The position numbers and the translations under genes are program-made. A stretch of 64,000 nucleotides of DNA, taken from a virus. Taxonomy: Duplodnaviria; Caudoviricetes. The notes beneath the pieces are model-generated. The model ran no database searches. It had not been told where the DNA came from and saw only the letters and a program-made list of their open reading frames with translations. The stretch lies in the IMG/VR virus record IMGVR_UViG_3300035522_000179, positions 1 to 64,000 of that record; one strand, 5' to 3'. This document shows, in pieces, positions 1 to 64,000 of the stretch. Each line of letters starts with the position of its first letter. The stretch's first letter is position 1.

Positions 1-497
1 TACGCTGCGGTTTCGGTAATTCTCATCGAGGTATAATCATTCTTAAGTTCATTATCTTCATCAACTACTACGGTGAGTGATCGATTCATAAGAGAGGTTA
101 CAATCGTTCCTCCTGAAGTTTTTAAAGGAGGAAGACCACTAAGCTCTCTGTAGTAGTCATTCGGTTCACTAAAGTTATTTATAATTTCTGCTCTTTTATT
201 TGCTAAGAGCAAATCTGCTACAGCAGATGGAATCACCTTTGGATCTGTCTTATATCTTTCGATTAGATATTCACTGTAGACTCCAGCTGCATTAAAATCT
301 GCATCAGTGTATTCATGTGTTCCAAAGCTATCTCGTTGGTTTACTGCATCAATATAGCAGTCCACATATTTCTTTGATTCCAAAGTTTCGTAAGCTTCTG
401 CTTTGACACTGAATTTCACTACAAGACCAGAAAGAATTGTATTTAATTCTTCGTATAATTGCGATAACGGATTTAACTCCGAAGTCTCATAATTCAT
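1..497 (-). CDS. 5' part of a large protein running off the window, probably virion structural
   Basis: Open frame from ATG at 497 (MNYETSELNPL...EPNDYYRELSGLPP...) to the window edge; RBS and CACA-N6-TAA late-type motif upstream. Confidence 0.55.
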   Translation of the reverse strand, partial: MNYETSELNPLSQLYEELNTILSGLVVKFSVKAEAYETLESKKYVDCYIDAVNQRDSFGTHEYTDADFNAAGVYSEYLIERYKTDPKVIPSAVADLLLANKRAEIINNFSEPNDYYRELSGLPPLKTSGGTIVTSLMNRSLTVVVDEDNELKNDYTSMRITETAA

Positions 498-573
498 CTC
501 AATATACCTTCTTTCTTTTTGGTTAAAGAAATGTGCCGTGAAAAATGTTTTAAAATATATGACAATTCTATAA

Positions 574-736
574 GGCATAGTAACATTTCACGTTTTCTAG
601 CTGGTAAGTTGGTGTTCTTTTTCATGGTAAGATCAGTTTAAATGCCTCCCGTGTTTTTCTTAGGTTTGATGAAAATACCCGTTGCTATGTCGAAAGAAGA
701 ATGAGTGACTTTAGATTGCTAAGGTCACTCGTTTTT
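574..736 (+). ncRNA. Candidate late small RNA
   Basis: GACA-N6-TAA at 561-573; 574-584 pairs with 681-691; intrinsic terminator 703-736; no ORF. Confidence 0.45.
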
Positions 737-776
737 CATCCCTTCAACAAAATGAATAAAGGATGGTGATAAAAAC

Positions 777-1418
777 ATGCCAAAAAATTTGCCTGATATT
801 GAATATGCAGAAAATTCTGAAAATCGTTCTATATTACCATTTGTGGATTCCAAGAAATCCCTTTATCAAATACCGTTTTATAAGGACGAAGACTACTTTT
901 CAAATTTAGACTCTTATACGAAATTTGTAAAAGACGTTGAAAAGCAAGTAAGAAGTTCGGATCGGTATTCCAAATATAAGAAATTCTTAATGGATGAAGT
1001 AAAGCTTGACCACTGTCAGGTTTTAACAAATATTACAAAGGACGATGCGGATATTGAATTGCATCATGGACCAATCTTTACGCTGTATGACTATTGCTGT
1101 ATTGTGTTAGAATGGAACTTAATGCATAAGAATAAAATCACAACGTACCGAATTGCTGACGAAGTATTAACTTGTCACGAAAAAAATATGGTGCAGTTGG
1201 TGATGCTATCTTCTACAATGCATGAGCAGGTTCATGACAGAAATATCTTTATTTCAATTGATCAAGCATATGGGGATTTAAATGCATTCATTCAAAAATA
1301 CAATGAAGCGATAGGTCCTGATTTTAGAGAAAAAATAAACCGTTACATTGATCGATCTATGATCTCTGGTTCAAACGATTACGGATTACTTGATTTAGAC
1401 AAAAAAATATGGAGCTAG
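777..1418 (+). CDS. HNH-like fold protein, paralog of 9658-10317
   Basis: C...IELHHGPIFTLYD...LSSTMHEQVH pattern shared with 9658-10317. Confidence 0.5.
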   Translation: MPKNLPDIEYAENSENRSILPFVDSKKSLYQIPFYKDEDYFSNLDSYTKFVKDVEKQVRSSDRYSKYKKFLMDEVKLDHCQVLTNITKDDADIELHHGPIFTLYDYCCIVLEWNLMHKNKITTYRIADEVLTCHEKNMVQLVMLSSTMHEQVHDRNIFISIDQAYGDLNAFIQKYNEAIGPDFREKINRYIDRSMISGSNDYGLLDLDKKIWS

Positions 1419-1442
1419 GAATAACCCAGCTCCATATTTTTT
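1402..1442. terminator. Bidirectional intrinsic terminator
   Basis: aaaaaatatggagct...agctccatatttttt between convergent genes. Confidence 0.75.
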
Positions 1443-1460
1443 GTACTCAATTGGTTCGAC

Positions 1461-1676
1461 TTACATCGGATATTTCTCTCTTGCTTCAGGAGGCATGTTG
1501 ATCCATCTTTCTCTCAGCTCTTTGTTTAACTTCATCTCTTCGATGTCCTTCTTGAGCCTGTTGTCCCTGTTTGACTTGTAGCAAAATCCAAATGTAGCTG
1601 CACCGATGATCGAAAGCCATACAACCTCTTTCGATACGGTAACGTCCAGTGATAATTTGTTTGAAAAGTCTTTCAT
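1461..1676 (-). CDS. Small membrane protein, hypothetical
   Basis: One hydrophobic segment; aaggag RBS. Confidence 0.6.
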   Translation of the reverse strand: MKDFSNKLSLDVTVSKEVVWLSIIGAATFGFCYKSNRDNRLKKDIEEMKLNKELRERWINMPPEAREKYPM

Positions 1677-1690
1677 AATGATTCTCCTTT

Positions 1691-2161
1691 CTACTTGGTT
1701 GTGCGTCTGAACAAATCGTTCTGCTCATTGCAAATGACCTGATTGGTTTCTCTAACTTGTTCATTGATTTGGTTCACCTGCTCAGTGATTCTCTCAGCTT
1801 CTTTTTGCATTTTCCTCAATTTCTTAATTTCCTCAACTTCTTTTCGCATTTTCCTCATTCTCTCTGGAAACAAGAGCAAGCCCCAGAATGCTTTACACTC
1901 TTTAGGTGTCATTCCTCTTTCAGGTATAAACCTTCCTTCCAACTCTGAAATTTGTTTACGGGTTTCTGCAATTGCTTTGTCCAAATCTCTTATGGACTCT
2001 TTCAGTCTGCTGATTGCACTTTTACGTTCTTCAGGGAAGCAAACTCTGTCTACAAGATTTGTAATCTCGTATTCGTACTGAGCTTTTAATACCTTGTAAT
2101 CCTGAAGTTCTTGTTCCAGCTGCTGAATTTCATAGAACGTTTTTCTGTTCTCATCTGTCAT
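1691..2161 (-). CDS. Coiled-coil hypothetical protein
   Basis: 156-aa ORF, ggaggg RBS, heptad-rich. Confidence 0.7.
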   Translation of the reverse strand: MTDENRKTFYEIQQLEQELQDYKVLKAQYEYEITNLVDRVCFPEERKSAISRLKESIRDLDKAIAETRKQISELEGRFIPERGMTPKECKAFWGLLLFPERMRKMRKEVEEIKKLRKMQKEAERITEQVNQINEQVRETNQVICNEQNDLFRRTTK

Positions 2162-2194
2162 GTCTTTCCCTCCTCTGGATCATAGAAACAGTTG

Positions 2195-2686
2195 TTAAAA
2201 ATCTGCTGTAAGTATCCGAGCCTGCATTTCAAGAACGTCCAAGTTGTTTCTGTCACAAAGCGTATTGAACCAGTTAAATACTTCTTGTGCAACATCGGTT
2301 CTAGTTAATTCGGAGTTGTAGGTAGCGATGAAACAGAACTTGTAGAAATCATCATCCTCTTCCAAGAAGAAATCCGGATCATCTTTGAAGTTAAATTCAT
2401 AAAGATCAGGATGGGTAGGATCAACCACTCTACAAGCGGCAATCATAGAATTGAAGATCCTGCTTGCTCTCTCGATGAAGGGATCATCGAGGCGATACTG
2501 TCTAGTTGCATCATCAGTTGCTAAAATAATAATTCTGCCAGCTTCATGAGGAGTAAGATTGTAAGCTCTGCAATACCAATCGAAATATGTTTCTCCATAC
2601 TTACGTACTGGGAGATTCATATTCATTTCAGCAACCATTTTCTTTACAACTTCTTTCACATTTTTCAACATAATCATTTCCTCCAT
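2195..2686 (-). CDS. Hypothetical protein (early)
   Basis: ORF with early-type motif upstream at about 2794-2813; the true start may be a downstream Met. Confidence 0.7.
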   Translation of the reverse strand: MEEMIMLKNVKEVVKKMVAEMNMNLPVRKYGETYFDWYCRAYNLTPHEAGRIIILATDDATRQYRLDDPFIERASRIFNSMIAACRVVDPTHPDLYEFNFKDDPDFFLEEDDDFYKFCFIATYNSELTRTDVAQEVFNWFNTLCDRNNLDVLEMQARILTADF

Positions 2687-2919
2687 GATTAATAGATTTC
2701 AGAATCGTTCGTAACCTACTAGATATTCTGATTGGTGTGATATTCACTTTCATTCTGAATAATATAGCTTTCTTAAGGTTATATCTATTCGAATTCACAA
2801 TAATGATATATCACTGAGATAAATGACTTTTCGACTTACGGATATTCAGGAACACAGAAAAGATACAAAAAAGAAGGACCTGCCAAAACCAGCAGCATCC
2901 TTCTTTATGTTGTTGCTTA

Positions 2920-3240
2920 TTAAAGATCTTCGTCCCAACTTACCGCCTTTTTCATGAGAGATTCCTCATCATAGTCATCCTCTTCATCAAGATCAAGGAA
3001 CTCAAGATCATCCTCGGATGTATTTGCTTCTGCAATATCCTTGTCGATCTTTTCCTGACTCTCAACGATCTCAGTAATGGCTTTCTTCGCGGAACGATGC
3101 AGGGTAACGATATTTCTGATAGCAACGTAAGTACCAACTAGTAATATAGCAGTTCCTATAACCTTATGCTTTCTCCAGAACTTCACTTTGCAATCAACCT
3201 GCTCCAGTTTTAAAACAACGAAATCCTTAATAATACTCAT
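2920..3240 (-). CDS. Membrane-anchored protein with acidic tail
   Basis: TM segment VIGTAILLVGTYVAI; aaggagg RBS. Confidence 0.7.
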   Translation of the reverse strand: MSIIKDFVVLKLEQVDCKVKFWRKHKVIGTAILLVGTYVAIRNIVTLHRSAKKAITEIVESQEKIDKDIAEANTSEDDLEFLDLDEEDDYDEESLMKKAVSWDEDL

Positions 3241-3291
3241 AGTCTTTTCCTCCTTTTCATTGTGACTATTTTGTTTATCTGTTATCCATGA

Positions 3292-3402
3292 TTAGAGAAC
3301 TATCATTGCTGCAACAACGAAGCTTAAAGCATAGACAACCATGATACCAACGCTCAGCGCCAACACTACAGAACTAAAACGATTCATAAAATTTGTACTC
3401 AT
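3292..3402 (-). CDS. 36-aa hydrophobic peptide (not in ORF track)
   Basis: MSTNFMNRFSSVVLALSVGIMVVYALSFVVAAMIVL; aaggagg RBS; downstream of an early motif. Confidence 0.6.
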   Translation of the reverse strand: MSTNFMNRFSSVVLALSVGIMVVYALSFVVAAMIVL

Positions 3403-3586
3403 AACTTTTTCCTCCTTGGAATTGTATTAAGTTTTTATGGTTCCATATTCAGTTTCATTCTGGATAGTATAGTTTTTATTACTATATCTATTCGAATTCA
3501 CAAAAATGATATATCAATGAGAATATTGACTTTTCACATCTTTTGACACAATCCATATAAGTATAAAAATAACGGAGGACTTTATT

Positions 3587-4171
3587 ATGAGTGCTTTTGA
3601 AATTTTCGCATTAATATGTATTGGATGTGTGCTTTCCCTTGGAATCTTTTGGGGCGCAGCTATGGGATTTGATAACTATGTTGATGAAAGTGTTAATACA
3701 CGAAAAAAGAAACGTCTCATCAAAAAATTAAACAAAGTCAAAGCAATGTCCGACGAAGAGAAAATGGAATATGGGGAAGAAAAGATCATCAAACTCAAAA
3801 CGAACTTAGATGAGCTTATTGAGATGAATAAGAAACCCCAAGAAACAAAACCCTTAGGGATTGGTGATATTGAGCTTACCAATAAAGTGAAAGAACTCAT
3901 TGACGATATGATTGCAAATGAAACTTATAGTTATTTAAGATCTTTTGTGGCAATTCGTCAAAAATACGATATTACAAAATTGGATGTAGGGATCAAAGAA
4001 ATTAGTAACAATGTGATTGAAGGAATTAATCCGGCTTTATTTAAAACCGAAGGATTATTCTACACTCCAGAATATCTCATGCATTATATTGTGGATAAAA
4101 CGTATTCTGTGTTATTACAAACAGTGGAGTCCTATAACTCAGAATTACAGACATCTGATTTTGTAAAATAA
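3587..4171 (+). CDS. Membrane-anchored hypothetical protein
   Basis: N-terminal TM helix; ggagg RBS. Confidence 0.7.
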   Translation: MSAFEIFALICIGCVLSLGIFWGAAMGFDNYVDESVNTRKKKRLIKKLNKVKAMSDEEKMEYGEEKIIKLKTNLDELIEMNKKPQETKPLGIGDIELTNKVKELIDDMIANETYSYLRSFVAIRQKYDITKLDVGIKEISNNVIEGINPALFKTEGLFYTPEYLMHYIVDKTYSVLLQTVESYNSELQTSDFVK

Positions 4172-4175
4172 GAAA

Positions 4176-4214
4176 AAAATATCTTAGCATGTTTTTTACA
4201 TGCTAAGATATTTT
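4176..4214. terminator. Bidirectional terminator
   Basis: aaaatatcttagcatgt / acatgctaagatatttt inverted repeat between convergent genes. Confidence 0.8.
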
Positions 4215-4968
4215 ATATCGCGATTTTCACTAAAGGAATCAAAATCGTTGTGAAGTTGTAAGAGATGTCCAGTTCATTCTTTTTGTCTTCCCAATAATCA
4301 TTGTACTGATCCTCCGTTCCAATCACATTAAATTTTGAGTTGGTATTAAATTCCCTGTAAAAATCTACTGATAAATCACGCAGTTTATACCTGCTACAAA
4401 TTCGATTCAAGTACACCACTACGTCTTGTACCGTTCCGGTTTCCATCTTCTTAAAGTAAGTTCTAAGAATCTTCATCATGCCATCTTCATGAAGTTTTAG
4501 AATCTCATCATCGATTCCTTTCACATCTAACTTCTCAGGAGAATAATAAAACTCTAAGTTCTTTAACTGCATGAAAGAAGAATAGATATTCTTTACCTGG
4601 AACTCTACCGTTTTGAAGGTAGTCTTTTCACAAAGCTTGGTTGTGAATATGGCATCTTTCTTTACGGAAATAATATCATTAAGATCTAAGTTGTTCTCTT
4701 CGTAAAACTTTGCTCTCATCTTTTCGAAAGCATCGTTTAACTTCTTTGAAAACTCAGCGTCTTTTCTCTTCTTACCGATATAGACAACTCTTCTTTGTTT
4801 ATCTAAAGATCGAATTTTTTCAATCTCTTTGTTTGGTAATAACTTGTAGTACTCAATTAAGCTAATATCCGCGCTGTGCATATCGTATTCATAAATAGTG
4901 CGGTTGAATAGATAGAGAATATTTTTATTCGTAAACGCAGACTTCTTTTCAAAGTGTTCTGGTAGCAT
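4213..4968 (-). CDS. Small family-B-like DNA polymerase palm-domain protein
   Basis: YEYDMHSA (motif A-like) and IISVKKDAIF (motif C-like) with finger-like helices between. Confidence 0.45.
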   Translation of the reverse strand: MLPEHFEKKSAFTNKNILYLFNRTIYEYDMHSADISLIEYYKLLPNKEIEKIRSLDKQRRVVYIGKKRKDAEFSKKLNDAFEKMRAKFYEENNLDLNDIISVKKDAIFTTKLCEKTTFKTVEFQVKNIYSSFMQLKNLEFYYSPEKLDVKGIDDEILKLHEDGMMKILRTYFKKMETGTVQDVVVYLNRICSRYKLRDLSVDFYREFNTNSKFNVIGTEDQYNDYWEDKKNELDISYNFTTILIPLVKIAI

Positions 4969-4971
4969 AAT

Positions 4972-5622
4972 TTACCTCACAAAGAACTCATAAAGAAGTT
5001 CTTTCATTGTATGTCTGTCTAACCCTGCAGAATAGATATTCATCTTCTTTAAGGTTTTCTTCATCTCTTCTGTACTCATATTCACCACAAGTTCTTTTCT
5101 CCCAGAAGGAGTCTTCATTAATTCCTTGTGTTTCCTTTTCGTTTCAGATTCAATGACTTCGTTACACCGTTCAATGCAAGCCTCTAAGTTTAATTCCCTC
5201 ATGGTGGGAACTTCCTTTTTCAACTTGTACTTCTTATAGTCTACCAAGGGATACCCAAACTCTTCTTTCACATATTTGGATAAGACCTTCATATACTTAA
5301 GTCCCCATTCCTTATAAGTACAAAGGAAGATCACAGGGATTCTTTCTTCAATGACTCCTTTGATAATCACCGCAAGAGTTAATTTGTGTTTGTCTAAATA
5401 CTTTTTGTATTCCTTTTCGAAAAAGTCTGGATCCAATCCAATCCGGTAATCTGCAAGAAGAATATCTGGTGGGAATAAATCTCTGCATAAAATCACAGAC
5501 TTCTCATCATAGTTTTTCCGAATTCTCTTGGAAATGATTACGAACTGTGTTTTCTCAATTTTCTTTGGATCCTCTTTTGAAAAGACTTTCATAAAGGTTT
5601 TTGTGTTCATCGTATAAATCAT
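4972..5622 (-). CDS. Hypothetical protein (weakly DUF488-like)
   Basis: F.KEYKKYL...VIFLC.YKE pattern. Confidence 0.4.
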   Translation of the reverse strand: MIYTMNTKTFMKVFSKEDPKKIEKTQFVIISKRIRKNYDEKSVILCRDLFPPDILLADYRIGLDPDFFEKEYKKYLDKHKLTLAVIIKGVIEERIPVIFLCTYKEWGLKYMKVLSKYVKEEFGYPLVDYKKYKLKKEVPTMRELNLEACIERCNEVIESETKRKHKELMKTPSGRKELVVNMSTEEMKKTLKKMNIYSAGLDRHTMKELLYEFFVR

Positions 5623-5720
5623 AATATCACCCTAGCCTTTCCGTGTATAAGTTTCATTCCTAAAAATAGTATATCTCTGTAAAAAAGAAAGGGGTTGATT
5701 TTTCTCAACCCCTTATACTT

Positions 5721-7313
5721 TTAATTTCTCTTAATGATCAACGGACCATTATGAGGTTTCGATCCAAGCCTCTGGATTCCCTCATGAGACGATGCATATT
5801 CGATTTTTTCTTCCATCTCAGTTTCCTCTTTTACAGGCTCCTGCGGAACATCGATATCAAAGTCCATATCATCTGCTTCATCAATAGGGATCCCAAGTGT
5901 CTCTGCGATCTTTTCATCGCTTCCGTTTGAAACAAGAATAACGTTCATGTTGTCTTCGCCTTTCTCGTCTTCACTTACTTGCGTTATTGTAGAAGCATTT
6001 ACTTCCACTTCTACTTTCGTTTCTTCTTTCTTAGTAGCTGTGTTCTCGACTTTATGAATTGTCAAGAAGTTCTCCGGAAGTTCCATGGTCTCTTCATCCT
6101 TATGATCTTCCCTGTACACTGTGAAGTAGTAGTTCAAAACGTTTGCATAATGCTTGAACGCTTTGATGATCTCTTTGAAATCCATCACAAATGTCTCAAG
6201 GAAGTAATCGATTCCACCATCTCCCAAAACCGTGTCATCCTCATCCTGAAGAAGATTCAAGAAGTACTCAATATCATCATCAGAAGATTCCGTATCTTCA
6301 ATCAAACCAGAGAGATACTCAAAATCTACATACGGATTCTCGAATCTTGAGGTTGCCTTTGTCAATACCTCATTGATATAATCCAGTGCAATGGAGTTTT
6401 CTTCCAGTTCTGCCTGATCTAAGAACTGCTGGATTCCAGTCTTTGTGGTATCATCGATATAATACACCAGAAAATCAACTACAGGTTCTCCGTTTGCTGT
6501 AACCCCATCTTCGGTATAACTCATTACGAAAACCTTCGTGTTATCCATCTTCACCAACTGGTTGACGAAGCTCTTGAACAACTGATTTCCCTGACGAACT
6601 ACCAATACGGGTCCAGCGATAATTGCGATTGCAACTTCAACGAAAGACCTGCAAGCTTTGTAATCCTCTGATGTATAATCGCACTTTGCTTTAAGCAGTC
6701 CGAAGGTGCTAAGCACATGAGACTTGAAAGTCTTCCAAGGATCATTGATTACCTGATCTCCTGTTTCATCATCAAGAATCAAAACCGGAAAAGCTTCATC
6801 TAAAGTTTTCGGCTCATTCTCTTCCACGATATCTTCAATGGTTTCATCCTCATCATCATCCTCTTCAGTCTCAGTAGGAGAATCAGAATGAATCTGGATT
6901 CCCAAAACTTTGCAGGAAGATTCGTTTGGGGTAAAGAGTGGGACCGTTTTCTCTGTACGTTCACTTAACTTTTCAGAAAGAATCTTGGCAAGACCAGTTT
7001 CCTCTTCTTCCTCATTCTCTTCCAATCCACCCATAAGTCCTCCGATGGATTTTACATCGGATTTCTGATTCGTGCTTTTAACGGACGGATCGATACGCAA
7101 AGGCTCCTGATTCGGATACGAATCAATGGTATGCACAGTAAGTCTTGCAGGAGATTTCTTAAACTTCTCCTCGTCTTTCACAGGTGGTGCCGGTTTCGCA
7201 CCACCTATTGAATTTAACATTTCTTCGATTTCCTGGCTTTTCTTCAACTGATCATCCACGGTCATATTTGCATAATCAGTCTCAAACCCGGAAAATTTTG
7301 TTTTCTTTCCCAT
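5721..7313 (-). CDS. Acidic hypothetical protein
   Basis: 530-aa ORF in an operon with the kinase-like gene. Confidence 0.75.
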   Translation of the reverse strand: MGKKTKFSGFETDYANMTVDDQLKKSQEIEEMLNSIGGAKPAPPVKDEEKFKKSPARLTVHTIDSYPNQEPLRIDPSVKSTNQKSDVKSIGGLMGGLEENEEEEETGLAKILSEKLSERTEKTVPLFTPNESSCKVLGIQIHSDSPTETEEDDDEDETIEDIVEENEPKTLDEAFPVLILDDETGDQVINDPWKTFKSHVLSTFGLLKAKCDYTSEDYKACRSFVEVAIAIIAGPVLVVRQGNQLFKSFVNQLVKMDNTKVFVMSYTEDGVTANGEPVVDFLVYYIDDTTKTGIQQFLDQAELEENSIALDYINEVLTKATSRFENPYVDFEYLSGLIEDTESSDDDIEYFLNLLQDEDDTVLGDGGIDYFLETFVMDFKEIIKAFKHYANVLNYYFTVYREDHKDEETMELPENFLTIHKVENTATKKEETKVEVEVNASTITQVSEDEKGEDNMNVILVSNGSDEKIAETLGIPIDEADDMDFDIDVPQEPVKEETEMEEKIEYASSHEGIQRLGSKPHNGPLIIKRN

Positions 7314-7315
7314 CG

Positions 7316-8203
7316 TTAGTTGTCTCCTTTCATATACTTCTCTAACATTTCATCCGCTGTTGGTTGATAATCCTCCAAGGAATCATACTGAGATTTCTTC
7401 TTCGTGTCTACAGGCTTTTCTTTCTTTACCTTCTTCTTCGGTACGTCCGTAAACTTCGGATTAAGCGGTACCATGGAATATTCTTCTTTTACCGTATATC
7501 CTTTCGTACGGATATCTCCAATCTCATCTTGTTCCTGTTTCCTCGGGATTCTCCTTCGCACATCTCTAAAGGAGTGCTTCTTTTTACAAAACGGACAAAT
7601 TAGATAGTTGTAATCGTTATCGTAATAAAGTATTCCTCTGTCCTCACAAGTACACTGAAATACCTGATAGGATAACTGATAGATGTAAGCAAAATCCAAA
7701 ATGATAATTGCTCCATCGGTTTGTCGATATCCCCAGTTTTCATAATTCTTTGTGGTGATTCCGATATCTCCGATCAAAAACGTTTCATTTAAAATCTTCA
7801 ATATCTTTCTCATCGCAATCTGATTGGATGACATATTAAAGTCATCCTCTGTGAATACCTCTACATATTCACAAACTCCGATTAATCCATTGAGCATACA
7901 CTCATAAAACTTAATTACATAAGGCTGCGCCGCTTTCGAATAGATGAACTCTCTTTTATTATCAGTTTTGCCATCTTCATCCAATGCGAACTTAAAACAG
8001 TAATCCTCAATCAGAATTGCAAACCGATTCGTTCCACTTCCCAATGGACTAAAGTCTACATTGTATGCTCTCAGAGTTTGTTGCAAGACAATGCTCTTTG
8101 AATTGTTGTCCACATCATGCATCATTGACAGTTTATCCAATTCGAAGATTAAATCCTTGCAAAAATACTTCTTAATCATACTATGAAGTTGTATTTCTTC
8201 CAT
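7316..8203 (-). CDS. Protein kinase-like fold protein with C-terminal Zn ribbon
   Basis: LGSGTNR glycine loop, FKFA lysine, helix-C Glu, GDIG...NWG catalytic loop, IILDFAY; CTC...CPFC. Confidence 0.7.
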   Translation of the reverse strand: MEEIQLHSMIKKYFCKDLIFELDKLSMMHDVDNNSKSIVLQQTLRAYNVDFSPLGSGTNRFAILIEDYCFKFALDEDGKTDNKREFIYSKAAQPYVIKFYECMLNGLIGVCEYVEVFTEDDFNMSSNQIAMRKILKILNETFLIGDIGITTKNYENWGYRQTDGAIIILDFAYIYQLSYQVFQCTCEDRGILYYDNDYNYLICPFCKKKHSFRDVRRRIPRKQEQDEIGDIRTKGYTVKEEYSMVPLNPKFTDVPKKKVKKEKPVDTKKKSQYDSLEDYQPTADEMLEKYMKGDN

Positions 8204-8209
8204 GATTCA

Positions 8210-9538
8210 TTAATCCTCCCATGACTCCATCTGCTTTGCGTAATCTTCGAAAGAATCATATCCTGCAGACCTTCCGATCTTATTATCGGATTTCTTGGAT
8301 TTCTTCTTTTTCTTCTTCTTGGTATTTACACCGCCACCGGAATCTCTTTCTTCATACCGCTTCTTTGCTTCTGCAAGACTTCTCTTAAGCCGTTTGATTT
8401 TCTTCTCATCCCGCTTCTTTGCCTGACGCATTTTCTTCTCATCTTCTTTATAGGAATAGAACTTTCTGATATTGAGTCCATTTCGTTCCAGAAGTTCCTT
8501 GAGTTCCAACTCGTCTGCTTCATCCTGCGTATAAGCACGATTCCGAATCACCACTTTTACATGGTCTCTTTCAAACTGCTCCAAAGTTGCCAGATATTTA
8601 TCCACATCTCCTCCATGGAAAATATTTCCTTTAAACTTCGGAACTTTATTTAATTTCTCCCTCTCATCATCCATCGCTCTGATTTCATCAAAAGACGATG
8701 CTGTAAGTTCATATGCCCAAGAAGAGGATATCCGGTCTCTCGCTCTTTGTGCTTTTCTAGAATCGTTGATTCCCATCACAAGGCTTCGATTTCCTTTCAG
8801 AAGTTTTCTTTGATTCTTCTTCTTTAACGGAACCACGATGTTTCTTCCTTCGACCTCATCCTCATCCAGATCGATCTTCTCCATCTCTTCTTCGGAGAGT
8901 GTTTCAATGGAGTTCATATATTCCTCCAAAGAACATCCTTCCAGATTCTCGAAGTCTTTCACATCATCATCCGTTACTTCTTCCCAGAAAGATTCATTTG
9001 ATTTCTTTATCAAATCCTTCGGATCCAGATCCTCGTTTAAGATATACTCCGTTACAATATCCCAGTTAATGTCTTTCTTTCCTTTTCCGAGATATTTCGG
9101 AATCTTAAGACCAGATACCTTAATAGATCCTTTCAATACTTTCTGGACAAATACATCTGGATCATAGATAAGATTCCCTTCTGCCACTTCTCTTAAGCAC
9201 TTCATGGAAATACGATATGCTTCGATATAAGAATCCAATCTTCTGTGTTTGATCTTCATCTTTCGAACTCCCTTGAATGCTTCATAGAATCGAAGCGTCG
9301 CTTTCCTTTCTTCTTCGGACATATGATACATATCCTTGAAGTCGTTCAAACAGACTTCATCATACTCCGCATACATTTTATCGATCTGACTCTGCGGCAA
9401 CCGTAATGGTTTTATATCCATAGGTTCCAATATGGAATGCTCAACATCTTTTGTCGGTTGTAAATTCGTCGGTTGAGATAGATCTATGGGATTCTCTGAG
9501 TCAGCATCGAGTACAAATTCTTCTACCTCTCTACCCAT
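8210..9538 (-). CDS. Hypothetical protein with lysine-rich C-terminus
   Basis: 442-aa ORF, RBS, early motif upstream. Confidence 0.75.
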   Translation of the reverse strand: MGREVEEFVLDADSENPIDLSQPTNLQPTKDVEHSILEPMDIKPLRLPQSQIDKMYAEYDEVCLNDFKDMYHMSEEERKATLRFYEAFKGVRKMKIKHRRLDSYIEAYRISMKCLREVAEGNLIYDPDVFVQKVLKGSIKVSGLKIPKYLGKGKKDINWDIVTEYILNEDLDPKDLIKKSNESFWEEVTDDDVKDFENLEGCSLEEYMNSIETLSEEEMEKIDLDEDEVEGRNIVVPLKKKNQRKLLKGNRSLVMGINDSRKAQRARDRISSSWAYELTASSFDEIRAMDDEREKLNKVPKFKGNIFHGGDVDKYLATLEQFERDHVKVVIRNRAYTQDEADELELKELLERNGLNIRKFYSYKEDEKKMRQAKKRDEKKIKRLKRSLAEAKKRYEERDSGGGVNTKKKKKKKSKKSDNKIGRSAGYDSFEDYAKQMESWED

Positions 9539-9657
9539 TGTTAAATTCTCCTTTCAATACTTAATCTACATATTTACAAACAAATAATATATTTGTGAAA
9601 TATAAAAAGAATTGTGAAAGTATCTATTTATATTTCAATAGATACTTTCACATGAAA

Positions 9658-10317
9658 TTAGGCTATGGCTTCGCCTTCTACTTCCATTTTTTCTACTTTA
9701 TCTACCCCTTCAATTTCAAGATACTCAAATTCTTTCTGAAGGGATTGGAAAGACTCTTCTGTTAAATTTTTCGTAGCTTCGATTCTGTTTGTGAATCTTT
9801 CGTAAATGGGATCTTCGATATACTCTGCATATTCTTTTACAAACTCTTTGAAATTCCCATACACCATATTGATTGGAATAAACAACTTTCCGGTATCATT
9901 CTTTATCGAGGAATGATACAACTGATGAACCGTCTTTGACAAAGGAATGAGCCCCACCATATTTCGATAGTGAAGTTCCATAACTTCCTCTGCAATATAA
10001 GATTCATTAATCGGCATTCCAGTTTCCATGTATTTGTTTAATACAATCGCTACGATATCATACAACGTAAATGGTTCATGGTGAATCTCAATTCTTGCTT
10101 TGGAATCTCCAGAATTTGAGATGTTGTGAAAGAAAGCACAAGAATTAAAATCCAGGTTTTCTTTTAAATAAAACATCAAATCTCGATATTCCAAAGATCC
10201 TCTTACGATTCTCTCCACTCTTTTAATAATTTTATCTTTTGCTTTTTCAGAATCCACCCTTAAAACATAATCGAAAGATTGCATCTTTCCTAATTTGGTT
10301 TTCTTTATTTTTGACAT
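9658..10317 (-). CDS. HNH-like fold protein, paralog of 777-1418
   Basis: IEIHHEPFTLYD...LSKTVHQLYH; AACA-N6-TAA upstream. Confidence 0.5.
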   Translation of the reverse strand: MSKIKKTKLGKMQSFDYVLRVDSEKAKDKIIKRVERIVRGSLEYRDLMFYLKENLDFNSCAFFHNISNSGDSKARIEIHHEPFTLYDIVAIVLNKYMETGMPINESYIAEEVMELHYRNMVGLIPLSKTVHQLYHSSIKNDTGKLFIPINMVYGNFKEFVKEYAEYIEDPIYERFTNRIEATKNLTEESFQSLQKEFEYLEIEGVDKVEKMEVEGEAIA

Positions 10318-10575
10318 TTTTACACACCTACCTTTAAAGATGTGTTTTGCGTGTTATTTCACACTACAAAAAAAGAACCCACAAAAGTATTCAGAGCAAT
10401 AACGTAAATATTTGCCCGTAAATAAAGTTGTTAGGAGACTGAATAGTATATCATGACATACTAATCATTGCTTGAGGTATTTTCATCGGATATTGGTAAA
10501 ATCTCTGAATCCCCCTCATGGGTTCTTTTTTCGGCACGAACCTACTTCATTCAGTTCGTGCCGTGTTCTTATGTA

Positions 10576-11316
10576 CTAAAACAGCTTCACAGTAATGATG
10601 GTCTGGATGTTGGAAACATTCAGAGCCTCATTAAACTCATCCCGGAAGGTCTTAAGTGCTTCGATCTTGTCATCGATGGAATCTGCCAATCCATAAGGAT
10701 CAATCAGTCCCCAAGTATTTCTGTCAATGTACTCCTGGCGGAATCTCTTCTGAAGAGTCTCAACCGTTTCTGCATCGGTAGTTGCCATGTTCTCCGGAAA
10801 AGCCTTCATCATGTTCTGTACATAGTCCAGAATCGATTCCTCGTTCAGCAGGTTTTCAGACTTGCTGGTAACCAGCATATTTGCTCTGGTGATGCTTTTC
10901 TTCACATCATCGAGAAATCCAATTTCCGTATCAATCTGATTCATCCGGCTGATTGCTTCCGCCACGGTATAAGTCTCACCATTCACTGTAAGCTCTGTAA
11001 CGGCATTGGATTTCGTAATTGCACCATTCAATGTATGATAGTTACGAATCACGGCAACCCTGGAATCGTATGCTGCTTTCAACTTGTTGACGATATCATC
11101 TTTGTCTACGCCGTTTATGGTTTTCTCACCAACCTTAGCCGCAATCACATACTCTGAGCTGCTCAGCTTCTGCATACGCTTTTCATAGGTCTTTCTCTTT
11201 GTGAGTGCGGAATACACACTCATCTTGGTTTCCTGAGGCTGAAGATCTGTGGGATACAGTTTATCCACAGGTCTTACCTCCTGATACAAGTTCTCGTTTG
11301 TTGTTGTTTCTGACAT
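10576..11316 (-). CDS. Coiled-coil hypothetical protein
   Basis: Start MSETTT with aggagg RBS; TVAEAI...LNVSNIQT pattern. Confidence 0.7.
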   Translation of the reverse strand: MSETTTNENLYQEVRPVDKLYPTDLQPQETKMSVYSALTKRKTYEKRMQKLSSSEYVIAAKVGEKTINGVDKDDIVNKLKAAYDSRVAVIRNYHTLNGAITKSNAVTELTVNGETYTVAEAISRMNQIDTEIGFLDDVKKSITRANMLVTSKSENLLNEESILDYVQNMMKAFPENMATTDAETVETLQKRFRQEYIDRNTWGLIDPYGLADSIDDKIEALKTFRDEFNEALNVSNIQTIITVKLF

Positions 11317-11376
11317 AGTTTTGTCCTCCTTTAACATTTTACATTTTTTATACTCAAGTTTCATTAACTATAAGTA

Positions 11377-11395
11377 TTCACAAAAATAATATATC
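11377..11395 (-). promoter_or_regulatory. Early-type promoter motif (example)
   Basis: gatatattatttttgtgaa on the minus strand; variants recur more than 10 times upstream of non-structural genes. Confidence 0.6.
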
Positions 11396-11402
11396 AATAT
11401 TC

Positions 11403-12044
11403 TTATTTTAGTAAATGACCATAGATCATTAAAAACACATCCAGTTCATTCACGTAAATATCCGGAAGTTCATAATCATCATCATATTCCTGACTCGATT
11501 TCATTGCTGTGTAATACATAAAATCGAGATCTTTTTCCCTTCTCTCTTCCTCAGAGAGAACCTCATAATAGCCTGGATAAAAACCCAAATTCATTCGATA
11601 TAAGCAATGATAATATAACTTCTTTAAATATTTCATCAGATGCTTTGATAAAATATAGGGAGGAATAAATTTAATATCTAGTCTTGTCAAGAATTGAGAT
11701 CTTGCTTCCTCCACACTTTGTACCTCTAAGAAGGTGAGAACCAATGGATAGTCTTCTAAGATATCCGAAAACCGTTGGGTTAAATTCTCTGGATAAGAAT
11801 TCTCTTTTACCGAGTTATAGATAACTTCCTGAAGAACACACTCTCTATTGCGATTACAGATCGCTGTGTATTCTTCTTTTTCCATCTCTTCTTTTCTTAC
11901 GGTAAATAGCTCTGGTTTTCGGATACTCATAAACTTCTTGAAATACTTCTTCTTATTTGTAATTGCATAAAGCTCTTTCGAACCAGTATCAACCGATCCA
12001 GGTCGTACCACAGATGGTAGAGCATAGATTAAATACACCTTCAA
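11403..12044 (-). CDS. Tandem paralog family member (LYAxT motif)
   Basis: LYAITNKKKYFKKF...VNELDVFLMIYGHLL. Confidence 0.7.
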   Translation of the reverse strand: MKVYLIYALPSVVRPGSVDTGSKELYAITNKKKYFKKFMSIRKPELFTVRKEEMEKEEYTAICNRNRECVLQEVIYNSVKENSYPENLTQRFSDILEDYPLVLTFLEVQSVEEARSQFLTRLDIKFIPPYILSKHLMKYLKKLYYHCLYRMNLGFYPGYYEVLSEEERREKDLDFMYYTAMKSSQEYDDDYELPDIYVNELDVFLMIYGHLLK

Positions 12045-12748
12045 TTCAAACAGTCCTTTCTTAATGTATTTCCGAACAAGTAAACAAATAAAGGAAACGT
12101 CTTCACCTGAAATTTATCAAAGAAGTTTCTTAAATCGATATTAAACTCTGTTTCCATATATTCTGGATCATCCCCATTATTTGCTCCGCAATTATCTTGA
12201 ACTAAGGGAATGATATATCGATATCCTGTAAAAACCAATGCTTTATGAACGCTTTTCGTGAATAACTCAACAGGAATCAAAGGAGTTTCGGATTCATTCT
12301 TCTTTAATTCCTCTTCATAGATATAATCATGAATCGAAAGAATGATTCCATTTTCATCATTTACAAGTTCGTATTCATAATTAGTCATTACCAAAGAAAC
12401 CTTATCTTCTTTATAACCAGATTCACTCTCTGAGACATCTGTCAAAACTTCTTCCCTAATAAAGGCATCTGTTAGCTGCGTCTTCATACGCTTCCATTTA
12501 TCTTTGTCAATATCTTGCTTATAAAGCGTAAAGATATTCGGATCTCTTGTCATCTGGAATAAAGTCTTCGCCGCTTTATTTGTTGTAATTGCATATAGGA
12601 TTAAATAATTTCCATCCGATGTTTTCTTCACCGGATGGAGTCCATTGTAAGTTTCTTTTAAGCAGTGCTTATAATCTTCCAGAAACTTATAAGTTTTATT
12701 CATAACGTCTTCTTCTGAGACTTTTAAAAAGAACGAATAAACGATCAT
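12041..12748 (-). CDS. Tandem paralog family member (LYAxT motif)
   Basis: LYAITTNKAAKTLF...LFVYLFGNTL. Confidence 0.7.
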   Translation of the reverse strand: MIVYSFFLKVSEEDVMNKTYKFLEDYKHCLKETYNGLHPVKKTSDGNYLILYAITTNKAAKTLFQMTRDPNIFTLYKQDIDKDKWKRMKTQLTDAFIREEVLTDVSESESGYKEDKVSLVMTNYEYELVNDENGIILSIHDYIYEEELKKNESETPLIPVELFTKSVHKALVFTGYRYIIPLVQDNCGANNGDDPEYMETEFNIDLRNFFDKFQVKTFPLFVYLFGNTLRKDCLN

Positions 12749-12761
12749 TTATATTTGCCTC

Positions 12762-13460
12762 CTAAAAATTGAGGATGTTTCCGAATGCAAAGATATATGC
12801 ATTCAATTCATCAAATTGAATTTCATTTCCAATAATGGGAGCAATCTCTGAAAGATATGTATTTGGATAAGGTGCATACGATCTATTATCTTCAAAAACT
12901 GCACTCCGATCAAAATAACCAATAAGGGATTCATCCTCTTCTTCATCTTCTGGAAGATCTGGACCATAAAACGCAAAGGTCATATAAAAATCACCATATC
13001 CAAGTTTCTCCAAAGAGGTTACAAGCTTATTTGAAAAGGATCTAATATCTGGATAATCTTTATTGGAAACAAGCATTTCCATGAAGCTATACTTCACATC
13101 TTCTCCAGTGCATAAATCACTTTCAAAATGGTTTGTTGGGAGTGTGTATTCGGATTCTTCATTATCAAAGGTTTTATACTCCCCCATGTAAAGCTTCATC
13201 ATTTCGTAATTATTTGATAAGTCTTTGTAAGCATCTCGTGCTTCGTCTCCCGTAATTGTGAAATAACGAAACTTAGATTTATCATGAATATTTTTAAACT
13301 CTTTCATGAGTTTCTTTTTGTTCGTCCAAGCGTAAATGGTTTCCCATTTATCCAACTCTTTGATATAGTTCCATTTTAAAACAGGAGCATTTAATTGAAA
13401 GGCATTGGTAGAACCTTTCTCTTTGTCCGTAATACTCAAAAGCGCAATGTAAATTTTCAT
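12762..13460 (-). CDS. Tandem paralog family member (LYAxT motif)
   Basis: IYAWTNKKKLMKEF...FDELNAYIFAFGNIL. Confidence 0.7.
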   Translation of the reverse strand: MKIYIALLSITDKEKGSTNAFQLNAPVLKWNYIKELDKWETIYAWTNKKKLMKEFKNIHDKSKFRYFTITGDEARDAYKDLSNNYEMMKLYMGEYKTFDNEESEYTLPTNHFESDLCTGEDVKYSFMEMLVSNKDYPDIRSFSNKLVTSLEKLGYGDFYMTFAFYGPDLPEDEEEDESLIGYFDRSAVFEDNRSYAPYPNTYLSEIAPIIGNEIQFDELNAYIFAFGNILNF

Positions 13461-13465
13461 AGTCT

Positions 13466-14041
13466 TTACCCTTTAAATGTGTTTTTGAATAGTTTAATGA
13501 AAACTCCCAGTTCATCAATCTTAATCTGAAATTCTTTAAGTTCATTGATCCCTATGGAAACTGTGCTTTCTCCTTCATGAACTTTCATTAAGTCGTGATA
13601 TCTTAATACCTTTAATGCTTTTAAAATCGAATCCACAAAGATTCCCACAGGGAATGGTTCGAATTTATAAACGAAGTTATTTAAAATACACATCGACTCT
13701 AAGTTCATCATCTTCTCTTCTTCTAGGGTCATCACCAAAGAGATATTTTCCGGTTCATTATTTTTTGATGAAGTAGATAGTTCTCTTTTTGCTAAATAGA
13801 AATTCCGATATTCTCTTGTGAGGTTCGAAACTTCTTCTTTTCTTAAATACTTCTTTACTACGAGAAATCGATTTTCATCTCTTTCTTCCAAAAACTGATT
13901 GTATAACTCTTTGGAATCTGTATAAGCATATAGAGGATAATCCTCAGAGATATCTAATGGAGAATCCTCTATATACTCATCTTTTAAAATAAAAAGCCAA
14001 TATTTATACGTAATATCACTCATCTTCATCAATTCCGTCAT
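13466..14041 (-). CDS. Tandem paralog family member (LYAxT motif)
   Basis: LYAYTDSKELYNQF...IDELGVFIKLFKNTF. Confidence 0.7.
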   Translation of the reverse strand: MTELMKMSDITYKYWLFILKDEYIEDSPLDISEDYPLYAYTDSKELYNQFLEERDENRFLVVKKYLRKEEVSNLTREYRNFYLAKRELSTSSKNNEPENISLVMTLEEEKMMNLESMCILNNFVYKFEPFPVGIFVDSILKALKVLRYHDLMKVHEGESTVSIGINELKEFQIKIDELGVFIKLFKNTFKG

Positions 14042-14222
14042 AGCCTTTCCTATATTTGTAAAAGTTACCTTTCTCTGTTTCTTCTAGTAACTTATTCACA
14101 CGCTTTTTATCTTTTTTGTAATCACCTTCATATTTTGTTATATATTTCCCAATATATAAGGCGTTATTCAAAGCTTCAATGATATCTAAAAATCCTTCTT
14201 CCGAACTACTCATATTCATCAC
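14016..14222 (-). CDS. Small hypothetical protein
   Basis: First ORF after an early motif at about 14240; RBS. Confidence 0.55.
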   Translation of the reverse strand: MMNMSSSEEGFLDIIEALNNALYIGKYITKYEGDYKKDKKRVNKLLEETEKGNFYKYRKGYDGIDEDE

Positions 14223-14315
14223 CCCTTATTTTTTCTAAAGAAATAATATATCATCTCACTTCTTCTTACAAAAAAAAACAATTTACTAATATCAAACAAA
14301 AAAGAGGAAAAGACA

Positions 14316-15047
14316 ATGAGTAAACTTTTTGTAGAATCCTATGACATATATGATAGTATTAGAAATGCAGAGAAGTATTGTGATAATATTTACGACTCTT
14401 TTGAAAAGACCGTAAATGAAGCACAAGATAAAACTTTTAAAGAATATATTGAAGCTTGTAAGAAGATTCAAAGTAAGTGTGAAGAGGATGTAAACTTTTC
14501 AAAAAGAACGGTAACCATCACCAATCCTTTGCTTGCTTTAGATGCTTTAAAAAGATTACCAGATCTTGGAAAGACGGTAGAAACCTATATTACTGGTAAT
14601 ATTACAAAACACGAAGACTTTGTAAAGAAAGAAAAAGATATCATGAAAGCCATTGATAAGTTGGATAATCTGGTGGATGAAGTATTCGCTCAGAAGGATT
14701 CTTCGGATATGGTATTTATGGTAAATGGATTTTTAAAATTACTGGAACCTATGGAATCTACCTTCTCGGAGAAAAAAGAAGGGAAACCTGGAAACTTCTT
14801 TAATGTGGTAAATACTTGCTCCGACGCATTGGTGATTGAAGAGAATCTGGTAATCTCTTACTTAAAATTAAATGATACTTCCGGTCTTGATTCGGAAGAT
14901 CGAGAAGAGTTGATTGTAAGAAAGAAGCACATTGTTAGTTCTAAATCCGTTCTTTCAAAATTCTATAACTTGGAACTTAAGATGTTAGGAAAGACATTTG
15001 GAGAAGTCAAAGGACATGTGAATTCTTTGATAAAAAATATAGACTAA
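14316..15047 (+). CDS. Late protein, possibly head-associated
   Basis: AACA-N6-TAA upstream; N-terminus MSKLFVE-S resembles a Glu-cleaved propeptide. Confidence 0.55.
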   Translation: MSKLFVESYDIYDSIRNAEKYCDNIYDSFEKTVNEAQDKTFKEYIEACKKIQSKCEEDVNFSKRTVTITNPLLALDALKRLPDLGKTVETYITGNITKHEDFVKKEKDIMKAIDKLDNLVDEVFAQKDSSDMVFMVNGFLKLLEPMESTFSEKKEGKPGNFFNVVNTCSDALVIEENLVISYLKLNDTSGLDSEDREELIVRKKHIVSSKSVLSKFYNLELKMLGKTFGEVKGHVNSLIKNID

Positions 15048-15232
15048 GGTTTATTAAACCTTAGTCTATATTTTATGTTGGGAAGTCATTGATCGATATC
15101 ATCATGTCATGTTATAAAATAAAGAAAGTAAATATACGTGGTATTTTCATAAAAACTTTACATAAATGTATGATTGAATAAAATTTTATCAAAAACTAGA
15201 TATTAACTTATTTTTCTAGAAAGGAGATATTC

Positions 15233-15421
15233 ATGGATAGTATAATGAATAGTACGAAAACACAGGTGGTCTCTTGTAAAAGAGGATTTCAATCGAAAGA
15301 GGAAATCATGAATAAAATTGGAACAGGAGATCCCCAGTCCTGTAATGGATGTAATAAGTTAATGTATTCTCAAGGATTATGCACCTGTGAATACATCTCA
15401 GATATTAACTTTATGAATTAA
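15233..15421 (+). CDS. Small Cys-rich protein
   Basis: CxxC...CxC; aaggag RBS. Confidence 0.6.
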   Translation: MDSIMNSTKTQVVSCKRGFQSKEEIMNKIGTGDPQSCNGCNKLMYSQGLCTCEYISDINFMN

Positions 15422-15438
15422 TGGAGGAATGAAACTTT

Positions 15439-16713
15439 ATGAAAATCACAAAAGTTGTTTCTAGTGGTGTGGATAAATTGATTGATGCTTATCGAAGTGC
15501 TGGTTCTGACCGAACGAGCTTTTCTACGAAAGCGTATCAATTTTTTGAAAACATTGAAATTGATTTGTATATCTCGGATGTGAAAGGAATTGAACTGTTA
15601 ATGCTTCGAAAGTTCTGCGGTTCTATCTTTATCTTAAACACAGAGAAAGCATTCACTTCACTTCCATCAGATATCAGTAAATCTGTGTTATCATTTGATC
15701 ATCCAAGTACCCAAGCAGAGCAAACGATGATCGATAACTTAAACAACTTATCAAATTCTTTAAGGTCGTATTATCGGTTACTCTTAAAAGACAATTCCGA
15801 GATTGGGCATGATGGCTATGGGATGTTTGACTGTGGATCCTTGCGATTTAAAATCGTTGCAAGATTCATTGGAGTAAACATCGTTCCGTTATTAGATGCT
15901 TTTCCGGATTCTACTTTATGGAGTAAGAAGTTAGAAGACTTCGTTGATCCGAATACACCGGATTTTGATAACTTGTGTGTCAAGAAGTTCATTCAAAACT
16001 TTTTTGATTTTGTAGAGTCAAATCTTTCTGCAGTGGATATTATGACCGATGTAAAGATGCAGGAAAACTTCTTCTACGATTTTGATAAGGATGCAGATGA
16101 GAAAGTTCGCTGTACTGAGATTCGTACTCCTCTTATGATCTTTGATATGTCAAAGCTTAATTCTGTTCAGGATATGACAAAAGCATTTGATGTGTTAAGA
16201 GGAGAAATGAATTACAATGGAATTTCTAATTTCAAAAATATTGACGACGAGATTACCTTCCATTTTGCAATTCATGGATCGATGGAAACCTTGATTGCTT
16301 TTCATGCTTACAGTAATCTGGTTTATTACTATAAGGATTTGAAAGCAGTGATTGGAGTTGCCTCAGAATATAAGGTACCTGAACAGATACACGCGTTCCA
16401 AGAAATTTATGCAGAAGCAGTGTCTGCTCTGGATAATTACCGGTTAAATACCTTGAAAGAATTGACTGCAGAAGAGAAATCTTCTAATAAAAACAAAAAG
16501 GTACACTTCAGAAGATTGGAGCTTTATGAGTTCATGCCAAGAACGGCAAAGACTTCCTTTATGATTCGTGGAACCAAACATGAGATTTTGAATCTGTTGA
16601 ATCACTTGGAAGGAATGAACGAGGCATATTCAGATGAGCTTAAGAATATTTCTACCAATATAAAAAAATCAATCACTTTGGTTGATTACTTTACAAGTAA
16701 ATTGAATATGTGA
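15439..16713 (+). CDS. Hypothetical protein, possibly a degenerate ThyX-like fold
   Basis: FHFAIHGS and YEFMPRTAKTSFMIRG resemble ThyX elements; RHR motif absent. Confidence 0.35.
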   Translation: MKITKVVSSGVDKLIDAYRSAGSDRTSFSTKAYQFFENIEIDLYISDVKGIELLMLRKFCGSIFILNTEKAFTSLPSDISKSVLSFDHPSTQAEQTMIDNLNNLSNSLRSYYRLLLKDNSEIGHDGYGMFDCGSLRFKIVARFIGVNIVPLLDAFPDSTLWSKKLEDFVDPNTPDFDNLCVKKFIQNFFDFVESNLSAVDIMTDVKMQENFFYDFDKDADEKVRCTEIRTPLMIFDMSKLNSVQDMTKAFDVLRGEMNYNGISNFKNIDDEITFHFAIHGSMETLIAFHAYSNLVYYYKDLKAVIGVASEYKVPEQIHAFQEIYAEAVSALDNYRLNTLKELTAEEKSSNKNKKVHFRRLELYEFMPRTAKTSFMIRGTKHEILNLLNHLEGMNEAYSDELKNISTNIKKSITLVDYFTSKLNM

Positions 16714-16759
16714 AAAGATATCTCGGTATTAGGAAATTCCTAATACCGAGATATCTTTT
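16713..16759. terminator. Bidirectional terminator
   Basis: aaaagatatctcggtattaggaa / ttcctaataccgagatatctttt perfect inverted repeat. Confidence 0.8.
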
Positions 16760-16760
16760 G

Positions 16761-17579
16761 TTAGATGTTATTAGCTATGTTAGGATCAATAGGAGAACCA
16801 TATGAAATACGCCCCGAATGAAAGTTATCACTCGATACTGCGGCATCATAAATCTTCTCAGCGGTCATCTGGTTGAACTGGTGGTAATCTGAAATCCCGT
16901 TCCCTTGTTTACAATGATGAAATTCCCGTATTTCAAGAATCCTTTTTCTCAATAGGGATAAGCAATCCATAGCAGATGACCGAAACGCGGAATTTTCTTG
17001 TCCATACACAGTAAACGCTTTTAACATCCCCTCTATAGAATACATAGCTCTTTGAGGATCGTAAAGTGCCTCTTCACATGTAATCACTTTCACAGAGTAA
17101 ATAGCATCTAAAAATGCTGTAAACCATCCACTGAAGACGCCGCAAAGAATGGTTTCGTCTAAAACAACAATTTTATCTATTTTATTACTCGCGGCATCGT
17201 ACAGTAATTTGTTAAATCCAGGTCTACTGAAATCATATTCATATCCATAATCTGTATAAACGTTGATTGCAGATATATCAATTGTGGAATCATAATTTCT
17301 CAGATACTTCATGACTTCAATTTCTTGTTTATCCAACCGATCCATATTAAAGTCAGGTACCCTTACATAAACTGCAATTCTGTCTTTCACTTCCGGATAC
17401 TTCGAATGCCCATTCCGAAATTGTTGCAACTGATCATGAGTATAATACCTCCTGTTGTTGTTGGGATCTCTGTGCGCAACGAATTTCCCAGAGGCATCCC
17501 ACCTTCTCAATGTCTTTTTACTAACGTTTAAAAATTTTGCAACTTCATCGATAGAAATTCTGCCATCCATCCTGTTCAT
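16761..17579 (-). CDS. IS607 TnpA-like protein (MerR-type HTH plus serine-recombinase domain), catalytic Ser replaced
   Basis: EVAKFLNVSKKTLRRWDASGK...RRYY HTH; YVRVP instead of YxRVS; SRPGFNKLL...IDKIVV. Confidence 0.75.
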   Translation of the reverse strand: MNRMDGRISIDEVAKFLNVSKKTLRRWDASGKFVAHRDPNNNRRYYTHDQLQQFRNGHSKYPEVKDRIAVYVRVPDFNMDRLDKQEIEVMKYLRNYDSTIDISAINVYTDYGYEYDFSRPGFNKLLYDAASNKIDKIVVLDETILCGVFSGWFTAFLDAIYSVKVITCEEALYDPQRAMYSIEGMLKAFTVYGQENSAFRSSAMDCLSLLRKRILEIREFHHCKQGNGISDYHQFNQMTAEKIYDAAVSSDNFHSGRISYGSPIDPNIANNI

Positions 17580-18370
17580 GTAAACTTCTTTCTCCTCTCT
17601 TTACCGTTTTACTAATCTGATTTTTCAGTTTCACGTTTTCTATATTATAATATTTGGATAAATACTTATCTACAGCAAGACGCCGTCCGTACTCATTTAT
17701 CCAATTTCGTGTTCTTCCTTCCACCAAAATGAAGTGAAGTAAATTTTTCCAGAAATTTCTGGTCTCTAATCTCGTTACAATCGTTCTACAGTTTTCAAGA
17801 ACCGTCTGATTGATATCAATAACTACTACTTCTACATTGAGTAGTTTGAGAATCTTTTGAATATCATCCATAGCATTAAACCCAAACAAATAATCGTTCG
17901 GAACATAGATTCTTCGTATTTTACCTTCTTTTATTTCATTCAGAAGTTTTTCAAATTCAGGTTTTACCACATTATCGTTATACACATAATCAACATAAAT
18001 ATTATGCGCGACAAGATGCCTTGCTGATAACGTGTTTAAAATAAACTGAGTATAGGTTTCTGCCAAATTATGAGAGTATGTGGTTTGTACTTCTTCGACT
18101 CCACCATCCTCTTCATCTTTCATTACTGTCTCCCTTGATACTCTAATGTAAATCACATCTTTTTTGCCATCAACTACTTCCGGCACCTTTAAGTATTTTT
18201 CAACAAACCTTTTAACGGTATAATCTGTGAAATAATATTTTCCATTTGCAATTTTCACAGGTCTGATCAAGTGCCGTTCCAGATAGATTTTTAATTCCTC
18301 ATCTGTTATCAAATACTTGGTCTTCAATTCATCTTCTGACATATAATAGTTTGGTATGCATGTTTCCATC
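17545..18370 (-). CDS. Divergent IS607 TnpA-like serine recombinase
   Basis: Start METCIP with aaggag RBS; VIYIRVS, KPEFEKLLNEIKEGKIRRIYV, LNVEVVVI; lacks the DRLxR motif. Confidence 0.65.
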
Positions 18371-18914
18371 TGTAATCTCCTTTCGAATTCGTTTTCTGAA
18401 GTCCTGAAACCCTTGTATTTACTGGGTATTTTCACGATGTTGTACATTGTTACGCATTTGACGATTTGGCGAATTTGCGTTTGTCCTACTTTGCCGGGAA
18501 CTTTGGGATAGATCCTATTTTTGTTGTCCAACTTCCCGAAAATACTGAACGAAAAACCGCGATTTTTCAATATTTTTTGCAATTGATAATCTTTCGATAT
18601 ATAAAATTACAAATATCAATTGTTATATTATGTCAAAGATAATTTAGTACCAAAACATTGCTGCCGCGGAGCGGTTAACCGGTAAGAGAATCAGTTCTAT
18701 GGGGTTCGTATCCGCGGTCTTTAAGTTTCGACTCCAGATGTAATCTCGCCTCTGGCGTTAGCCTTATACTATTATATAATATAGGGAAAAAGCGAATTTC
18801 CAAAAAGGTTCTTTCGCTAAATAATTGTTATAGGCTAATGAAAAATAATTTAAAAATATTTTCAACTATCCTCCTTTCTATTTTCTAACTAATAAAATAA
18901 TATATTTCTATTAT

Positions 18915-18996
18915 ATAATTCAAGAAGAGAAATCAAATGATTTCTCTTCTTGAATTATTCTACAAAATGAATTTATAAATTCATTTTGTAGAATAA
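18915..18996. repeat. Two abutting perfect palindromes (44 bp with AA core; 42 bp) between divergent early promoters
   Basis: ataattcaagaagagaaatca-aa-tgatttctcttcttgaattat and ttattctacaaaatgaattta-taaattcattttgtagaataa. Confidence 0.85.
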
Positions 18997-19074
18997 ATTA
19001 TTATAAGAAAAATAAGAAAATAGAAATATATTATATACGTAGAATAAAGAAAAGAAAGGAAGGTAATTTATTCT

Positions 19075-19491
19075 ATGTCAAAAGAATTAAAAAGTTCTTC
19101 AAAGATGATGGATGTATTTGATTCTAAAATTGATAGTCAGTATCAGGAGATCGTAGGAGATATTGAAGATATTCAGTATCAGATCTATGAAGCGGACAAA
19201 AAGAAGATGAAGAAACAGAAAAAGAAAATGAAGAAAGGAAAGATTTGTTTCTATGAGCCGAAGAGTAAAAAGGTAAGACTCTGGGCAGTAGATAAAATCT
19301 CTTCCGGAGATCTGTTTGGAAAGATTAAAAAGGTTCTTTCTGATCTTCATCCGATCGTTAAAATCATTGCAAGATTGGTTGCTACTTTAATTGTATCTAT
19401 CTTATCTTTGGATAGTGTCAAAAGAGCAATCTCTACAAGTGCGTTAAACAAGATGGATTCTTTATACAAGCTCTGCTTAGCAGTTAATTAA
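19075..19491 (+). CDS. Hypothetical protein
   Basis: ORF with RBS after an early motif. Confidence 0.7.
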   Translation: MSKELKSSSKMMDVFDSKIDSQYQEIVGDIEDIQYQIYEADKKKMKKQKKKMKKGKICFYEPKSKKVRLWAVDKISSGDLFGKIKKVLSDLHPIVKIIARLVATLIVSILSLDSVKRAISTSALNKMDSLYKLCLAVN

Positions 19492-19505
19492 AGGAGAAGC
19501 TTAAC

Positions 19506-20036
19506 ATGACATACTATGCTGTTATCGATGATTCTATAAATGGAAAAAATGAATCGGAAAAGATTATAGCATATCATGAAAGTAGAAGGGTGGTTTCTCA
19601 ATATTACTATTCTCTAGCAAAAAGACAAAAGAAATATAAACTCGTAAAATGCAAAGGGAAAGTAATAAAGAGAAAACCCGACTACTATGATTTCTATTTG
19701 GTTCGATTTGGAAGGAATTACATTCAGACAAAATACTATTCCTTTGCAAAAGAGAATCTGGATATTCTACTTTCGGAATATCGATTTTCAATTGAAATTC
19801 TAAAGAGAACGTTTGAAGTGGATGATCTAGAAAACGAAGAAAGAGAAACCTTAGAAAAAGCAATTCTTGTAATGCAAAAGAAAATGGATGATGAGCTGGA
19901 TTGTATTACTGACCCAACAGAATTAAAATATCTAGATGATATGTATAATCGCTATCGAAATGAAATACGATATGAACAGTTCGAACTTACGGATGAAGAC
20001 TGGTATCCATTTATGGATGTTACAAGTGATACCTAA
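19506..20036 (+). CDS. Hypothetical protein
   Basis: ORF with aggag RBS. Confidence 0.7.
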   Translation: MTYYAVIDDSINGKNESEKIIAYHESRRVVSQYYYSLAKRQKKYKLVKCKGKVIKRKPDYYDFYLVRFGRNYIQTKYYSFAKENLDILLSEYRFSIEILKRTFEVDDLENEERETLEKAILVMQKKMDDELDCITDPTELKYLDDMYNRYRNEIRYEQFELTDEDWYPFMDVTSDT

Positions 20037-20207
20037 ACATGAATTTCATGAAATTGAAAAGAACTGGTCTTCTAACTACTGTTAAAAATCAGTTCTTTTT
20101 TATGGTAAAAGATTAAAATTGCTTTTAAAAGAGGGGTATCCCACTAGATGTTGGGATAAAACAAAATTAACAATAAAATAAGCTATTTTAAAGGAGAACA
20201 AAATACC

Positions 20208-20795
20208 ATGAAAACTATAATTGCAATTATTGGGAAAACAGGGTCAGGAAAGGATACACTTGCAAACCGATTTAAAGACTTATTACATATCAACCAAGTA
20301 GTATCACATACGACAAGACCGAAAAGAAACTATGAAACAAATGGAAAAGAGCACTGGTTTGACACCAAAGAAGATTTTGATAAGTTGGTAGAAAACGAGA
20401 ATGTAATAGCTTATACGATTAATGAGAAAACCAAAATTGAATATTGTGCAGTAGAATCCGACTTAAATGAAGATATTATGGTTTATATTATTAATCCCAA
20501 CGGATTAAAATATTTAAAGGAAAAATTAGGAGACAAATACAAGATCTTTACGATCTACGTCTATGCAGAAGAAAGTACGATTAAGAAAAGATGTAAAGAC
20601 AGAGGAGATAAACTAGAGGTATTCCTAAAGAGACTGGAATCCGAAAGAAAAGAATTCGACAATTTTTACCGCAATCGAAATGCACAGATTGATGTGGTAA
20701 TTGACAATAGAGATCGAGAAGACTTTAAGACATTTATCGATAATATGGTGATTGCTATTGGTGTTATGAATGGAATTCATTCTACAGAAGTATAA
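20208..20795 (+). CDS. gmk: Guanylate kinase-like nucleoside monophosphate kinase
   Basis: P-loop GKTGSGKDT; SHTTRPKR..E.NG.EHWF. Confidence 0.85.
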   Translation: MKTIIAIIGKTGSGKDTLANRFKDLLHINQVVSHTTRPKRNYETNGKEHWFDTKEDFDKLVENENVIAYTINEKTKIEYCAVESDLNEDIMVYIINPNGLKYLKEKLGDKYKIFTIYVYAEESTIKKRCKDRGDKLEVFLKRLESERKEFDNFYRNRNAQIDVVIDNRDREDFKTFIDNMVIAIGVMNGIHSTEV

Positions 20796-20836
20796 AAATA
20801 AGAGGTTGGAAAAATCCAACCTCTTATTTTTTTTTT

Positions 20837-23623
20837 TTAAATAAACATATCGTTTACGTCAATTTCACTAAAGTGAACAACGTTATCATGGAATTTTTTC
20901 ATGTTCATTCTAGAAAGAGCATTTCCTATCTTCGAAGCGGAAAGACCAATATTGGTGTTTTCCGTTCGATAGTAAAACTCTCCACCACAAATATTACAAA
21001 GTCCTCCTTTTGCAGTTTTGATGCAAGTCATAGGAGTTCTAAGCTCTACTCTCTTCCCAATATATTTTTTGATGGTATCGTCATCCAGTAAAACTGGCTT
21101 TTTGTTTACCATGATATAGCGGTCAATGTATCGTTTATAATTTTCGTCTGTGATTTCGATAGGGATTCCCCTCTTGGTTCCGCAATCGGATCCATGCACA
21201 TCTAACCATTCTGTCTGGCATTCTGCAAGAAGTTGCTTTGCAATGTATCCAGATTCCTGAGTACCGCAAGCTTTCGGGTAAGCTCCTTCTAGAATGGTGT
21301 TTGAAGAAATAGGAATATCTTTGATTGCAAGTCCATCGTTTAAGGAGTTCTTCACGACTTCGAATTTTCCTTTTCCTCTATTATAAACAGCTCCTCTCAT
21401 CAGGGCAATATTTTTATAGTTATTACCCAAGCTACCACGAGCTCCAGAGTTATAAAGGTCCATTCCGGGATCATCCTTAAAGACTTCTTTTGTCTTTTCA
21501 ATCAAAGCTTTTTCAATCATTTCTGTAACTGCAGCATCACCAGCTGCAATTTCTTTTTCATACTTTTTAAATAATTCATCCTTTAACTTCTGAACTTCAG
21601 GATGAATCTTGATTGTACCTGGTGTAAAGGAAGGAGTAATGAGTGCATGTAACTGCATTCCTAACCAGTCTCTTGTATCTACGTAATCATACATTTGCTC
21701 TGTTGTATATTTATCAAGAAGCAGATCTCTAGCAATCTTCTTTTCGAAACCACTAAACCAACCTTCGGTGATTTCCAGATTCACATATCCAACTACAGGA
21801 GCAATTCCAGTTTTTTCACAAAGGATTTTATTAAATACAAATCTACCGACTGTTGTTTTGATAGGTTCTGTATTCTTTAAATATCCATTCTTAGGAATTG
21901 TCATAGTATCCTCTGGGTAAAACGTAGGATAATTCTTTCCATCTGGATGATCTACGCAACCGAACATATCTGTCAATACTTCAAATGTAAAATCTTCTCC
22001 TTTCATATTAAGGAGTTTTTCCGTTTCTACTGGAGTCAATGATCTATTTTTATTAGTTGGATCTTTAGTTAAGTTATAAAACGTTTGGATTACCTCGATT
22101 TCTACATATCGAATGAATTTTTCACCTGTGTTTACGAAGTATGATTTTTTATTCATTACTTCTTCACACTCTTGGTTTGCTTCTTGTGTCCATAAGATTT
22201 TTACAGTGATTTGGTCACCATCGTAGTCCCCGTCAAGACCAGGGAGATACGCGTTCGAGAACTGTGTACTATCGATAAACAAGGTAGCAATTCTCTCTTC
22301 CGGGAAACCTATTTGCACCTTTGGATAATACGGATAGATCTTTTCTCCAACTTGCATAGGAATGGTTTCTGCAGTACTAATTACTCGAATTCTTGTTACA
22401 AACACACCGAACTGGTCGATGATCGGATAACGAGTAATCAGGCAGTGTTTATCTTTTACCACATCATCGCAAGCCATGAAAAACAAATCCGTCCAGGTCA
22501 TAGGTCTTGTAGAAATCGTAGCAAGTTCATCTTTCGATGCCATATCCATTCTGGTTCCACGAAATACCAAAGCAGAATTTCTTCCGTTGGTTAACGGAAC
22601 CTCAATGATCTCAAATCGTGTTTCCGGATCGTCGATAAAGGAATCCATTTTCTTTTGTAGATAAGTATCAGTAAAGACTGCTTCTGGATTTTTAATCTCT
22701 AAGACTTCTAAAACTTTTCCAGTCTTCGGATCTACCAAATATTTTTCTTTGTTCTCTATTAGTTCTCTATCAAAGAAATTCTTAAGCCATGCCATTATAA
22801 ACGGTTGACATAAAGCAAGAATCTGATGCATCGGAACTCCAGAATATCTTAAGTTTATTTTTAGATCATCCGGTTTATTTGCATGGAATGGCGTACCAGT
22901 AATAACGGTTCTGGTACATAGATCTACGTTCTTACCCATAAGATATTTTCGGAGAAGACCATTCTTCTTCTCCAATTTATCCTTAAAGTAATCATACACA
23001 TCCACAAGAAGTTCTTGTATTGCAAATTGTGTTGAATACAAAGACCATCCAAAGGAATCGTTCTCTCTTAAAATAGAGGCAAGTCTAATTAAGTTGGAAT
23101 AAAAGTTGTTGATTTCCTGAACAGATCCTCCACCGGAACCAGAAGAGACATCTCTGTAAAATGCAGGAACTACCACAACTTTACTTAAAAAGACTTCGGA
23201 TTTCTTGGAATAATTTACAATATCAATTCGTTCATTTCTTGCAGAAGAATCAGTATATTCCCATTTGATTTTATCCCAGTTATCATAAAGAAACTGAACT
23301 CCCGTTTCTCCATGAACTTCGTCAGAGATCACAAGATGTCCATCTTGATTGATGGTATAAAACGAAGATCCATCTACGATTTTTTCTACATTTCGAAAGA
23401 ATCTTTTGATGATCTTATATACATGAGGATGAAAGAACACATGCCCTAAATCAATATAGGCAAAGGTTTGTTTTCGATCCTTTGGAGTCATTCCAAATAT
23501 TTCGGTACTAAATAACCCATTTGGGTGAGGAATATTTCCTCTTTGAAGTGTAACGGGAGAGGTTACTGGTTTTAAATGATTCATGCTAATAAACTCTTCC
23601 GTATCCAACAACTCTAGTTTCAA
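20837..23623 (-). CDS. Phage multisubunit RNA polymerase beta-prime, main part (probably the virion RNAP)
   Basis: GLFSTEIFG, LLRKYLMGKNVD, RYP, catalytic DGDYDGD, SGARGS, bridge helix ESGYIAKQL, DCGT, RTPMTC..GLCNIC, trigger helix MKKFH; late-type promoter. Confidence 0.92.
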   Translation of the reverse strand: MKLELLDTEEFISMNHLKPVTSPVTLQRGNIPHPNGLFSTEIFGMTPKDRKQTFAYIDLGHVFFHPHVYKIIKRFFRNVEKIVDGSSFYTINQDGHLVISDEVHGETGVQFLYDNWDKIKWEYTDSSARNERIDIVNYSKKSEVFLSKVVVVPAFYRDVSSGSGGGSVQEINNFYSNLIRLASILRENDSFGWSLYSTQFAIQELLVDVYDYFKDKLEKKNGLLRKYLMGKNVDLCTRTVITGTPFHANKPDDLKINLRYSGVPMHQILALCQPFIMAWLKNFFDRELIENKEKYLVDPKTGKVLEVLEIKNPEAVFTDTYLQKKMDSFIDDPETRFEIIEVPLTNGRNSALVFRGTRMDMASKDELATISTRPMTWTDLFFMACDDVVKDKHCLITRYPIIDQFGVFVTRIRVISTAETIPMQVGEKIYPYYPKVQIGFPEERIATLFIDSTQFSNAYLPGLDGDYDGDQITVKILWTQEANQECEEVMNKKSYFVNTGEKFIRYVEIEVIQTFYNLTKDPTNKNRSLTPVETEKLLNMKGEDFTFEVLTDMFGCVDHPDGKNYPTFYPEDTMTIPKNGYLKNTEPIKTTVGRFVFNKILCEKTGIAPVVGYVNLEITEGWFSGFEKKIARDLLLDKYTTEQMYDYVDTRDWLGMQLHALITPSFTPGTIKIHPEVQKLKDELFKKYEKEIAAGDAAVTEMIEKALIEKTKEVFKDDPGMDLYNSGARGSLGNNYKNIALMRGAVYNRGKGKFEVVKNSLNDGLAIKDIPISSNTILEGAYPKACGTQESGYIAKQLLAECQTEWLDVHGSDCGTKRGIPIEITDENYKRYIDRYIMVNKKPVLLDDDTIKKYIGKRVELRTPMTCIKTAKGGLCNICGGEFYYRTENTNIGLSASKIGNALSRMNMKKFHDNVVHFSEIDVNDMFI

Positions 23624-23654
23624 TGTAATACACCTACTTTCTTATAGTTTCGGA

Positions 23655-23667
23655 TTAACAGACTGTT
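23655..23667 (-). promoter_or_regulatory. Late-type promoter AACA-N6-TAA
   Basis: aacagtctgttaa on the minus strand upstream of the RNAP gene. Confidence 0.6.
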
Positions 23668-23802
23668 TTTTGCCTAAAAGATCACAGCTATGAAAAGTAA
23701 AATCGGGTAATGATATAATATTTATTTGAATCTATTGTATATAACTTCACTACAATCAGATCAGAAAAGTTCATAAAGCAAAAATACCAAGGAGGTATCG
23801 TT

Positions 23803-24297
23803 ATGCAAGTAACCGTAATTGAAGAAGAGCTTCAAGAGGTGTACGATGAAAGGGGGAGGCTGATCAAGCAGTGTGGAAACAAATGTGATTTGACCTACAC
23901 ATATTCTGAAGATGCTTTAGAGTATGTCACACTGCATGTCGGCGACCTTACAAACATCATTACGATTACTACAACTCTTGAAACAAGGAGGTTACAAGAG
24001 GCAGACATTCGTGAGAAGGAGTATAAGCATATTCATATCGAATGTTATGATCCGAAGTTCCCGAAGGATAAATTTACGGAAGATCATTGGTTGGATTCTT
24101 ACGATTTTCCGAAGTTATCTCAAAGAACCGGATTGGTTGTTCGTCGTTTGTTTAATGCCAAACTCAATACCAGCAGAGTGAGTGTACAACACGGTTGGGG
24201 ATCCAACGCAAAGATTCGTACATCCAATATTCCTGGAAGAGAGTTGGAAGACATCATGGGGGCAAGCTGGATCTTGACCTACCTCAAATATGAATAA
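23803..24297 (+). CDS. Hypothetical protein (early)
   Basis: aggagg RBS. Confidence 0.7.
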   Translation: MQVTVIEEELQEVYDERGRLIKQCGNKCDLTYTYSEDALEYVTLHVGDLTNIITITTTLETRRLQEADIREKEYKHIHIECYDPKFPKDKFTEDHWLDSYDFPKLSQRTGLVVRRLFNAKLNTSRVSVQHGWGSNAKIRTSNIPGRELEDIMGASWILTYLKYE

Positions 24298-24634
24298 GGA
24301 GAGAAAACAAATGAGAAAGAAAACAGTAATATTCATCATCGTTTTAGTTGTAATTGCAATCTTCGTTGGAGTATCCCACAAGAAAACAAATGCGGCAGTA
24401 GAACTTCCAGATGGGCTTTATAAGTTATATGGAAGCATGACTCCGAAGTATGGAGAAACGGTATGGAGTCTTTATGACAGAGCTTGTGACATTCATCCGG
24501 ATACGGCTGATTACTACACTAGGCAAGCATGGATGAAAGAAGTTCGTTCTATCAACAGTTTGGATTGGGAATATAGTATTCACGCTGGGGATAGACTTGT
24601 CTATCCTTATTACGGGATTCCGAACGATTTATAA
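24290..24634 (+). CDS. TM plus LysM-like protein (YneA-like architecture)
   Basis: N-terminal TM helix; GETVWSL...EVRSINSL...IHAGDRLVYPYY. Confidence 0.6.
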   Translation: MNKERKQMRKKTVIFIIVLVVIAIFVGVSHKKTNAAVELPDGLYKLYGSMTPKYGETVWSLYDRACDIHPDTADYYTRQAWMKEVRSINSLDWEYSIHAGDRLVYPYYGIPNDL

Positions 24635-24675
24635 AAACAAAAAGAACTTGCGAGCAAAACCCGCAAGTTCTTTTT

Positions 24676-25146
24676 TTATCTTAAAGCGTTCATTAAGTAG
24701 ATTACTTCTTCTCTTGAGATGATTCCATCATTCGCAGATTCTATTACCGCTTCCATTGCTGCTTTCATTCCTGGTTTCTTTTTAAGAAGATCTTTTGCAT
24801 GATTTGCAGTATTTGATACGCGTGTAGAAAAACGCGGATGTTGTTTTTCATACTCTTTATCGTAATCCTCTTTTTCTTTTTTCATTTTCTCTTTTGCTAT
24901 GTTATAAGCGTAGTTTCCCAAAACTCGATTATACTTTTCCTTTGGCATATCATTGTTTCGATACATCCTAGAGTATACCTCAGGGAATTTCTCACCAAAA
25001 TGATCCAGTACATCATTTGCTGTTTTTGGATCTACCTGATCATATCCAGGTAAGTTTCTATATTTATTAGGAATTTTCGTTTGAAATCCTTGATCTCTCT
25101 TTTCTTCATAACTCGGTATCAGATGACGTCTTGCCATAAATCTCAT
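24676..25146 (-). CDS. Late protein with a divergent C-terminal tag
   Basis: Ends MEAVIESANDGIISREEVIYLMNALR; AACA-N6-TAA upstream. Confidence 0.6.
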   Translation of the reverse strand: MRFMARRHLIPSYEEKRDQGFQTKIPNKYRNLPGYDQVDPKTANDVLDHFGEKFPEVYSRMYRNNDMPKEKYNRVLGNYAYNIAKEKMKKEKEDYDKEYEKQHPRFSTRVSNTANHAKDLLKKKPGMKAAMEAVIESANDGIISREEVIYLMNALR

Positions 25147-25223
25147 CCTCTTTTCTAGTAATATTTTAAAGAACTGTTTTCCATTTAGTATGATCCTGAA
25201 AGTGAAAAGTCAATATTCTCAAT

Positions 25224-25242
25224 GATATATCATTTTTGTGAA
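25224..25242 (+). promoter_or_regulatory. Early-type promoter motif
   Basis: gatatatcatttttgtgaa, identical to the minus-strand copy near 3500. Confidence 0.6.
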
Positions 25243-25385
25243 TCAGAATAAATAAAGTAATTTAATTACTCAAATCTGATTTAAAAACTTCATATAATTT
25301 ACTGTGGTCCTAGTATGAATGAACGGACGAAAGTAAGAACAAAAACATTTTAGGTGGAGATAATATCAAGAGCCTGGAGGTACTT

Positions 25386-25787
25386 ATGACAGAAATGGAA
25401 TTAAAGCATGAAACGATCGATATTATGGCTGTAATTGAAGCTCACAATAAGAAGGTTGCTCTGTATTATGGATTAGATAGTGAGGTGATTCATGCTGTAA
25501 CCGGAACAAACGTAGCAAAGGTTCAGGAACAGCCTAAGTCTAAGATTGAAGAAACAGTTGACAAGCTGAACCGTATCTGTGGGAATGAGGTGTTCTGTTC
25601 GGGAGAAGAGGTTGTGGATCGTCTTCGTGATATCGGATATGGGTTTGAAGATCTTTCAACCTTCACTGCTAAATACAAGGCAATTTTAAAGAACAAGGAC
25701 AACACGATTGGATGTCAGATGGTCTACAAGGATTCTAGCGATAAATTAAGTAGTGATCCTCGCAAGATCCTGTTCTATGCAATCTAA
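25386..25787 (+). CDS. Hypothetical early protein
   Basis: ggagg RBS; leader and first codons shared with the gene at 63435. Confidence 0.7.
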   Translation: MTEMELKHETIDIMAVIEAHNKKVALYYGLDSEVIHAVTGTNVAKVQEQPKSKIEETVDKLNRICGNEVFCSGEEVVDRLRDIGYGFEDLSTFTAKYKAILKNKDNTIGCQMVYKDSSDKLSSDPRKILFYAI

Positions 25788-25890
25788 GTCAGAAGCTACT
25801 TAGTACTCAACACAAAGAAGGAGGATACTGCATTTTATGCAGGTCCTTCTTTTTTGTATTCTTTTCTTTTTTGTATTTAACTAGAGAAAA

Positions 25891-25903
25891 AACAGTTTTT
25901 TAA
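25891..25903 (+). promoter_or_regulatory. Late-type promoter AACA-N6-TAA
   Basis: aacagttttttaa upstream of the portal gene. Confidence 0.65.
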
Positions 25904-25926
25904 TCTTTAGGGAAGGAGAAACGATA

Positions 25927-28296
25927 ATGCCTGATTTATTCAATGAAAATGAATCAGAAGAGAAAATGAGTCCTTCTGATAAAAAACGAAATGAATCAAT
26001 CATTAAAAATATAGATTCCATGTTAGATCAGATGGAGCTGTCCTTATATGGTACAACAAAAAAAGCTGATCAGGAATCATTGATTTCTCAGTTTAACACG
26101 ATTGTGAAATCACAAATGGATGGCTTAAACCATCAACAGGGAAATGATGTATCGTCCTTCATGGCAAAGCTTTATGATTCGGATAAAAAGAGATCTTGGA
26201 ATTCTCCGGATTTAGAGACCTTTTTAAACTCCGATGATGGACAGGTCATCAATTTCTTATCAGATGCTTATAAAAATGATATGGTGAAATTTCAGGATTT
26301 AAATGAGATCTGTTCCCAGCTTATCGAGTTAAATGAAGCAATCCTGGTAACACGTGATGCCATTGTATCACCAGATTTAACGGATGGTGGAGTTTCTAGA
26401 TCCTTTGAGTTTGATTCAGATGAAGATGATGAGAACTATTCTTCCAAGATCAAAAATATGGAAGAGAACTTCAAACTTCAACAGATGGTCAAAAACCATA
26501 TCATTCCAAAGACCTTAAGTTATGGTCAGTATTATGCCTATATCATCCCTTATTCAAAGATCTTTAGTGATTTTTCAAAGAAGATGAATGATCCTGTAAC
26601 AGGTAGAAGTTTTGTAGCAGATGCCATGCATTATCAAGAATCTACTCTGATGGATTTTTATGAGGAATCGGTAAAAGATCAAGTAACGAATAAGACTTCT
26701 ATGGAAGACTTAAAAGAAAACTACTTAAGAGAATGCGCAGAAGAATTTGTCTCTCAGTTTTCGGATGTGGAGATTCGTACGCTTGGAAAGTCTGTGAATG
26801 CAACAGATAAAGAAAACTTCACCGAAAAAGTAATGGATGAAATTGGGACCATCATGGATAACATTGTTGTTTATCCCGAGGATACCCCAATTCCTTTTGT
26901 TACCGAAGGAGCAGATTCTTTGGCAGAATTATTCAAGGAATTTTCTGAAAGTGGAGAAAAGAATCTTTTTACAGAAGTCACCCATATGGATAAGGGTGTT
27001 TACGATACCAAGGATTATAAGAAGAAAGTTAAAAAGACTGAAAAAGATTTCGGAAATATTACTGATTGCTATATCAAACAGGTTGATCCGATTCATATGA
27101 GACCATTAAAGATCTTAAATAGAACCATTGGATATTTTTATATTCGGGAAGAAGATATTAAACCGTCTACTGGAATTTTGAGTAGTACGATTTATTATAA
27201 TAAATACGATAAAAACGGAAGACAGAGAACGATCATCGATAACTTGGTGAATCGAATCGTTTGCTCTTTTGATAAGAAGTTTTTAAAGACCAACGCAGAT
27301 GTGAAAGAAATCATCGCAGATGCTTTGATGTATTATGATTTAAATTCTAAGAAATTGAAATTCCAATATATTCCTGTGGAATATGTTTGTGAGTTTAAAG
27401 TAAACGAAGACGAGAATAAGAATGGTGTTTCTATCGTTCAGCCGTCTTTGTTTTATGCAAAACTGTATCTCATGCTGTTGTTATTTAAGATTACCTCTAT
27501 CATTTTGTATTCCAATGATCAAAAGGTAAACTATATCAAAACTTCTGGAATTGATAAAAACATCGCAAATAAAATACAGCAAATTGCAAGGGATAAACAG
27601 AATCATCAGATCAATATCATGGATTTGATGAGTTACACTACCATGCTTCGGAAAGTGGGAAATGGTGGAGAAATGTACATCCCTACAGGAAGAAATGGAG
27701 AAAAAGGTTTCGAGACGGAAATCTTACAAGGTCAAGAGGTTCAGTTAAATAATGACTTAATGGAACTTCTTCGAAACTCCTATATCTTGGGAACTGGTGT
27801 ACCTTCTGCAATTATGAACTACTTAAATGAAGCAGACTTTGCAAAATCAATCGAAGTGGCAAACACCAGATTCCAAGGTCGTGTGATGAGTTACCAGATT
27901 GACTTTAATGAATCCATCACCAGATTCTACCAGATGGTTGCAAAGTATTCTGGAATCACCGATAACAATGGAAAAGAGATTCACTTTAAGTTTACGCTGA
28001 CTCCTCCGAAGTTTACCAATAACGTTGTAAAACAGGATGCCCTCGGAGCATTTGATGCAATGAAACAGTCTATCTTGACAACAGTACTTGGAGATCAGTG
28101 GAATAACGATCCAGTGAAGATTGAAATTGCGGAAGAACTTACCAGAAAAATCTTTACAAAATATATGCCGGCAATTGACCTGGAAGAGATTATGGGATGG
28201 AAAGATGAGATTCAGTTGAATCTGATGAAGAAGAAACTGGAACCTGAAAATAAAAATACTGATAATATTGATGACTTTGATGACGAACAAATGTAA
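25927..28296 (+). CDS. Portal protein
   Basis: LSYGQYYAYI, GFETEILQG, ILGTGVPSAIMN...DFAKSIEVANTRF, typical of T4 gp20/jumbo phage portals. Confidence 0.75.
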   Translation: MPDLFNENESEEKMSPSDKKRNESIIKNIDSMLDQMELSLYGTTKKADQESLISQFNTIVKSQMDGLNHQQGNDVSSFMAKLYDSDKKRSWNSPDLETFLNSDDGQVINFLSDAYKNDMVKFQDLNEICSQLIELNEAILVTRDAIVSPDLTDGGVSRSFEFDSDEDDENYSSKIKNMEENFKLQQMVKNHIIPKTLSYGQYYAYIIPYSKIFSDFSKKMNDPVTGRSFVADAMHYQESTLMDFYEESVKDQVTNKTSMEDLKENYLRECAEEFVSQFSDVEIRTLGKSVNATDKENFTEKVMDEIGTIMDNIVVYPEDTPIPFVTEGADSLAELFKEFSESGEKNLFTEVTHMDKGVYDTKDYKKKVKKTEKDFGNITDCYIKQVDPIHMRPLKILNRTIGYFYIREEDIKPSTGILSSTIYYNKYDKNGRQRTIIDNLVNRIVCSFDKKFLKTNADVKEIIADALMYYDLNSKKLKFQYIPVEYVCEFKVNEDENKNGVSIVQPSLFYAKLYLMLLLFKITSIILYSNDQKVNYIKTSGIDKNIANKIQQIARDKQNHQINIMDLMSYTTMLRKVGNGGEMYIPTGRNGEKGFETEILQGQEVQLNNDLMELLRNSYILGTGVPSAIMNYLNEADFAKSIEVANTRFQGRVMSYQIDFNESITRFYQMVAKYSGITDNNGKEIHFKFTLTPPKFTNNVVKQDALGAFDAMKQSILTTVLGDQWNNDPVKIEIAEELTRKIFTKYMPAIDLEEIMGWKDEIQLNLMKKKLEPENKNTDNIDDFDDEQM

Positions 28297-28400
28297 TAGA
28301 ATAATGGATAGGGAATTCGTTCTCTATCCATTATTTTCTTTCTTAATATAATGATGTAATATTTCCTTGAATAAACCGTAAATAAAGGAGGAACTACATA

Positions 28401-29075
28401 ATGCATGATGCAAGGTATTACTACGACATATGGATGAACTATGAAAACGATGCCAGAGAATCCGGTCTTCGTTATCAAGGGTTTGATATGGATTGGATCT
28501 TCCTTCGAGATCCGAACCATAAGAAGACTCTCTACTTATTGATGAAAGACGGAAGGGTTATCAAGGAAATTATCGGAAGAAAAACCAGGGAGTACCTGAT
28601 TTTAGATGAATTGAAGGGGGATACTTATGAACTGTACAGTGACATCATCGTTTATAAGTCAGGATATCTTACGTTAGATAAGAAACCGAAGATGACCATG
28701 AATACGATTTTGAAGAAGTTGTATAATCGTATTTATTCGAAACCTTTGGATACTCCTGTCAGTGGAGCAGTTACCGAGTATTTCTCTTATATGGCGAAGA
28801 ATGATATTATGGTTTCGGTTATGACCGTCCAGGGTCTTTGTGATGAAAATAAAAGCAGAGTTCATTATGGTGCAAAGATCTTTCCCTTCATAAAAGAAAT
28901 TGACCGGGATACTTCGTTGTATGCAATCTTCTATGATTATATTTCAGATGCGAAAGCGGAGAATACTTATCAGAGATGTAATGATGCCATCGAAGAATTG
29001 CAGGGGTTTTTAAAAGATGCTCAGGGAAATTCCGAGTGGAAAGGATGCAAGTTAAAGTATCCAATTCCGTTTTAA
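28401..29075 (+). CDS. Hypothetical protein
   Basis: aggagg RBS. Confidence 0.7.
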   Translation: MHDARYYYDIWMNYENDARESGLRYQGFDMDWIFLRDPNHKKTLYLLMKDGRVIKEIIGRKTREYLILDELKGDTYELYSDIIVYKSGYLTLDKKPKMTMNTILKKLYNRIYSKPLDTPVSGAVTEYFSYMAKNDIMVSVMTVQGLCDENKSRVHYGAKIFPFIKEIDRDTSLYAIFYDYISDAKAENTYQRCNDAIEELQGFLKDAQGNSEWKGCKLKYPIPF

Positions 29076-29125
29076 AGGTTTGAAAGAAGAAGTGACGAGT
29101 TTATCGTCACTTCTTCTTTTTTTTG

Positions 29126-29944
29126 TTAGGATGTCTTCAACGTACCAGTTGTGATATCGTAAGAAGTAGCCTCTGCAGTATCGTTCTTTGTGATATCCCA
29201 CTTCGGATTGAAGTCGAAGGAATCCATCAGAATCTGATACTTCTCAAGCAGCTTCTTTGCACACTGGTTGATCAAAGGAGACTCATACATGGTACAAGTA
29301 AACTCGATATCCATCTGCGCAATTTCTGCCTGACCAGACTGATAGTTCAAATGATCCATCTTGATTCTCATAGGGAAGCAGTTTGCAAACATGCAAGCAA
29401 ACTCAATTCCATCAGAGGAACCAGTTCTATCGGTCAAGCAATAAATAAACTCAGCAGAATGGTTGGACTGCTTTACCGGGAGATTTACTCCATGATAAGT
29501 AGCAAATCCAGACTGAAGGTCCATAACACCGGAAACCCACCAGTGAAGTACCTCACCGATTGGTCTACCAGAAAACTCATAGGTAGAAACAGTGAAGCTG
29601 TTGGTGTTGTTCTTTGCGATGGTAGGAATCTGGAAGGATCTTCCAACATAACCACCAGTCAAATCCGGTGCCTCTACATCAACGTCATTAATGCCGGAAA
29701 TAGCGGTGTTCGCATACTCCAAGATGTGTTTGAACTTCTTGAACTTTGACTGCATACCGGATTCTGCACAATCAATAAAACTAGGTGTTCTAGTCATGAA
29801 AAGACGCGCTTTACCACCAATGAAAGGATCATAGGAAGCTAACACGTCATGGGTTACATCCAGACCACCAAGGAACAAAGCGTACTTTGTCAGGTTTTCG
29901 TCTGTATGTGATTTAATATAAGACTGACTTGTCTTAGTAGCCAT
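29126..29944 (-). CDS. Tail tube protein
   Basis: Directly follows the sheath gene; YEFSG.PI, ACMFANCFP, MDIEFTC. Confidence 0.75.
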   Translation of the reverse strand: MATKTSQSYIKSHTDENLTKYALFLGGLDVTHDVLASYDPFIGGKARLFMTRTPSFIDCAESGMQSKFKKFKHILEYANTAISGINDVDVEAPDLTGGYVGRSFQIPTIAKNNTNSFTVSTYEFSGRPIGEVLHWWVSGVMDLQSGFATYHGVNLPVKQSNHSAEFIYCLTDRTGSSDGIEFACMFANCFPMRIKMDHLNYQSGQAEIAQMDIEFTCTMYESPLINQCAKKLLEKYQILMDSFDFNPKWDITKNDTAEATSYDITTGTLKTS

Positions 29945-29964
29945 AGCCTTTTTCTCCTTTCAAT

Positions 29965-32118
29965 TTATTCAGCAGAACGTCTGTTAACATCAATCTCGAT
30001 GATGCCACGCTTCATGATGGTACGGAATACCACTTCTACGTAGCAATGCAAGATCTGTCTGTCCGTCTCCCAATCGTTCATATCAAAGGTGATATCAAAG
30101 CTGGAAACGAGTGTGCCAACGATGTTCTCGTATTTTGCAACTTCATACTGCCTAAATGCAGTTCTCTCAGAAGCAGATGCAAAATTGTACAGATAACTGT
30201 AGTTATCCGCCTCAATGTTTCTCTTCAACCAGAAGAGGATATGCATATTGCTTTCCTCAAGCAAATCGGAATTAATGGTCTGAGCAGTATTCTGAATACC
30301 TCTCTGGAACACGTTCTCACCAACTGCCTCGATGTAGTTGATTCGATGATTAGCCAGCTCGTTCATAAGATCAGACTCATACAAATCAACAACAGGTGAT
30401 ACAGAGTTCTTTACGTGACCAGTAAGTACTGCAAAGGACTTTGCAAAAGGCTGCTGCATACCATTCTCATTCCAATGGGTAGGAAGAGCGCTTGCAATGA
30501 AGTATGTCGACGTAACTTCAACCTTACGATTGCTGAAAGGATCAGCCACTTTGTAGCTGTGAGCATTGATAGAGATTGCTCTGTTCATAAAGATACCACT
30601 GAACTTATCTTCAAGCGTTCTTAAGTTTGAAGAAGAGAAGGTATCATAATCCATACCAGTATCGATATAGCAAACAGCATCGTTACGAGTGATTGCAAAC
30701 TGAGCCAAGGAAATCTTGGTGTAGTAAGAATAGTTTGCATCAAGCAGGTAATCTGCAGGAGTACGTCTGGTAGAAAGAATTGCCTTATCCAAAAGACCAT
30801 TGAATGCCTTTGCATAAATATAATCCTCAACCGTTGCATCTTCGATGCCCAAATAATTGATGCCAGATCTTACCGCATCTACATAGTACTTCTTGGTGTA
30901 ATCACTGGAATTCAAGAGAGTCAGTGCACCATTGGTAACGGTGTTATCTTCATTTAAAGTAAATGCAAAGGAACCATCATGACCACCACCCAGGTAGCTA
31001 CCCATTACGTCACTCAGAGAAACAGCGTTCTCATCGGACTGAAGAGGGTAAAGATCACTGGTGCTATCCACAATCAGATAGTTGGAATAACTGGTCTCAG
31101 CGTTCAACTCTTTACCAAAGAAGATATCGAACTCATCCTCATCAGGAACAGTGAGTTCTACACCGGTATCGGTTGCAAGCTCTGTGAGGAAGTTGGAATA
31201 AGCAGTGTAGAATGCATCTACAGAGTCCTCATAAACAGAGATATCCACCGGATAAGTACCATCATCGTAGTTGGAGATCACATCATCAATCAGTACAGAA
31301 GAACTGTTGATAGAAGAAGTGATAATCGTTCCTACATACGTAGCAACCTTCTCTACACCGTTGTCATCGTTAAGAATCTCAAAGGTGTAAATCTTCTTCT
31401 CATAATCCTTCTCATACTCGGTATTCTTAGTAATTCTCCAACGATAGTCGTTACCGTAAATACCATGACCTACGGAACGGAATTTCAACAAAGGAACGCA
31501 AACCCACTCAGGACTTACACCATCGGGATCTTCGATATTCTTGTTGTTTACTGTATCTGCTTTCACTGCTGCATCCAGATCCTTTGCAGTAAATATTCCA
31601 GCAGTAACGACACCGTCTTCTACGGTAGGACCGTAATTTACCGAACGGAACATTACCTGGAACATCTTCTTGGTTACGGTCTTGGTCTGAGGAGTTACTC
31701 CATCATCCCCACCGTATGCCTGCTCACCAGTAATCGGATCTACAACAGCTTCTGTAATAGTCGTATCAACGGTACGATAGTATGCATAAAGGACAGCGTT
31801 TGCATAAGTGGAATCTTCCGGCATCACACGCATTGCATATACGGAAGTAAGTCCAGTGTTGAGTGATGCAACAGGCATCATCAAAGGCTGACCATACTTT
31901 TTGTAATCTGTTTTGCCAAAGGTGTCCGTGAAGTCACTAAGGTCTGTCTTCTTTACGATTTTATTGTCAATACCCTTACCACTTCGAAATACATGAATTG
32001 TTTTAAAACTATCATCTGCTTCGACAGTAGAGGTATCAGTTACCTCAGTATTGTCGTAGATAAAAGTCTCGACATGAGGGAATTGCCACTTAGGGACAAT
32101 CTGAATTTCTGACGCCAT
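29965..32118 (-). CDS. Contractile tail sheath protein
   Basis: Start MASEIQ after aggagg; PHVETFIYD, VYAMRVMP, RINYIE...QNTAQ...SDLLEESNM, VEVVFR..IIEIDV. Confidence 0.85.
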   Translation of the reverse strand: MASEIQIVPKWQFPHVETFIYDNTEVTDTSTVEADDSFKTIHVFRSGKGIDNKIVKKTDLSDFTDTFGKTDYKKYGQPLMMPVASLNTGLTSVYAMRVMPEDSTYANAVLYAYYRTVDTTITEAVVDPITGEQAYGGDDGVTPQTKTVTKKMFQVMFRSVNYGPTVEDGVVTAGIFTAKDLDAAVKADTVNNKNIEDPDGVSPEWVCVPLLKFRSVGHGIYGNDYRWRITKNTEYEKDYEKKIYTFEILNDDNGVEKVATYVGTIITSSINSSSVLIDDVISNYDDGTYPVDISVYEDSVDAFYTAYSNFLTELATDTGVELTVPDEDEFDIFFGKELNAETSYSNYLIVDSTSDLYPLQSDENAVSLSDVMGSYLGGGHDGSFAFTLNEDNTVTNGALTLLNSSDYTKKYYVDAVRSGINYLGIEDATVEDYIYAKAFNGLLDKAILSTRRTPADYLLDANYSYYTKISLAQFAITRNDAVCYIDTGMDYDTFSSSNLRTLEDKFSGIFMNRAISINAHSYKVADPFSNRKVEVTSTYFIASALPTHWNENGMQQPFAKSFAVLTGHVKNSVSPVVDLYESDLMNELANHRINYIEAVGENVFQRGIQNTAQTINSDLLEESNMHILFWLKRNIEADNYSYLYNFASASERTAFRQYEVAKYENIVGTLVSSFDITFDMNDWETDRQILHCYVEVVFRTIMKRGIIEIDVNRRSAE

Positions 32119-32206
32119 AATTGACGACCTCCTTTTTACATTTTTCAATAAAATATTGATTTAATTATTTGTTTTTAAAAAGAGACGGTCTTCTTGTAAG
32201 AAAAAA

Positions 32207-32932
32207 TCACATTTTAATGGTCTCTTCCACCGGAGAAAACGTTTCTTTTCCTTTCTTTCTTGCTCGGTTAATCGACGTTGTAATCATGGTATCCATATCC
32301 TCAAACGTAATGGATGAGAAGGTGGATGCATACTGACAAATCTGTCTAATCCCAACGGTTTCATAATCATTTGCAGAAATCGATAAATCACTTCCATATA
32401 AGGAAGCGAAGGTCTGAGATAAGTCTTTGGGATTTCGGTAATTTAGGGAAAGTACCATTTCCTCTACTTCCGATCTTACACCAAAACCCACATTATTCGT
32501 TCTTTGGTTTTTTGTCCATAGTTCCGCGGTTTTGTCATAAGGAATGGATTTTGGAATTTTTCCATCCATGACAATATCCAAGTACTGCAATGAATTTTGA
32601 GAATCTTGAATGACTTTGGCATCCATGACTTTCATTCCTCGGTGATATCTTAATACCTTACAAGGTACTCCCTTCTCTTGTGGGAAATCCTTCACTTCGT
32701 TTGAGGAATTGTACACATACATCTTAATCTGATAAGGATGTTTTGTAACTTCGTACTTTTTGAAATTTCCGTTTTCAAAAATTCCTGCGTAAAACAAACC
32801 TAGAGTTTCGATATAGGAAGAATAGTCTACCGCATATTTTTTCTGCTCATCAAAAAAAGCAAGAGGAATATAGAATTCCATGTAGTCATCATCCAAATAG
32901 ATAAACGTATGGTCTGTATGAAAATGTGACAC
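32207..32932 (-). CDS. Probable RNA polymerase beta-prime C-terminal piece
   Basis: EVEEMVLSLNYR and VGIRQICQYASTFSSITFED...SPVEETIK resemble beta-prime HIEVIVRQM and region H (SFISAASFQET...GLKENV); late motif at 32970-32982. Confidence 0.5.
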   Translation of the reverse strand: MSHFHTDHTFIYLDDDYMEFYIPLAFFDEQKKYAVDYSSYIETLGLFYAGIFENGNFKKYEVTKHPYQIKMYVYNSSNEVKDFPQEKGVPCKVLRYHRGMKVMDAKVIQDSQNSLQYLDIVMDGKIPKSIPYDKTAELWTKNQRTNNVGFGVRSEVEEMVLSLNYRNPKDLSQTFASLYGSDLSISANDYETVGIRQICQYASTFSSITFEDMDTMITTSINRARKKGKETFSPVEETIKM

Positions 32933-33165
32933 GGTTTATACCCCCTTTCTTAGATTCTCATTTTTGAGCTTAAAGGACTGTTTTTATTCAAAAAATTCAG
33001 AAATCGAAGAAATGTAATCTGTAAGAAAAATAGAAATATATTATAGTGATGACTAAGTATCAGGGGTTTGTATATAGTTATAGTTGAGGGGGACAACCCC
33101 TTTTACTTTTTTATACAAAAAAAAGAAGATAGATACCAATTGGTATCTATCTTCTAAATAGAAAT

Positions 33166-33642
33166 TCAAATCATTTCAAGTAACAAATCTCTTTCTTCTT
33201 CACTGATTTCTCCATACCGACAAGATTCGTAAATCTCCAAACGAAGATCATCCGTAGATTCTTTGATTCCTTTGAGTTTTTTCTGTGCATCCAGATATCT
33301 GCCTGCTTTGTATTTTTCTTCCGGAGATTCTCCCTCATTGCCATGATACTGCATCCAGTTGCTTTTCGTGTTTTTTGCATATTGTTTGCCGGCATCACTC
33401 TTACATCCACGAGGACTGTATTTTGTGATATCAGACCCAAGTCTATTAAATGCATCAGTTTTTATAGCACTCATTTTGGTATGATAGTAATCAGCTTTTT
33501 TATGTGCAAGATTAGTATTCATACTATCAAATATGTCACGTTTTTTCCTTGCTTTGATATATTCATCCTGTAATTTATTCGCCCATTTGTTATACGCATT
33601 TGCTTCCATCACGACATCATACAATTCATCAAAATTAGCCAT
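33166..33642 (-). CDS. Tagged cassette protein, type A
   Basis: MANFDELYDVVMEANAYNK...KESTDDLRLEIYESCRYGEISEEERDLLLEMI. Confidence 0.85.
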   Translation of the reverse strand: MANFDELYDVVMEANAYNKWANKLQDEYIKARKKRDIFDSMNTNLAHKKADYYHTKMSAIKTDAFNRLGSDITKYSPRGCKSDAGKQYAKNTKSNWMQYHGNEGESPEEKYKAGRYLDAQKKLKGIKESTDDLRLEIYESCRYGEISEEERDLLLEMI

Positions 33643-33690
33643 AATTATTTCCCTCTCTTTTTACAGATTTTATTGGTCTACATTTCTGTA

Positions 33691-33734
33691 CCTGTATAAA
33701 ACAATAATACTAAAGTATTATTGTTTTATACAGG
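33691..33734. repeat. 44-bp palindrome, copy 1 (core AA)
   Basis: cctgtataaaacaataatact-aa-agtattattgttttatacagg. Confidence 0.95.
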
Positions 33735-33852
33735 AGGAAAAAACTTTTTATAAAAATTTATCATCCCCTCCTGTTTTTAAATCCCTAGAAAAAACAAATT
33801 AATAAATGATTTCAAAAACGAAAAAAATAAGAAAGATAAAGGAGAAAAAGAA

Positions 33853-34578
33853 ATGGAACAGCCATATACACCTAGGAAATCAAAGGACGAATTGAAATCC
33901 GTAAGGTTCGTATTAAAAGATGTTAAGAAAAGAGTTCAGCAAGCAAAAAAAAACGGGGACGTAGATGAATTAGAAAAATGCAATGAAAAAATAGATGTAC
34001 TAATCGATCATATGAAAAAAGTAAAATTGAATGGGATAGGGTTTGAAGAACAGAGAAAAACGTATGCAAATATGTCTAAATTGTCGTTAGAAATTGGAGC
34101 AGTTTTTGGTTTGATGTATGTGGCACAAGGTAAATTACTAGAGAAATTTATGAAGAAATCTATCGAGAATCGTTCAATTGAATATAGTGCAGTTTATACG
34201 TGCCCTCCTAGCAAAGAACGAGATAAATTAGAGGAAGAGTGTGACAGACGATATGATAGAGATTATAAAATTGCTTCTAATTGGGAAAGCATGAAGGATT
34301 TAACTGGAATCATATCTATGGGAGGTGCTGTAGGAGCTATAGAGACCGGAATAGAAAGTACCGGTGGGGCAAGATTACAAATGAAAATGAATAAACAGAT
34401 AAAAATTCTTGAAAAAATGAGTAGAGAGTTAAAAGCAGAAATCCAGCAATTGAAATCTCAACAGCGTGGTATAAAAGAGTCTGTGAATGATGTAAGACTT
34501 GAGATTTATGAGTCTTGCTATTACGGTGATATTACAGAGGACGAGAGAGATCTGCTTCTGGATATGATTGAAGAGTAA
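33853..34578 (+). CDS. Tagged cassette protein with unique payload
   Basis: Ends KESVNDVRLEIYESCYYGDITEDERDLLLDMIEE. Confidence 0.85.
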   Translation: MEQPYTPRKSKDELKSVRFVLKDVKKRVQQAKKNGDVDELEKCNEKIDVLIDHMKKVKLNGIGFEEQRKTYANMSKLSLEIGAVFGLMYVAQGKLLEKFMKKSIENRSIEYSAVYTCPPSKERDKLEEECDRRYDRDYKIASNWESMKDLTGIISMGGAVGAIETGIESTGGARLQMKMNKQIKILEKMSRELKAEIQQLKSQQRGIKESVNDVRLEIYESCYYGDITEDERDLLLDMIEE

Positions 34579-34628
34579 TATAAAACTAGATAGAATCATT
34601 ATTTGATTCTATCTAGTTTTTTCTTTTC

Positions 34629-34686
34629 CTGTAAAAATAACAATCTATCTAATAGATAGATTGTTATTTTTACAGTTTTATACAGG
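34629..34686. repeat. Variant 47-bp palindrome plus half-site
   Basis: ctgtaaaaataacaatctatcta-a-tagatagattgttatttttacag followed by ttttatacagg. Confidence 0.8.
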
Positions 34687-34711
34687 TAGAGTATTATAAG
34701 GAGGATTATAA

Positions 34712-35248
34712 ATGAGTAGATTTGATGAATTGTATGATGTGGTGATGGAAGCAAATGCGTATAACAAATTGGCGAATAATTTAAAAGATGAGTATGATAG
34801 AGAACGCAAGAAACGTGATAGTTATCGTCGTCGTTTAAGAAATTTGTCACCTGATAATCTCCTAATTAACAAAGCTGATTATAATACTAACAAAGTTGAT
34901 TATACTAACAAAGCTAATTATCATGATACAAAAATGCATGTTGCAGATACGGCGTACTATAATCAGATCGGTGGTAATATCCAAGATTACTGTCCTCACG
35001 GGAATAGATTTGGTACTTGCGAAGATTATAGAATTGCAAGAAAGAAGAAGAAAGAGTGGATGAAAAACCATGGAAATGTTGGAAAATCTCCGGAAGAGCG
35101 ATACAAAGAAGGCAGATATTTAGACCAACAGAAAGAACTCAAAGGAATCAAAGAATCTGTGGATGATATCCGTTTGGAGATTTATGAATCCTGTCGGTAT
35201 GGAGATATCTCGGAAGAAGAAAGAGATTTGTTATTGGAAATGATTTAA
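34712..35248 (+). CDS. Tagged cassette protein, type A
   Basis: MSRFDELYDVVMEANAYNK...EIYESCRYGDISEEERDLLLEMI. Confidence 0.85.
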   Translation: MSRFDELYDVVMEANAYNKLANNLKDEYDRERKKRDSYRRRLRNLSPDNLLINKADYNTNKVDYTNKANYHDTKMHVADTAYYNQIGGNIQDYCPHGNRFGTCEDYRIARKKKKEWMKNHGNVGKSPEERYKEGRYLDQQKELKGIKESVDDIRLEIYESCRYGDISEEERDLLLEMI

Positions 35249-35296
35249 AGAATCTAGAAGAGATATATTAATATATCTCTTCTAGATTCTATTTTT

Positions 35297-36637
35297 TCAG
35301 ATCATCATTATTAGCTCATCTCTATCTTGCTCTGTTATCAATCCGTCATTAAATGATTCCATAATCATTAATACTGTATCAATATCTGAATCATCTCCAG
35401 ATTCTAATTCCAATGTTCTATCACCAGCATAAAAGTTCGGAAATAATGTTGTAATAATATCAGTTCTTCCTTGGAACATGGTATCAATTGCGGTTCTTGT
35501 TGCTGCAGTAATTACAAGATACTCCCCATTCACATTACCATCCAAATAATTCTGGTAAATCGTTTGAAGATCATTTATGCTTTCTTGAATCTCTTTTTTT
35601 ACTTTAGGATTCACGCCCGTTTTTGCGAGTTCTCTTTTCAGAAGTTCGATTGCGATAGTCGTTCTATTGGAAGAACTACCATGCATAGGACTAGTAAACT
35701 CATCTAAAATACTTGCTTCCGCCAATCGAATATCCGTTAATACTCGTATAATTGGGAAAGATGAAACTTTCTTAGTTCTTTTAAATTGCATTGATTGATC
35801 CGATTTATATAAAGCGGAGATAAGTTCTGGTCCATAACCATACGCAATAGCAAAAGAATCCGCAAATTCTTCTGATTTTTTCCCAGGTAACGTAAACAAT
35901 TGACTCACGGGGGATAATAAAACTTCAAGAGGTGTAAAAGGAATATTTATATAGGTGGATAATTTACGGATTTGAAGACCAATCCAATCGCCGGATTTAA
36001 GTAAAAATCCGTAAATAGATTTTATGATTGGAATCTTTTCAAAAATAAAACCTATAATTTTTTCACAAATCATATTAATCCTTCCAGGAATGAACTTTAA
36101 AGAATTCACATTATGAAATAAAGTACTTATCGGATCTATAAAATTTCTTTTTCTTAATTCATTCACAATACGAATGAACTTGATTAACCATGAAACCCCT
36201 TTATAAAAACTAAAATCAAAATTATGACCAATTTCATGCAAGATTAGGGCAGTGTACTCTCTCGGGGTAATGTCAATAGAGCGAACAAGTGCAGTTGATA
36301 AATTGATCAATGCAACGGTAGAGTGCGTTTTGTCATAATACCCTTTTTTTGAATCTATCTCAAACATACATTTTCCGGATACAACAGAATCTATAGAAGA
36401 ATATGTGGCTATTTGAGGAGAGAGTTCGGAATCTTTATACCACATGCAATAGGTTTCTTTAAACCCAAATTGCTTTGTGATTAAATTCTGTAATATTTTA
36501 TTCTCTGTGGAATTAGTTACATCATAATGGGGATCAATTTTAATTTTATCTATTATAATTCCAATTTGTTTTTCAATATTTGGAATCAATCCAGCTTTTC
36601 CGTAATATGCTTCCTGATATACATCAAACTCTTTCAT
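35297..36637 (-). CDS. Zinc metallopeptidase (HEXXH, M48-like) with divergent C-terminal tag
   Basis: LILHEIGHNF, SEEFADSFAIAYGYG; ends IMESFNDGLITEQDRDELIMMI; begins MKEFDVYQE-A. Confidence 0.75.
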   Translation of the reverse strand: MKEFDVYQEAYYGKAGLIPNIEKQIGIIIDKIKIDPHYDVTNSTENKILQNLITKQFGFKETYCMWYKDSELSPQIATYSSIDSVVSGKCMFEIDSKKGYYDKTHSTVALINLSTALVRSIDITPREYTALILHEIGHNFDFSFYKGVSWLIKFIRIVNELRKRNFIDPISTLFHNVNSLKFIPGRINMICEKIIGFIFEKIPIIKSIYGFLLKSGDWIGLQIRKLSTYINIPFTPLEVLLSPVSQLFTLPGKKSEEFADSFAIAYGYGPELISALYKSDQSMQFKRTKKVSSFPIIRVLTDIRLAEASILDEFTSPMHGSSSNRTTIAIELLKRELAKTGVNPKVKKEIQESINDLQTIYQNYLDGNVNGEYLVITAATRTAIDTMFQGRTDIITTLFPNFYAGDRTLELESGDDSDIDTVLMIMESFNDGLITEQDRDELIMMI

Positions 36638-36806
36638 TTTATATAATTTTTCCTTTCTATTCAGTTACGGTTCATATTAGTATTTTGTTTTGTACATTTT
36701 CAAACTAGCAATTTTAATATAAACATATTTTTAAAATAAAAAATTTGTTTTTATACAGGAATACTTTTTATAGTAAAATCTTTTTATAAAAAGGAGAAAA
36801 ATAACT

Positions 36807-37547
36807 ATGGCTAATTTTGATGAGTTGTATGATATGATTAATGGTGCAACTTATGAATCCATGTTTGAGATTGACGATGATATGGATACAGATGATATTG
36901 CATATATCGAGAGTTGCAGGGATCTTACTGAGTACCTCGAAAAAACACGTATCACAGACAATGATGGAGAAGGTCCTTCTACTTTTAGAGAAAAACTCTC
37001 TAGATTTGCATTTAATAAAAAAGAAGATCTCAGAGAGGGCAAAGCTCGCATACAAGGTGCATTCGACAACGCAAGGATTAAGAAAATTCAGAAAGATATA
37101 GAGAAGAGAGAAAACTCTGATGGTGACGAGACTGTTCCTCAAAAGAAAATTTTTGCTCATTTGAGTAAAGGTGAAATCCTTGCAGGTGTTGGACTCTTAG
37201 CAGCCGCTGGTGTTGCTTCTCTTACCGTGATCAGACATAAGACAAAGAACAAAGAGATTGTTAAGACTGTAGATGATTTGAAGAAAGAGATTGAAGAGAT
37301 CAAGAAGTCTGCTAAAGCAGGTGAAATTTCTGTTAGAGAAGCTTGGAGTGAAACAAGAAGAATTAACAAAGAGATCAAAGCTCTCGAGAAAGCTGCTGAG
37401 GCTGAAGAGAAAGCTAATGCTGCTGAGGAAGCGAAGAAGGCTATGAAGGAGTCTGCTGATGATGTAAGACTTGAGATTTACGAGTCTTGCTATTACGGTG
37501 AGATTTCCGAGGACGAGAGAGATCTGCTTCTGGATCTTATGGACTAA
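36807..37547 (+). CDS. Tagged cassette protein with TM segment
   Basis: MANFDELYD start; ILAGVGLLAAAGVASLTVI; ends EIYESCYYGEISEDERDLLLDLMD; half-site ttgtttttatacagg upstream at about 36745. Confidence 0.85.
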   Translation: MANFDELYDMINGATYESMFEIDDDMDTDDIAYIESCRDLTEYLEKTRITDNDGEGPSTFREKLSRFAFNKKEDLREGKARIQGAFDNARIKKIQKDIEKRENSDGDETVPQKKIFAHLSKGEILAGVGLLAAAGVASLTVIRHKTKNKEIVKTVDDLKKEIEEIKKSAKAGEISVREAWSETRRINKEIKALEKAAEAEEKANAAEEAKKAMKESADDVRLEIYESCYYGEISEDERDLLLDLMD

Positions 37548-37605
37548 TAAAACAATAAATGACCATGAACTTATCGATTATGATAAGTTCATGGTCATAT
37601 TTTTT
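37526..37605 (+). repeat. About 80-bp direct repeat (gene end plus terminator), second copy at about 43535-43613
   Basis: cttctggatcttatggactaataaaacaataaatgaccatgaacttatcgattatgataagttcatggtcatattttt present twice. Confidence 0.9.
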
Positions 37606-37612
37606 TATTATG

Positions 37613-38464
37613 TTAAATCATCTCCAAAAGTAAATCTCTTTCTTCTTCCGAGATTTCTCCATACCGACAGGACTCATAAATCTCAAGTTTGATATCATTG
37701 TCAGAAGTAGATTCTTTCATGATTTTAGAAAATACTGCGTTTCTTGCAGATACTTCTCTCATGGTTTCCTCATATCTTTTATCTATTTCAGCAAGACTGG
37801 TCTCGATCTTTGCTTGAACAGCAGGGGAATCAACTTTCACTTTTTTAACTTCTCTATTGAGTTGTATAAGTAATTTTTTCAAATCCTTATAAATCCGATG
37901 CAATTCTGTTACGAGATCATTGTATTTGGTAACTTCTGCATCTATTAATGAAAGTTTTTTTGTAGCATTCACAAATTCCTTTGAATTGTAATTCTTATTC
38001 ATTACTTCAGTTGTATTTGATTTTGCTGAAGAGATTCCTCCAACATCACTGGCAACTTTAGTAATAGATAATCCTCCGTTGGAATTTTCAGTCAATGTTA
38101 CCGTAGGAGCTCCTGATGTTTCAGCGATTATAGCATAAGCCAATGTCATAGTTTCCAGGCGACTGGCATGTTCATTTAATTCCTTCGTAACTTTATTAAT
38201 TTCTTTTTCTTTTTTTAGAATCTCATCCCGAATTGATTTCAATTGCGGATTTTTGTTGTATCCATTCTCTTTTCTCTTATTATCTGTGATGACAAGTCCA
38301 GCAACAAGCCCAACAACAGCAGAGACCAAAGCTCCGATACCTACCATTGGAGCATATTTTTTAATTTTTTGCTTTGTGGCAGGTGACATTTTTTCTACGT
38401 AATAATTATCTTCATTAACCGATTCTACTGTGCAATATAACTCTGTAAATTTATCCATATTCAT
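37613..38464 (-). CDS. Tagged cassette protein, type B (TM plus coiled coil)
   Basis: MNMDKFTELYCTVESVNEDNYYVEKMS; ends EIYESCRYGEISEEERDLLLEMI. Confidence 0.85.
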   Translation of the reverse strand: MNMDKFTELYCTVESVNEDNYYVEKMSPATKQKIKKYAPMVGIGALVSAVVGLVAGLVITDNKRKENGYNKNPQLKSIRDEILKKEKEINKVTKELNEHASRLETMTLAYAIIAETSGAPTVTLTENSNGGLSITKVASDVGGISSAKSNTTEVMNKNYNSKEFVNATKKLSLIDAEVTKYNDLVTELHRIYKDLKKLLIQLNREVKKVKVDSPAVQAKIETSLAEIDKRYEETMREVSARNAVFSKIMKESTSDNDIKLEIYESCRYGEISEEERDLLLEMI

Positions 38465-38494
38465 TTTCTCCTTTTTAGAATAAGAATGAGTCAA

Positions 38495-38538
38495 CCTGTA
38501 TAAAACAATAATACTTTAGTATTATTGTTTTATACAGG
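38495..38538. repeat. 44-bp palindrome, copy 2 (core TT, inverted relative to the others)
   Basis: cctgtataaaacaataatact-tt-agtattattgttttatacagg. Confidence 0.95.
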
Positions 38539-38586
38539 TACAGAAAGCAGATTAGTACAAATATAAAAAAAGAGAGGGAAATAATT

Positions 38587-39096
38587 ATGGCTAATTTTGA
38601 TGAATTATATGATGTTGTAATGGAAGCAAATGCGTATAACAAATGGGCGAATAAATTGAAAAATGAGTATGATGATCATATGAAATCATATCATGATAAT
38701 CAAGACAAAATAATAAATAATAATAAATCCATTTTTGACCCCAGATCTAAAGTATGGGGGTATGCGGCAGATGCTAAAAAACATTTCAATGCCGCATATG
38801 ATATCGAGGATCAATATCGTTCTCAGACTGGTGAAAAAGAAATGAATTATTCACCACACGGAGACGAAAGAAGTGTTTATCAATCTTCTGTTCCGAAGCA
38901 AACTTGGATGAAAAAACATGGAAATGTTGGAAAATCTCCGGAAGAGAGATACAAACCAAATCGTTATTTAAACATCCAACAAAAAATAAATGGGACGAAG
39001 GAATCTGCAAATGATATTCGTTTGGAGATCTATGAGTCTTGTCGGTATGGAGAAATCAGTGAAGAGGAAAGAGATTTACTTTTGGAAATGATTTAA
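38587..39096 (+). CDS. Tagged cassette protein, type A
   Basis: MANFDELYDVVMEANAYNKWANKL...EIYESCRYGEISEEERDLLLEMI. Confidence 0.85.
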   Translation: MANFDELYDVVMEANAYNKWANKLKNEYDDHMKSYHDNQDKIINNNKSIFDPRSKVWGYAADAKKHFNAAYDIEDQYRSQTGEKEMNYSPHGDERSVYQSSVPKQTWMKKHGNVGKSPEERYKPNRYLNIQQKINGTKESANDIRLEIYESCRYGEISEEERDLLLEMI

Positions 39097-39147
39097 AGTA
39101 ATAAAAATCTGGTAAAGGAATTTTAAATTCCTTTACCAGATTTGTTT

Positions 39148-41622
39148 TTATAATAATTCAGACATCTCTCGTTCAATTACTTCTAACACATCGATATCTT
39201 CAAATGTCGATTCCACTACGGGTCTCTCTTCCACTTTGGGATTTAAAATAGAATCTACAAAGTCATTAATTGCCGATTCCATTTTTTGATCTTCATCTGT
39301 TTCTTTGCTTTCTTTCAGATGTTCTACCCAGTCTTTCAGCGCGCCCATATAGCGTTTCTTCCATTTTTCAAATGCTTCATTCGGCGTTCCATCTTTTTCG
39401 TTGTAAGTATATGCTCTTACATAAATTCCAGTTGTATCGGAGTTTTTATTCAAATACCATCCTTCTGGAATCGTATCAAACTTATACTTCTTATCAAAGG
39501 TCAGTCGTGCAGTAGTGTAAATCTTTCCATGGTATACACCATCTCGATAACCATCTTCTTTAATTCTAGATCTATTATGTCCAGAGCAAGAATACTTCAC
39601 TGTATATCCAAGCTTATTCAAAAGATTTACGATGGGTTTAATATCCTCATCGATCTCATCTTCATCACTTTCTGTGACAACCAGTTCCTTATCAAAGTCA
39701 ATCTGATTCAAAACCTTCTCACAGATTTTTTCTGTTTCATTCTGAGAAACCAAATCGGTTGCAAATCGGTTCACTCTTTCTGTAAACTTGATATCATCCA
39801 GTTTGGTGTCAAACACAGATTCAAATACGTTATAGCAAGAATCAAACAAATTCGTACTAGGAGATTCATTGATCAGATCAACCATGTAATCAAACACATT
39901 ATCTGTATCAACACAAGCCTCTTCACAAACAGAATTGATCATAAACACCAATTCTTCTTTTCGGTTTTCAACGGATTCAGAGATGGTGTTGTAATTGCAA
40001 TCCTTTGCTTTCTTCATAAGAGAAAGTTTTTTATCACTCACCTCTTCAAAGGAATTTTCATAGTACGGATGATTCTCATTAAGAGTTCCATTATACGTGT
40101 CATTTACCCACTCGTTAATAATGATACTCTCCTTTCTAAAGTTCTTAACAGATTCCAAGACATCTTTTTCAGATTTCCTTTCTTCTCTTTCTTTCTTTTT
40201 CGCAGCTTCCTCTTTCTTTGCTCTCTTAACCTCTTTATAGTTTTCGATTGCATGATCAAAGGCGTTTTCTGCTTTATCTCGGTTTGCATCGTAGTTCGGA
40301 TCATCTTCCGGATCTTTTTCCAGAATCTTCTTTAACTTTCTTGCAGCGTCGCGAACATCGGATGCATCTGATTTCAATCCTAATTCTACCTTGTCTTCAA
40401 TTGCAGATTCTTTTACTGCACCTTGAATTTCATAAGAAATATCAACTCCAGTATTTACAGAACTAAATTCGCAGGTAATCAACATCTCTTTTATGCGTTT
40501 TATATAATGAGTGATCTGTCCATTTTCTTTTACTGGACTAAATCCACAAGAAGTGATGGTTTTCCGAATCATATTAGGATCTGCTTTATCGTTTGAAAAA
40601 GAAAATCCATATTTATTCTTTTTCGTGTTCAGACAAGATTTAAAACTAGTTGCATCATCTCCAGGATTAGAAAGTTTTAAATCTTTCTTCAACTTATCAA
40701 ACAGCTTTCTTGCTTCGGTATCAAAGGTGGGATTGTTTTTAAATACTGCAGCAGCTTCCGTAGTAACAAAGAGATTATTTGAACGGAACCATTGACCAGT
40801 ATATCCCAAAACGGATTCCAAAGAGTTAAACCTAGGAATCATTCTATCCTCTTCTCTTACCACATCCTCTGTTAAATCGTCTTCATTGGAATTAATTTCT
40901 GCATCTGTACTAGAAACCATATCCTTCACAGATACTCCGGAAAGATCTTTCGATAACACATTTCCAGTGAGAGGAATTACAGGAGCCATTGCACCAACAG
41001 ATTCATCGTCATTAAACAAAGACTGTGTAAATCCAGTGAGTACTGATGCATCCTCTAAAGTGATTGCGCCAGTAAGTGCTTTGCTACAGATTACTTTTTC
41101 GTATAAGTAATCTCTACTTACCCTTTCATCCGGAAAAGCACGGTAAAGATTTCTTGTAAGATCATCAAATCCATCCTCTCCAGCAGACTCGATGTATTTT
41201 GCAAGTTCATCTCTTTTCTCATCTGCTACAAGACTTGCCATCTTTCCTACCGTAGAATCGTTTTCCCAGGTAGATTCCAAAGTATAATCTTCATAAAAAG
41301 AATCTCCTTCCCTTCTTTTGATGATCTCTTTGAAAGGAAGAACTGCTTCTCCAAAGAATAAATTATTTACAGTTGGAATCTCATCTCCAAGCTCGGAAAC
41401 ATCCAATCCTCTTTCTACCAATGCTTCTTCATCTGCTCTTACAATATCAATCATTGCAAGGGCTTCGGATTCCGTAAGAAATCCAAAATTATAGTTGTCA
41501 TTAATTGCATCTAAAATTTTAATATCTTCTGCGACTTTCGCTTCCATGTAACGAGAAGTAAAAGGAATATCAAAAGTTGCAGGAATAGGTCGCATGTCAA
41601 AATTACTCATTTTTTCCACCAA
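39148..41622 (-). CDS. Large late protein rich in xES/xEA sites with a C-terminal TYW3-like domain; probable internal head protein
   Basis: Many MEA/LES/KES/TES motifs; EIDEDIKPIVNLLNKLGYTVKYSCSGH; late motif upstream. Confidence 0.55.
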   Translation of the reverse strand: MVEKMSNFDMRPIPATFDIPFTSRYMEAKVAEDIKILDAINDNYNFGFLTESEALAMIDIVRADEEALVERGLDVSELGDEIPTVNNLFFGEAVLPFKEIIKRREGDSFYEDYTLESTWENDSTVGKMASLVADEKRDELAKYIESAGEDGFDDLTRNLYRAFPDERVSRDYLYEKVICSKALTGAITLEDASVLTGFTQSLFNDDESVGAMAPVIPLTGNVLSKDLSGVSVKDMVSSTDAEINSNEDDLTEDVVREEDRMIPRFNSLESVLGYTGQWFRSNNLFVTTEAAAVFKNNPTFDTEARKLFDKLKKDLKLSNPGDDATSFKSCLNTKKNKYGFSFSNDKADPNMIRKTITSCGFSPVKENGQITHYIKRIKEMLITCEFSSVNTGVDISYEIQGAVKESAIEDKVELGLKSDASDVRDAARKLKKILEKDPEDDPNYDANRDKAENAFDHAIENYKEVKRAKKEEAAKKKEREERKSEKDVLESVKNFRKESIIINEWVNDTYNGTLNENHPYYENSFEEVSDKKLSLMKKAKDCNYNTISESVENRKEELVFMINSVCEEACVDTDNVFDYMVDLINESPSTNLFDSCYNVFESVFDTKLDDIKFTERVNRFATDLVSQNETEKICEKVLNQIDFDKELVVTESDEDEIDEDIKPIVNLLNKLGYTVKYSCSGHNRSRIKEDGYRDGVYHGKIYTTARLTFDKKYKFDTIPEGWYLNKNSDTTGIYVRAYTYNEKDGTPNEAFEKWKKRYMGALKDWVEHLKESKETDEDQKMESAINDFVDSILNPKVEERPVVESTFEDIDVLEVIEREMSELL

Positions 41623-41839
41623 CTTTCCATAGAATTATCAGATTGTTTTTGCATCTAAGGCAAACTAACATTAAAATAATGAAAATACCAAATAGACGTA
41701 AAATGCTTGTTTAAGTTTCTGATTTGTTTTAATCTCCCATTGTTTTTTGAATAAGGAAGACACTCTGTATGTAGTGTCTTCCTTATTCTTTTCGTTAAAT
41801 TTACACTGGGAAACAATTTTTTAAAGAGGTGAAGATAAT

Positions 41840-42199
41840 ATGATTACAAATACATCAAATATCTTTGAATTTAAAACAAAAGAAACAGGATATATTGCAA
41901 AAGCTTGTGCTGCGCCAGAAGCAGGAGAGAAAAGAGAAATTTATATTCCAAGACTTATGCCGAATATAAAATCAGGAACCCCAAAAACATCCACTCTATC
42001 TTCTAGAGGAAATTTGGTGTTTAAAAACGCACCCGCTTGTAAAGTTCAAGCAGCAACCGTTTTGAAATCCCAAAACTATATCATGGTTCCTTATGAGAAA
42101 AATAAAACATGGGATGATCCAGAAATTAAGAGTATGACCCAAATTACTTGCAATTGCAAAAATAACACCATTGCTGGAATCACATTCTCAAATGATTAG
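41840..42199 (+). CDS. Small late protein, possibly baseplate hub/spike-related
   Basis: IYIPRLMPNI; AACA-N6-TAA at 41812-41824; adjacent to the gp53-like gene. Confidence 0.4.
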   Translation: MITNTSNIFEFKTKETGYIAKACAAPEAGEKREIYIPRLMPNIKSGTPKTSTLSSRGNLVFKNAPACKVQAATVLKSQNYIMVPYEKNKTWDDPEIKSMTQITCNCKNNTIAGITFSND

Positions 42200-42210
42200 A
42201 GGAGTAAACT

Positions 42211-42630
42211 ATGAGTACACAAAATAGTAGTACACTGGAAACCCAGGTATATAATGAATTGAAAAATGATTTGATTTATAGGGATTTAAATTCTACGCTT
42301 GAAATATTAGATCGAGAGAGCAATGAAAAGATTGTAATACCTTATATTTCTACGGTATCAAAATATATGGATTTTTTAAAATCAATTATATTAGAAGTGG
42401 AATTGACAGATATTCAATATGAGAGATATCGGCAAAATCCTCATGCGGTATCGGAAGCATTGTATGGAACAACGCAGTATTGGGATATCTTACTGAAACT
42501 AAACAACTGTGTTAGTAGATTTGAGTTCAACAAAAAGAAAATCAAATACTACGACCCATTAGAATTAGTGACGTATTTGAATGAGTTAGTGATAAAAGAA
42601 GACGAACTTGCAAATACAAGTTCGTACTAA
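42211..42630 (+). CDS. Baseplate wedge protein (T4 gp53/LysM-like)
   Basis: YRQNPHAVSEALYGTTQYWDILLKLNN. Confidence 0.65.
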   Translation: MSTQNSSTLETQVYNELKNDLIYRDLNSTLEILDRESNEKIVIPYISTVSKYMDFLKSIILEVELTDIQYERYRQNPHAVSEALYGTTQYWDILLKLNNCVSRFEFNKKKIKYYDPLELVTYLNELVIKEDELANTSSY

Positions 42631-42654
42631 TTTTTATAATTTACCCCCCCCCCC

Positions 42655-42698
42655 CCTGTATAAAACAATAATACTAAAGTATTATTGTTTTATACAGG
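42655..42698. repeat. 44-bp palindrome, copy 3 (core AA)
   Basis: Identical to copy 1. Confidence 0.95.
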
Positions 42699-42728
42699 TT
42701 GACTCATTCTTATTCTAAAAAGGAGAAA

Positions 42729-43556
42729 ATGAATATGGATAAATTTACAGAGTTATATTGCGCAGTAGAATCGGTTAATGAAGATAATTATTACGTAGAA
42801 AAAATGTCTGCAGACGCTAGTTCGAAACTTAAAAAAGCTGCAGCAATAGCAGGTGTTGGAGTACTTGTTTCTGGTATTGTTGGACTTGTTGCTACAGATA
42901 GTAAGAGGACAGAATATGGATATAATAAAAATCCTGAGATGAAAGTTCTTCGAGATCAAATTCTCAAGAGAGAAAAAGAACTCAAAAAAGCAGTAACTAA
43001 CCTTGAACAACAAACAAAAAGGGTGGAAGCAATTGCACAAAGTTACAATACAATTGCAAACCAAATTGGAAAAGTTACTATTACATTGGAGGAAAACTCC
43101 AATGCAGGGTTAAGCATTAAAGAAGAGAATAAAATTGGATTTATTAGGGGAAAGAGTTCCGAAAAGGAAAATCCGAATTATTCTACGAAAATCTATATGG
43201 ATGCTTCTAAAAAAAGAGAAATCTTAAATATGGAAGTTGAAAAATACAATGTGCTAGTTAAAGAAGTAAACGATATTTATAAAGATTTACAGAAGTTGCT
43301 CAAAAAATTCAATAGCGCTGTGAAGATGTTGAAAGTGTCACCTAAAGTACAGGCAAAACTTACTGAAGAATTGAGTAAGATTGAAGAAAGATATAGTGAC
43401 GCTTTAACCGATATTAATGAAAGAAATGCCCAGTTTTCTAAATTTGTGAGAGAATCGGAAGAAGATACAAATGCAAAACTTTTTGTCCATGAGTCTTATC
43501 GATGTGGTGATATTACAGAAGAGGAAAGGGACATTCTTCTGGATCTTATGGACTAA
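42729..43556 (+). CDS. Tagged cassette protein, type B (TM plus coiled coil)
   Basis: MNMDKFTELYCAVESVNEDNYYVEKMS; ends VHESYRCGDITEEERDILLDLMD. Confidence 0.85.
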   Translation: MNMDKFTELYCAVESVNEDNYYVEKMSADASSKLKKAAAIAGVGVLVSGIVGLVATDSKRTEYGYNKNPEMKVLRDQILKREKELKKAVTNLEQQTKRVEAIAQSYNTIANQIGKVTITLEENSNAGLSIKEENKIGFIRGKSSEKENPNYSTKIYMDASKKREILNMEVEKYNVLVKEVNDIYKDLQKLLKKFNSAVKMLKVSPKVQAKLTEELSKIEERYSDALTDINERNAQFSKFVRESEEDTNAKLFVHESYRCGDITEEERDILLDLMD

Positions 43557-43619
43557 TAAAACAATAAATGACCATGAACTTATCGATTATGATAAGTTCA
43601 TGGTCATATTTTTATTACA

Positions 43620-44138
43620 TTAAATCATTTCCAAGAGAATATCTCTTTCTTCTTCACTGATTTCTCCATACCTACAGGATTCATAAATCTCCAAACGAAG
43701 ATCATCCACAGATTCTTTGATTCCTTTGAGTTCTTTCTGTTGGTCTAAATATCTGCCTGCTTTGTATCGTTCTTCCGGAGATTTTCCAACATCACCATGC
43801 TTTTTCATCCAATTTTTTTTAACACATTTAAAAGCAAATCTATCTCCGTAAGGTTCATCGTCATTTTTAAATCCATGTCTACTGTAATCTTTCAAACTAC
43901 TCATTCCGTCAACACTGTCATTATATCTACCTACTGCATGGGATCCTTTTTCAAAATGATCTTCAGCTTTCTTTCGTAATTCTTTTTTATATTCAGGGTC
44001 ATCTGCGTTATTAGCTAGTCTATTAAGTAATATATGCTTTTTTACATCCTTTTTATATTCATCCTGTAATTTATTTGCATATTTATTATATGCATTTGCT
44101 TCCATCACGACATCATACAATTCATCAAAATTAGCCAT
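43620..44138 (-). CDS. Tagged cassette protein, type A
   Basis: MANFDELYDVVMEANAYNKYANKL...EIYESCRYGEISEEERDILLEMI. Confidence 0.85.
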   Translation of the reverse strand: MANFDELYDVVMEANAYNKYANKLQDEYKKDVKKHILLNRLANNADDPEYKKELRKKAEDHFEKGSHAVGRYNDSVDGMSSLKDYSRHGFKNDDEPYGDRFAFKCVKKNWMKKHGDVGKSPEERYKAGRYLDQQKELKGIKESVDDLRLEIYESCRYGEISEEERDILLEMI

Positions 44139-44186
44139 AATTATTTCCCTCTCTTTTTACAGATTTTATTGGTCTACATTTCTGTA

Positions 44187-44230
44187 CCTGTATAAAACAA
44201 TAATACTAAAGTATTATTGTTTTATACAGG
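44187..44230. repeat. 44-bp palindrome, copy 4 (core AA)
   Basis: Identical to copy 1. Confidence 0.95.
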
Positions 44231-44259
44231 GGGGGGGTAAATTATAAAAAACTTCAAAA

Positions 44260-44302
44260 AAAATAAGCTAAGAGATGTATGTTGCATCTCTTAGCTTATT
44301 TT
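44260..44302. terminator. Bidirectional terminator
   Basis: aaaataagctaagagatg / catctcttagcttatttt. Confidence 0.75.
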
Positions 44303-44319
44303 CTATTCCTTGCTTTGTA

Positions 44320-44454
44320 CTACTTGTTCTCTTCATACCATTCCCGGTATTCATCCTCGGTTGAGAATAACTGATACGCATCGAACCCTTTTTCATCTTT
44401 CCCAATAAAGCCTTCACAACCATTTGATACAAGATAAAATTTGTACTCTAACAT
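44320..44454 (-). CDS. 44-aa protein (not in ORF track)
   Basis: MLEYKFYLVSNGCEGFIGKDEKGFDAYQLFSTEDEYREWYEENK; aggaaaggag RBS. Confidence 0.65.
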   Translation of the reverse strand: MLEYKFYLVSNGCEGFIGKDEKGFDAYQLFSTEDEYREWYEENK

Positions 44455-44707
44455 ATTTTTCTCCTTTCCTTTGGTGGCTTAAAACAGTTTATTAATTTCA
44501 TGTTTTGAGACATTTGAAAATAGTGATAAATAGTGCAAAGAACTTTTATAATTGAGTATGTATACATTTATACATACTCAATTATCTGTGTATTTCATGC
44601 AAATAATATATGAATCAATTTTCCTTGTTTTCAATTTATTTTTATATACTAAAATACACTTCATTAATCACAAGAAACTGATAAAATGAAGAAAGGATGG
44701 TATTAAC

Positions 44708-45079
44708 ATGAGTTTAATATCAGCAGAACGATTACATAGATGGAAATGTGTCTATTGTGGATCAAAGGATAAAAACATTGTGAATATACTTGCTCCGCTT
44801 GCGGAAGGAGAAGAAAATCTTGTAGGATCGACTGGTGAAGTAAATGGAAATAAGTTGGGTTCTGCTATGAAGATTGTGACCTGTTCTCAGTGCGGACATA
44901 CGGATATTTTTTCACATTCCGCTCTTATGGCAGGGCATATTCTTAGGAATGAAAAAATTCCAACATTTACGGAATCGGAAAACTATGTCAAAAAATTCCA
45001 TGATAAAAATCACAACGATCCTCTTAGAAATCCACACAATGAACACCCATCAACGACAACACCTAAAAATACCATTTAA
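44708..45079 (+). CDS. Zn-ribbon protein
   Basis: CVYCG...CSQCGHT. Confidence 0.65.
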   Translation: MSLISAERLHRWKCVYCGSKDKNIVNILAPLAEGEENLVGSTGEVNGNKLGSAMKIVTCSQCGHTDIFSHSALMAGHILRNEKIPTFTESENYVKKFHDKNHNDPLRNPHNEHPSTTTPKNTI

Positions 45080-45136
45080 CAAGGAAGGAAGAATACTCAG
45101 TTAAATTACAAAATAAGAAAAGGACGGTAAACTAAC

Positions 45137-45904
45137 TTGAGTATTAATTTTATGAATGATGAGGAAAAATATGAATCTAGTTCCTTTCTCTCTAAGGTAC
45201 CTGTGTCGTTATTAAAAGAAAACATTACAACGCAATTTAAAGATCCTGAGAATTTTCGAATTGATTATGTATCGTCATTTATTGATTCTTTTAATTATTC
45301 GATCGGATCGATTGAAGATTCCGATGAGGAAGAAGAATTGCTTACCTTACATGATGATTTCATAGAGTTTATGGAATCCATGATCTATGAAAAATTAGGA
45401 GTAGGAATTGAAGGATTAGAAGAACTCAGTAGACAAGATCAGGAAGATTTGATTTTGTTTACCTATCGATTCTTTATCATCAATATCCGAAAGAACTTCT
45501 TTAACCTGTTCTTTAATTATATCAAAGAGCACAAAGAAGAATTACTTGCAAATGCAAAACGCTATAAGGATGTCACTAGTCAGGCGTTTAAAAAAGAGAT
45601 TAGTGAGGAAGACACTACAATCCTTGCAAACTTGTCAGAGTTTATGGATTGCGCTATACAGGATGATCGATTAACGATTGATGATTTTTTCCGTTATTGT
45701 GAGGGAGATAAGTCGTGTGTAGAAACGATGTTTGTAACAAAGGCATTTGATGATTTTACGTTAACAGGAAACTTTATTAAGACCTATGCAAAATTAGTAA
45801 GACCTACTATGCGAATTCGTATTGAAGCGGAAATTCGAAATAATATCTTGAAAAAATACCGAGAAGCGGCTCCAGAACTTTCGGAGTATCAATTAGAAGA
45901 TTAA
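45137..45904 (+). CDS. Hypothetical protein
   Basis: 255-aa ORF, TTG start with RBS. Confidence 0.7.
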   Translation: MSINFMNDEEKYESSSFLSKVPVSLLKENITTQFKDPENFRIDYVSSFIDSFNYSIGSIEDSDEEEELLTLHDDFIEFMESMIYEKLGVGIEGLEELSRQDQEDLILFTYRFFIINIRKNFFNLFFNYIKEHKEELLANAKRYKDVTSQAFKKEISEEDTTILANLSEFMDCAIQDDRLTIDDFFRYCEGDKSCVETMFVTKAFDDFTLTGNFIKTYAKLVRPTMRIRIEAEIRNNILKKYREAAPELSEYQLED

Positions 45905-45972
45905 CAAGCAAAAAAGAAAAATAAACATATACTATTTTCGTGAATAATTAATAGAAAGGTGGATTTAAGTTT

Positions 45973-46779
45973 ATGTGGGGAACAAATCAAAACCGTATGA
46001 ACAACAGCCAAGACACAAACGTAAACACAATACTGCGTACATCATCATCGGATACTTCATCCTTAACGATTTCTTTATGGAATCAGAATATCAGTTTGAA
46101 GATTCGTCCCGCCGTTGGTGTGGATGGAAATGGAATTACCCAATATGATAAGGGTAGATCTGGAAATACTGCTCTGACACAAGAAGCAGCAGCTTCCTTG
46201 TTTGAAGAGTTTAAGAATGTTATTCTTCCGGTTTACAACAAGGTCGTTTTGGAAGGGGAACCCTGCCCGGAGAACCTTGGAATTGTTGTAGAGACGGGAA
46301 GAGATGCAAAGAGGAATTTGGTTGGTATTGAGATGAGACCTTCCAAAGATGAAAGAGATACAACACCGGATATGTATTTCGTTCTTTATGGAATGGTGGA
46401 TGAGAATGGAACTGCTGTAGAAGCAAACACCTTCCGTCACAAATTCCAAAAGAGACTGGTGAAGGTAGGATATAATCCTATGAATGGTGTTTCCCAAAGA
46501 GAGATTCGTTCCAATTCGGATTTTAATCTCTTTTTGAATATCATTGGAAAGACAGAGTTGCTTCTTCCTTATTCGGAGCACGTATCAAAATATAACAAAG
46601 AAAGATTTAAAGGAACAAGTTCAAATTCTGGATCCTTTGGACAGAGCGGAGGATTTCCGAGTGGCTCTCTTCCTCAGTCTTCTGGAACCAACTTTAGTTC
46701 CAATGGTCCTTCCAGTTATGGAGGATTTGGAGGAGCAAGTAACTTTGGTCTCGACAACGGAGAGATTCCGTTTAATTAA
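45973..46779 (+). CDS. Single-stranded DNA-binding protein (putative)
   Basis: Gly/Ser-rich disordered tail ending DNGEIPFN, like the SSB C-terminal DIPF motif. Confidence 0.6.
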   Translation: MWGTNQNRMNNSQDTNVNTILRTSSSDTSSLTISLWNQNISLKIRPAVGVDGNGITQYDKGRSGNTALTQEAAASLFEEFKNVILPVYNKVVLEGEPCPENLGIVVETGRDAKRNLVGIEMRPSKDERDTTPDMYFVLYGMVDENGTAVEANTFRHKFQKRLVKVGYNPMNGVSQREIRSNSDFNLFLNIIGKTELLLPYSEHVSKYNKERFKGTSSNSGSFGQSGGFPSGSLPQSSGTNFSSNGPSSYGGFGGASNFGLDNGEIPFN

Positions 46780-46837
46780 AAAGAAAAGGAAGAAGAGTTT
46801 TTATCTTCTTCCTTTTTTTATATTTTGGAGGATAATT

Positions 46838-47542
46838 ATGGTAGATAAAAACGATATTCGATTTTGTTCTTCTGCCACACTGTTTCAAAATTCCACCTGT
46901 GTGTTTGCAGAATATCTAGATTGTGTGCAACTGTCTGGAATGGTTTTATTAGATACCATAAGAAAAAGCACAAAGTTAGAAAAATACCTTGACTTAGAAT
47001 TAATTCGATATTTGGAATTGCCATCTTTATTGGAGTACTATATCAATCGAAAAGATAAAAATCCTTTGGCGGATTTATGGAAAGGAGATAGTGTTCCATA
47101 TGAAGAGTTGGATGAACAGGTAAGAGAATTTTATCGATCAAATGAAATCTTTTTTGATGTACAGTTAACAACCACGGTTCATCCGTTGTTAAAAAACTTA
47201 TTAGCAAATGCTCTTACTAATGATATTCGAATCTATTGTGAAGAACCTTATCCAGGATTAGAAAACGATATAAAAGAAAAATTTGATGGGAAGGCAACCC
47301 TTGTAACAGGAAAGCTGGAAGATGTTTTGCAAACTATTCCTGGAGATACCACTTATTTTTTTGCAGACATTATGAATGTCCTTACCTTGGAGGAAGTCGG
47401 GAAACTGGATTACTCCGCAATTATGATTCCTTCGGATTATGGTTACAACTATGATGACTCCGAAGAAAAGAAGTTTTTAGTAGATATGAATCAGCTAGCA
47501 GAAAAGCATATTTTCAAATGGGGAACCTACAAAACTTGTTGA
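46838..47542 (+). CDS. Hypothetical protein
   Basis: ATG at 46838 with ggagg RBS (the track start at 46544 overlaps SSB). Confidence 0.7.
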   Translation: MVDKNDIRFCSSATLFQNSTCVFAEYLDCVQLSGMVLLDTIRKSTKLEKYLDLELIRYLELPSLLEYYINRKDKNPLADLWKGDSVPYEELDEQVREFYRSNEIFFDVQLTTTVHPLLKNLLANALTNDIRIYCEEPYPGLENDIKEKFDGKATLVTGKLEDVLQTIPGDTTYFFADIMNVLTLEEVGKLDYSAIMIPSDYGYNYDDSEEKKFLVDMNQLAEKHIFKWGTYKTC

Positions 47543-47601
47543 TTTCTAATGATCTTAAAAACAGAACCTTAACAAATTTCAGTTTTAGAAAGGAAGAACA
47601 A

Positions 47602-49749
47602 ATGGAAGATCGAGTTAGTTTTATTGAAGGAGTAACCAAATACGACCCCGAAATAAACGTGGTTGGGAAAGAAGTAATGGATGAAAGAGTTGCCGTGGTA
47701 TTTGATCAGATTGCAGAAATTCTGCAAAAATCTTTGGGACCTATGGGCGCTCATACCATTATTTCTCAGTCCCCTTTTTATCATGTGACGAAAGATGGAT
47801 TTACCATCATGAAGAACTTAAGATACAATTCTGAGTATGGTTATGTGGACCAGGTGATTGCAGGAATGATCTCAGACATCTGTGGAAGATTAAACTTCGC
47901 AGTAGGAGATGGCACAACTTCTGCAGTTGTTGCATCCAACCATATGTATCAGGTTTTCTTAAGTAATAACGAAGAACTGACACAGAAGTTCTTCTTGCCT
48001 AGAAATATTATCAATCGTATGAAAGAACTTACGAATGATATCATAGAGGATTTAAGTTCCAATGCAACCGATATCAAGTCTCTTCCGGTTGATGAGATGT
48101 GTAACGCAATAAGAGACGTTGTATACATCTCTTCCAATGCGGATAAGGAAATGACCGATATTATTGTGAACTTATACAAAGAACTGGAATATCCAGCAAT
48201 CAATGTGGTAAAATCCGCAGATGGAGTTACCAGAGGAAAAGTGATTGATGGATTTATGTTTCCTGCAAAGCTTATGGATAAGCTTTATGTAAATAACGAT
48301 AACAAAACGCAGGAAGGAACGGATTACGACATTCTGATCTTTGATCACAAGGTGGGATTACCGGCTTATAATTATATCTTAAAGCCCCTCTCCCATATGT
48401 CGAAAACAAGAGGTCGTAAGCTTATTTGTTTGGCTCCGAACTACGATGAAGTAGCATTACAAGGAGATATCCAAAATGCTTTGAATGCAGAGTATCGGGC
48501 AACCAGAGATATTTCTTTGGTTCTTATGGGATATAAAGCAACGACATCGAACGACAGAGCCAGAGTTACGGATTTGGCAATGCTTTGCAATACCCAAGTA
48601 ATCACGAAATCCATGGAGAATGAACTTTGTGCAAAAGTAGAGAAGATCCTCATGAATCCGGATAATAACGGCGTAATAGCAGATTGTGATTTCCCTTTCA
48701 ATATGGATTTTCGAAATATCGAAGGAATTAAAATTGTTCTTCCATTGGATCATGTTACAGTGACCTATACGGAGGAAGAGTTTGGCACGATGTTCTATAG
48801 TGACGCTTCTCGTACAGAAGAAGATATCTATTTGAGAGTCGGATTTGTTGGTGAGGTATCTCTGGCATTGGACGGAGAATCCACCTTCAACAAATTCTAT
48901 TATGATCAAATCATTTACGATAGATATTTAAAAGATGCAGAGATGCAGCTTGAACTCGTAACAGAGAAATACAAGAGACTTGCTACTTTTAACTTCGAGA
49001 TTGATGAAGCAAGAAAGAGACTTCTTGGGTTGAAACTGAAGATGGGTCAGATCGAAGTCGGTGCAACCTCTGAGTTTTCTCAGGAGTTTTTAAGAGATGC
49101 TATGGATGATGCCGTACTTGCGGCACAGTCTGCTTATTCCAATGGAATTATCCTTGGTGGACACATCAGCCTATTGAGATCGATTCGGAACCTGATGAAG
49201 AAATCTACAAATGAATCGGATAAGTTTTTATTGGAGTGCTTCTTTGAAGCGTTCTGTCATGTTCGATTCTCTGTACTTGGAAATGGTTTCGACAATAAAG
49301 TCATTAGCATAAATAATCTTTTGAAGGAATATCGAAAGGAAGACAAGTATAAAGATGCACCGTCAGATACAAGGATTATCTCCGATGAGTTCTTCAATAT
49401 TTTACAAAAGTACTCAGGAGTTGAAATCACTACAAAAGATGAAAATTCGTATGCGAAAATGTTTACTTTTATACACTGTCTTTTGAGTGAACTTCATATC
49501 GATAACTCAGATAAATATAAAGATATCACCTTGTTTGATTTAATCGTTGAATTTGAGATTTACATGGGTCTTGTGTTAAATTTGGATATGAATCAGTCCA
49601 GCACCAAGCCAGTAATCTATTTCGACGATAAAGTGGTAAATAGTCTTGCAACGGATCGAGAGATTTTAATTGCTTCTTCTGACCTTGTTGGTTTGCTTAC
49701 CACAGGAAATCAGTTGGTAATTTCTAGATCAAACACCGCAAGATATTAA
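47602..49749 (+). CDS. groEL: GroEL-like chaperonin
   Basis: SLGPMG, VTKDGFTIMK, VGDGTTSA, DDAVLAAQSAYSNGIILGG; late motif at 47560-47572. Confidence 0.9.
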   Translation: MEDRVSFIEGVTKYDPEINVVGKEVMDERVAVVFDQIAEILQKSLGPMGAHTIISQSPFYHVTKDGFTIMKNLRYNSEYGYVDQVIAGMISDICGRLNFAVGDGTTSAVVASNHMYQVFLSNNEELTQKFFLPRNIINRMKELTNDIIEDLSSNATDIKSLPVDEMCNAIRDVVYISSNADKEMTDIIVNLYKELEYPAINVVKSADGVTRGKVIDGFMFPAKLMDKLYVNNDNKTQEGTDYDILIFDHKVGLPAYNYILKPLSHMSKTRGRKLICLAPNYDEVALQGDIQNALNAEYRATRDISLVLMGYKATTSNDRARVTDLAMLCNTQVITKSMENELCAKVEKILMNPDNNGVIADCDFPFNMDFRNIEGIKIVLPLDHVTVTYTEEEFGTMFYSDASRTEEDIYLRVGFVGEVSLALDGESTFNKFYYDQIIYDRYLKDAEMQLELVTEKYKRLATFNFEIDEARKRLLGLKLKMGQIEVGATSEFSQEFLRDAMDDAVLAAQSAYSNGIILGGHISLLRSIRNLMKKSTNESDKFLLECFFEAFCHVRFSVLGNGFDNKVISINNLLKEYRKEDKYKDAPSDTRIISDEFFNILQKYSGVEITTKDENSYAKMFTFIHCLLSELHIDNSDKYKDITLFDLIVEFEIYMGLVLNLDMNQSSTKPVIYFDDKVVNSLATDREILIASSDLVGLLTTGNQLVISRSNTARY

Positions 49750-49767
49750 AAGAAAGGAAATGGTTTT

Positions 49768-50586
49768 ATGGCAAATGGTGCTGTTTACCAAACCTTAAGC
49801 GAATTTTTTTATAATCCCTTTGGAGTAGATGCTTCCAAAGAAATTCAGAAGTTATCTCCTAAGTATGAAAAGAGTAAAGCGAGGATTGAACTCCATGGAT
49901 ATGCTATCCTGGATGATTCGTATTATTTTCATATTTGGATCCCTTCCGATTCACAACCGGGGAAGAAATACGATGTGGTAATTCAGTTTCTTCCCCCGAA
50001 GGGGATTGAAATTGAATCGACCCTGGATCATTATGTGATTCAGTTCTTTTCCAATTCACCGAGTTTTATTTATAAATATGCAGTTCTTTACAAAGAAAAA
50101 GGATATATGATTGACGCACTACAGTCAAAATTAGATCCTGAGTATGCAGGTAAAGCTCCGGTGGTTTCCAATGCGCAATTAGCGTTAAGCATTGATAAAT
50201 CGATTTATTTTGCCGTAAGATTTCTTTACGAGAATCGACTTACGTATTTATCAAAACCTTCTCTTCGATATGTCACGAAGTTTGACTTTAGGTTCTTGGT
50301 TTCATCCATTGATGATAACAAAACTTCCTTAGGACGAACCGCGTATGATATTGAGAAGGAAGCAATCAAAGAAGGAAAAAGCGATAGAGATAAAATCACA
50401 AAGAAAGTAAAAAAGGCGTTAGGAATCAAAACGCCAGAAGATGACAACAGAGGAATTGGTAAAAAATCCAAAAAAACCGCTGTAACATCTACCATTACTG
50501 GTGGACGAAAAAGTCCAATTCAATCAAAGAAACAACCCATCGGTAAGAATAAAAAGATTACCGCTGGGAGAAGGACTGGAAAATAG
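49768..50586 (+). CDS. Hypothetical protein with basic tail
   Basis: IPSDS...YDVVIQF...FFSNSPSFIYKYA; lies between the chaperonin and sigma-like genes. Confidence 0.7.
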   Translation: MANGAVYQTLSEFFYNPFGVDASKEIQKLSPKYEKSKARIELHGYAILDDSYYFHIWIPSDSQPGKKYDVVIQFLPPKGIEIESTLDHYVIQFFSNSPSFIYKYAVLYKEKGYMIDALQSKLDPEYAGKAPVVSNAQLALSIDKSIYFAVRFLYENRLTYLSKPSLRYVTKFDFRFLVSSIDDNKTSLGRTAYDIEKEAIKEGKSDRDKITKKVKKALGIKTPEDDNRGIGKKSKKTAVTSTITGGRKSPIQSKKQPIGKNKKITAGRRTGK

Positions 50587-50654
50587 GATTTTTGATTTTT
50601 ATCAATATACTATTCCTTTGAGTATATCAAAATAGAAGAAAGGAAAGTATCGAA

Positions 50655-53353
50655 ATGGGAAGACGCAAGAAAAGCGAAAGCGAATTGATGTCAGAAGGTG
50701 ATAAACCTTTTATTGATAGGTCTACCTTAAAGGCACCTATTAATGAGTGGGTCGAAACCGCTTCAGAGCGATATTTGATACCAGACACCTCTCAGTGCTT
50801 TATCTTATTTGATAAAGCATTAGGAATGCCTATCCTCGAAAAATATAGGCAGTTTTCAGTAAAGAAAGATTCGTATTCCAATCAGTTACCTATTATTTGT
50901 CGCTACATTAATTTCTTTATTCATGAATACGACAAAGAACAAGAACTGATCAATGCTTATTTGAATCTGAAGTTCTCTGTAGATAATCCAGACGGAGATA
51001 TTTACTTTAGTGGAAACTCAGATGAAGCAATTAATGCATTCTATCACTATGTGTATGATGTGATGTTTACGGATTCCATGGTGAAAAAGATTCATCAATT
51101 AGTGGAAGACAACTATCTGGATGATATCGAACAAGGAGATGGGTCGAAGAAGTACGTAACAAAAGAGAAAAAACATTTGGAATCTTTGGAGTTTACCAAC
51201 GAGCATATTAAAACCTTATTAAAGATCAGTTTTGGAATTAAGATGCTTACTCCAATCATCTTCCATTACTATTCCAAGAATGGTGTTATAATCAACAAAG
51301 AAACACCGTACTTGTTTCGTGCTTATAGACCTTTGTTCGACATCTTCAGTGATACTTGTAATATGTACAACAAGTTATTCGTGTACGTGGACAATCGTTT
51401 TAGCGTACATTAAACCTCTTTAACTGCGGGAAACTTACATCAACTGATGTACGCCTATTAAATTATAGGTGCCGGTTAGTTCTTTACTACTAAACTATTA
51501 TAGCAATATAATAGTGGCAATGGGTAACTCCAAAGGTATAGTAAAAAGGTAAAGAATACGGACAATCCGCAACCAAGCATACTTGATTGATATAATTTAT
51601 TCTTATTTATATAAATAGGAGATGATATTTATATGAATAAAAAAAGCATGAGCTTAAAAGATAGATTAAAGCAAATTGGTGTATATGATGATTGGGTTCC
51701 TATATCTTACAAAGGATTAGAAACTACTTATGTTTGTAATGAAAATGGGGATATAGCAAATACCAAACGTAAAGGAAATGCATATGAACATTCTGTATTT
51801 AAAATATTAAAACCTATAAAAATGCCGAATGAATATTATGTTGTTACTTTATCAATAAACGGCAAAACATATCGAGAATATGTTCACAGAATTATAGCTA
51901 TGGCATTTTTGGAAATACCAGAAAAATATGCATCTCTGAACTTAACTGTAGAAATGCTTGAGGTAAATCATAAGGATGGAAACAAAGGAAACAATGCTCT
52001 TTATAATCTAGAATGGTCTACGGGTACCGATAATAAAAAGCACGCATACCAAACTGGATTAAGCAAAGTTGGAGAAGATAATTCACTCTCTTTGTATACA
52101 AATGATCAAGTACATAAAGTTTGTCATCTATTAGAAGAAAACAAATTGAAACCATCGACAAACTCAAAAAGAATAAATAAGAAATTATATCAAGCAAGTA
52201 TGAAGGCTCAACGACTAGGGAAAGCTAGACAACCGCACTGATAGAAATATCGAAATAGAACTTTATAGTTTTAGGTGGTTTGATACGCGAGTAGGTCCAA
52301 TCATAGGACGAAATGTAGGTGAGGTAAAAATACCAAAAATCCGAAATGGGAGGCTCTAATATATTTGGTAATAGAATATATTGGAAGAAGATATAGTCTG
52401 GCGGCTATGGAGACATAGAAGATGAGAGTAAAACGAAAGTCATGGAGAATAAAAGCAACAATGATAGGATTTATCAGCAAAGAGAGATCCTTGGAGTTGA
52501 TGAATTTTCTGTTATCCATAAATTTATAAGAGTTGTTTTGATTAGTGAAAATATCGTCAAGTTTAAGTTTAATGAAAATTGGGATGCTTCGCAAAAGAAA
52601 TACAAAGAAAACGTGACCGGGTTTATCAAGACCATAATTAAATATCAACTTATGTATTTCATTAAGGAGCAACACAGCAAAGGATTTACTGAACTTACTT
52701 ATGCAAGAAATGCAGATGGATTATCCGGAATAGATAAGATGGAAATGCAACAGGAGAAACTGGATGAAGGTGCGATTATTATTGCACATGAATCTGTAGA
52801 GAGTGAAGTAGACAGACTCTTGAAAGAGTATGATATTCATATTTCAGAGGAAGAGCTCACCTACTACATTCAGAATTTCCATATCCAACCTATCCATCAG
52901 GAACTGATCATGAATCTGTTTGCATCAAACCTTGGATCTTTCAGAAATACCTTAGGTGTAAGTCGAGTAGATTTTATTAAACTTGCTTTGTTATTGAAGA
53001 AAAGAATCTTAAAAGATTCTGGATTTGACGATACCTCTGTTTTCACAAACAGAGTTGCACTTCCTTACATATTGACAGGAAACGTAAAGGAGAAAATCAA
53101 TACAAGATTAATTCGTAATGCAAAGTTTAAAGAAGACTGTGAAGATAGTTATATCATCAGTGATCTTTTGAATAACCAGTATCGATATCTGGAGGAGATT
53201 GATCCTGACAGAATTATGACAATTCTTTCTACCATCAACAATACGGTCTTTACTTATTGCTGTTACGAAAATCAAGAAATCTTTGGAAAAGAAATCAACG
53301 TGGAGAAGAATTCTATTACTGATGAACTGGGATTCTTCTTACGAACGATGTGA
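50655..53353 (+). CDS. Intron-split gene (exons 50655-51388 and 52429-53353, about 552 aa); probable non-virion RNAP promoter-specificity subunit (AR9 gp226/phiKZ gp68-like)
   Basis: Splicing restores the frame (LFVYV-KTKVMENK); size and position two genes from the chaperonin match AR9 gp228/gp226 as recalled; early motif upstream. Confidence 0.55.
51389..52428 (+). ncRNA. Group I self-splicing intron
   Basis: P1 gtgtacgt/gcgtacat with U-G splice pair; P10 tcgtttta/taaaacga; P aactgcgggaaa, Q aatccgcaac, R caacgacta, S aagatatagtct; terminal G at 52428. Confidence 0.92.
51633..52241 (+). CDS. Intron-encoded HNH homing endonuclease (NUMOD4-HNH type)
   Basis: YVHRIIAMAF...EVNHKDGNKGNNALYNLEWST..DNKKHA. 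Confidence 0.88.
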   Translation: MNKKSMSLKDRLKQIGVYDDWVPISYKGLETTYVCNENGDIANTKRKGNAYEHSVFKILKPIKMPNEYYVVTLSINGKTYREYVHRIIAMAFLEIPEKYASLNLTVEMLEVNHKDGNKGNNALYNLEWSTGTDNKKHAYQTGLSKVGEDNSLSLYTNDQVHKVCHLLEENKLKPSTNSKRINKKLYQASMKAQRLGKARQPH

Positions 53354-53458
53354 ATAATCAATCTACATAGACTATGAATTATATGGTCTATGTAGATTAT
53401 TTTTCAAAAAGTTATCAAAACTTTATATTAAAAATAAAAGGAAAGGATAATTTAAATC

Positions 53459-54598
53459 ATGAAAAACACTAAAGATATTTTCTCGAATAATAATTATGGT
53501 TATGCTATATATAATGAATTAGAAGAAATGGAAACGGCTTCAAAGTTCACTGGGAAAATGGCATACACCGGCTTTTTGTATTTGGTTTTAGGGTTTTTCT
53601 GTTATTTATATTACATTCACATCACAGAGATGGTGATTCCTATCTTCATTACGATAATCATTACATCCCTTTCTATGATAGCGGCTTCTCAATTATCGTA
53701 TATCATAGGAATCAAATCATCCATTAAAAAACTATCAAAACTAGAGAAGTTAAGAGTACGATCCAATGAAAACTTTGATATGATGTCTGGTTGGGATATC
53801 ATCTGTAAAGAGGTCTATGGATACAAAGCTTTGACAACGTACATACTTTTCTATATCATTCCTTTAGTGATTATGTGTATTTTACGTGTTCATACATTTG
53901 ACCTTGGAATAAATCTTGGGATTTATTTAGGTCAGATTGTAGCTGGAGTTTTCATCTACTATGCACTAGAGGATTATATCAAGTTAAACAAAGTAAAATT
54001 TACCAGAAGAGTATTCTTTCGGAGTGCTGCAGAATCCTCTTTGACAAATGTACGAGATGTCAATTTATCCGTTGTGGTAAACAGTAGAAGATATATCGGT
54101 CTTAATAATAAACTGATGTACAATCTTCCAAATGATTTATCCACGTTTAAAGAAAGAACCACGAACTCGATTGTGATTATGGGAAGAAAAACCTATGAGT
54201 CTTTAAATAAAAAGGCGTTATCCAATCGGATCAATATTATCATCAGTTCCAATTCGGATCTTTATATGGACAATGACAGATGCATTTGTGTAAGAGCAAG
54301 ATCGGCAGAGGGAGCACTTGCAATGGCAAGAGCTTATATCTTTGAATCGAAGGTAATTCTGAAAGAAGACGTGTACAATGATATTTGGGTAATTGGAGGT
54401 TTACAAACCTTTCAATCCTTTATGCCTTTTGTAGATAAGATCTATGAAAGAGTTGTGATAAACAGCAATATTGGAGATACCCAATGGTTTTTCGATACTA
54501 CAGATTTTGAATTATCACATACGAGTGAAACATCGAAAGATGGAAAGGGAATCGTTATGTATGACACATTCGAAAATTTATATGTTAGAAGGGATTAA
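53459..54598 (+). CDS. Multi-TM domain fused to dihydrofolate reductase
   Basis: Four hydrophobic helices, then YIGLNNKL..NLPNDL..FKERT, IMGRKTYESL, LSNRINIIIS, IWVIGG. Confidence 0.8.
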   Translation: MKNTKDIFSNNNYGYAIYNELEEMETASKFTGKMAYTGFLYLVLGFFCYLYYIHITEMVIPIFITIIITSLSMIAASQLSYIIGIKSSIKKLSKLEKLRVRSNENFDMMSGWDIICKEVYGYKALTTYILFYIIPLVIMCILRVHTFDLGINLGIYLGQIVAGVFIYYALEDYIKLNKVKFTRRVFFRSAAESSLTNVRDVNLSVVVNSRRYIGLNNKLMYNLPNDLSTFKERTTNSIVIMGRKTYESLNKKALSNRINIIISSNSDLYMDNDRCICVRARSAEGALAMARAYIFESKVILKEDVYNDIWVIGGLQTFQSFMPFVDKIYERVVINSNIGDTQWFFDTTDFELSHTSETSKDGKGIVMYDTFENLYVRRD

Positions 54599-54600
54599 AA

Positions 54601-55257
54601 ATGGGAGAAAATGAAAAGAATGATTCTTCTTCAAGATTAATTCAGCCATTTACGTTACGGGAGTTTATTGAGTATATGAGAGATCATGATTATCCGTTTC
54701 TTACTCATAACTCCTATGCGCTGGAATTTTTGATATTTTCAGATGATATGATTCATCCAAATGAAAATCATTCGCCAACGATTATGTTAGGATTACCTTC
54801 CTGTGAAAATGTAGCGAAGGAAATCATTCATATCGCAATGAATCATGATGAAGAATTGATCAAAAACACAATGGAGTCTTATCAATACAAGAGTTATTTG
54901 GATTTTCTTGTGGAAAACTATGAGGTTATTTATATCAATCATTGGCAAGCAAAAACAGCTCTCACCGTATCCGATGAGCAAGCATATGTTCTTAAGATTT
55001 TAAACCTTTTGGGGTATGTAACAGATCAATCTCTTGAATCACAGAGAATTGTTATACGAAACGCGTTAGATGCGTGTATCAACGACGGGACTGCTACTGT
55101 TTATAAAGGATGTGCATTCGTCGATTATGATTTATGCAATGATGCGTTACAAAAAGAAATCAGGGACTCAGGAATCCCTGAAGAAGAACTTCATGATTAT
55201 TTCTATCGAAACATCAGTGGAGAATTGTTTAAGATTAAGAAACCAATACAGACATAG
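54601..55257 (+). CDS. Hypothetical protein
   Basis: 218-aa ORF coupled to the DHFR gene. Confidence 0.7.
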   Translation: MGENEKNDSSSRLIQPFTLREFIEYMRDHDYPFLTHNSYALEFLIFSDDMIHPNENHSPTIMLGLPSCENVAKEIIHIAMNHDEELIKNTMESYQYKSYLDFLVENYEVIYINHWQAKTALTVSDEQAYVLKILNLLGYVTDQSLESQRIVIRNALDACINDGTATVYKGCAFVDYDLCNDALQKEIRDSGIPEEELHDYFYRNISGELFKIKKPIQT

Positions 55258-55327
55258 TTTCTGTATTGGTTTCTTATTTTATGTTCATTTTGACAATTTT
55301 ATAAGACGATGAAAGTGAGAAGTAATC

Positions 55328-56377
55328 ATGACAAATAAAGATATCAAAATCAAGTTTATTAATCGTCTTATGGCTAGGGACGAATGGACGAAGAAACAAA
55401 GTGATACGGAATATGTAACCAGGTGCCCGTATTGTGGAGATAGTTCTGATCCCTCTCACGGACACTTTTACATTAACGTGAACTTGGAAGACAATTCAAA
55501 TATTGTCTATAACTGTTTTAAATGCCCAGCAGGAGGAGTTCTTACCAATGATACTCTAGTAAGACTGGGAATTGATGATATAGAGTTAAAGTCAGATATT
55601 CTGCTTTTGAATAAGACCGCGGATGTTCCTGACAAAAAACAAATTGGTGGAGAACTCATTAATATCTTTGAGTATCATCCACCTAAAATTACTTTAGGTC
55701 CGAAAACGGATTACATTAAAAACCGGCTTGGTTATGACTTTCGTATGGAGGATTATCAAAAGTTAAAAGTCATTACATCCTTTGCAGACTTCGTAGAAGA
55801 AAACCACATTAAAAAATTAATGTGCTCACGAGAAATTGCAAGGATGCTTGATGCTTACTACGTGGGATTTTTAAGTTATGGGAATTCGCATATTCTGTTT
55901 CGTGATGTTACTGACAAGATGAAATTATCTTGGGTGAAGTATCCAATCACTGAGAAATCACGGGATAACAGAATCTTTTATTCCATATCTTCTCAAATTG
56001 ATCCCTATACCGAAGGACTCATAACCATAAACCTATGCGAAGGGGTGATAGATGCAGCTTCTATTTATTACAATCTTGGTTACTGTAATGAGAACACGAT
56101 TACGATTGCAGTAACAGGAAAATATTATGAACCCATTGTGAGATATTTGATTGGACTGGGATTATTTGGGTCAAATGTGGAATTGAATATCTTCGCAGAC
56201 AACGATGCAAAGTTCAATAAGAAGAACAAAGCAAAAGATACAAATCTAGAATTTTACAAAAAGATATTTAAGAATATCAAGTTCTTGTTTAAGAATGTCA
56301 GAGTTTATTACAATATCTTGCGAAAAGACTGTGGATATCCGAAAGAATTTATATCTTTGGTAGACTATAAATTATAG
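55328..56377 (+). CDS. DNA primase (Zn finger plus TOPRIM)
   Basis: RCPYCGDS...HFY...YNCFKC; LCEGVIDA; FADND. Confidence 0.85.
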   Translation: MTNKDIKIKFINRLMARDEWTKKQSDTEYVTRCPYCGDSSDPSHGHFYINVNLEDNSNIVYNCFKCPAGGVLTNDTLVRLGIDDIELKSDILLLNKTADVPDKKQIGGELINIFEYHPPKITLGPKTDYIKNRLGYDFRMEDYQKLKVITSFADFVEENHIKKLMCSREIARMLDAYYVGFLSYGNSHILFRDVTDKMKLSWVKYPITEKSRDNRIFYSISSQIDPYTEGLITINLCEGVIDAASIYYNLGYCNENTITIAVTGKYYEPIVRYLIGLGLFGSNVELNIFADNDAKFNKKNKAKDTNLEFYKKIFKNIKFLFKNVRVYYNILRKDCGYPKEFISLVDYKL

Positions 56378-56392
56378 AAAGGAAAAACGATT

Positions 56393-57178
56393 ATGAAAAG
56401 AATTATTACAACTGATTTTAGAGTAGGAAACTCAGTGTTATTTTTATGGAATCACAGACCTTATCTGGGAACTGTAATGATGATTCAAAAAGATGAATAT
56501 ATCATACAACTTACGTATCGGTTCCAGATTTATATAACAGATCCAGAAGGACTTCCTAGATTAAAAGAAAGAGGGCAGAATCTTTCTGGAGATCCTGTTG
56601 ATGTTATCTGGTATTATATCCCGAAAGAACTCTGTATTCATACAGGGGAGATTTGCGACTTCTCGAATCAGCCGTCGTTCTTTTCTTCGTATTTCTTACA
56701 GAATAAATATGATAGTATTGAAGAGGCGTATACCTATCTTCCGAAGTATAGTTTGGAACACCATTTACCGACTTCTTTCCCTTGGAGAAGAATCCCGATT
56801 GATGAGTTGATCATTGAGATGAGTAGTGGGAAATCCTTCTTCTACCGGTCGGATTCGACTTATGCAAAGAACGGAGAAATCTTAGAAGCAGAAGATGGAG
56901 AAATCGGAAAGCCCATGTGGAAGAACTACATTGTTCCGAGAGACGTGGTAAACAACAAAGAGCTGGTTCCGTATACGGAAGACAACATAAAGAAGATTTA
57001 CCGAATCGGGACCAGAGTTCCGGGAATGACTGTATGGGATATGTTCCGACTTGGGAAATGTGATTTGATTTATGATATAGAGCACCAGCCACAGAAGAAT
57101 AGTAAAGTCTATGGTTTAAAGACTGATACAGTGATTTGTGATGAGATGATCTTTGACAAATCTGATTTAAAAGTTTAA
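56393..57178 (+). CDS. Hypothetical protein
   Basis: 261-aa ORF with RBS. Confidence 0.7.
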   Translation: MKRIITTDFRVGNSVLFLWNHRPYLGTVMMIQKDEYIIQLTYRFQIYITDPEGLPRLKERGQNLSGDPVDVIWYYIPKELCIHTGEICDFSNQPSFFSSYFLQNKYDSIEEAYTYLPKYSLEHHLPTSFPWRRIPIDELIIEMSSGKSFFYRSDSTYAKNGEILEAEDGEIGKPMWKNYIVPRDVVNNKELVPYTEDNIKKIYRIGTRVPGMTVWDMFRLGKCDLIYDIEHQPQKNSKVYGLKTDTVICDEMIFDKSDLKV

Positions 57179-57353
57179 ATAAGAGAGGATTCAACCAAAT
57201 CGGTTGAATCCTCTTTTTTATTTTTTAGGGTTATTTGAAGGTTTTATATTCCTTCGATAACCTTTTGATGCAGGAAACACTTCTGAAAAATCTACTTGAA
57301 CTGCTCCCTTTCTTTTCGCAACATCACTCATCGTTTCTTTTTTGTTATCTTTA

Positions 57354-58841
57354 TCACTCATCTACTTCACCTGCGATTTCATCATCCTCATTAGATAACA
57401 TCTCTTGTACTTTGCCTCTTATGGAATCTCCGGAAATAGTAACGGATGCAGTTGTTTCAGAGATTTGTTCTTCCTCATCCGAATCCTCTTCTAAATCTTC
57501 TTCATCTTCGAATTCAATCTCAACATCAGATTCATCCACTTCTTCTAGACTTTCTACAAGGTCATCATCAATTTCCTCTTCTTCTTTATCTACATTCGGC
57601 TCTTCACCGTTCTGCATTCTTTCATAAAGCATGAAGACTTCTTCGTAAGAATGAGCGTGCTTTGTATTCCATCCAGCTTCATCCAGCTCTTTTAACATTA
57701 ACAACTCTTCATCAATGATCTGTTGAAGAACTTTTTCCGGGTCATCCCCTTCTGCCAATGCTTTGTAAGAGTCATCATAGTAGCTTCCGAGCTCTCTCTT
57801 GATGTTTTCTCTGGCAGCTTCTTTTTTCTTAGCATTCATTTCCTCTTCTGCTTTGATTCTTTCCGGATGATACTTGTAGTTGGTATTGTGTTCTTTAAAG
57901 TATTCATGATTTACCGGATTATCAAAGTAGGAATAGAAGATTCGCATCTGTTTTAATACAGCGTTCTTCGTATCCTCCGTTGCTTCTCCCATCACGACAT
58001 CATTCAGAGCAGAAATAATTGCAGTAATATATCCAACTTCTCTGTCAGAACTTAAATCACAGAAACCGATGAATCTTACAACATAGAACAAAAAGAGATT
58101 ATTATAAGGAAGATAATCTTCCGGAAGAAGTGTCTCCTCCAGATTGTAAAACATGTAATGAACTGCGTACTTGCATCCGAGTTTATTCAGAGCATTGTAG
58201 TATTTATTCATTACATAGCTTCCTTTTTCTTTTGTAAAGTAAGATTCCTTTACGGATTTTACTTCACTCTTGGGGTGATTGATTAGTCTCTTTGTTAAGA
58301 AGGTAAGATCTTCTGTTTCTCTCAGAGTATCATATTGCTTCTGAAGTCTGGCATTCTCCAAAGGATCCGTGGTTTCCGAAATCCTTTGCAGAAGATCTTC
58401 ATGAATGTATTTTGCTTTGGCTGCTTTATACTCTGGAGATTTTAACTTCTTAACATAAGCATCAAACAACTCACCGCGATTCTGCTTCAGTTCTTCCAAG
58501 CTGTCTTTTGTTTCATCATAGGAAATAACGCTTTCCTTAATGGAATGAATTCTCTTTACGCAGAAATCAAAGAAAGGTGTTGATGTATCTCCTAATTTGT
58601 AATACTCTTCTTTGAATGCATTCTCATTGCAATCTCCTTTTTTCAGGAGGTCTTTAATAGAAATAAGATCCAAAGCATCAATCTGAGTATCTGACATATT
58701 TGCAACAATACGTGCAAATTTCTGGGTTATCCCAAATTCTCCGAGTGCTTCTTCCACACTCTTTTGATAATCCTCTACGGTGCTTTCATAAATTTCTAAA
58801 AGCTTGTCAAGTTCCTTTGTAGCATCCATAATCTCACTCAT
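57354..58841 (-). CDS. Hypothetical late protein with acidic C-terminus
   Basis: 495-aa ORF; CACA-N6-TAA upstream. Confidence 0.75.
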   Translation of the reverse strand: MSEIMDATKELDKLLEIYESTVEDYQKSVEEALGEFGITQKFARIVANMSDTQIDALDLISIKDLLKKGDCNENAFKEEYYKLGDTSTPFFDFCVKRIHSIKESVISYDETKDSLEELKQNRGELFDAYVKKLKSPEYKAAKAKYIHEDLLQRISETTDPLENARLQKQYDTLRETEDLTFLTKRLINHPKSEVKSVKESYFTKEKGSYVMNKYYNALNKLGCKYAVHYMFYNLEETLLPEDYLPYNNLFLFYVVRFIGFCDLSSDREVGYITAIISALNDVVMGEATEDTKNAVLKQMRIFYSYFDNPVNHEYFKEHNTNYKYHPERIKAEEEMNAKKKEAARENIKRELGSYYDDSYKALAEGDDPEKVLQQIIDEELLMLKELDEAGWNTKHAHSYEEVFMLYERMQNGEEPNVDKEEEEIDDDLVESLEEVDESDVEIEFEDEEDLEEDSDEEEQISETTASVTISGDSIRGKVQEMLSNEDDEIAGEVDE

Positions 58842-58922
58842 ATGTTTCGTTCCCTTTCTTTTAAAAAATTACTATATTGTGCCTATCTAAATAATTATTT
58901 ATCACAATCATAACATATTTGT

Positions 58923-59201
58923 AATACTCAGGGACGGATCCGATTCGCCTGTTGGCGTGCCGGTAGCAATGAAAATACCTGTTCCTTACTTATTGTTTTA
59001 TCTTGCGGGCAATATCTGTCAAGGAATGATTCCTTCGATTTGTTGTTTTGCATGGCTTGTAAAACTCCATAAAATGTGTAAAGAATGCTGTACCGGTGAT
59101 TGAAGGCGGCATTCAGCGGCGTAGCCTTCATTTTGGGGCGGAATAGGGGGTTCGACTGAGTATTAACGATCCTAGAGGATAATTCAGTATCCTCTAGGAT
59201 C
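58923..59201 (+). ncRNA. Candidate structured late RNA of about 240 nt plus terminator
   Basis: AACA-N6-TAA at 58912-58924; taatactcag pairs with ctgagtatta (59156-59165); GC-rich with internal helices; terminator 59168-59201. Confidence 0.65.
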
Positions 59202-59210
59202 TCTTTGTTG

Positions 59211-61367
59211 TTAAAATGAGAAAGGATTATCATCTTCGAAAGTGTTAATCCCGTTTAATTCATTAAATAAATCAAGATCAATGGAATTCGATCCATAGTC
59301 TTCATCAAATGCGGTCATCTCTTCTTTTGTTACATTTCCAGTATCCAAAGAAATCGAAGAGGACATGATCTTCGCAGTCTCTTTTTGAGACTCCAATATC
59401 GCTTGTCTTAAAATGGATTCATAATCCATCATCTTAGCAATTTTCTGATCTTCTATAATTGCTTCTGCCACATCTTCTGGTAATACTTCCGCTAGTTCTC
59501 TCTGTGTTCTGTGTAACCCTCTATTGGGTTCTGTTTTTTCTTTCTCTCCAGGAATATAACCAAACAAAGGAAGGTTATTTCCATGAATCAAAACATACAT
59601 AGCAATCAAGTAAGACATAATACTATCGTCGTGTGATCCAGGTCCTGCAGCAATCTTTCCAGAAGCAAGACGAACAAGTCCAGAGATATCTCTTATGATG
59701 TTTGCCGTAATAAAGTCATCTTTGTTTGCAGCAATTCGATCGGCAAGAATTGCGAACATATCACTTCTAGATTCTTTATCCGTATAAACTCCATAATAGG
59801 ATTTTTCAGCAGCTTTCTTCTTAAGAATGGATTCTACGGTTTCGTTTGCATTCATAGTATCCTGAACCAAATCTTTTGCTCTATCGAAATACAATCTATG
59901 AGAAATCTTACTATTGAGTAAGTGATCAATGATTCCATCACCTACACTGTTTCTCTCGATACATACGATCGATCTGGGAATGTGCTGTGTTACCAATTCA
60001 ATAATAATCTGTTCATATTCCGTTTCACCAACATAAGAGCACTCAAACTCTGCAACAGGTCTAGCTGTATAAGGATTTAATGCAGTGATTGCATTGTGGT
60101 CTTGGTTGGTACCAGTAGAACAGTCGATACCGAGAATATAGGGAATTGCAGGATCCAATTCTTCGTAGATCTTAAACTCATAATAATCTCTGATCCAAAG
60201 AGAAGAAATCGGTTTATGAGCATGATCGTTGATATACTCGATATCCTCTTTCGGATAAGGAGACAAAGAAGATCCATGTAGTCTTTGAAGCAAAATTTCT
60301 CTTCGAACAGTAAGAGGATCTCCAATCTCATTTGAGATTTTCTCAAGCCACTCTTCATCCAAGCCAATCTGATAGTAGTGAAACTCAATATAAATGATAT
60401 TGTTGGATCCACCAGATTTTGCATAAGCTTGCATCTCTTCTTTTGTCATGTCATAAATTTTCTCGGTCCAAGGTTTTGTATTATTCAAAACAGCTTGTGC
60501 TTCCTGACCAGCACCGGAATCCAAATCACCAGGAGTACATGTAAATACTCTTGCATGTAAGGTTCCATTTGCTTCGGATGCTCTTGCTGCTGTTTCATAA
60601 GTAGATACGGAGTTACTGATAATACTTCCAATATAATCCGTAAACTCCGGCTCATCATAGTGAATGATAGGAGCAGTCAAACCACGCGCAAGGGATACTG
60701 CTTTTGGTCTAGATCCAGCACCTGCTCGAATTTTAATGGTGTTCTTTGTAACAGGTTGTTTCATCTGGGTAGCGTTATTAACTGCTTTTACTGCTTTTCC
60801 TGTTTCATCGTCGTAATACGATTCGAATCTCATATACTCAGGAAGTAAATCAATTTGTGTTTTGATACGTCCTAAGTTTTCTTTTGCGTCTGGTTGTTGT
60901 TTATTCACAAAAATAAAATCAGAGGTAGTTGTTCCAAAAGAATAACCCCAAGCAAATGCAGCTAGTGCAGATTGTGTTTTACCTTGCTGACGAGGTAAGC
61001 ATAACCAGGAGTCAATTCCATGTAGAATACAAAACGCTTGTGCGATGTTTCCTCTGTTTGCTTTATACATAACACCTTTCGGATTACCAGGGTCTGGTAT
61101 TCGGCATACTTCTCTTAAATAATACCAAAGATTCCTTCTACACTCTGTAATCACTCTAGCAATTTGGTCTCTGGTAAGTGTTGTATTTCCATTACTATCT
61201 ACTGCATGAGGATTTACATTGATTAATGTCGGATCATTTAATTCGAGAAGAAAATACCATTTCTTGACACCCAGCGTTCTAAGGTCTTTTGCTAACTGCA
61301 AAAAAGAAGTATTTGCAGTTCCAATGTCATAAATTTTATTTCCTATTCTTTTTAGTCTAGATCCCAT
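59211..61367 (-). CDS. terL: Terminase large subunit
   Basis: Walker A PRQQGKT, Walker B IIHYDE, coupling TCTP, nuclease LGIDCSTG, IERN, HDDSIMS. Confidence 0.92.
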   Translation of the reverse strand: MGSRLKRIGNKIYDIGTANTSFLQLAKDLRTLGVKKWYFLLELNDPTLINVNPHAVDSNGNTTLTRDQIARVITECRRNLWYYLREVCRIPDPGNPKGVMYKANRGNIAQAFCILHGIDSWLCLPRQQGKTQSALAAFAWGYSFGTTTSDFIFVNKQQPDAKENLGRIKTQIDLLPEYMRFESYYDDETGKAVKAVNNATQMKQPVTKNTIKIRAGAGSRPKAVSLARGLTAPIIHYDEPEFTDYIGSIISNSVSTYETAARASEANGTLHARVFTCTPGDLDSGAGQEAQAVLNNTKPWTEKIYDMTKEEMQAYAKSGGSNNIIYIEFHYYQIGLDEEWLEKISNEIGDPLTVRREILLQRLHGSSLSPYPKEDIEYINDHAHKPISSLWIRDYYEFKIYEELDPAIPYILGIDCSTGTNQDHNAITALNPYTARPVAEFECSYVGETEYEQIIIELVTQHIPRSIVCIERNSVGDGIIDHLLNSKISHRLYFDRAKDLVQDTMNANETVESILKKKAAEKSYYGVYTDKESRSDMFAILADRIAANKDDFITANIIRDISGLVRLASGKIAAGPGSHDDSIMSYLIAMYVLIHGNNLPLFGYIPGEKEKTEPNRGLHRTQRELAEVLPEDVAEAIIEDQKIAKMMDYESILRQAILESQKETAKIMSSSISLDTGNVTKEEMTAFDEDYGSNSIDLDLFNELNGINTFEDDNPFSF

Positions 61368-61510
61368 ATTTATAGACCTCCATTAGAATAACGTTTTTTG
61401 AATGGATTCGAAAACCACTTTTGGTCAGTGATATATTATTTTTATGGAACCAGACAAGAAAAACTGAATATGGAACAAAAAACGTCATAAGAGAAAGCGA
61501 GGTAATTAAT

Positions 61511-63232
61511 ATGAAGAATTACTTTAAGGTTCTAAAGAGGTATCACATGATACTTCCGCTATTGGTATTGATAGTGATTACTGCTATCAATTCTAGTCTT
61601 GGAGTTTATATCACAAAACTGTTTCAGTTTGCAGCAAATGCGATAGGAACTCCGGAGGTTACTCGGCTGATTGTTATATTGTTACTCACAGAGATCACCT
61701 TATGTGCTATAACAAGATTCAAATGGTATCTAAACAGATACGTTAGAGAATCATTAGCGGACAAGTATCGGACTGACATCTTTTCAAAGACAGAAAATAT
61801 TTCTGTAAAAGATTTGGAAGATTTCAGTATTCCGACACTTACATCAGCCACAGAGTATGCGTATACAACCTCCGATAATATGGTTGAAGTACCAAAGACA
61901 ATCGTTTCCTGTCTTAGTACTTATATATCAACTGTATGCGCAATGCTCACCACAGATGTAAATCTTTCATTCATCATGATTGGGTTAAGTACTATCTGTG
62001 GATTCGTATTCATCGGTCTTTATAGAAAGGTCGGAGATTACGAAAAAGAGAGAAAGGAATTATCTACCAAACTGAATACTTGTATTACAAGGCTTGAAGG
62101 TTATCTTGTAACAAAGTGCTTTGCAAAAGAGAGTTATGAGGTTAACAAGTATGCAGGTATTTCTGGTAGATATAAGAAGGGCTCTCTAAAGAAGTCTGCA
62201 GCCATTCAAAATGCTTCGACAGTATTTGGTGCAATGAATGTATTCATTGATGCTGGAGTACTCATCTATCTATCACTTACTTATGATGGAAACCTTACAA
62301 GTACAATTAGTAAGGCATTAGTATTCTACAGCTTAGCAAATAACTTATTTGCACCATTTGACAACCTGTTGGAAGTGATTGATGCAACCTCAACAATGAT
62401 GGTTCACATCAATGATAATGAGAAATTGTTATCAATGCCAGATGAGTATGATGGAACCATCGAGCTTAAGCAATTCAATGACTCTATTGAGTTTCGGAAT
62501 GTATCCTTCTCCTATGAGGATACAGACAACGTTCTTTCCGAAATCAATGTGAAGATTGAGAAAGGGCAAAAAGTTGGAATCTATGGAAGAAGTGGAAGTG
62601 GAAAATCCACATTTGTAAATCTAATCAATAGATTCTTCCCTGTAGATTCTGGTGAGATTCTTATTGATGGAGTAAACATCAACCAGTTTACAAAATCATC
62701 CTTAAGAAAAATCATAGGAAATGTCACTCAAGAATCCTTCCTGTTCTCTGACATGACAGTAATGGAGAACATCAAGTATGGAACCAATGCAACAGATGAC
62801 GAAGTGGTGATAGCAGCAAAGCGTGCAAATGCACATGAATTCATTAGCAAACTTCCAGATGGATACAATAGCTATGTTGGGAACAACGGAGTAAAGCTAT
62901 CTGGTGGGGAGAAACAAAGAGTTGCAATTGCAAGATTATTCTTACTTAATCCTCCAATCTTAATACTGGATGAAGCAACCAGTAGTTTGGATACTGAGTC
63001 AGAAACATACATCAAACAAAGCATTGAAAACCTGTCAAAAGGTAAGACTGTGATTTCTATTGCACACAGATTTACTACAATAGAAAATAGTGACTTACTA
63101 ATTGGAATCAAAGACCATACTATTTGTGAATGTGGTCCAGCAGAAGAGATCAAATCTACCAATTCTTTATATAATGAGTTGGCTGGGATTGATCCGAATA
63201 CCAAGAAATATGAAATTGGGTTCATGAAATAA
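61511..63232 (+). CDS. Fused TMD-NBD ABC transporter (MsbA/Sav1866-like exporter)
   Basis: Multiple TM helices; GRSGSGKST, Q-loop, LSGGEKQR, ILILDEATSSLD, IAHR; early motif at 61430-61449. Confidence 0.92.
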   Translation: MKNYFKVLKRYHMILPLLVLIVITAINSSLGVYITKLFQFAANAIGTPEVTRLIVILLLTEITLCAITRFKWYLNRYVRESLADKYRTDIFSKTENISVKDLEDFSIPTLTSATEYAYTTSDNMVEVPKTIVSCLSTYISTVCAMLTTDVNLSFIMIGLSTICGFVFIGLYRKVGDYEKERKELSTKLNTCITRLEGYLVTKCFAKESYEVNKYAGISGRYKKGSLKKSAAIQNASTVFGAMNVFIDAGVLIYLSLTYDGNLTSTISKALVFYSLANNLFAPFDNLLEVIDATSTMMVHINDNEKLLSMPDEYDGTIELKQFNDSIEFRNVSFSYEDTDNVLSEINVKIEKGQKVGIYGRSGSGKSTFVNLINRFFPVDSGEILIDGVNINQFTKSSLRKIIGNVTQESFLFSDMTVMENIKYGTNATDDEVVIAAKRANAHEFISKLPDGYNSYVGNNGVKLSGGEKQRVAIARLFLLNPPILILDEATSSLDTESETYIKQSIENLSKGKTVISIAHRFTTIENSDLLIGIKDHTICECGPAEEIKSTNSLYNELAGIDPNTKKYEIGFMK

Positions 63233-63434
63233 TCAATAAAAAAGAAACTACTGTTTATCGCAGTGGTTTCTTTTTTTATTGTATTTATATGATCCTATGA
63301 AGTCAATAATCTCAATGATATATTATTTTCATGAAGTGATTCTAGCATGAATGAACGGATAAAGGTAAGAAAGAAAATTATTTTAGGTGGAGATATATCA
63401 AGAACAGATGATTATCAAGAGCCTGGAGGTACTT

Positions 63435-63899
63435 ATGACTGGAATGGAATTAAAGGAAATGAAGATCAATGTTGAAACACAAATTGAAATGCTAAACAAA
63501 CTTTGCGTTCGGTATGGGCATGAGGAAGAGATGATTCATGTTGTCAATGAAGCAAATGTAACAATCGAGAATACTGATTTGAAAGACGTAAATGAAGAGG
63601 CTAGTGATGTTACTGGAGATGTTGGGACAAGACAGTTGTATGAGACTTTTAAAAAGCGTGGATTGAACTGTATGTACGATGGTGAGTTCACAAGCTGGTT
63701 GATGGAGATTTGTGGATCTACAATATTTGACATGTTGCACCCGAAGGATGAGACAAATGAGCATTCTGAATTCTCCAATAAAGTATGGAGAAATGAGGTT
63801 ATATACGATCATTTCGATTGGTTTGATGAGATTGCCGATAAATTGTTTATCTTCATCAACGTTATTTACCATGTGTATTTATGTTTGCCTTTAAGGTAA
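63435..63899 (+). CDS. Hypothetical early protein
   Basis: ATG at 63435 after ggagg; leader homologous to that of the gene at 25386. Confidence 0.7.
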   Translation: MTGMELKEMKINVETQIEMLNKLCVRYGHEEEMIHVVNEANVTIENTDLKDVNEEASDVTGDVGTRQLYETFKKRGLNCMYDGEFTSWLMEICGSTIFDMLHPKDETNEHSEFSNKVWRNEVIYDHFDWFDEIADKLFIFINVIYHVYLCLPLR

Positions 63900-64000
63900 T
63901 AGGATGTTCAGTGATTGTTATTGATGTTAACATAAAAAAGAAGGATGATGTATTTCATACAGGTCCTTCTTTTTTATTGTCATAGTCGTAAAGTCGTTTT

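Follow-up and report, generated by a model that had tools for sequence, protein, structure and literature searches.

In the 64,000-nucleotide stretch of phage DNA analysed here (the window), nine genes between positions 33166 and 44138 end in the same C-terminal module of about 30 amino acids, as the first-pass annotation had claimed. They belong to the genome (249,613 bp, ~250 kb) of an uncultured phage, on our best reading a distant AR9/PBS1-like jumbo phage. The array appears to be a hyperplastic locus for prohead-core or internal proteins that carry the module as a cleavable address and are shuffled by recombination at the promoter, leader, tag and terminator sequences that they have in common; we give this reading a probability of about 0.55.

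A profile made from the C-termini of the nine window genes matched these nine window ORFs and no others, each at its extreme C-terminus, with E-values of 1e-18 to 1e-25. In the rest of the genome, it matched four genes (125206-125970, 132605-133306, 133273-133950 and 134026-134571), so that 13 genes are tagged, and it gave a weaker, internal match in the ORF at 204267-205574. The shared tag first noted is present, and tagged genes extend beyond the 11-kb array to other loci. The module is acidic, has the consensus KESVDD-[LI]-[KR]-L-x-I-Y-E-S-C-x-x-G-E-I-[TS]-E-E-E-R-D-x-L-L and is predicted by AF2 to form a helix-loop-helix. No Pfam or PHROG family spans it, and it occurs in none of the INPHARED cultured phages, AR9 included.

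The array begins with A1 (33166-33642, minus strand; 158 aa), a type A protein with the leader MANFDELYDVVME-A, a basic core and the C-terminal module. It is followed by U1 (33853-34578, plus; 241 aa), which is tagged, has no short leader and is preceded by a canonical late promoter motif at 33792; by A2 (34712-35248, plus; 178 aa), also of type A; and by Pep (35297-36637, minus; 446 aa), an M48-like zincin with a HEIGH motif, a diverged C-terminal module and a late promoter motif at 36678. B0 (36807-37547, plus; 246 aa) is a unique acidic protein with an A-type leader, one hydrophobic segment, a class II tag and a late promoter motif at 36721. Type B is represented by B1 (37613-38464, minus; 283 aa from MNMDKF), with a hydrophobic segment, a coiled coil and a class I tag, and by B2 (42729-43556, plus; 275 aa), with a class II-like tag; A3 (38587-39096, plus; 169 aa) and A4 (43620-44138, minus; 172 aa) complete type A. 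While the nine tagged genes stand as first listed, the composition of the array has to be amended by three untagged genes interspersed among them and conserved elsewhere in the relative G002. One encodes 820 aa (39148-41610, minus), has a late promoter motif in front, and has orthologues, 47% identical, that lie elsewhere in G002 and G003; the other two, of 119 and 139 aa (41840-42199 and 42211-42630, both plus), are adjacent, and the second gives weak baseplate-wedge PHROG matches.

The payload classes described earlier were recovered as four basic type A proteins, two type B proteins and one HEXXH-type (HEIGH) protein, Pep. Of the two payloads called unique, B0 is so, and U1 has paralogues, U2 and U3, in a second locus. 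The type A cores are 33-45% identical among the four window proteins and have a pI of 9.2-9.6, the range found for the payload cores of 11 of the 13 tagged genes; the full-length proteins mostly fall at 5.4-7, a pattern of acidic tags on basic cores. B1 and B2 are 48% identical and have their hydrophobic segment near the N-terminus, and the Pep orthologue in the relative G001 retains its own diverged tag. The Pfam scan of the tagged window proteins reported no family at E<=0.1, so neither PF12699 nor another described family was matched. The hydrophobic segments of type B and U payloads are atypical of soluble core proteins, which speaks against a core-protein role.

Beyond this genome, a profile search of 1.84e9 proteins reached, at E<=1e-3, 225 representative clusters from uncultured phages. 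Among the 150 of these 225 matches that were listed, 148 were clear, and the module was C-terminal in 105, N-terminal in 14 and internal in 29. Two module copies are common among the listed family members, with the C-terminus, the N-terminus or both ends occupied, and mini-proteins of 83-126 aa consist of modules only. Elsewhere, the tag is fused to GNAT, HAD and metallophosphoesterase domains. In type A orthologues, the module is either confined to the N-terminus, as in P0157, or occupies both ends, as in P0156, and the E-ANAYNK junction is invariant despite this varying position.

Seven array genes (A1-A4, B0, B1 and B2) have the shared N-terminal leader, as had been noted. A1-A4 and B0 start with MANFDELYD or MSRFDELYD, B1 and B2 with M(NM)DKFTELYC, and the start of Pep, MKEFDVYQE-A, is related; the general pattern is M-A-N-[FY]-x-E-L-x-x-x-[VI]-phi-E-[SA]. 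The short leader is the first helix of the module: its register is that of N-terminal full modules (Y0, E2, L/I3, V/I7, E9, S/A10), and it is found in 48 of 142 foreign representatives. Leader residues 1-7 also fit the pattern M-x-x-[YF]-x-E-[LF] of the T4 capsid-targeting sequence (CTS), MKTYQEFIAE (10.1101/2021.01.19.427310), whose residues 4 and 7 are required for targeting (PMC9026906). Helix 1 is closed by [IV]-x-E-[SA] in ~88% of module copies, with K-E-S in front in ~70%, and such sites lie on both sides of the payloads. Similar sites occur in the C-terminal region of the protease and the N-terminal region of the capsid protein. T4 gp21 cleaves after L/I-X-E (PMC9026906), and SPN3US gp245 after A-X-E (PMC10052503). 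Known substrates of giant-phage proteases, the protease itself excepted, lose N-terminal rather than C-terminal propeptides (PMC10052503). Removal of a C-terminal tag would depart from this, a point that counts against our best reading.

The prohead protease gene lies at 205591-206529 (Peptidase_S80, 35.6 bits against a cut-off of 23.4; S77 weakly). Its neighbour, at 204267-205574, encodes an acidic 435-aa protein with three module copies and is kept in G001 and G002, C-terminal copy included. By its position, composition and conservation, this protein is a putative scaffold. Since the tag is also found in this candidate capsid scaffold, it is probably a head-loading address label. The proposal that leader and tag are packaging and processing signals was thus upheld as a resemblance, on circumstantial grounds: the copies beside the S80/S77 protease gene, the CTS-like leader, the [IV]-x-E-[SA] sites and the basic cores.

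The module might instead be a general pairing or oligomerisation motif, EF-hand-like without calcium ligands, which gathers late proteins elsewhere, such as in a membrane-associated assembly or lysis complex, and which would be neither a capsid address nor removed by the prohead protease. Multi-copy and module-only members would be expected of such a motif, types B, B0 and U2-U4, as well as a number of foreign members, have hydrophobic segments, and loop residues G6, I8 and E12 fit EF-hand geometry as far as sequence tells; however, loop positions 3 and 5 are without the usual calcium ligands. We consider this explanation unlikely, because module copies lie in a conserved gene that is transcribed together with that of the prohead protease, the leader register is T4-CTS-like, the E-A junction is invariant whatever stands upstream, acidic ends flank a basic core, and the late-promoter motifs are of the capsid-gene type.

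The array is punctuated by a 44-bp palindrome in four copies, at 33691, 38495, 42655 and 44187, which differ only by a flipped central AA/TT; the whole genome contains no further copy, and no other viral contig contains any. As had been reported, every copy is positioned upstream of a gene of type A or B. Copy 1 (33691-33734), with 21-bp arms and an AA/TT centre, separates the divergent A1 and U1, while copy 2 (38495-38538), with the centre flipped, separates the divergent B1 and A3; copies 2 and 3 lie within a 107-nt perfect inverted repeat. The centre orientation goes strictly with the flanks in all four copies, with TTTA toward A genes and TAAA toward B genes. In front of A2, a variant 47-bp palindrome (34629-34675) and the half-site TTTTATACAGG, together spanning 34629-34686, are also kept in contig L017, a close relative, and B0 and Pep have one degenerate palindrome in common.

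The late motif AACA-N6-TA occurs upstream of genes 45 times against 8 expected, including those for sheath, capsid, protease, U1, U2, Pep and B0, and the same motif also stands in front of tagged genes of relatives; the late consensus of AR9 has been published (PMC7598289). These motifs agree, circumstantially, with a late-gene context. The palindrome arm ACCTGTATAAAACAA is the 15-mer that precedes the late-promoter motif of the capsid gene. With 7 rather than 6 nt between AACA and the central TA, and CT at the N6 position, the palindrome is not a canonical late promoter. Because it duplicates, in inverted form, the sequence in front of the capsid gene's late-promoter motif, the palindrome probably works as a compact late promoter in both directions, and this inverted duplication probably acts as portable homology. 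It need not be a dedicated site for the exchange first suggested. B0 and B1 converge on a bidirectional terminator hairpin (37559-37598), which is repeated between B2 and A4 (43568-43607), and the other convergent pairs have hairpins of their own (35249-35290 and 39105-39143).

Exchange at the DNA level is supported in several ways. Tag DNA classes cut across payload families: the tags of U1 and B0, whose payloads are unrelated, agree at 90% of nucleotides and 96% of codons; the tag DNA of B1 clusters with that of A genes and the tag of its paralogue B2 does not; and U2 differs from U1 in tag class. The two-gene B2-A4 unit separates a conserved gene from that gene's terminator. Its left end (42631-42698) comprises a 13-nt inverted-repeat arm, a C13 run and palindrome copy 3, its right end (44187-44250) palindrome copy 4, a G9 run and the 13-nt inverted-repeat arm, and the displaced terminator follows at 44260-44302; in G002, the terminator directly follows the orthologues of the 119- and 139-aa untagged genes. 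Contig L035, from another sample, corresponds to the array inverted between palindromes 2 and 3; it matches at 100% identity on either side, and its breakpoint falls within the palindrome-containing repeat. Content and order also vary among related contigs: in G001 and L030 the array is absent from this position, where other genes stand instead, and L017 differs in neighbour order. As the repeat is 107 nt long and both are short contigs ending in or spanning repeats, L035 and L017 could be assembly chimeras.

Two other accounts of these DNA patterns were weighed. In the first, the palindromes would be sites dedicated to site-specific recombination, at which serine recombinases encoded by the phage itself cross over in a 2-bp AA/TT core, and the cassettes would travel as circles, integron- or invertase-like. 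Perfect 21-bp arms round an asymmetric 2-bp centre would suit this, as would the ends of the B2-A4 unit, which are direct palindromes in an extended inverted repeat, as after circle integration, and the only three G/C runs of at least 7 in the genome, all abutting cassette 5' ends. Candidate enzymes are encoded by two tandem ORFs at 16761-18582, which show a MerR-type HTH and match Resolvase weakly; one also matches transposase PHROG 6620 at 2.6e-17. However, these genes are 15-27 kb away from the palindromes, their Resolvase match falls short of the Pfam cut-off, and the genome has no Phage_integrase match. The L035 breakpoint would fit such a site, but a crossover within the 107-nt perfect repeat needs only ordinary homologous recombination. 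With the centre orientation tied to the flanks, there is no sign that the palindrome acts independently of them. Its arm precedes the capsid promoter motif, tag mosaicism points to exchange away from palindromes too, and its restriction to this contig also argues against such sites, which we regard as quite improbable.

The other account denies modularity, taking the array as a lineage-specific paralogue expansion by tandem duplication, in which shared ends reflect descent and purifying selection, and rearrangements are assembly artefacts. A1-A5, B1/B2 and U1-U3 do form plain paralogue families, and L017 and L035 are short, repeat-centred contigs, but the unrelated U1 and B0 share tag DNA while true paralogues differ in tag class. 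The module also occupies different termini of one payload family in different phages and is attached to unrelated enzyme domains, and the comparison with G002 favours insertion; we hold this account to be very improbable.

Under the preferred reading of a shuffled locus with a cleavable address, we infer that these late genes encode proteins built into the prohead core, the module letting cargo co-assemble with it. The S80/S77-family protease would then cleave behind the Glu of the [IV]-x-E-[SA] sites that bracket the payload, which would remove the acidic ends and free basic mature proteins, probably retained in the mature head or ejected from it. Palindrome, leader, tag and terminator sequences would serve as repeated homology, at which recombination may duplicate, invert, insert and re-pair cassettes in a PeSL-like manner.

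The architecture, first presented as undescribed, has close analogues in T-even CTS genes, PeSL shuffling and giant-phage head paralogues. C-terminal cargo-loading signals are also familiar from encapsulin cargo peptides, the C-terminal tail of the HK97 protease and the helix-turn-helix of the P22 scaffold. These are short C-terminal elements, helix-loop-helix in P22, that dock a protein inside an HK97-fold shell, as the module may do; they have no sequence relation to the module, and the P22 element is basic, whereas the module is strongly acidic.

Giant phages have families of head paralogues with conserved propeptides (PMC5694885). As may be the case in our phage, phiKZ-like giant phages such as SPN3US have many head or ejection-protein paralogues, varying in number by phage (PMC5694885, PMC10052503), conserved N-terminal propeptides that have been compared to the CTS, and an S80-type protease cutting after Glu; as here, they lack a confirmed scaffold protein. 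In contrast, SPN3US-type propeptides are N-terminal, family-specific and 20-254 residues long rather than a portable 30-aa module, and their motif is A-X-E instead of [IV]-x-E. PeSL cassettes undergo homologous shuffling in T4-type phages (PMC2839356, PMC4122927). There, too, short repeated promoter/stem-loop motifs lie beside non-essential genes of hyperplastic regions and provide homologous exchange points that lead to indels, replacements and circles. PeSLs, however, join a sigma70-like early promoter to a working terminator, whereas the present repeat is a perfect palindrome with two late-promoter-like arms and no U-tract; coding repeats (leader and tag) are used here as well, and circles are known for PeSL.

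In T4, the CTS is carried by the gp21-processed internal proteins IPI-III and Alt (Mullaney and Black 1996; PMC9026906), and it is constant among T-even internal-protein genes (PMC9026906). Both systems place a constant short terminal peptide, with the same initial residue pattern and a hydrophobic-x-Glu end of the type cut by a gp21-family prohead protease, on diverse, basic, non-conserved payloads whose genes differ among related phages. Unlike the CTS, the present leader is three residues longer and forms half of a helix-loop-helix module, and the full module, which can be present twice, usually stands at the C-terminus and is found in a scaffold-like protein as well. The internal proteins of T4 have no sequence homology with those described here, and the phage lineage is a different one, AR9-like with multisubunit RNA polymerases. 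As a probable head-loading label, the tag would extend a principle known from phage T4.

The nine window genes with common C-termini and the seven leaders described in the first-pass annotation were borne out on re-examination, and the search with a tag profile that it had proposed matched exactly those nine genes in the window. The array (33166-44250) is not an uninterrupted run of such genes, as three untagged genes, conserved at other positions in a relative, break it. The profile also matches four genes at 125-134 kb of the genome (here and below, genome coordinates are those of the whole record), all at the very C-terminus. When the 42-column profile was searched against 1.84 billion representative proteins, 225 clusters were matched at E<=1e-3 and 41 at E<=1e-10, with the family consensus K-E-S-V-D-D-[LI]-[KR]-L-x-I-Y-E-S-C-x-x-G-E-I-[TS]-E-E-E-R-D-x-L-L. 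Among the 148 listed proteins with a clear match, the module is located at the C-terminus in 105, at the N-terminus in 14, and internally in 29, and about a third carry at least two copies. Some proteins of 83-126 aa contain only two modules and acidic linkers, while elsewhere the module is joined to GNAT, HAD, or metallophosphoesterase domains. In the comparison contig G002, six module matches are found in five scattered ORFs. One profile match, the ankyrin-repeat protein P0052, was set aside as a false positive of the short profile.

AF2 predicts a helix, a 5-residue loop, and a second helix both in a type A protein (the type with a basic core) and in a two-module mini-protein, where each module forms its own helix-loop-helix and the packing between modules is not resolved (pTM 0.31). 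No Pfam or PHROGs model covers the module. Searches by tblastn with A4 (a type A protein), a two-module protein, and the bare tag against 50,697 phage records gave no match, nor did a search of the whole AR9 genome for the module, and a metagenome scan with the tag alignment returned only contig G001 among the matches listed. Foldseek comparison of the type A model with the PDB gave nothing at E<=0.001, and its structure neighbours in the Atlas are generic helical hairpins. A calcium-binding EF-hand was rejected for lack of conservation at ligand positions 3 and 5, as was a double-glycine leader of the bacteriocin/RiPP kind, given the lack of GG, payloads of 100-450 aa, and the neighbourhood of structural genes.

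The short leader reads as half a module. The motif M-A-N-[YF]-x-E-L-x-x-x-[VI]-phi-E-[SAG] starts 48 of 142 foreign representatives, and in 8-9 of the 142 a full module stands first, in register with the short leader (aromatic at 0, E at 2, L/I at 3, V/I at 7, E at 9, and S/A at 10). Among type A orthologues from other phages, P0157 has an N-terminal full module and no C-terminal tag, and P0156 has modules at both ends. The E-ANAYNK junction is invariant in these orthologues whatever stands upstream of it, which is how a cleavage junction would be expected to look.

The record, of which the window forms the first 64 kb, is 249,613 bp long and rated complete by CheckV. It is marked as a jumbo phage genome by genes that match PHROGs for tail sheath, terminase, and the beta subunits of multisubunit RNA polymerase, and by a sheath that is 25-26% identical (tblastn) to those of Bacillus phages AR9/PBS1 and Yersinia phage phiR1-37. 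Its kinship to any cultured phage is no more than distant. AR9 proteins were used as probes to place the structural genes. The portal gene (25927-28296) lies just left of the array, together with two virion proteins and the sheath; the capsid protein gene (genome 224018-225769) and the prohead protease gene (genome 205591-206529) lie away from it. A GroEL-like chaperonin gene is found at 47518-49749 on the plus strand (PHROG 5725, E 1e-65), and an ABC-transporter-like gene at 61421-63232, also on the plus strand (PHROG 2392, E 1e-121); in more distant relatives, a single type A homologue adjoins the latter gene.

The prohead protease matches Pfam Peptidase_S80 at 35.6 bits (cut-off 23.4) and S77 weakly (E 6.5e-4). 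Only 16 nt downstream of its gene, at genome 204267-205574 on the minus strand (L013:4268-5575), lies a gene for a very acidic product of 435 aa with three module copies. Its orthologues in two other phage contigs are located 3' of proteases 65-73% identical and retain three module copies, the last at the extreme C-terminus. Because of this position, composition, and conservation, the 435-aa product is a candidate scaffold or core protein; in giant phages, a counterpart of T4 gp22 has not been confirmed (PMC5694885). Further downstream, a 213-aa ORF (genome 202644-203285, minus strand) starts with a partial module (…KLMIYE…VVES) and may be another core component.

Helix 1 of the module is closed by [IV]-x-E-[SA] in about 88% of copies, and K-E-S stands just ahead of the module in about 70%. 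The C-terminal region of the protease, which is conserved, and the N-terminal region of the capsid protein contain similar sites. For comparison, T4 gp21 cleavage occurs after L/I-X-E (PMC9026906) and that of SPN3US gp245 after A-X-E (PMC10052503). Full-length tagged proteins mostly have a pI of 5.4-7, and in 11 of 13 the core without leader and tag has a pI of 9.2-9.6. From this anatomy, we infer that the tagged proteins are packaged and cleaved. The module may otherwise be a plain pairing motif with no capsid role, as would fit the hydrophobic payloads and the large number of proteins with two copies; the address reading draws on the processing-type sites and on the module-bearing neighbour of the protease.

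The A, B, and U proteins have no Pfam or PHROG family match and no homology to T4 IPI, IPII, IPIII, or Alt. When the tagged window proteins were scanned against Pfam at E<=0.1, only chance-level hits were obtained, with no match to PF12699 (phiKZ inner-body/SPN3US paralogue family A). Pep (35297-36637), a possible M48-like zincin peptidase, contains a HEIGH motif, has no Pfam match, and matches PHROG 2767 (function unknown; E 7.5e-17); by Atlas features it scores 0.96 against viral clusters with PF01435 in 11-43% of their members.

Across the whole genome, the early motif TATATTAT is found upstream of 20 genes, against 2.1 expected, and the late motif AACA-N6-TA occurs upstream 45 times (8 expected), with a concentration 20-60 nt ahead of the start codon. 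Both signals are AR9-like (for the AR9 late promoter consensus, see PMC7598289). The late motif precedes the genes of the sheath, the capsid protein, the protease, Pep, the tagged proteins B0 and U1, and the U1 paralogue U2 of the second tagged locus, as well as tagged genes of relatives. The type A and B genes have no canonical late motif upstream, and the early promoter TATATTAT is absent near them.

The four 44-bp palindromes (33691, 38495, 42655, and 44187) reported earlier were confirmed and are the sole copies in the whole genome. Their arm ACCTGTATAAAACAA is the 15-mer found ahead of the capsid gene and is close to the Pep promoter region, so each palindrome can be read as two late-promoter-like arms facing a common centre, with AACA 7, not 6, nt from the central TA. 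An exact match to the canonical late promoter inside the palindrome is thus ruled out by the N7 spacing. Most of the 67 long perfect hairpins in the genome have the A-run/T-run flanks of bidirectional terminators, and the only repeated ones are the four palindromes and one terminator (37559 and 43568). The palindromes have no such flanks and are located 5' of genes, and convergent gene pairs each have their own separate terminator. Each palindrome is probably a bidirectional late promoter. A palindrome scan of viral contigs gave no match. The AR9 late promoter needs deoxyuridine; given the AR9-like motifs found here, uracil DNA may also occur in this phage.

The classes into which the tag-coding DNA can be sorted do not follow the payload families. 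In U1 and B0, with unrelated payloads, the tag DNA has 90% nucleotide identity and 96% identical codons; the tag DNA of B1 groups with the A genes and that of its paralogue B2 with U1 and B0, while U1 and U2 belong to different classes. The B2-A4 unit lies between a conserved gene, whose stop codon it follows immediately, and a terminator just beyond its other end, and it is bounded by a 13-nt inverted repeat, C13 and G9 runs, and a palindrome at either end. The orthologue of this conserved gene in G002 has its terminator directly behind it, which supports insertion of the unit. The 250-kb genome contains only three G/C homopolymer runs of at least 7 nt (C13 at 42644-42656, G9 at 44229-44237, and C11 at genome 133987-133997), and they directly abut the 5' side of B2, A4, and A5, respectively, all tagged cassettes. 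Relatives whose flanking genes are 54-66% identical hold wholly different genes between the g125-like and the 44708-like/g123-like genes; the fixed content and order that the first-pass annotation had named among its refuting observations is therefore not what the relatives present. A 1-kb contig of a close relative (L017) has the order A-A-B with a palindrome of the A2 type, the variant found here at 34629.

A 2665-bp contig from another sample (L035; JGI 3300043109) matches 42655-43890 at one side and 38495-39967 at the other, each at 100% identity, and joins B2, palindrome, and A3. Exactly this arrangement would result from an inversion between palindromes 2 and 3 (38.5-42.7 kb); the contig is a true structural variant or else an assembly chimera induced by the repeat. 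Look-ups of g139 and B2 for further variants gave contigs that break at the repeat or repeat L035. The perfect inverted repeat at the L035 breakpoint spans 107 nt (palindrome, B 5'UTR, and leader start), so homologous recombination would be sufficient for the inversion. A site-specific mechanism acting at the palindromes is possible, as their centre is an asymmetric dinucleotide and a recombinase-like ORF pair lies at 16761-18582 on the minus strand. Both ORFs have a MerR-type HTH and a weak Resolvase match below cut-off. In the first (16761-17579), Resolvase reaches 17.6 bits and PHROG 6620 'transposase' is matched at E 2.6e-17; the second (17545-18582) has weaker hits, to MerR_1 at E 0.0066 and to PHROG 6620 at E 1e-4. 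The two look like IS607-type TnpA genes with no recognisable TnpB. However, the orientation of the palindrome centre always follows the flanks, the pair lies 15-27 kb from the palindrome copies, and exchange occurs within tags too. In Hin/Gin systems, a serine invertase adjoins the invertible segment, whose inverted sites have a 2-bp core, whereas here the recombinase-like ORFs are distant. No tyrosine integrase was found in this genome; in a distant relative, a gene for one (L024:14207-15223) lies about 4 kb from a type A homologue.

The new elements are a discrete, position-independent helix-loop-helix module, a leader that is half of it, the copies of it in the candidate scaffold protein encoded beside the protease, and a late-promoter-like palindrome. 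In the fullest reading, a clade of uncultured jumbo phages would have a general system for addressing cargo. The module, common to the scaffold and dozens of unrelated cargo families including enzymes, would dock proteins in the prohead from either terminus and then be clipped, while palindrome-bounded cassettes would move as circles via a phage serine recombinase, giving an integron-like renewal of the injected arsenal; we give this whole scheme about one chance in ten. As a capsid address, the module would be a compact, position-independent tag by which sequence alone defines the packaged repertoire of the clade (at least 225 protein clusters, of which some include enzyme domains). In that case, it would also lead to the scaffold counterpart that has long been sought in giant phages, and could serve to load foreign proteins into large capsids, as the T4 capsid-targeting sequence (CTS) does.

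The T4 CTS, MKTYQEFIAE (10.1101/2021.01.19.427310), is an N-terminal peptide of about 10 aa in which positions 4 (aromatic) and 7 (hydrophobic) serve targeting and 8 and 10 processing (PMC9026906). The leader, with F/Y at 4, E at 6, and L at 7 in seven window genes and 48 of 142 foreign representatives, fits it over the first seven residues, a resemblance of pattern only. The gp21-family protease and the hydrophobic-x-Glu junction site of the T4 system both have counterparts here, by sequence alone, and the predicted trimmed cores are basic, like T4 internal proteins. On the DNA side, PeSL is a repeated motif of about 50 bp flanking variable genes in a hyperplastic region; here, four identical 44-bp copies and one variant stand 5' of cassette genes in a region that differs in relatives. 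PeSL combines a sigma70-like early promoter with a functional stem-loop terminator, whereas the arms here resemble the phage's own late promoter region, have no sigma70/early motif, and lack a U-tract after the stem, the real terminators being separate hairpins. Recombination between PeSL copies yields indels, replacements, and circles; the inversion-type L035 and the B2-A4 insertion signature, read from contigs alone, may be counterparts here, and no circle junction was seen. This would be a second, independent case in which cassettes are shuffled through regulatory repeats, here beyond the T4 group, with coding repeats (leader and tag) playing the same part. Judged by homology, the locus belongs to none of the T4 CTS/internal-protein, giant-phage paralogue, or PeSL families; its protein side would work like the T4 CTS and internal proteins and the conserved propeptides of giant-phage head paralogues, and its DNA side like PeSL.

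Follow-up and report, generated by a model that had tools for sequence, protein, structure and literature searches.

Identical 44-bp palindromes upstream of a late-gene family in a jumbo phage: candidate overlapping late promoters that may also serve as points of rearrangement

The genome of an uncultured jumbo phage carries several identical copies of a long perfect palindrome with an asymmetric two-base centre, raising the question of whether this element directs transcription, recombination or both. The source record is 249,613 bp (~250 kb) long, and the stretch of it analysed here, hereafter the window, comprises 64,000 nucleotides. Searches with the pattern CCTGTATAAAACAATAATACT-NN-AGTATTATTGTTTTATACAGG (44 bp; 21 + 2 + 21) retrieved four copies with 0 mismatches, at 33691 (AA on the + strand), 38495 (TT), 42655 (AA) and 44187 (AA), so that all exact copies in the record lie at 33.7-44.2 kb. 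The pattern gave 0 matches in 100 shuffles, and the four identical palindromes with an asymmetric core described in an earlier note on this DNA were thus borne out. The genome-wide hunt for extra copies that the note had proposed was also run, and no fifth copy was found at three or fewer mismatches in the entire record. The elements and genes of the locus are as follows.

33166..33642, - strand: B1, B-type family member, 158 aa
33691..33734: palindrome pal0, core AA on the + strand, with B1 at left and C1 at right
33853..34578, + strand: C1, family member, 241 aa
34629-34675, + strand: variant perfect palindrome (23 + 1 + 23), upstream of B2
34675-34686, + strand: relic half-site GTTTTATACAGG, after the variant palindrome (whole element 34629..34686)
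34712..35248, + strand: B2, 178 aa
36722..36759, + strand: decayed palindrome, upstream of gene D
36807..37547, + strand: D, 246 aa, B-like N-terminus with the shared C-terminal module
37613..38458, - strand: A1, A-type, ATG at 38458 picked by ribosome-binding-site spacing
38432..38538 and 42655-42761: 107-bp exact inverted repeat, palindrome plus A-gene 5' end
38495..38538: palindrome pal1, core TT on the + strand, flanked by the divergently read A1 on its left and B3 on its right
38587..39096, + strand: B3, 169 aa
42631..42654: A2-B4 unit, left flank, TTTTTATAATTTA then C11
42655..42698: palindrome pal2, core AA, AACA at 42664-42667, upstream of A2
42735..43556, + strand: A2, 273 aa, 52% identity to A1
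43620..44138, - strand: B4, 172 aa
44187..44230: palindrome pal3, core AA, with B4 on the TT-reading side, at left
44231..44250: A2-B4 unit, right flank, G7 then TAAATTATAAAAA

The palindrome sits in the 5' control region of a late-gene family with 12 paralogous members. No function could be assigned to the A, B, C and D proteins from Pfam or PHROGs, no match by DNA or protein was found among GenBank phages, and P0018 had no word-sharing homologues. Scans of viral and metagenome contigs for the B family retrieved one distant locus only, which is without a palindrome. Palindromic promoters were likewise not found in distant relatives with B or A homologues (L005-L010, L027-L029), and the palindrome was absent from IMG/VR and JGI metagenome scans, outside which near-identical records may fall. 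Within the window, both A genes (273 aa) face the AA reading of a palindrome and three B genes (158-172 aa) face the TT reading, a polarity that is due to common descent of the entire divergent promoter region.

The box AACA of AR9-type late promoters, which in that class stands on the non-template strand roughly 11 to 8 nt ahead of the start site, sits in each palindrome arm. The AR9 late consensus is AACA-(6N)-T-A/G(+1), and 17 of the 118 late promoters of that phage depart from it in spacing or bases (Lavysh 2017, PMC5312081; Sokolova 2017, PMC5449584). In the present genome, AACA-N6-TA was found upstream of 49 genes, compared with 10 for an N5 and 20 for an N7 spacer, in most cases 30-60 nt ahead of the ATG. 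An AR9-like early motif, TATATTAT-N6-G, occurs as well, and the phage encodes two beta-like RNA polymerase genes (Rpb2-domain matches) and one beta'-like gene (an Rpb1-domain ORF). The palindromes thus resemble AR9 late promoters in their AACA box, their T(-1)/A(+1) start and their position 30-90 nt before late genes, in a genome that encodes multisubunit RNA polymerase homologues and carries the N6 motif before ~49 other genes. They differ in that the spacer from AACA to the start is 7 nt, in main and variant palindromes alike, rather than the 6 nt of AR9, and in that two promoters would be superimposed as one perfect 44-bp palindrome, with directions that differ by the two central bases. A T at -1 followed by a purine at +1 is confined to the AA-reading strand (T-A-A), the opposite strand reading T-T-T.

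A promoter weight matrix was derived from 40 canonical sites, which themselves score a median of 15.3 bits and a minimum of 5.9. At N7 the AA orientation reaches 15.7 bits, about that of a median canonical late promoter, compared with 5.4 for the TT orientation, which falls under every training site at N7 and attains 9.8 bits at N9. Scores of at least 12 bits at N7 are seen in just 0.65% of all genomic AACA sites, and the context upstream of the palindrome AACA, ATAAAACA, resembles that of the canonical sites of the genome. The predicted start at pal2 is the A at 42676, which lies 59 nt ahead of the ATG of A2, and that of pal1 toward A1 is 38517 on the - strand; for both A1 and A2, no second AACA or early box was found from the palindrome to the ATG. 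A-type homologues in related phages carry a canonical AACA-N6-TAA ~37 nt upstream. Each gene in the region is equipped with a terminator and therefore requires a promoter of its own; C1 has a canonical late one (AACA at 33793-33796, predicted start 33804). Genome-wide, the palindromic AACA...TGTT arrangement was found only before the A/B/C/D gene family. A late-promoter role, offered in the earlier note as an alternative to recombination, is accordingly the better-supported reading, on the strength of the AACA boxes, the scores, the lack of another promoter at A1 and A2 and the canonical sites in homologues. Our literature search found no report on palindromic bidirectional phage promoters.

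Related elements in the window point the same way. The variant at 34629 and the half-sites near 34677 and 36745 that had been noted earlier are all real by sequence, and a further half-site lies at 225835-225855. Inner arms of the variant differ from those of the main palindrome, and AACAAT, the 7-nt spacing and TAA are all kept (AACA-N7-TAA; block score 11.9). This variant is 47/47 identical in the related strains L025 and L026, where its flanks are 85-90% identical. The element upstream of gene D opens with a canonical AACA-N6-TAA (36722-36734), after which comes the half-site TTTGTTTTTATACAGG (36744-36759); it is homologous to the main palindrome in AA orientation, with a dyad symmetry of 75%.

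On balance, we favour the explanation that the palindromes are late promoters whose direction is set by their centre, and that they also act as homology-driven crossover points. Each 44-bp palindrome would comprise two late promoters, placed back to back and overlapping completely, that are read by the phage's multisubunit RNA polymerase (of the AR9 non-virion type), with an AACA box contributed by each arm and both predicted start sites at the dyad centre. Only the strand with the T-A-A centre would offer the start bases of the consensus, T at -1 and A at +1, and the 2-bp core would therefore decide which flanking gene is transcribed: in this genome A1 and A2 would be 'on', and B1, B3 and B4 would face the poor T-T-T side. 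Several points count against the promoter reading. The spacer is 7 nt rather than 6, N7 sites outside the family show hardly any enrichment over N5 sites (~6 compared with 4 in the 25-75 nt zone), and a TT side that is truly off would leave three intact B genes silent. The B genes may instead have a weak start (N9, 9.8 bits) or an unrecognised promoter class.

The earlier note held that the sites are identical although the adjacent genes have diverged. The divergence was confirmed, at 40-60% identity, but it begins only beyond exact repeats that run past the palindrome into the gene 5' ends, by 63 nt for A1 and A2 (107 nt in total) and by 95 nt for B1 and B4 (139 nt in total). The palindrome would have been copied along with the family genes, and its identity maintained by gene conversion. 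Because the palindromes and their adjoining 63-95 nt are the longest exact repeats of the region, homologous recombination would be expected to rearrange the locus at these points, by inversion or by movement of the A2-B4 unit, and rearrangement at the palindromes probably proceeds without a dedicated recombinase. A flip of the core could occur by hairpin-mediated micro-inversion or by conversion between copies.

Alternative junctions of the kind the earlier note had suggested looking for were sought in other samples. One contig (L015) has the parental junction at pal1, and another, the 2.7-kb contig L016, carries an A2-palindrome-B3 junction at or next to the palindromes, 100% identical on both sides and with the core polarity kept, as would be expected from inversion of 38.5-42.7 kb or from movement of the two-gene unit. 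Its crossover can be placed only to within the 107-bp exact repeat, and this single contig is a possible assembly chimera; homologous recombination or chimeric assembly thus suffices to account for the junction. A further contig from another sample (L018) differs from the window solely in the inversion of the two core bases at 33691. The polarity claimed in the earlier note therefore holds throughout the window but is not invariant in nature, where the same flanks are found with a flipped core, in one of the five contigs that cover the site, that one being short.

A bolder proposal, which we regard as tentative, is that the palindromes would be recombinase-free switches, inversion of the 2-bp centre toggling one late promoter between the back-to-back paralogues A and B. 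Template switching at the hairpin, or conversion from another copy, would produce the flips; the virions of a population would then differ in which cargo or structural proteins of one family they express, and the palindromes would double as portable joints for the movement or inversion of two-gene units. In plastid DNA, small inversions associated with hairpins are known to arise without a recombinase (PMC12371153), and resemble the present case in that a short spacer between repeats flips without a recombinase and is polymorphic among close relatives (Kelchner and Wendel 1996, via PMC12371153); they lie, however, in non-coding spacers without known regulatory effect, whereas the bases flipped here are the predicted transcription start.

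At pal2 and pal3, a single arm has a gene to serve, yet the full palindrome is perfect. This fits recent copying, and fits equally a need for the dyad, whether for a dimeric protein or for DNA structure. The palindrome might on the latter ground be chiefly an operator, at which a dimeric phage DNA-binding protein bound to the dyad represses or activates the embedded late promoter and so co-regulates the family. The variant palindrome is likewise perfect and is conserved across strains, and candidate binders exist in two early-expressed pseudo-recombinase proteins, IS607-like homologues that retain a MerR-type HTH and sit behind early promoters:

16761..17579, - strand: IS607-like protein 1, MerR-type HTH and a resolvase domain, nucleophile Ser replaced by Pro (RVP rather than RVS), without the DRxxR arginines
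17545..18582, - strand: IS607-like paralogue 2, RVS motif kept, without both DRxxR arginines

Against an operator, the spacing of the outer blocks differs between the main (21 + 2 + 21) and variant (23 + 1 + 23) palindromes, which a single dimeric protein would not easily accommodate, the conserved part shared by the two is the promoter blocks, and recent copying with arm-to-arm conversion also explains perfect symmetry. We consider a chiefly operator function unlikely.

The same two proteins bear on the principal claim of the earlier note, that these resemble recombination sites. In Hin/hix, Gin/gix, the fimS switch and Bacteroides invertons, the direction of expression depends on which way round a segment between inverted repeats lies, and hix-type sites have a 2-bp asymmetric core between half-sites of roughly 12 bp. 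The palindromes could accordingly be crossover sites of a serine-type (hix- or att-like) recombinase that breaks the DNA in the 2-bp core, inverting segments and excising or integrating a 1.5-kb A2-B4 circle. Their 21 + 2 + 21 geometry with an AA/TT core shares with hix the inverted half-sites and asymmetric dinucleotide, and this part of the comparison stands, though at 21 bp the perfect arms are much longer. The topology proposed earlier is also upheld, the A2-B4 unit being bounded by two direct sites such that its circle would bear the junction seen at 38495. The left flank of this unit is the reverse complement of the right flank save for the length of the homopolymer run (repeat I16), as if a circle had entered one site within a longer palindrome (13 nt plus the C/G runs). 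Contig L019 terminates in ...TTTA-C11-G18; a poly-G sequencing artefact at the homopolymer and hairpin is the likelier explanation of this end, an 'empty site' the less likely one. Retention of core polarity at the L016 junction would also suit a site-specific event, and the IS607-like serine-recombinase homologues are encoded 16 kb from the palindromes.

The recombinase-driven part of this reading did not hold. Alignment of the IS607-like proteins to phiC31 integrase and TnpX showed that the DRxxR arginines are missing in both, as is the nucleophile serine in one, and their scores of 58.7 and 22.3 bits lie far under the family cut-off of 110. A genome-wide search for the cognate recombinase that the earlier note had called for found no active one among the encoded proteins, these two degenerate proteins being the only serine-recombinase homologues; the genome has no tyrosine recombinase (0 Phage_integrase matches), large serine recombinase, Y1 HUH transposase or protelomerase. 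Nor is the orientation of the core fixed relative to its flanks, as in a serine invertase, and the core-only flip of L018 is not a product of serine recombination; for the L016 crossover, homology is sufficient. There are only four sites, all tied to one gene family. The locus is like invertons in that both orientations are seen in natural samples at one site, but here the 'invertible segment' would be 2 bp only, no active recombinase is encoded, and a large inversion would leave expression unchanged because promoter and terminator belong to each gene. Site-specific recombination at the palindromes is thus unlikely, and in the serine-recombinase form set out above we judge it distinctly so.

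Integron gene cassettes are mobilized by attC x attI/attC recombination, and the A2-B4 unit resembles them as a small gene unit between palindromic sites, topologically equivalent to an integrated circle. The locus differs from them in having no IntI-type tyrosine recombinase, in its perfect palindromes without extrahelical bases and in a unit with its own promoters and terminator; an integron attC site or cassette was rejected, there being no Phage_integrase match in the genome and the sites being perfect rather than imperfect palindromes.

It is highly improbable that the element is only an RNA or DNA structure (a terminator, insulator or RNase III hairpin) or a functionless selfish repeat hitch-hiking with duplications. 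It can fold as a 20-bp hairpin (DNA -17.6 to -18.2 kcal/mol, z about -9), and many long perfect hairpins serve as terminators in this genome; however, the palindromes have no T-run, are located at gene 5' ends and were missed, all four, by a terminator scan that reported neighbouring hairpins, by which an intrinsic terminator was rejected. A start at the centre would leave the RNA with one arm only, no Rfam family matched (a known RNA family was dismissed as sub-threshold noise), and the fact that the variant is conserved between strains speaks for a function. Also discarded were a sigma-70 promoter (sites not enriched in the region, 47 found compared with 53.9 expected), a transposon bounded by terminal inverted repeats (the two cores have the same orientation rather than opposite ones, and the target is not duplicated), a protelomerase target (no PF16684 match in the genome) and a replication origin (GC skew tracks gene strand, with no feature at 33-44 kb).

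If the palindrome is no more than a shared promoter, it amounts to an unremarkable regulatory repeat within a growing gene family, and the rearrangements to equally unremarkable recombination between repeats. If its centre sets promoter direction, an enzyme-free 2-bp inversion could give rise to heterogeneity resembling phase variation in a virus, by a switch that would be much smaller and simpler than known invertons, and would bear on how the unusual polymerases of AR9-like jumbo phages, which read the template strand, select a start site.

The source IMG/VR record comprises 249,613 bp (36% G+C), with the window covering its opening 64 kb, and no close relative was found among GenBank phages. 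The four identical 44-bp palindromes with an AA/TT core described in the earlier note were recovered with matching positions and cores, as were its variant near 34629 and half-site near 36745. The genome contains exactly four copies, where none would be expected by chance, and a search of its whole length returned no fifth. The palindromes and their relatives are as follows (core bases on the plus strand).

33691: 44-bp palindrome, core AA
38495: 44-bp palindrome, core TT
42655: 44-bp palindrome, core AA
44187: 44-bp palindrome, core AA
34629-34675: variant perfect palindrome of distinct sequence (23 + 1 + 23), then a remnant of the right arm of the main palindrome
36722-36759: decayed palindrome copy, 75% dyad symmetry
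genome 225835-225855 (-): lone left-arm-like half-site (CCTGTATAAAACAA...)

The lone half-site lies ~90 nt 5' of a late gene, 224018-225769(-), which does not belong to the palindrome-associated family. Numerous other long perfect hairpins exist in the genome, each unique, and these were interpreted as terminators because of their flanking A-/T-runs and location at gene 3' ends; the 44-mer is the sole repeated long perfect hairpin, has no T-run and lies at gene 5' ends.

The adjacent genes belong to a single 12-member late-gene family, with eight genes at 33-44 kb (window 33166-44138) and four at 125-134 kb (genome 125239-134571), each with a separate terminator. Members (type A, 273-281 aa; B, 158-180 aa; C, 233-243 aa; D, 246 aa) have in common a C-terminal module of ~32 aa (KES..D.RLEIYESCRYGEISEEERDLLLEMI), some also an N-terminal motif, whilst their middles are variable and neither Pfam nor PHROGs assigned them a function. 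Several carry hydrophobic segments and coiled-coil-like middles, and homologues occur in other uncultured jumbo phages (P0008-P0011, P0015-P0017). The palindrome lies 36 nt upstream of the start of A genes and 48 nt upstream of that of B genes. Counted from the palindrome edge distal to the gene, exact identity extends for 107 nt between the A genes A1 (37613-38458, -) and A2 (42735-43556, +) and for 139 nt between the B genes B1 (33166-33642, -) and B4 (43620-44138, -), then gives way to 40-60% identity and recovers at the 3' ends, a mosaic that points to gene conversion among the paralogues. The claim that the sites are identical although their genes have diverged is correct only in part, and this pattern makes the case for conservation of the site by itself less strong.

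RNA polymerase homologues encoded by the phage comprise two beta-like proteins and one beta'-like protein, and two promoter-like motifs of Bacillus phage AR9 are also present. The early motif, TATATTAT-N6-G, occurs ~50 times, mostly upstream of genes; one 40-nt context, ccttaagaaagc-TATATTAT-tcagaatgaaagtgaatatc, recurs at window 2766(-) and genome 64054(+) and 162888(-), suggesting duplication of an early leader or small gene. The late motif, AACA-N6-TA(A), is found upstream of 49 genes, usually 30-60 nt 5' of the ATG; the corresponding counts with N5 and N7 spacing are 10 and 20. The AR9 late consensus is AACA-(6N)-T-A/G, read out from the template strand with its final base as start site, and 17 of its 118 late promoters depart from it in spacing or sequence (PMC5312081; PMC5449584). 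Also encoded in the window (47518-49749, +) is a 743-aa phage chaperonin with a Cpn60/TCP-1 domain (E 9e-18).

Each palindrome arm contains AACA, with the centre seven bases further on. In a weight matrix trained on 40 canonical late sites (training median 15.3 bits, minimum 5.9), the AA-reading strand scored 15.7 bits at N7, the TT-reading strand 5.4 bits at N7 and 9.8 at N9, and the variant palindrome 11.9 at N7; only 0.65% of all AACA sites attain 12 bits at N7. The inner arms of the variant differ, yet AACAAT, the 7-nt spacing and TAA are kept, and it is unchanged (47/47) in strains that share only 85-90% identity in the flanks. At A1 and A2, no second AACA or early box was found besides that of the palindrome, whilst in two related phages a canonical AACA-N6-TAA lies ~37 nt upstream of the A-type homologues, and homologous sequence at the D gene has canonical N6 spacing. 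Across the genome, dyad-symmetric AACA...TGTT occurs only upstream of the late-gene family, plus at one terminator-like site. Taken together, the scores, promoter arrangements and conservation led us to interpret the palindrome as a pair of superimposed late promoters, an alternative the earlier note had itself offered.

Both start sites would then lie at the centre, with the 2-bp core giving the T-A start to a single strand. The present cores would favour A1 and A2 and, at the 33691 and 44187 sites, the side without a gene or with a self-sufficient one, leaving B1, B3 (38587-39096, +) and B4 on the weak side. A start at 44187 would, in the present orientation, give a ~95-nt transcript into a bidirectional terminator (44260-44302) just beyond that palindrome, at which a 44-aa ORF (44320-44454; unit 44320-44610, -) driven by an early promoter at 44610(-) also ends. 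Weak points of the promoter reading are the non-consensus 7-nt spacer and the only modest enrichment of N7 elsewhere in the genome. An operator role would be compatible with it, and is itself unlikely.

The A2-B4 unit (42655-44230) has direct sites at both ends, and its outer flanks, TTTTTATAATTTA-C11 and G7-TAAATTATAAAAA, are mutual reverse complements, as would be expected of the residue of a circle inserted into a single site within a longer palindrome. In agreement with the earlier note, a circle excised from the unit would contain the A-site-B junction seen at 38495. Amongst contigs from other samples, located via identical proteins, the window arrangement recurs in five (L015, L017, L030, L031, L032). 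Contig L016/L020 (JGI 3300043109, 2,665 bp) matches window 43890-42655 to one side of the palindrome and 38495-39967 to the other, each at 100% identity, giving an A2-palindrome-B3 junction that a 38.5-42.7 kb inversion between oppositely oriented sites would produce, and that would equally result had the A2-B4 unit inserted at 38495. Because A1 and A2 stay identical for a further 63 nt past the palindrome, the point of exchange is resolved no more finely than to 107 bp, and homologous recombination would suffice; an assembly chimera is also possible, since the poly-C side of the 42655 site is poorly assembled in several samples. Long homopolymers occur at window 42644-42656 (C13) and 44229-44237 (G9), with a C11 in the terminator upstream of the fifth B gene (genome about 134000); run lengths vary among contigs (L019, L023) and assemblies break there. 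The last 30 bases of L019 (Logan SRR11794809), ...TTTTTATAATTTA-C11-G18, end exactly at the expected palindrome start and may reflect either a poly-G artefact of sequencing or an empty site lacking the palindrome.

Contig L018 (JGI 3300035521) matches window 34247-33122 apart from inversion of the two core bases at the 33691 site, a flip present in one of five contigs and probably real, since a de Bruijn artefact would require k of ~22 or less. A core-only flip would be expected of hairpin-mediated small inversion, described for plastid DNA (PMC12371153), or of conversion between oppositely aligned copies.

That flip is not a serine recombination product, which counts against the earlier note's view of the palindromes as hix-like sites for site-specific recombination. 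The hix-like view is partly supported, in that rearrangement at the sites is probable, but a dedicated recombinase and breakage in the core would be conjectural, and we regard site-specific recombination as quite improbable. No matches to Phage_integrase, large serine recombinase, Y1 HUH transposase or protelomerase were obtained in the genome, where the search for a cognate recombinase gave only two proteins with degenerate catalytic motifs.

16761-17579 (-): IS607-like protein 1, MerR-type HTH and resolvase domain, early gene
17545-18582 (-): IS607-like protein 2, MerR-type HTH and resolvase domain, early gene

This domain order is the IS607 architecture, although the pair scored 58.7 and 22.3 bits against a model cut-off of 110. 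Protein 1 has RVP in place of the nucleophile motif RVS, and both lack the two arginines of DRxxR on alignment to phiC31 integrase and TnpX, from which we infer that neither is active as a recombinase; a DNA-binding function is possible, and no link to the palindrome was found. The genes are adjacent, distant paralogues (24% identity) preceded by early promoters at 18783(-) and 18904(-), and may encode domesticated DNA-binding proteins. The adjoining divergent gap, rich in early promoters, holds two overlapping perfect palindromes (18915-18996), one of 21 + 2 + 21 with an 'aa' spacer, the geometry of the 44-mer, and one of 21 + 0 + 21, both unrelated to it in sequence.

A purely structural or selfish element is very unlikely. 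Promoter match, promoter asymmetry and one natural core flip were tested directly here, and no description of palindromic, centre-directed phage promoters was found in the searchable literature. The best explanation, held with moderate confidence, is that the palindrome would be a centre-directed late promoter, copied with an expanding gene family and serving also as a homology-driven crossover point.

What the first reader, a model, noticed from the sequence alone, without database searches (positions are those of the whole stretch)
58912..59201. GC-rich structured RNA with its own late promoter, convergent with the terminase gene
Seen: the predicted start coincides with a 10-bp stem (taatactcag/ctgagtatta) enclosing about 240 nt. 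Inner helices include ccggta/taccgg, tgaaggc/gccttca, aaggaat/attcctt and cgcc/ggcg, and a terminator follows. It lacks complete tRNA, tmRNA or RNase P signatures, although ggggttcgact is T-loop-like. Inference: an unclassified phage ncRNA (decoy, 6S-like or packaging-associated).
Basis: partly seen in the sequence, partly recalled or inferred. Interest (0 to 1): 0.7.

Follow-up and report, generated by a model that had tools for sequence, protein, structure and literature searches.

The report
Late paired-ends RNA gene, jumbo phage
Between the terminase gene and the next late gene, this uncultured 250-kb phage probably carries a separate gene for a roughly 245-base non-coding RNA whose two ends pair with each other; its nearest relatives keep an RNA gene of the same design at the same spot, but its job is unknown and nobody has seen the transcript.

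Summary
An AR9-type late promoter (AACATATTTGTAA, 58912-58924) puts the start at A58923. That is the first base of a 9-bp stem (58923-31 / 59156-64) enclosing 224 nt, and a 14-bp terminator hairpin with a U tract on this strand follows 3 nt later.

Rfam, ARAGORN, BLAST and a covariance model found no known family and no sequence relative, in 43 related phage genomes or elsewhere. The 48-codon ORF inside has no Shine-Dalgarno site and no real homologues.

- The fold of the core alone is only modestly better than chance (z about -2).
- The RNA gene travels with the neighbouring 495-aa late gene, not with the terminase. In the closest relatives (G023, G027) terL lies more than 100 kb away. Even so, a late-promoter RNA with paired ends still sits back-to-back with that gene's promoter. 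G012 and the L007 clade have one too.

The end-pairing sequences differ in every lineage yet stay paired, while the interiors diverge. The window's copy has extra GC-rich arms.

This is most likely a new, fast-evolving late phage sRNA locus. This scan has already noted similar paired-ends late RNAs in other AR9-like phages. Function unknown.

The parts
58912..58924 (+). Late promoter AACATATTTGTAA (AACA-N6-TAA). The predicted transcription start is A58923.
   Evidence: The motif is 59x in the genome, 52 in non-coding DNA. It matches the AR9 late consensus, whose last base is the start site (PMC5312081).
58923..58931 (+). 5' strand of the end-pairing stem (AAUACUCAG), beginning at +1.
   Evidence: (pair probability 0.97).
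59156..59164 (+). 3' strand of the end-pairing stem (CUGAGUAUU), ending 3 nt before the terminator.
58935..58941 (+). Helix P2, 5' strand CGGAUCC.
   Evidence: pair probability 0.99; arms absent from G023, G027 and G012.
58946..58957 (+). Small hairpin CGCC-UGUU-GGCG.
   Evidence: pair probability 0.88.
58969..58979 (+). Box AUGAAAAUACC. The core AAAAUAC(C/U) is shared with the orthologous RNAs of G023 and G027 and recurs in other non-coding stretches of this genome.
58978..58985 (+). Predicted long-range helix CCUGUUCC, pairing with 59140-59147 (GGAAUAGG).
   Evidence: pair probability 0.92; the alternative costs +5 kcal/mol. It is not tested by covariation.
59021..59035 (+). Hairpin AAGGAA-UGA-UUCCUU.
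   Evidence: pair probability 0.87.
59045..59074 (+). Hairpin GUUUUGCA-UGGCU-UGUAAAAC followed by CUCCAUAAAA. Similar C/U-rich boxes occur in other late paired-ends RNAs, but the resemblance is weak.
   Evidence: leave-one-out HMM E = 12, so not significant.
59083..59114 (+). Hairpin GAAUGCUGU ... GCGGCAUUC.
   Evidence: pair probability 0.88.
59168..59211 (+). Intrinsic terminator: a 14-bp perfect hairpin plus a U-rich tail on the + strand. It lies directly after the terL stop codon on the other strand.
58869..58881 (-). Variant late promoter CACAATATAGTAA of the 495-aa gene, back-to-back with the RNA promoter. The same arrangement is conserved in G023, G027, L007, L008 and L022.
57354..58841 (-). 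495-aa late gene (all-alpha, very acidic disordered tail, function unknown). It is the conserved neighbour of the RNA gene.
59211..61367 (-). Large terminase gene, convergent with the RNA. It is not linked to the RNA gene in G023 or G027.
58957..59103 (+). 48-codon ORF (44 codons from the ATG at 58969) inside the RNA. It is the rival coding reading and is judged not to be a gene.

Best explanation
This is a stand-alone gene for a non-coding RNA made late in infection. The phage's own non-virion RNA polymerase would start at A58923 from an AR9-type late promoter, transcribe about 285 nt and stop at the hairpin terminator. The first nine bases pair with the nine bases just before the terminator, extended by a 7-bp GC helix. 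Both ends of the roughly 243-nt body are therefore locked in a stem. Inferred: this protects the RNA from exonucleases and holds out a variable interior.

The gene is one copy of a conserved, fast-evolving locus. In the nearest relatives, an RNA gene of the same design sits back-to-back with the promoter of the same 495-aa late gene. The window's copy has gained GC-rich arms on both sides of an AT-rich core.

Shown by computation: promoter motif, terminator, end pairing, absence of a credible ORF, positional conservation, and compensating changes in the end stem.

Inferred: that it is transcribed and stable, and that it acts in trans by binding another RNA or a protein late in infection. No target is known.
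For: Promoter. AACA-N6-TAA is about 60-fold enriched per base in non-coding DNA (52 of 59 copies in 10.5% of the genome) and equals the mapped AR9 late promoter. From the coding-region density, about 0.01 chance copies are expected in this 370-nt gap.

Design. The start is the first base of the stem, the stem ends 3 nt before a 14-bp terminator, and the U tract is on this strand. Among promoters not followed by a ribosome site and ORF, only this one and the known late sRNA at 220.8 kb combine a clean stem starting at +1 with a strong terminator.

Not coding. The only ORF has no Shine-Dalgarno site, whereas 180 of 228 genes do. No ORF is shared by the orthologues. A search of 1.8 billion proteins gave only two long repetitive proteins.

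Synteny. In G023 the RNA start is at 44355 (+) and the 495-aa gene start at 44282 (-). In G027 they are at 56182 (+) and 56099 (-). terL is more than 100 kb away in both. G012 (locus L018) and the L007-L011/L022 clade have the same unit.

Promoter pair. Back-to-back CACA-N6-TAA and AACA-N6-TAA promoters are conserved in six genomes.

End stems. They differ in sequence but stay paired: AAUACUCAG, AAUGAUAUGGUUAA, AAUCAGGUUUAU, AAAUUGAGCAUG.

Shared box. AAAAUAC(C/U) lies near the 5' end in the window, G023 and G027.

Folding. All seven orthologous RNAs tested fold somewhat better than shuffles on the RNA strand (z -1.5 to -3.3).
Against: - No transcript data exist.
- The core fold is only z about -2, and the opposite strand scores about the same. 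Thermodynamics alone proves neither structure nor strand.
- No sequence or covariance-model relative was found in 43 related genomes, so the interior helices are untested by covariation.
- Orthology with the relatives' RNAs rests on position, design and one short box, not on alignable sequence.
- The promoter lacks the A-rich stretch upstream that most late promoters here have.
- Many relatives have only about 50 nt, or a small protein gene, between terL and the 495-aa gene. The RNA is therefore dispensable for this phage group.
Confidence: 0.65

Rival explanations
1. The unit is a small-protein gene. The transcript would be a structured mRNA for a 44-48-aa hydrophobic, cysteine-rich peptide (58957/58969-59103), for example a membrane peptide or a type I toxin-like product kept silent by 5'-3' pairing.
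For: An uninterrupted ORF lies inside the RNA. The peptide has a hydrophobic N-terminal half and a charged tail. Other relatives carry small protein genes on this strand in the same gap.
Against: There is no Shine-Dalgarno site before either start codon, whereas 79% of this phage's genes have one. The + strand is T-rich, so chance ORFs read as hydrophobic. An exhaustive HMMER search found no small-protein homologue. The orthologous RNAs of G023, G027, G012 and the L007 clade have no shared ORF. The small proteins in other relatives are acidic, unrelated, and have strong ribosome sites.
Confidence: 0.07
2. The RNA has no function of its own. A chance or vestigial late promoter fires into the terL terminator, and the stretch is a spacer or insulator between two late genes. 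Any transcript would be a by-product.
For: The core fold is barely better than chance. The interior is not conserved. The slot is empty or differently filled in many relatives. The promoter lacks the usual upstream A tract.
Against: A chance promoter is expected about 0.01 times in this gap. On top of that, its start coincides exactly with a 9-bp stem whose partner ends at the terminator. The same design recurs beside the same gene in four further lineages, with different but still complementary end sequences. Drift alone would not keep that.
Confidence: 0.15
3. The element works as DNA, for example as a packaging signal, a replication or recombination site, or a miniature inverted-repeat element bounded by the 10-bp inverted repeat.
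For: It carries terminal inverted repeats next to the terminase gene. Fold z-scores are similar on both strands.
Against: It is a single copy in the genome with no target-site duplication at the repeat ends. The repeat begins exactly at a promoter's start site and ends at a terminator. The locus follows the 495-aa gene, not terL.
Confidence: 0.05
4. It is a diverged member of a known RNA class (tmRNA or tRNA-like, 6S, RNase P, phi29-type pRNA, or a group I intron remnant) that the searches missed.
For: Short resemblances exist: GGAUCCGAUUCG at the 5' side and GGGGGUUCGACU at the 3' side recall tmRNA/tRNA elements. Relatives' terL genes are full of intron-like insertions.
Against: No relevant Rfam match appeared even at E <= 10 over 651 nt. 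ARAGORN found nothing, even with introns allowed and relaxed thresholds. The would-be T arm has no 3' strand, and there is no acceptor-type end or CCA context. The orthologues in G023 and G027 lack these GC-rich segments altogether.
Confidence: 0.03

Closest known systems
Late transcription units of Bacillus phage AR9/PBS1 (non-virion RNA polymerase, promoter AACA-(6N)-TA/G; Lavysh et al. 2017, PMC5312081)
   Same: The promoter motif is the same, with the start on the last base. This genome also has the AR9-like early motif TATATTAT. Intrinsic-type terminators end the units. TerL is 31-34% identical to PBS1 and BpSp.
   Different: AR9's late units are nearly all protein genes. In PBS1 and BpSp the terL gene is followed after 50-110 nt by protein genes, with no RNA gene there.
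Stand-alone and 5'UTR-derived sRNAs of phiKZ-like jumbo phages (11 sRNAs of 201phi2-1; the sRNA upstream of phiKZ gp182 conserved by position; PMC11512511)
   Same: These are short phage-encoded RNAs delimited by a start site and a nearby terminator. They are conserved mainly by position next to a homologous late gene, and their function is unknown.
   Different: Those were found by transcriptomics in Pseudomonas phages and are mostly leaders of the downstream gene. This one is divergent from its conserved neighbour, has paired termini, is longer, and has no expression data.
Other late-promoter RNAs with paired ends noted by this scan in AR9-like uncultured phages, and engineered paired-termini antisense RNAs
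   Same: The design is the same: a stem formed by the two ends of the transcript encloses a variable interior. This genome has another such RNA at 220.8 kb, and G023 and G027 have several.
   Different: This interior is larger and predicted to be branched, with GC-rich arms. No antisense target was found in the phage genome. Sequence homology to the other RNAs is not significant.
phi29 pRNA (packaging RNA)
   Same: It is a phage RNA of comparable size, and here the gene lies next to the terminase gene.
   Different: There was no Rfam match. The gene is unlinked from terL in the closest relatives and absent from many others, so it cannot be an obligatory motor part.

Membership tests
tmRNA / tRNA | Acceptor stem with a 3' (A)CCA context, plus a T arm (5-bp stem with a GUUCRANYC loop) | tested here: not met
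   ARAGORN found nothing in the window, the whole genome or the region, even with introns allowed and thresholds lowered. There was no Rfam tmRNA or tRNA match at E <= 10. GGGGG-UUCGACU is followed by GAGUA, not by a complementary strand.
Any Rfam 15 family (6S, RNase P, SRP, pRNA, GOLLD, ROOL, group I introns, ribozymes, riboswitches) | Covariance-model score at or above the curated gathering score | tested here: not met
   There were 0 matches at gathering over the 64-kb window. At E <= 10 over 58700-59350 only chance-level matches appeared, most of them on or beyond the terminator hairpin.
AR9-type late transcription unit | AACA-(6N)-TA/G promoter, with the last base as the start | tested here: met
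   58912-58924 reads AACATATTTGTAA. The motif's genome-wide enrichment and its position before genes were checked, and the consensus was taken from PMC5312081.
AR9-type late transcription unit | Actual transcription by the phage non-virion RNA polymerase late in infection | not testable with these tools
   The phage is uncultured and no RNA data are available.
Paired-ends late sRNA locus beside the 495-aa gene (informal, defined here) | A late promoter back-to-back with the CACA-N6-TAA promoter of the 495-aa gene | tested here: met
   Seen in the window, G023, G027, L007, L008 and L022, with synteny shown.
Paired-ends late sRNA locus beside the 495-aa gene (informal, defined here) | The transcript's first bases pair with the bases just before a terminator, and there is no ORF with a ribosome site | tested here: met
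Paired-ends late sRNA locus beside the 495-aa gene (informal, defined here) | Alignable sequence or a shared interior structure (true homology of the RNAs) | tested here: inconclusive
   BLAST and the single-sequence covariance model found nothing. Only the AAAAUAC(C/U) box aligns. Pairwise local alignments to other late RNAs scored z 2.6-2.7 at best.
Type I toxin mRNA with fold-back inhibition (hok-like) | A translated small hydrophobic ORF with a ribosome site, plus a cognate antisense RNA | tested here: not met
   There is no Shine-Dalgarno site, no homologues and no conserved ORF in the orthologues. No antisense promoter was seen inside the unit.

The most novel reading that the evidence does not exclude
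The locus encodes a modular RNA scaffold. A selected 5'-3' end stem plus the short AAAAUACC box would present a rapidly swappable interior. Each phage lineage would tune that interior against a host factor, for example as a decoy for a defence nuclease or an RNA-binding regulator. The window's copy would then be an enlarged, GC-stabilised version. That would make these paired-ends late RNAs a natural counterpart of engineered paired-termini RNAs and a new arena of phage-host arms races.
Probability: 0.12. Interest if true: 0.75.

Novelty: new variant of a known kind. Interest (0 to 1): 0.45.

Why it matters
Phage-encoded small RNAs are known mostly from a few transcriptome studies, and almost none has a function.

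This locus offers a defined late promoter and start base, a terminator, and an end stem kept by compensating changes in several lineages. Its conserved neighbour gene lets the locus be found again even where the RNA sequence has diverged beyond recognition.

It adds to the evidence that AR9-like gut and rumen jumbo phages carry many non-coding RNA genes, and it gives a concrete, small construct to test. If the end-stem design proves to stabilise RNAs made by the phage polymerase, it would also be useful for engineering.

Tried and rejected
Searches for a known family:
- Rfam at gathering score and at E <= 10 gave nothing relevant.
- ARAGORN in standard, intron-allowing and relaxed modes gave nothing. 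Only the permissive mitochondrial mode produced junk.

Searches for relatives of the RNA:
- blastn and nhmmer against 80 terL loci found nothing.
- BLAST and a single-sequence covariance model against the whole records of 43 related phages found only the window itself.
- GenBank phages gave no match.
- Exact-pattern scans of the viral, metagenome and genome collections gave either nothing or 11 chance hits in high-GC organisms, which the model rejects.
- TerL-based searches for closer relatives in viral and metagenome contigs found none.

Other tests:
- A host-derived origin has no support.
- Homology to the L007-family RNA: its most conserved box fetched only that clade.
- Homology to the other late RNAs: the leave-one-out HMM gave E = 12, and I had chosen the training segments by eye, so I discount it.
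- Base-pairing of the RNA with the start region of the 495-aa gene: ranks 164/228, 27/262 and 130/268, so no signal. The top duplexes elsewhere are at chance level.
- An RNA-protein partnership with the 495-aa protein is unlikely. The protein is all-alpha with a very acidic tail and no Pfam, PDB or viral fold match.

One search was a mis-specified query (wrong reference) and says nothing.

Full report
**Context**

The window is the first 64 kb of a 249.6-kb IMG/VR virus record. Its large terminase (59211-61367, minus strand; PHROG terL profiles) is 31-34% identical to those of Bacillus phages BpSp, Goe21 and PBS1. It has hundreds of 50-63% relatives in uncultured 200-280-kb phages.

Two over-represented upstream motifs match the promoters mapped in phage AR9 (PMC5312081):
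- TATATTAT matches the AR9 early consensus AAATATATATTAT-(6N)-G.
- AACA-N6-TAA matches the AR9 late consensus AACA-(6N)-TA/G, whose last base is the start site. It occurs 59 times, 52 of them in the 10.5% of the genome that is non-coding, typically 27-60 nt before a ribosome site and start codon.

I checked the counts and the paper myself.

**The observation**

The gap between terL and a 495-aa gene (57354-58841, minus strand) is 369 nt. On the + strand, 58912-58924 reads AACATATTTGTAA, which puts +1 at A58923.

Bases 58923-58931 (AAUACUCAG) are exactly complementary to 59156-59164. Three bases later comes a perfect 14-bp hairpin (59168-59201), followed by TCTTTGTTGT on this strand.

The minimum-energy fold keeps the end stem (pair probability 0.97) and a 7-bp GC helix, CGGAUCC/GGGUUCG (0.99). 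It also keeps the hairpins CGCC/GGCG, AAGGAA/UUCCUU and GAAUGCUGU/GCGGCAUUC, plus a long-range helix CCUGUUCC/GGAAUAGG.

Without the terminator the 243-nt core gives only z = -2.18 (+ strand) and -1.82 (- strand). Folding energy alone is therefore weak evidence and does not pick the strand. The strand follows from the promoter and from the U tract of the terminator.

**Why the unit is not chance**

Only 7 of the 59 promoter motifs lie in the 89.5% of the genome called as coding. About 0.01 chance copies are therefore expected in this gap.

I scanned every late promoter in this genome and three relatives for two properties. The first was no following ribosome site and ORF. The second was a stem between the first bases of the transcript and a downstream segment next to a strong hairpin. 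In this genome two units stood out with a clean stem starting at +1 and a strong terminator: this one and the late sRNA at 220.8 kb that the scan had noted before.

**Not coding**

The only ORF of note (58957-59103; 48 codons from GTG, 44 from ATG) has no Shine-Dalgarno-like 4-mer upstream, whereas 180 of 228 called genes do. An exhaustive HMMER search of 1.84 billion proteins returned only two long repetitive proteins, with 10-18 matched stretches each.

**Not a known RNA**

Rfam gave nothing at gathering scores for the window and only chance-level matches at E <= 10 around the region. ARAGORN found no tRNA or tmRNA in the whole genome or, with relaxed settings and introns allowed, in the region. 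The 'T-loop-like' GGGGGUUCGACU has no complementary 3' strand.

**No sequence relatives**

All of the following were negative for the RNA:
- blastn and nhmmer on 80 terL loci.
- BLAST and a covariance model built from the window sequence, run on the full records of 43 related phages.
- GenBank phages.
- Pattern scans of the viral, metagenome and bacterial-genome collections.

**Synteny gives the comparative evidence**

I fetched the whole genomes of the three nearest accessible relatives (G012, G023, G027).

| Genome | 495-aa gene start | RNA start | RNA body | First bases pair with | terL position |
|---|---|---|---|---|---|
| G023 | 44282 (-) | 44355 (+), AACA-N6-TAA | 181 nt | AAUGAUAUGGUUAA / UUAAUCAUAUCAUU, just before a strong terminator | about 175-178 kb |
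| G027 | 56099 (-) | 56182 (+) | 167 nt | AAUCAGGUUUAU / AUAAACCUGAUU | about 168-172 kb |

In G012 (locus L018) and in a separate clade (L007-L011, L022) the unit lies between terL and the 495-aa gene, as it does here. The bodies there are about 150 nt and about 290 nt.

In the window, G023, G027, L007, L008 and L022 the 495-aa gene has a conserved variant late promoter, CACA-N6-TAA, placed back-to-back with the RNA's AACA-N6-TAA promoter.

The end stems have different sequences in each lineage but remain paired. In the L007 clade the stem extensions also differ and still pair. None of the orthologous RNAs has an ORF with a ribosome site, and none shares an ORF with another. All fold modestly better than shuffles on the RNA strand (z -1.5 to -3.3).

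The locus is therefore a conserved neighbour of the 495-aa gene, not of the terminase. It is also dispensable. Many relatives have only about 50 nt between terL and the 495-aa gene, or carry small acidic protein genes there. No divergent late promoter was found beside the 495-aa gene in the 18 further relatives where that gene was found.

**What is shared inside**

An alignment of the window, G023, G027 and G012 RNAs shows one common box, AAAAUAC(C/U), close to the 5' stem strand in three of them. It also shows that the window's RNA has about 35 nt extra on the 5' side and 40-60 nt extra on the 3' side, both GC-rich.

The extended box (A/G/U)UGAAAAUACC occurs 11 times in this genome. AAAATACC occurs 31 times, 15 of them in non-coding DNA against 3.3 expected, including other candidate RNA regions. 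In G027 part of that enrichment comes from spacers between ribosome sites and start codons, so the box's meaning is open.

Resemblances to other late paired-ends RNAs (a hairpin with loop UGGCU followed by a CUCC box) are not significant.

**Function**

I found no target. Complementarity to the phage genome is at chance level. Predicted duplexes with the start region of the 495-aa gene rank in the middle of all genes in three genomes, and the best duplexes elsewhere rest on 9-10-nt matches expected by chance.

The 495-aa protein is all-alpha with a very acidic disordered tail (pLDDT 80 over residues 1-417). It has no Pfam, PDB-sequence, PDB-fold or viral-fold match, so it is an unlikely RNA-binding partner.

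My best reading is a stable trans-acting late RNA whose paired ends protect it. The end pairing is under selection, while the interior evolves fast.

**Comparison and novelty**

The closest known things are these:
- AR9 late transcription units, which share the promoter but are nearly all protein genes.
- The position-conserved sRNAs reported for phiKZ-like phages (PMC11512511).
- The paired-ends late RNAs that this scan has already noted in other AR9-like phages.

I file it as a new variant of a known kind, a phage-encoded sRNA. It is real with about 65% confidence, of unknown function, and one of several such genes in this phage group.

Noticed in passing
L014-L020, L033-L048, L051-L056, L060-L069, L075-L081 (terL loci); window 59211-61367: In many relatives the terL reading frame is interrupted by insertions of 250-1200 nt at recurrent positions (after residues 127, 234-238, 276-279 and 578 of the window protein), up to four per gene. 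These are probably group I introns or inteins. The window's terL is uninterrupted. PBS1's terL is annotated in two pieces with an ORF between them.
   Followed up: partly
window about 33690-33735, 38495-38540, 42655-42700, 44185-44230: A perfect 44-nt palindrome (CCTGTATAAAACAATAATACT..AGTATTATTGTTTTATACAGG) occurs four times. Its flanks are shared pairwise, and some copies lie next to poly-G/C runs. Each arm contains AACA-N6-TA.
   Followed up: no
whole genome, e.g. 669 (+), 10486 (-), 15150 (-), 18435 (-), 41679 (+), 58969 (+); beyond the window 220742 (-), 240474 (-), 242750 (-): An 11-mer, (A/G/T)TGAAAATACC, recurs 11 times; the ATG form occurs 7 times against about 0.3 expected. Most copies are in non-coding stretches, several of which are candidate RNA genes. 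The flanks are not conserved, and the mini-ORFs that start at the ATG have unrelated lengths.
   Followed up: partly
G000 220825 (-); G023 142159 (+) and 257235 (-); G027 113478 (+) and 57258 (-): Further late-promoter transcripts of 120-180 nt have paired ends, a strong terminator and no ORF. Several carry C/U-rich boxes identical to parts of the 16S rRNA 3' tail, for example CACCUCCU and CUCCUUUCU in G027 113478.
   Followed up: partly
L003, L004, L006, L014, L015, L023, L048, L054, L060 (the terL / 495-aa gene gap): In other relatives the same gap holds small genes on the strand opposite to terL, with strong AAGGAGG ribosome sites. They encode short acidic peptides, two of which share a (V/L)IEWD(E/D) motif (read by eye).
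   Followed up: no
whole genome (249,613 bases): ARAGORN finds no tRNA or tmRNA gene in this jumbo phage.
   Followed up: no
window 57354-58841 (-): The conserved 495-aa late protein is predicted to be all-alpha (pLDDT 80 over residues 1-417). It has a roughly 80-residue disordered tail that is extremely rich in Asp/Glu, and no detectable family or fold match.
   Followed up: partly
window 61421-63232 (+): An ABC-transporter-like gene (ABC_membrane + ABC_tran) lies divergent from terL, behind an early-type TATATTAT promoter at 61432.
   Followed up: no
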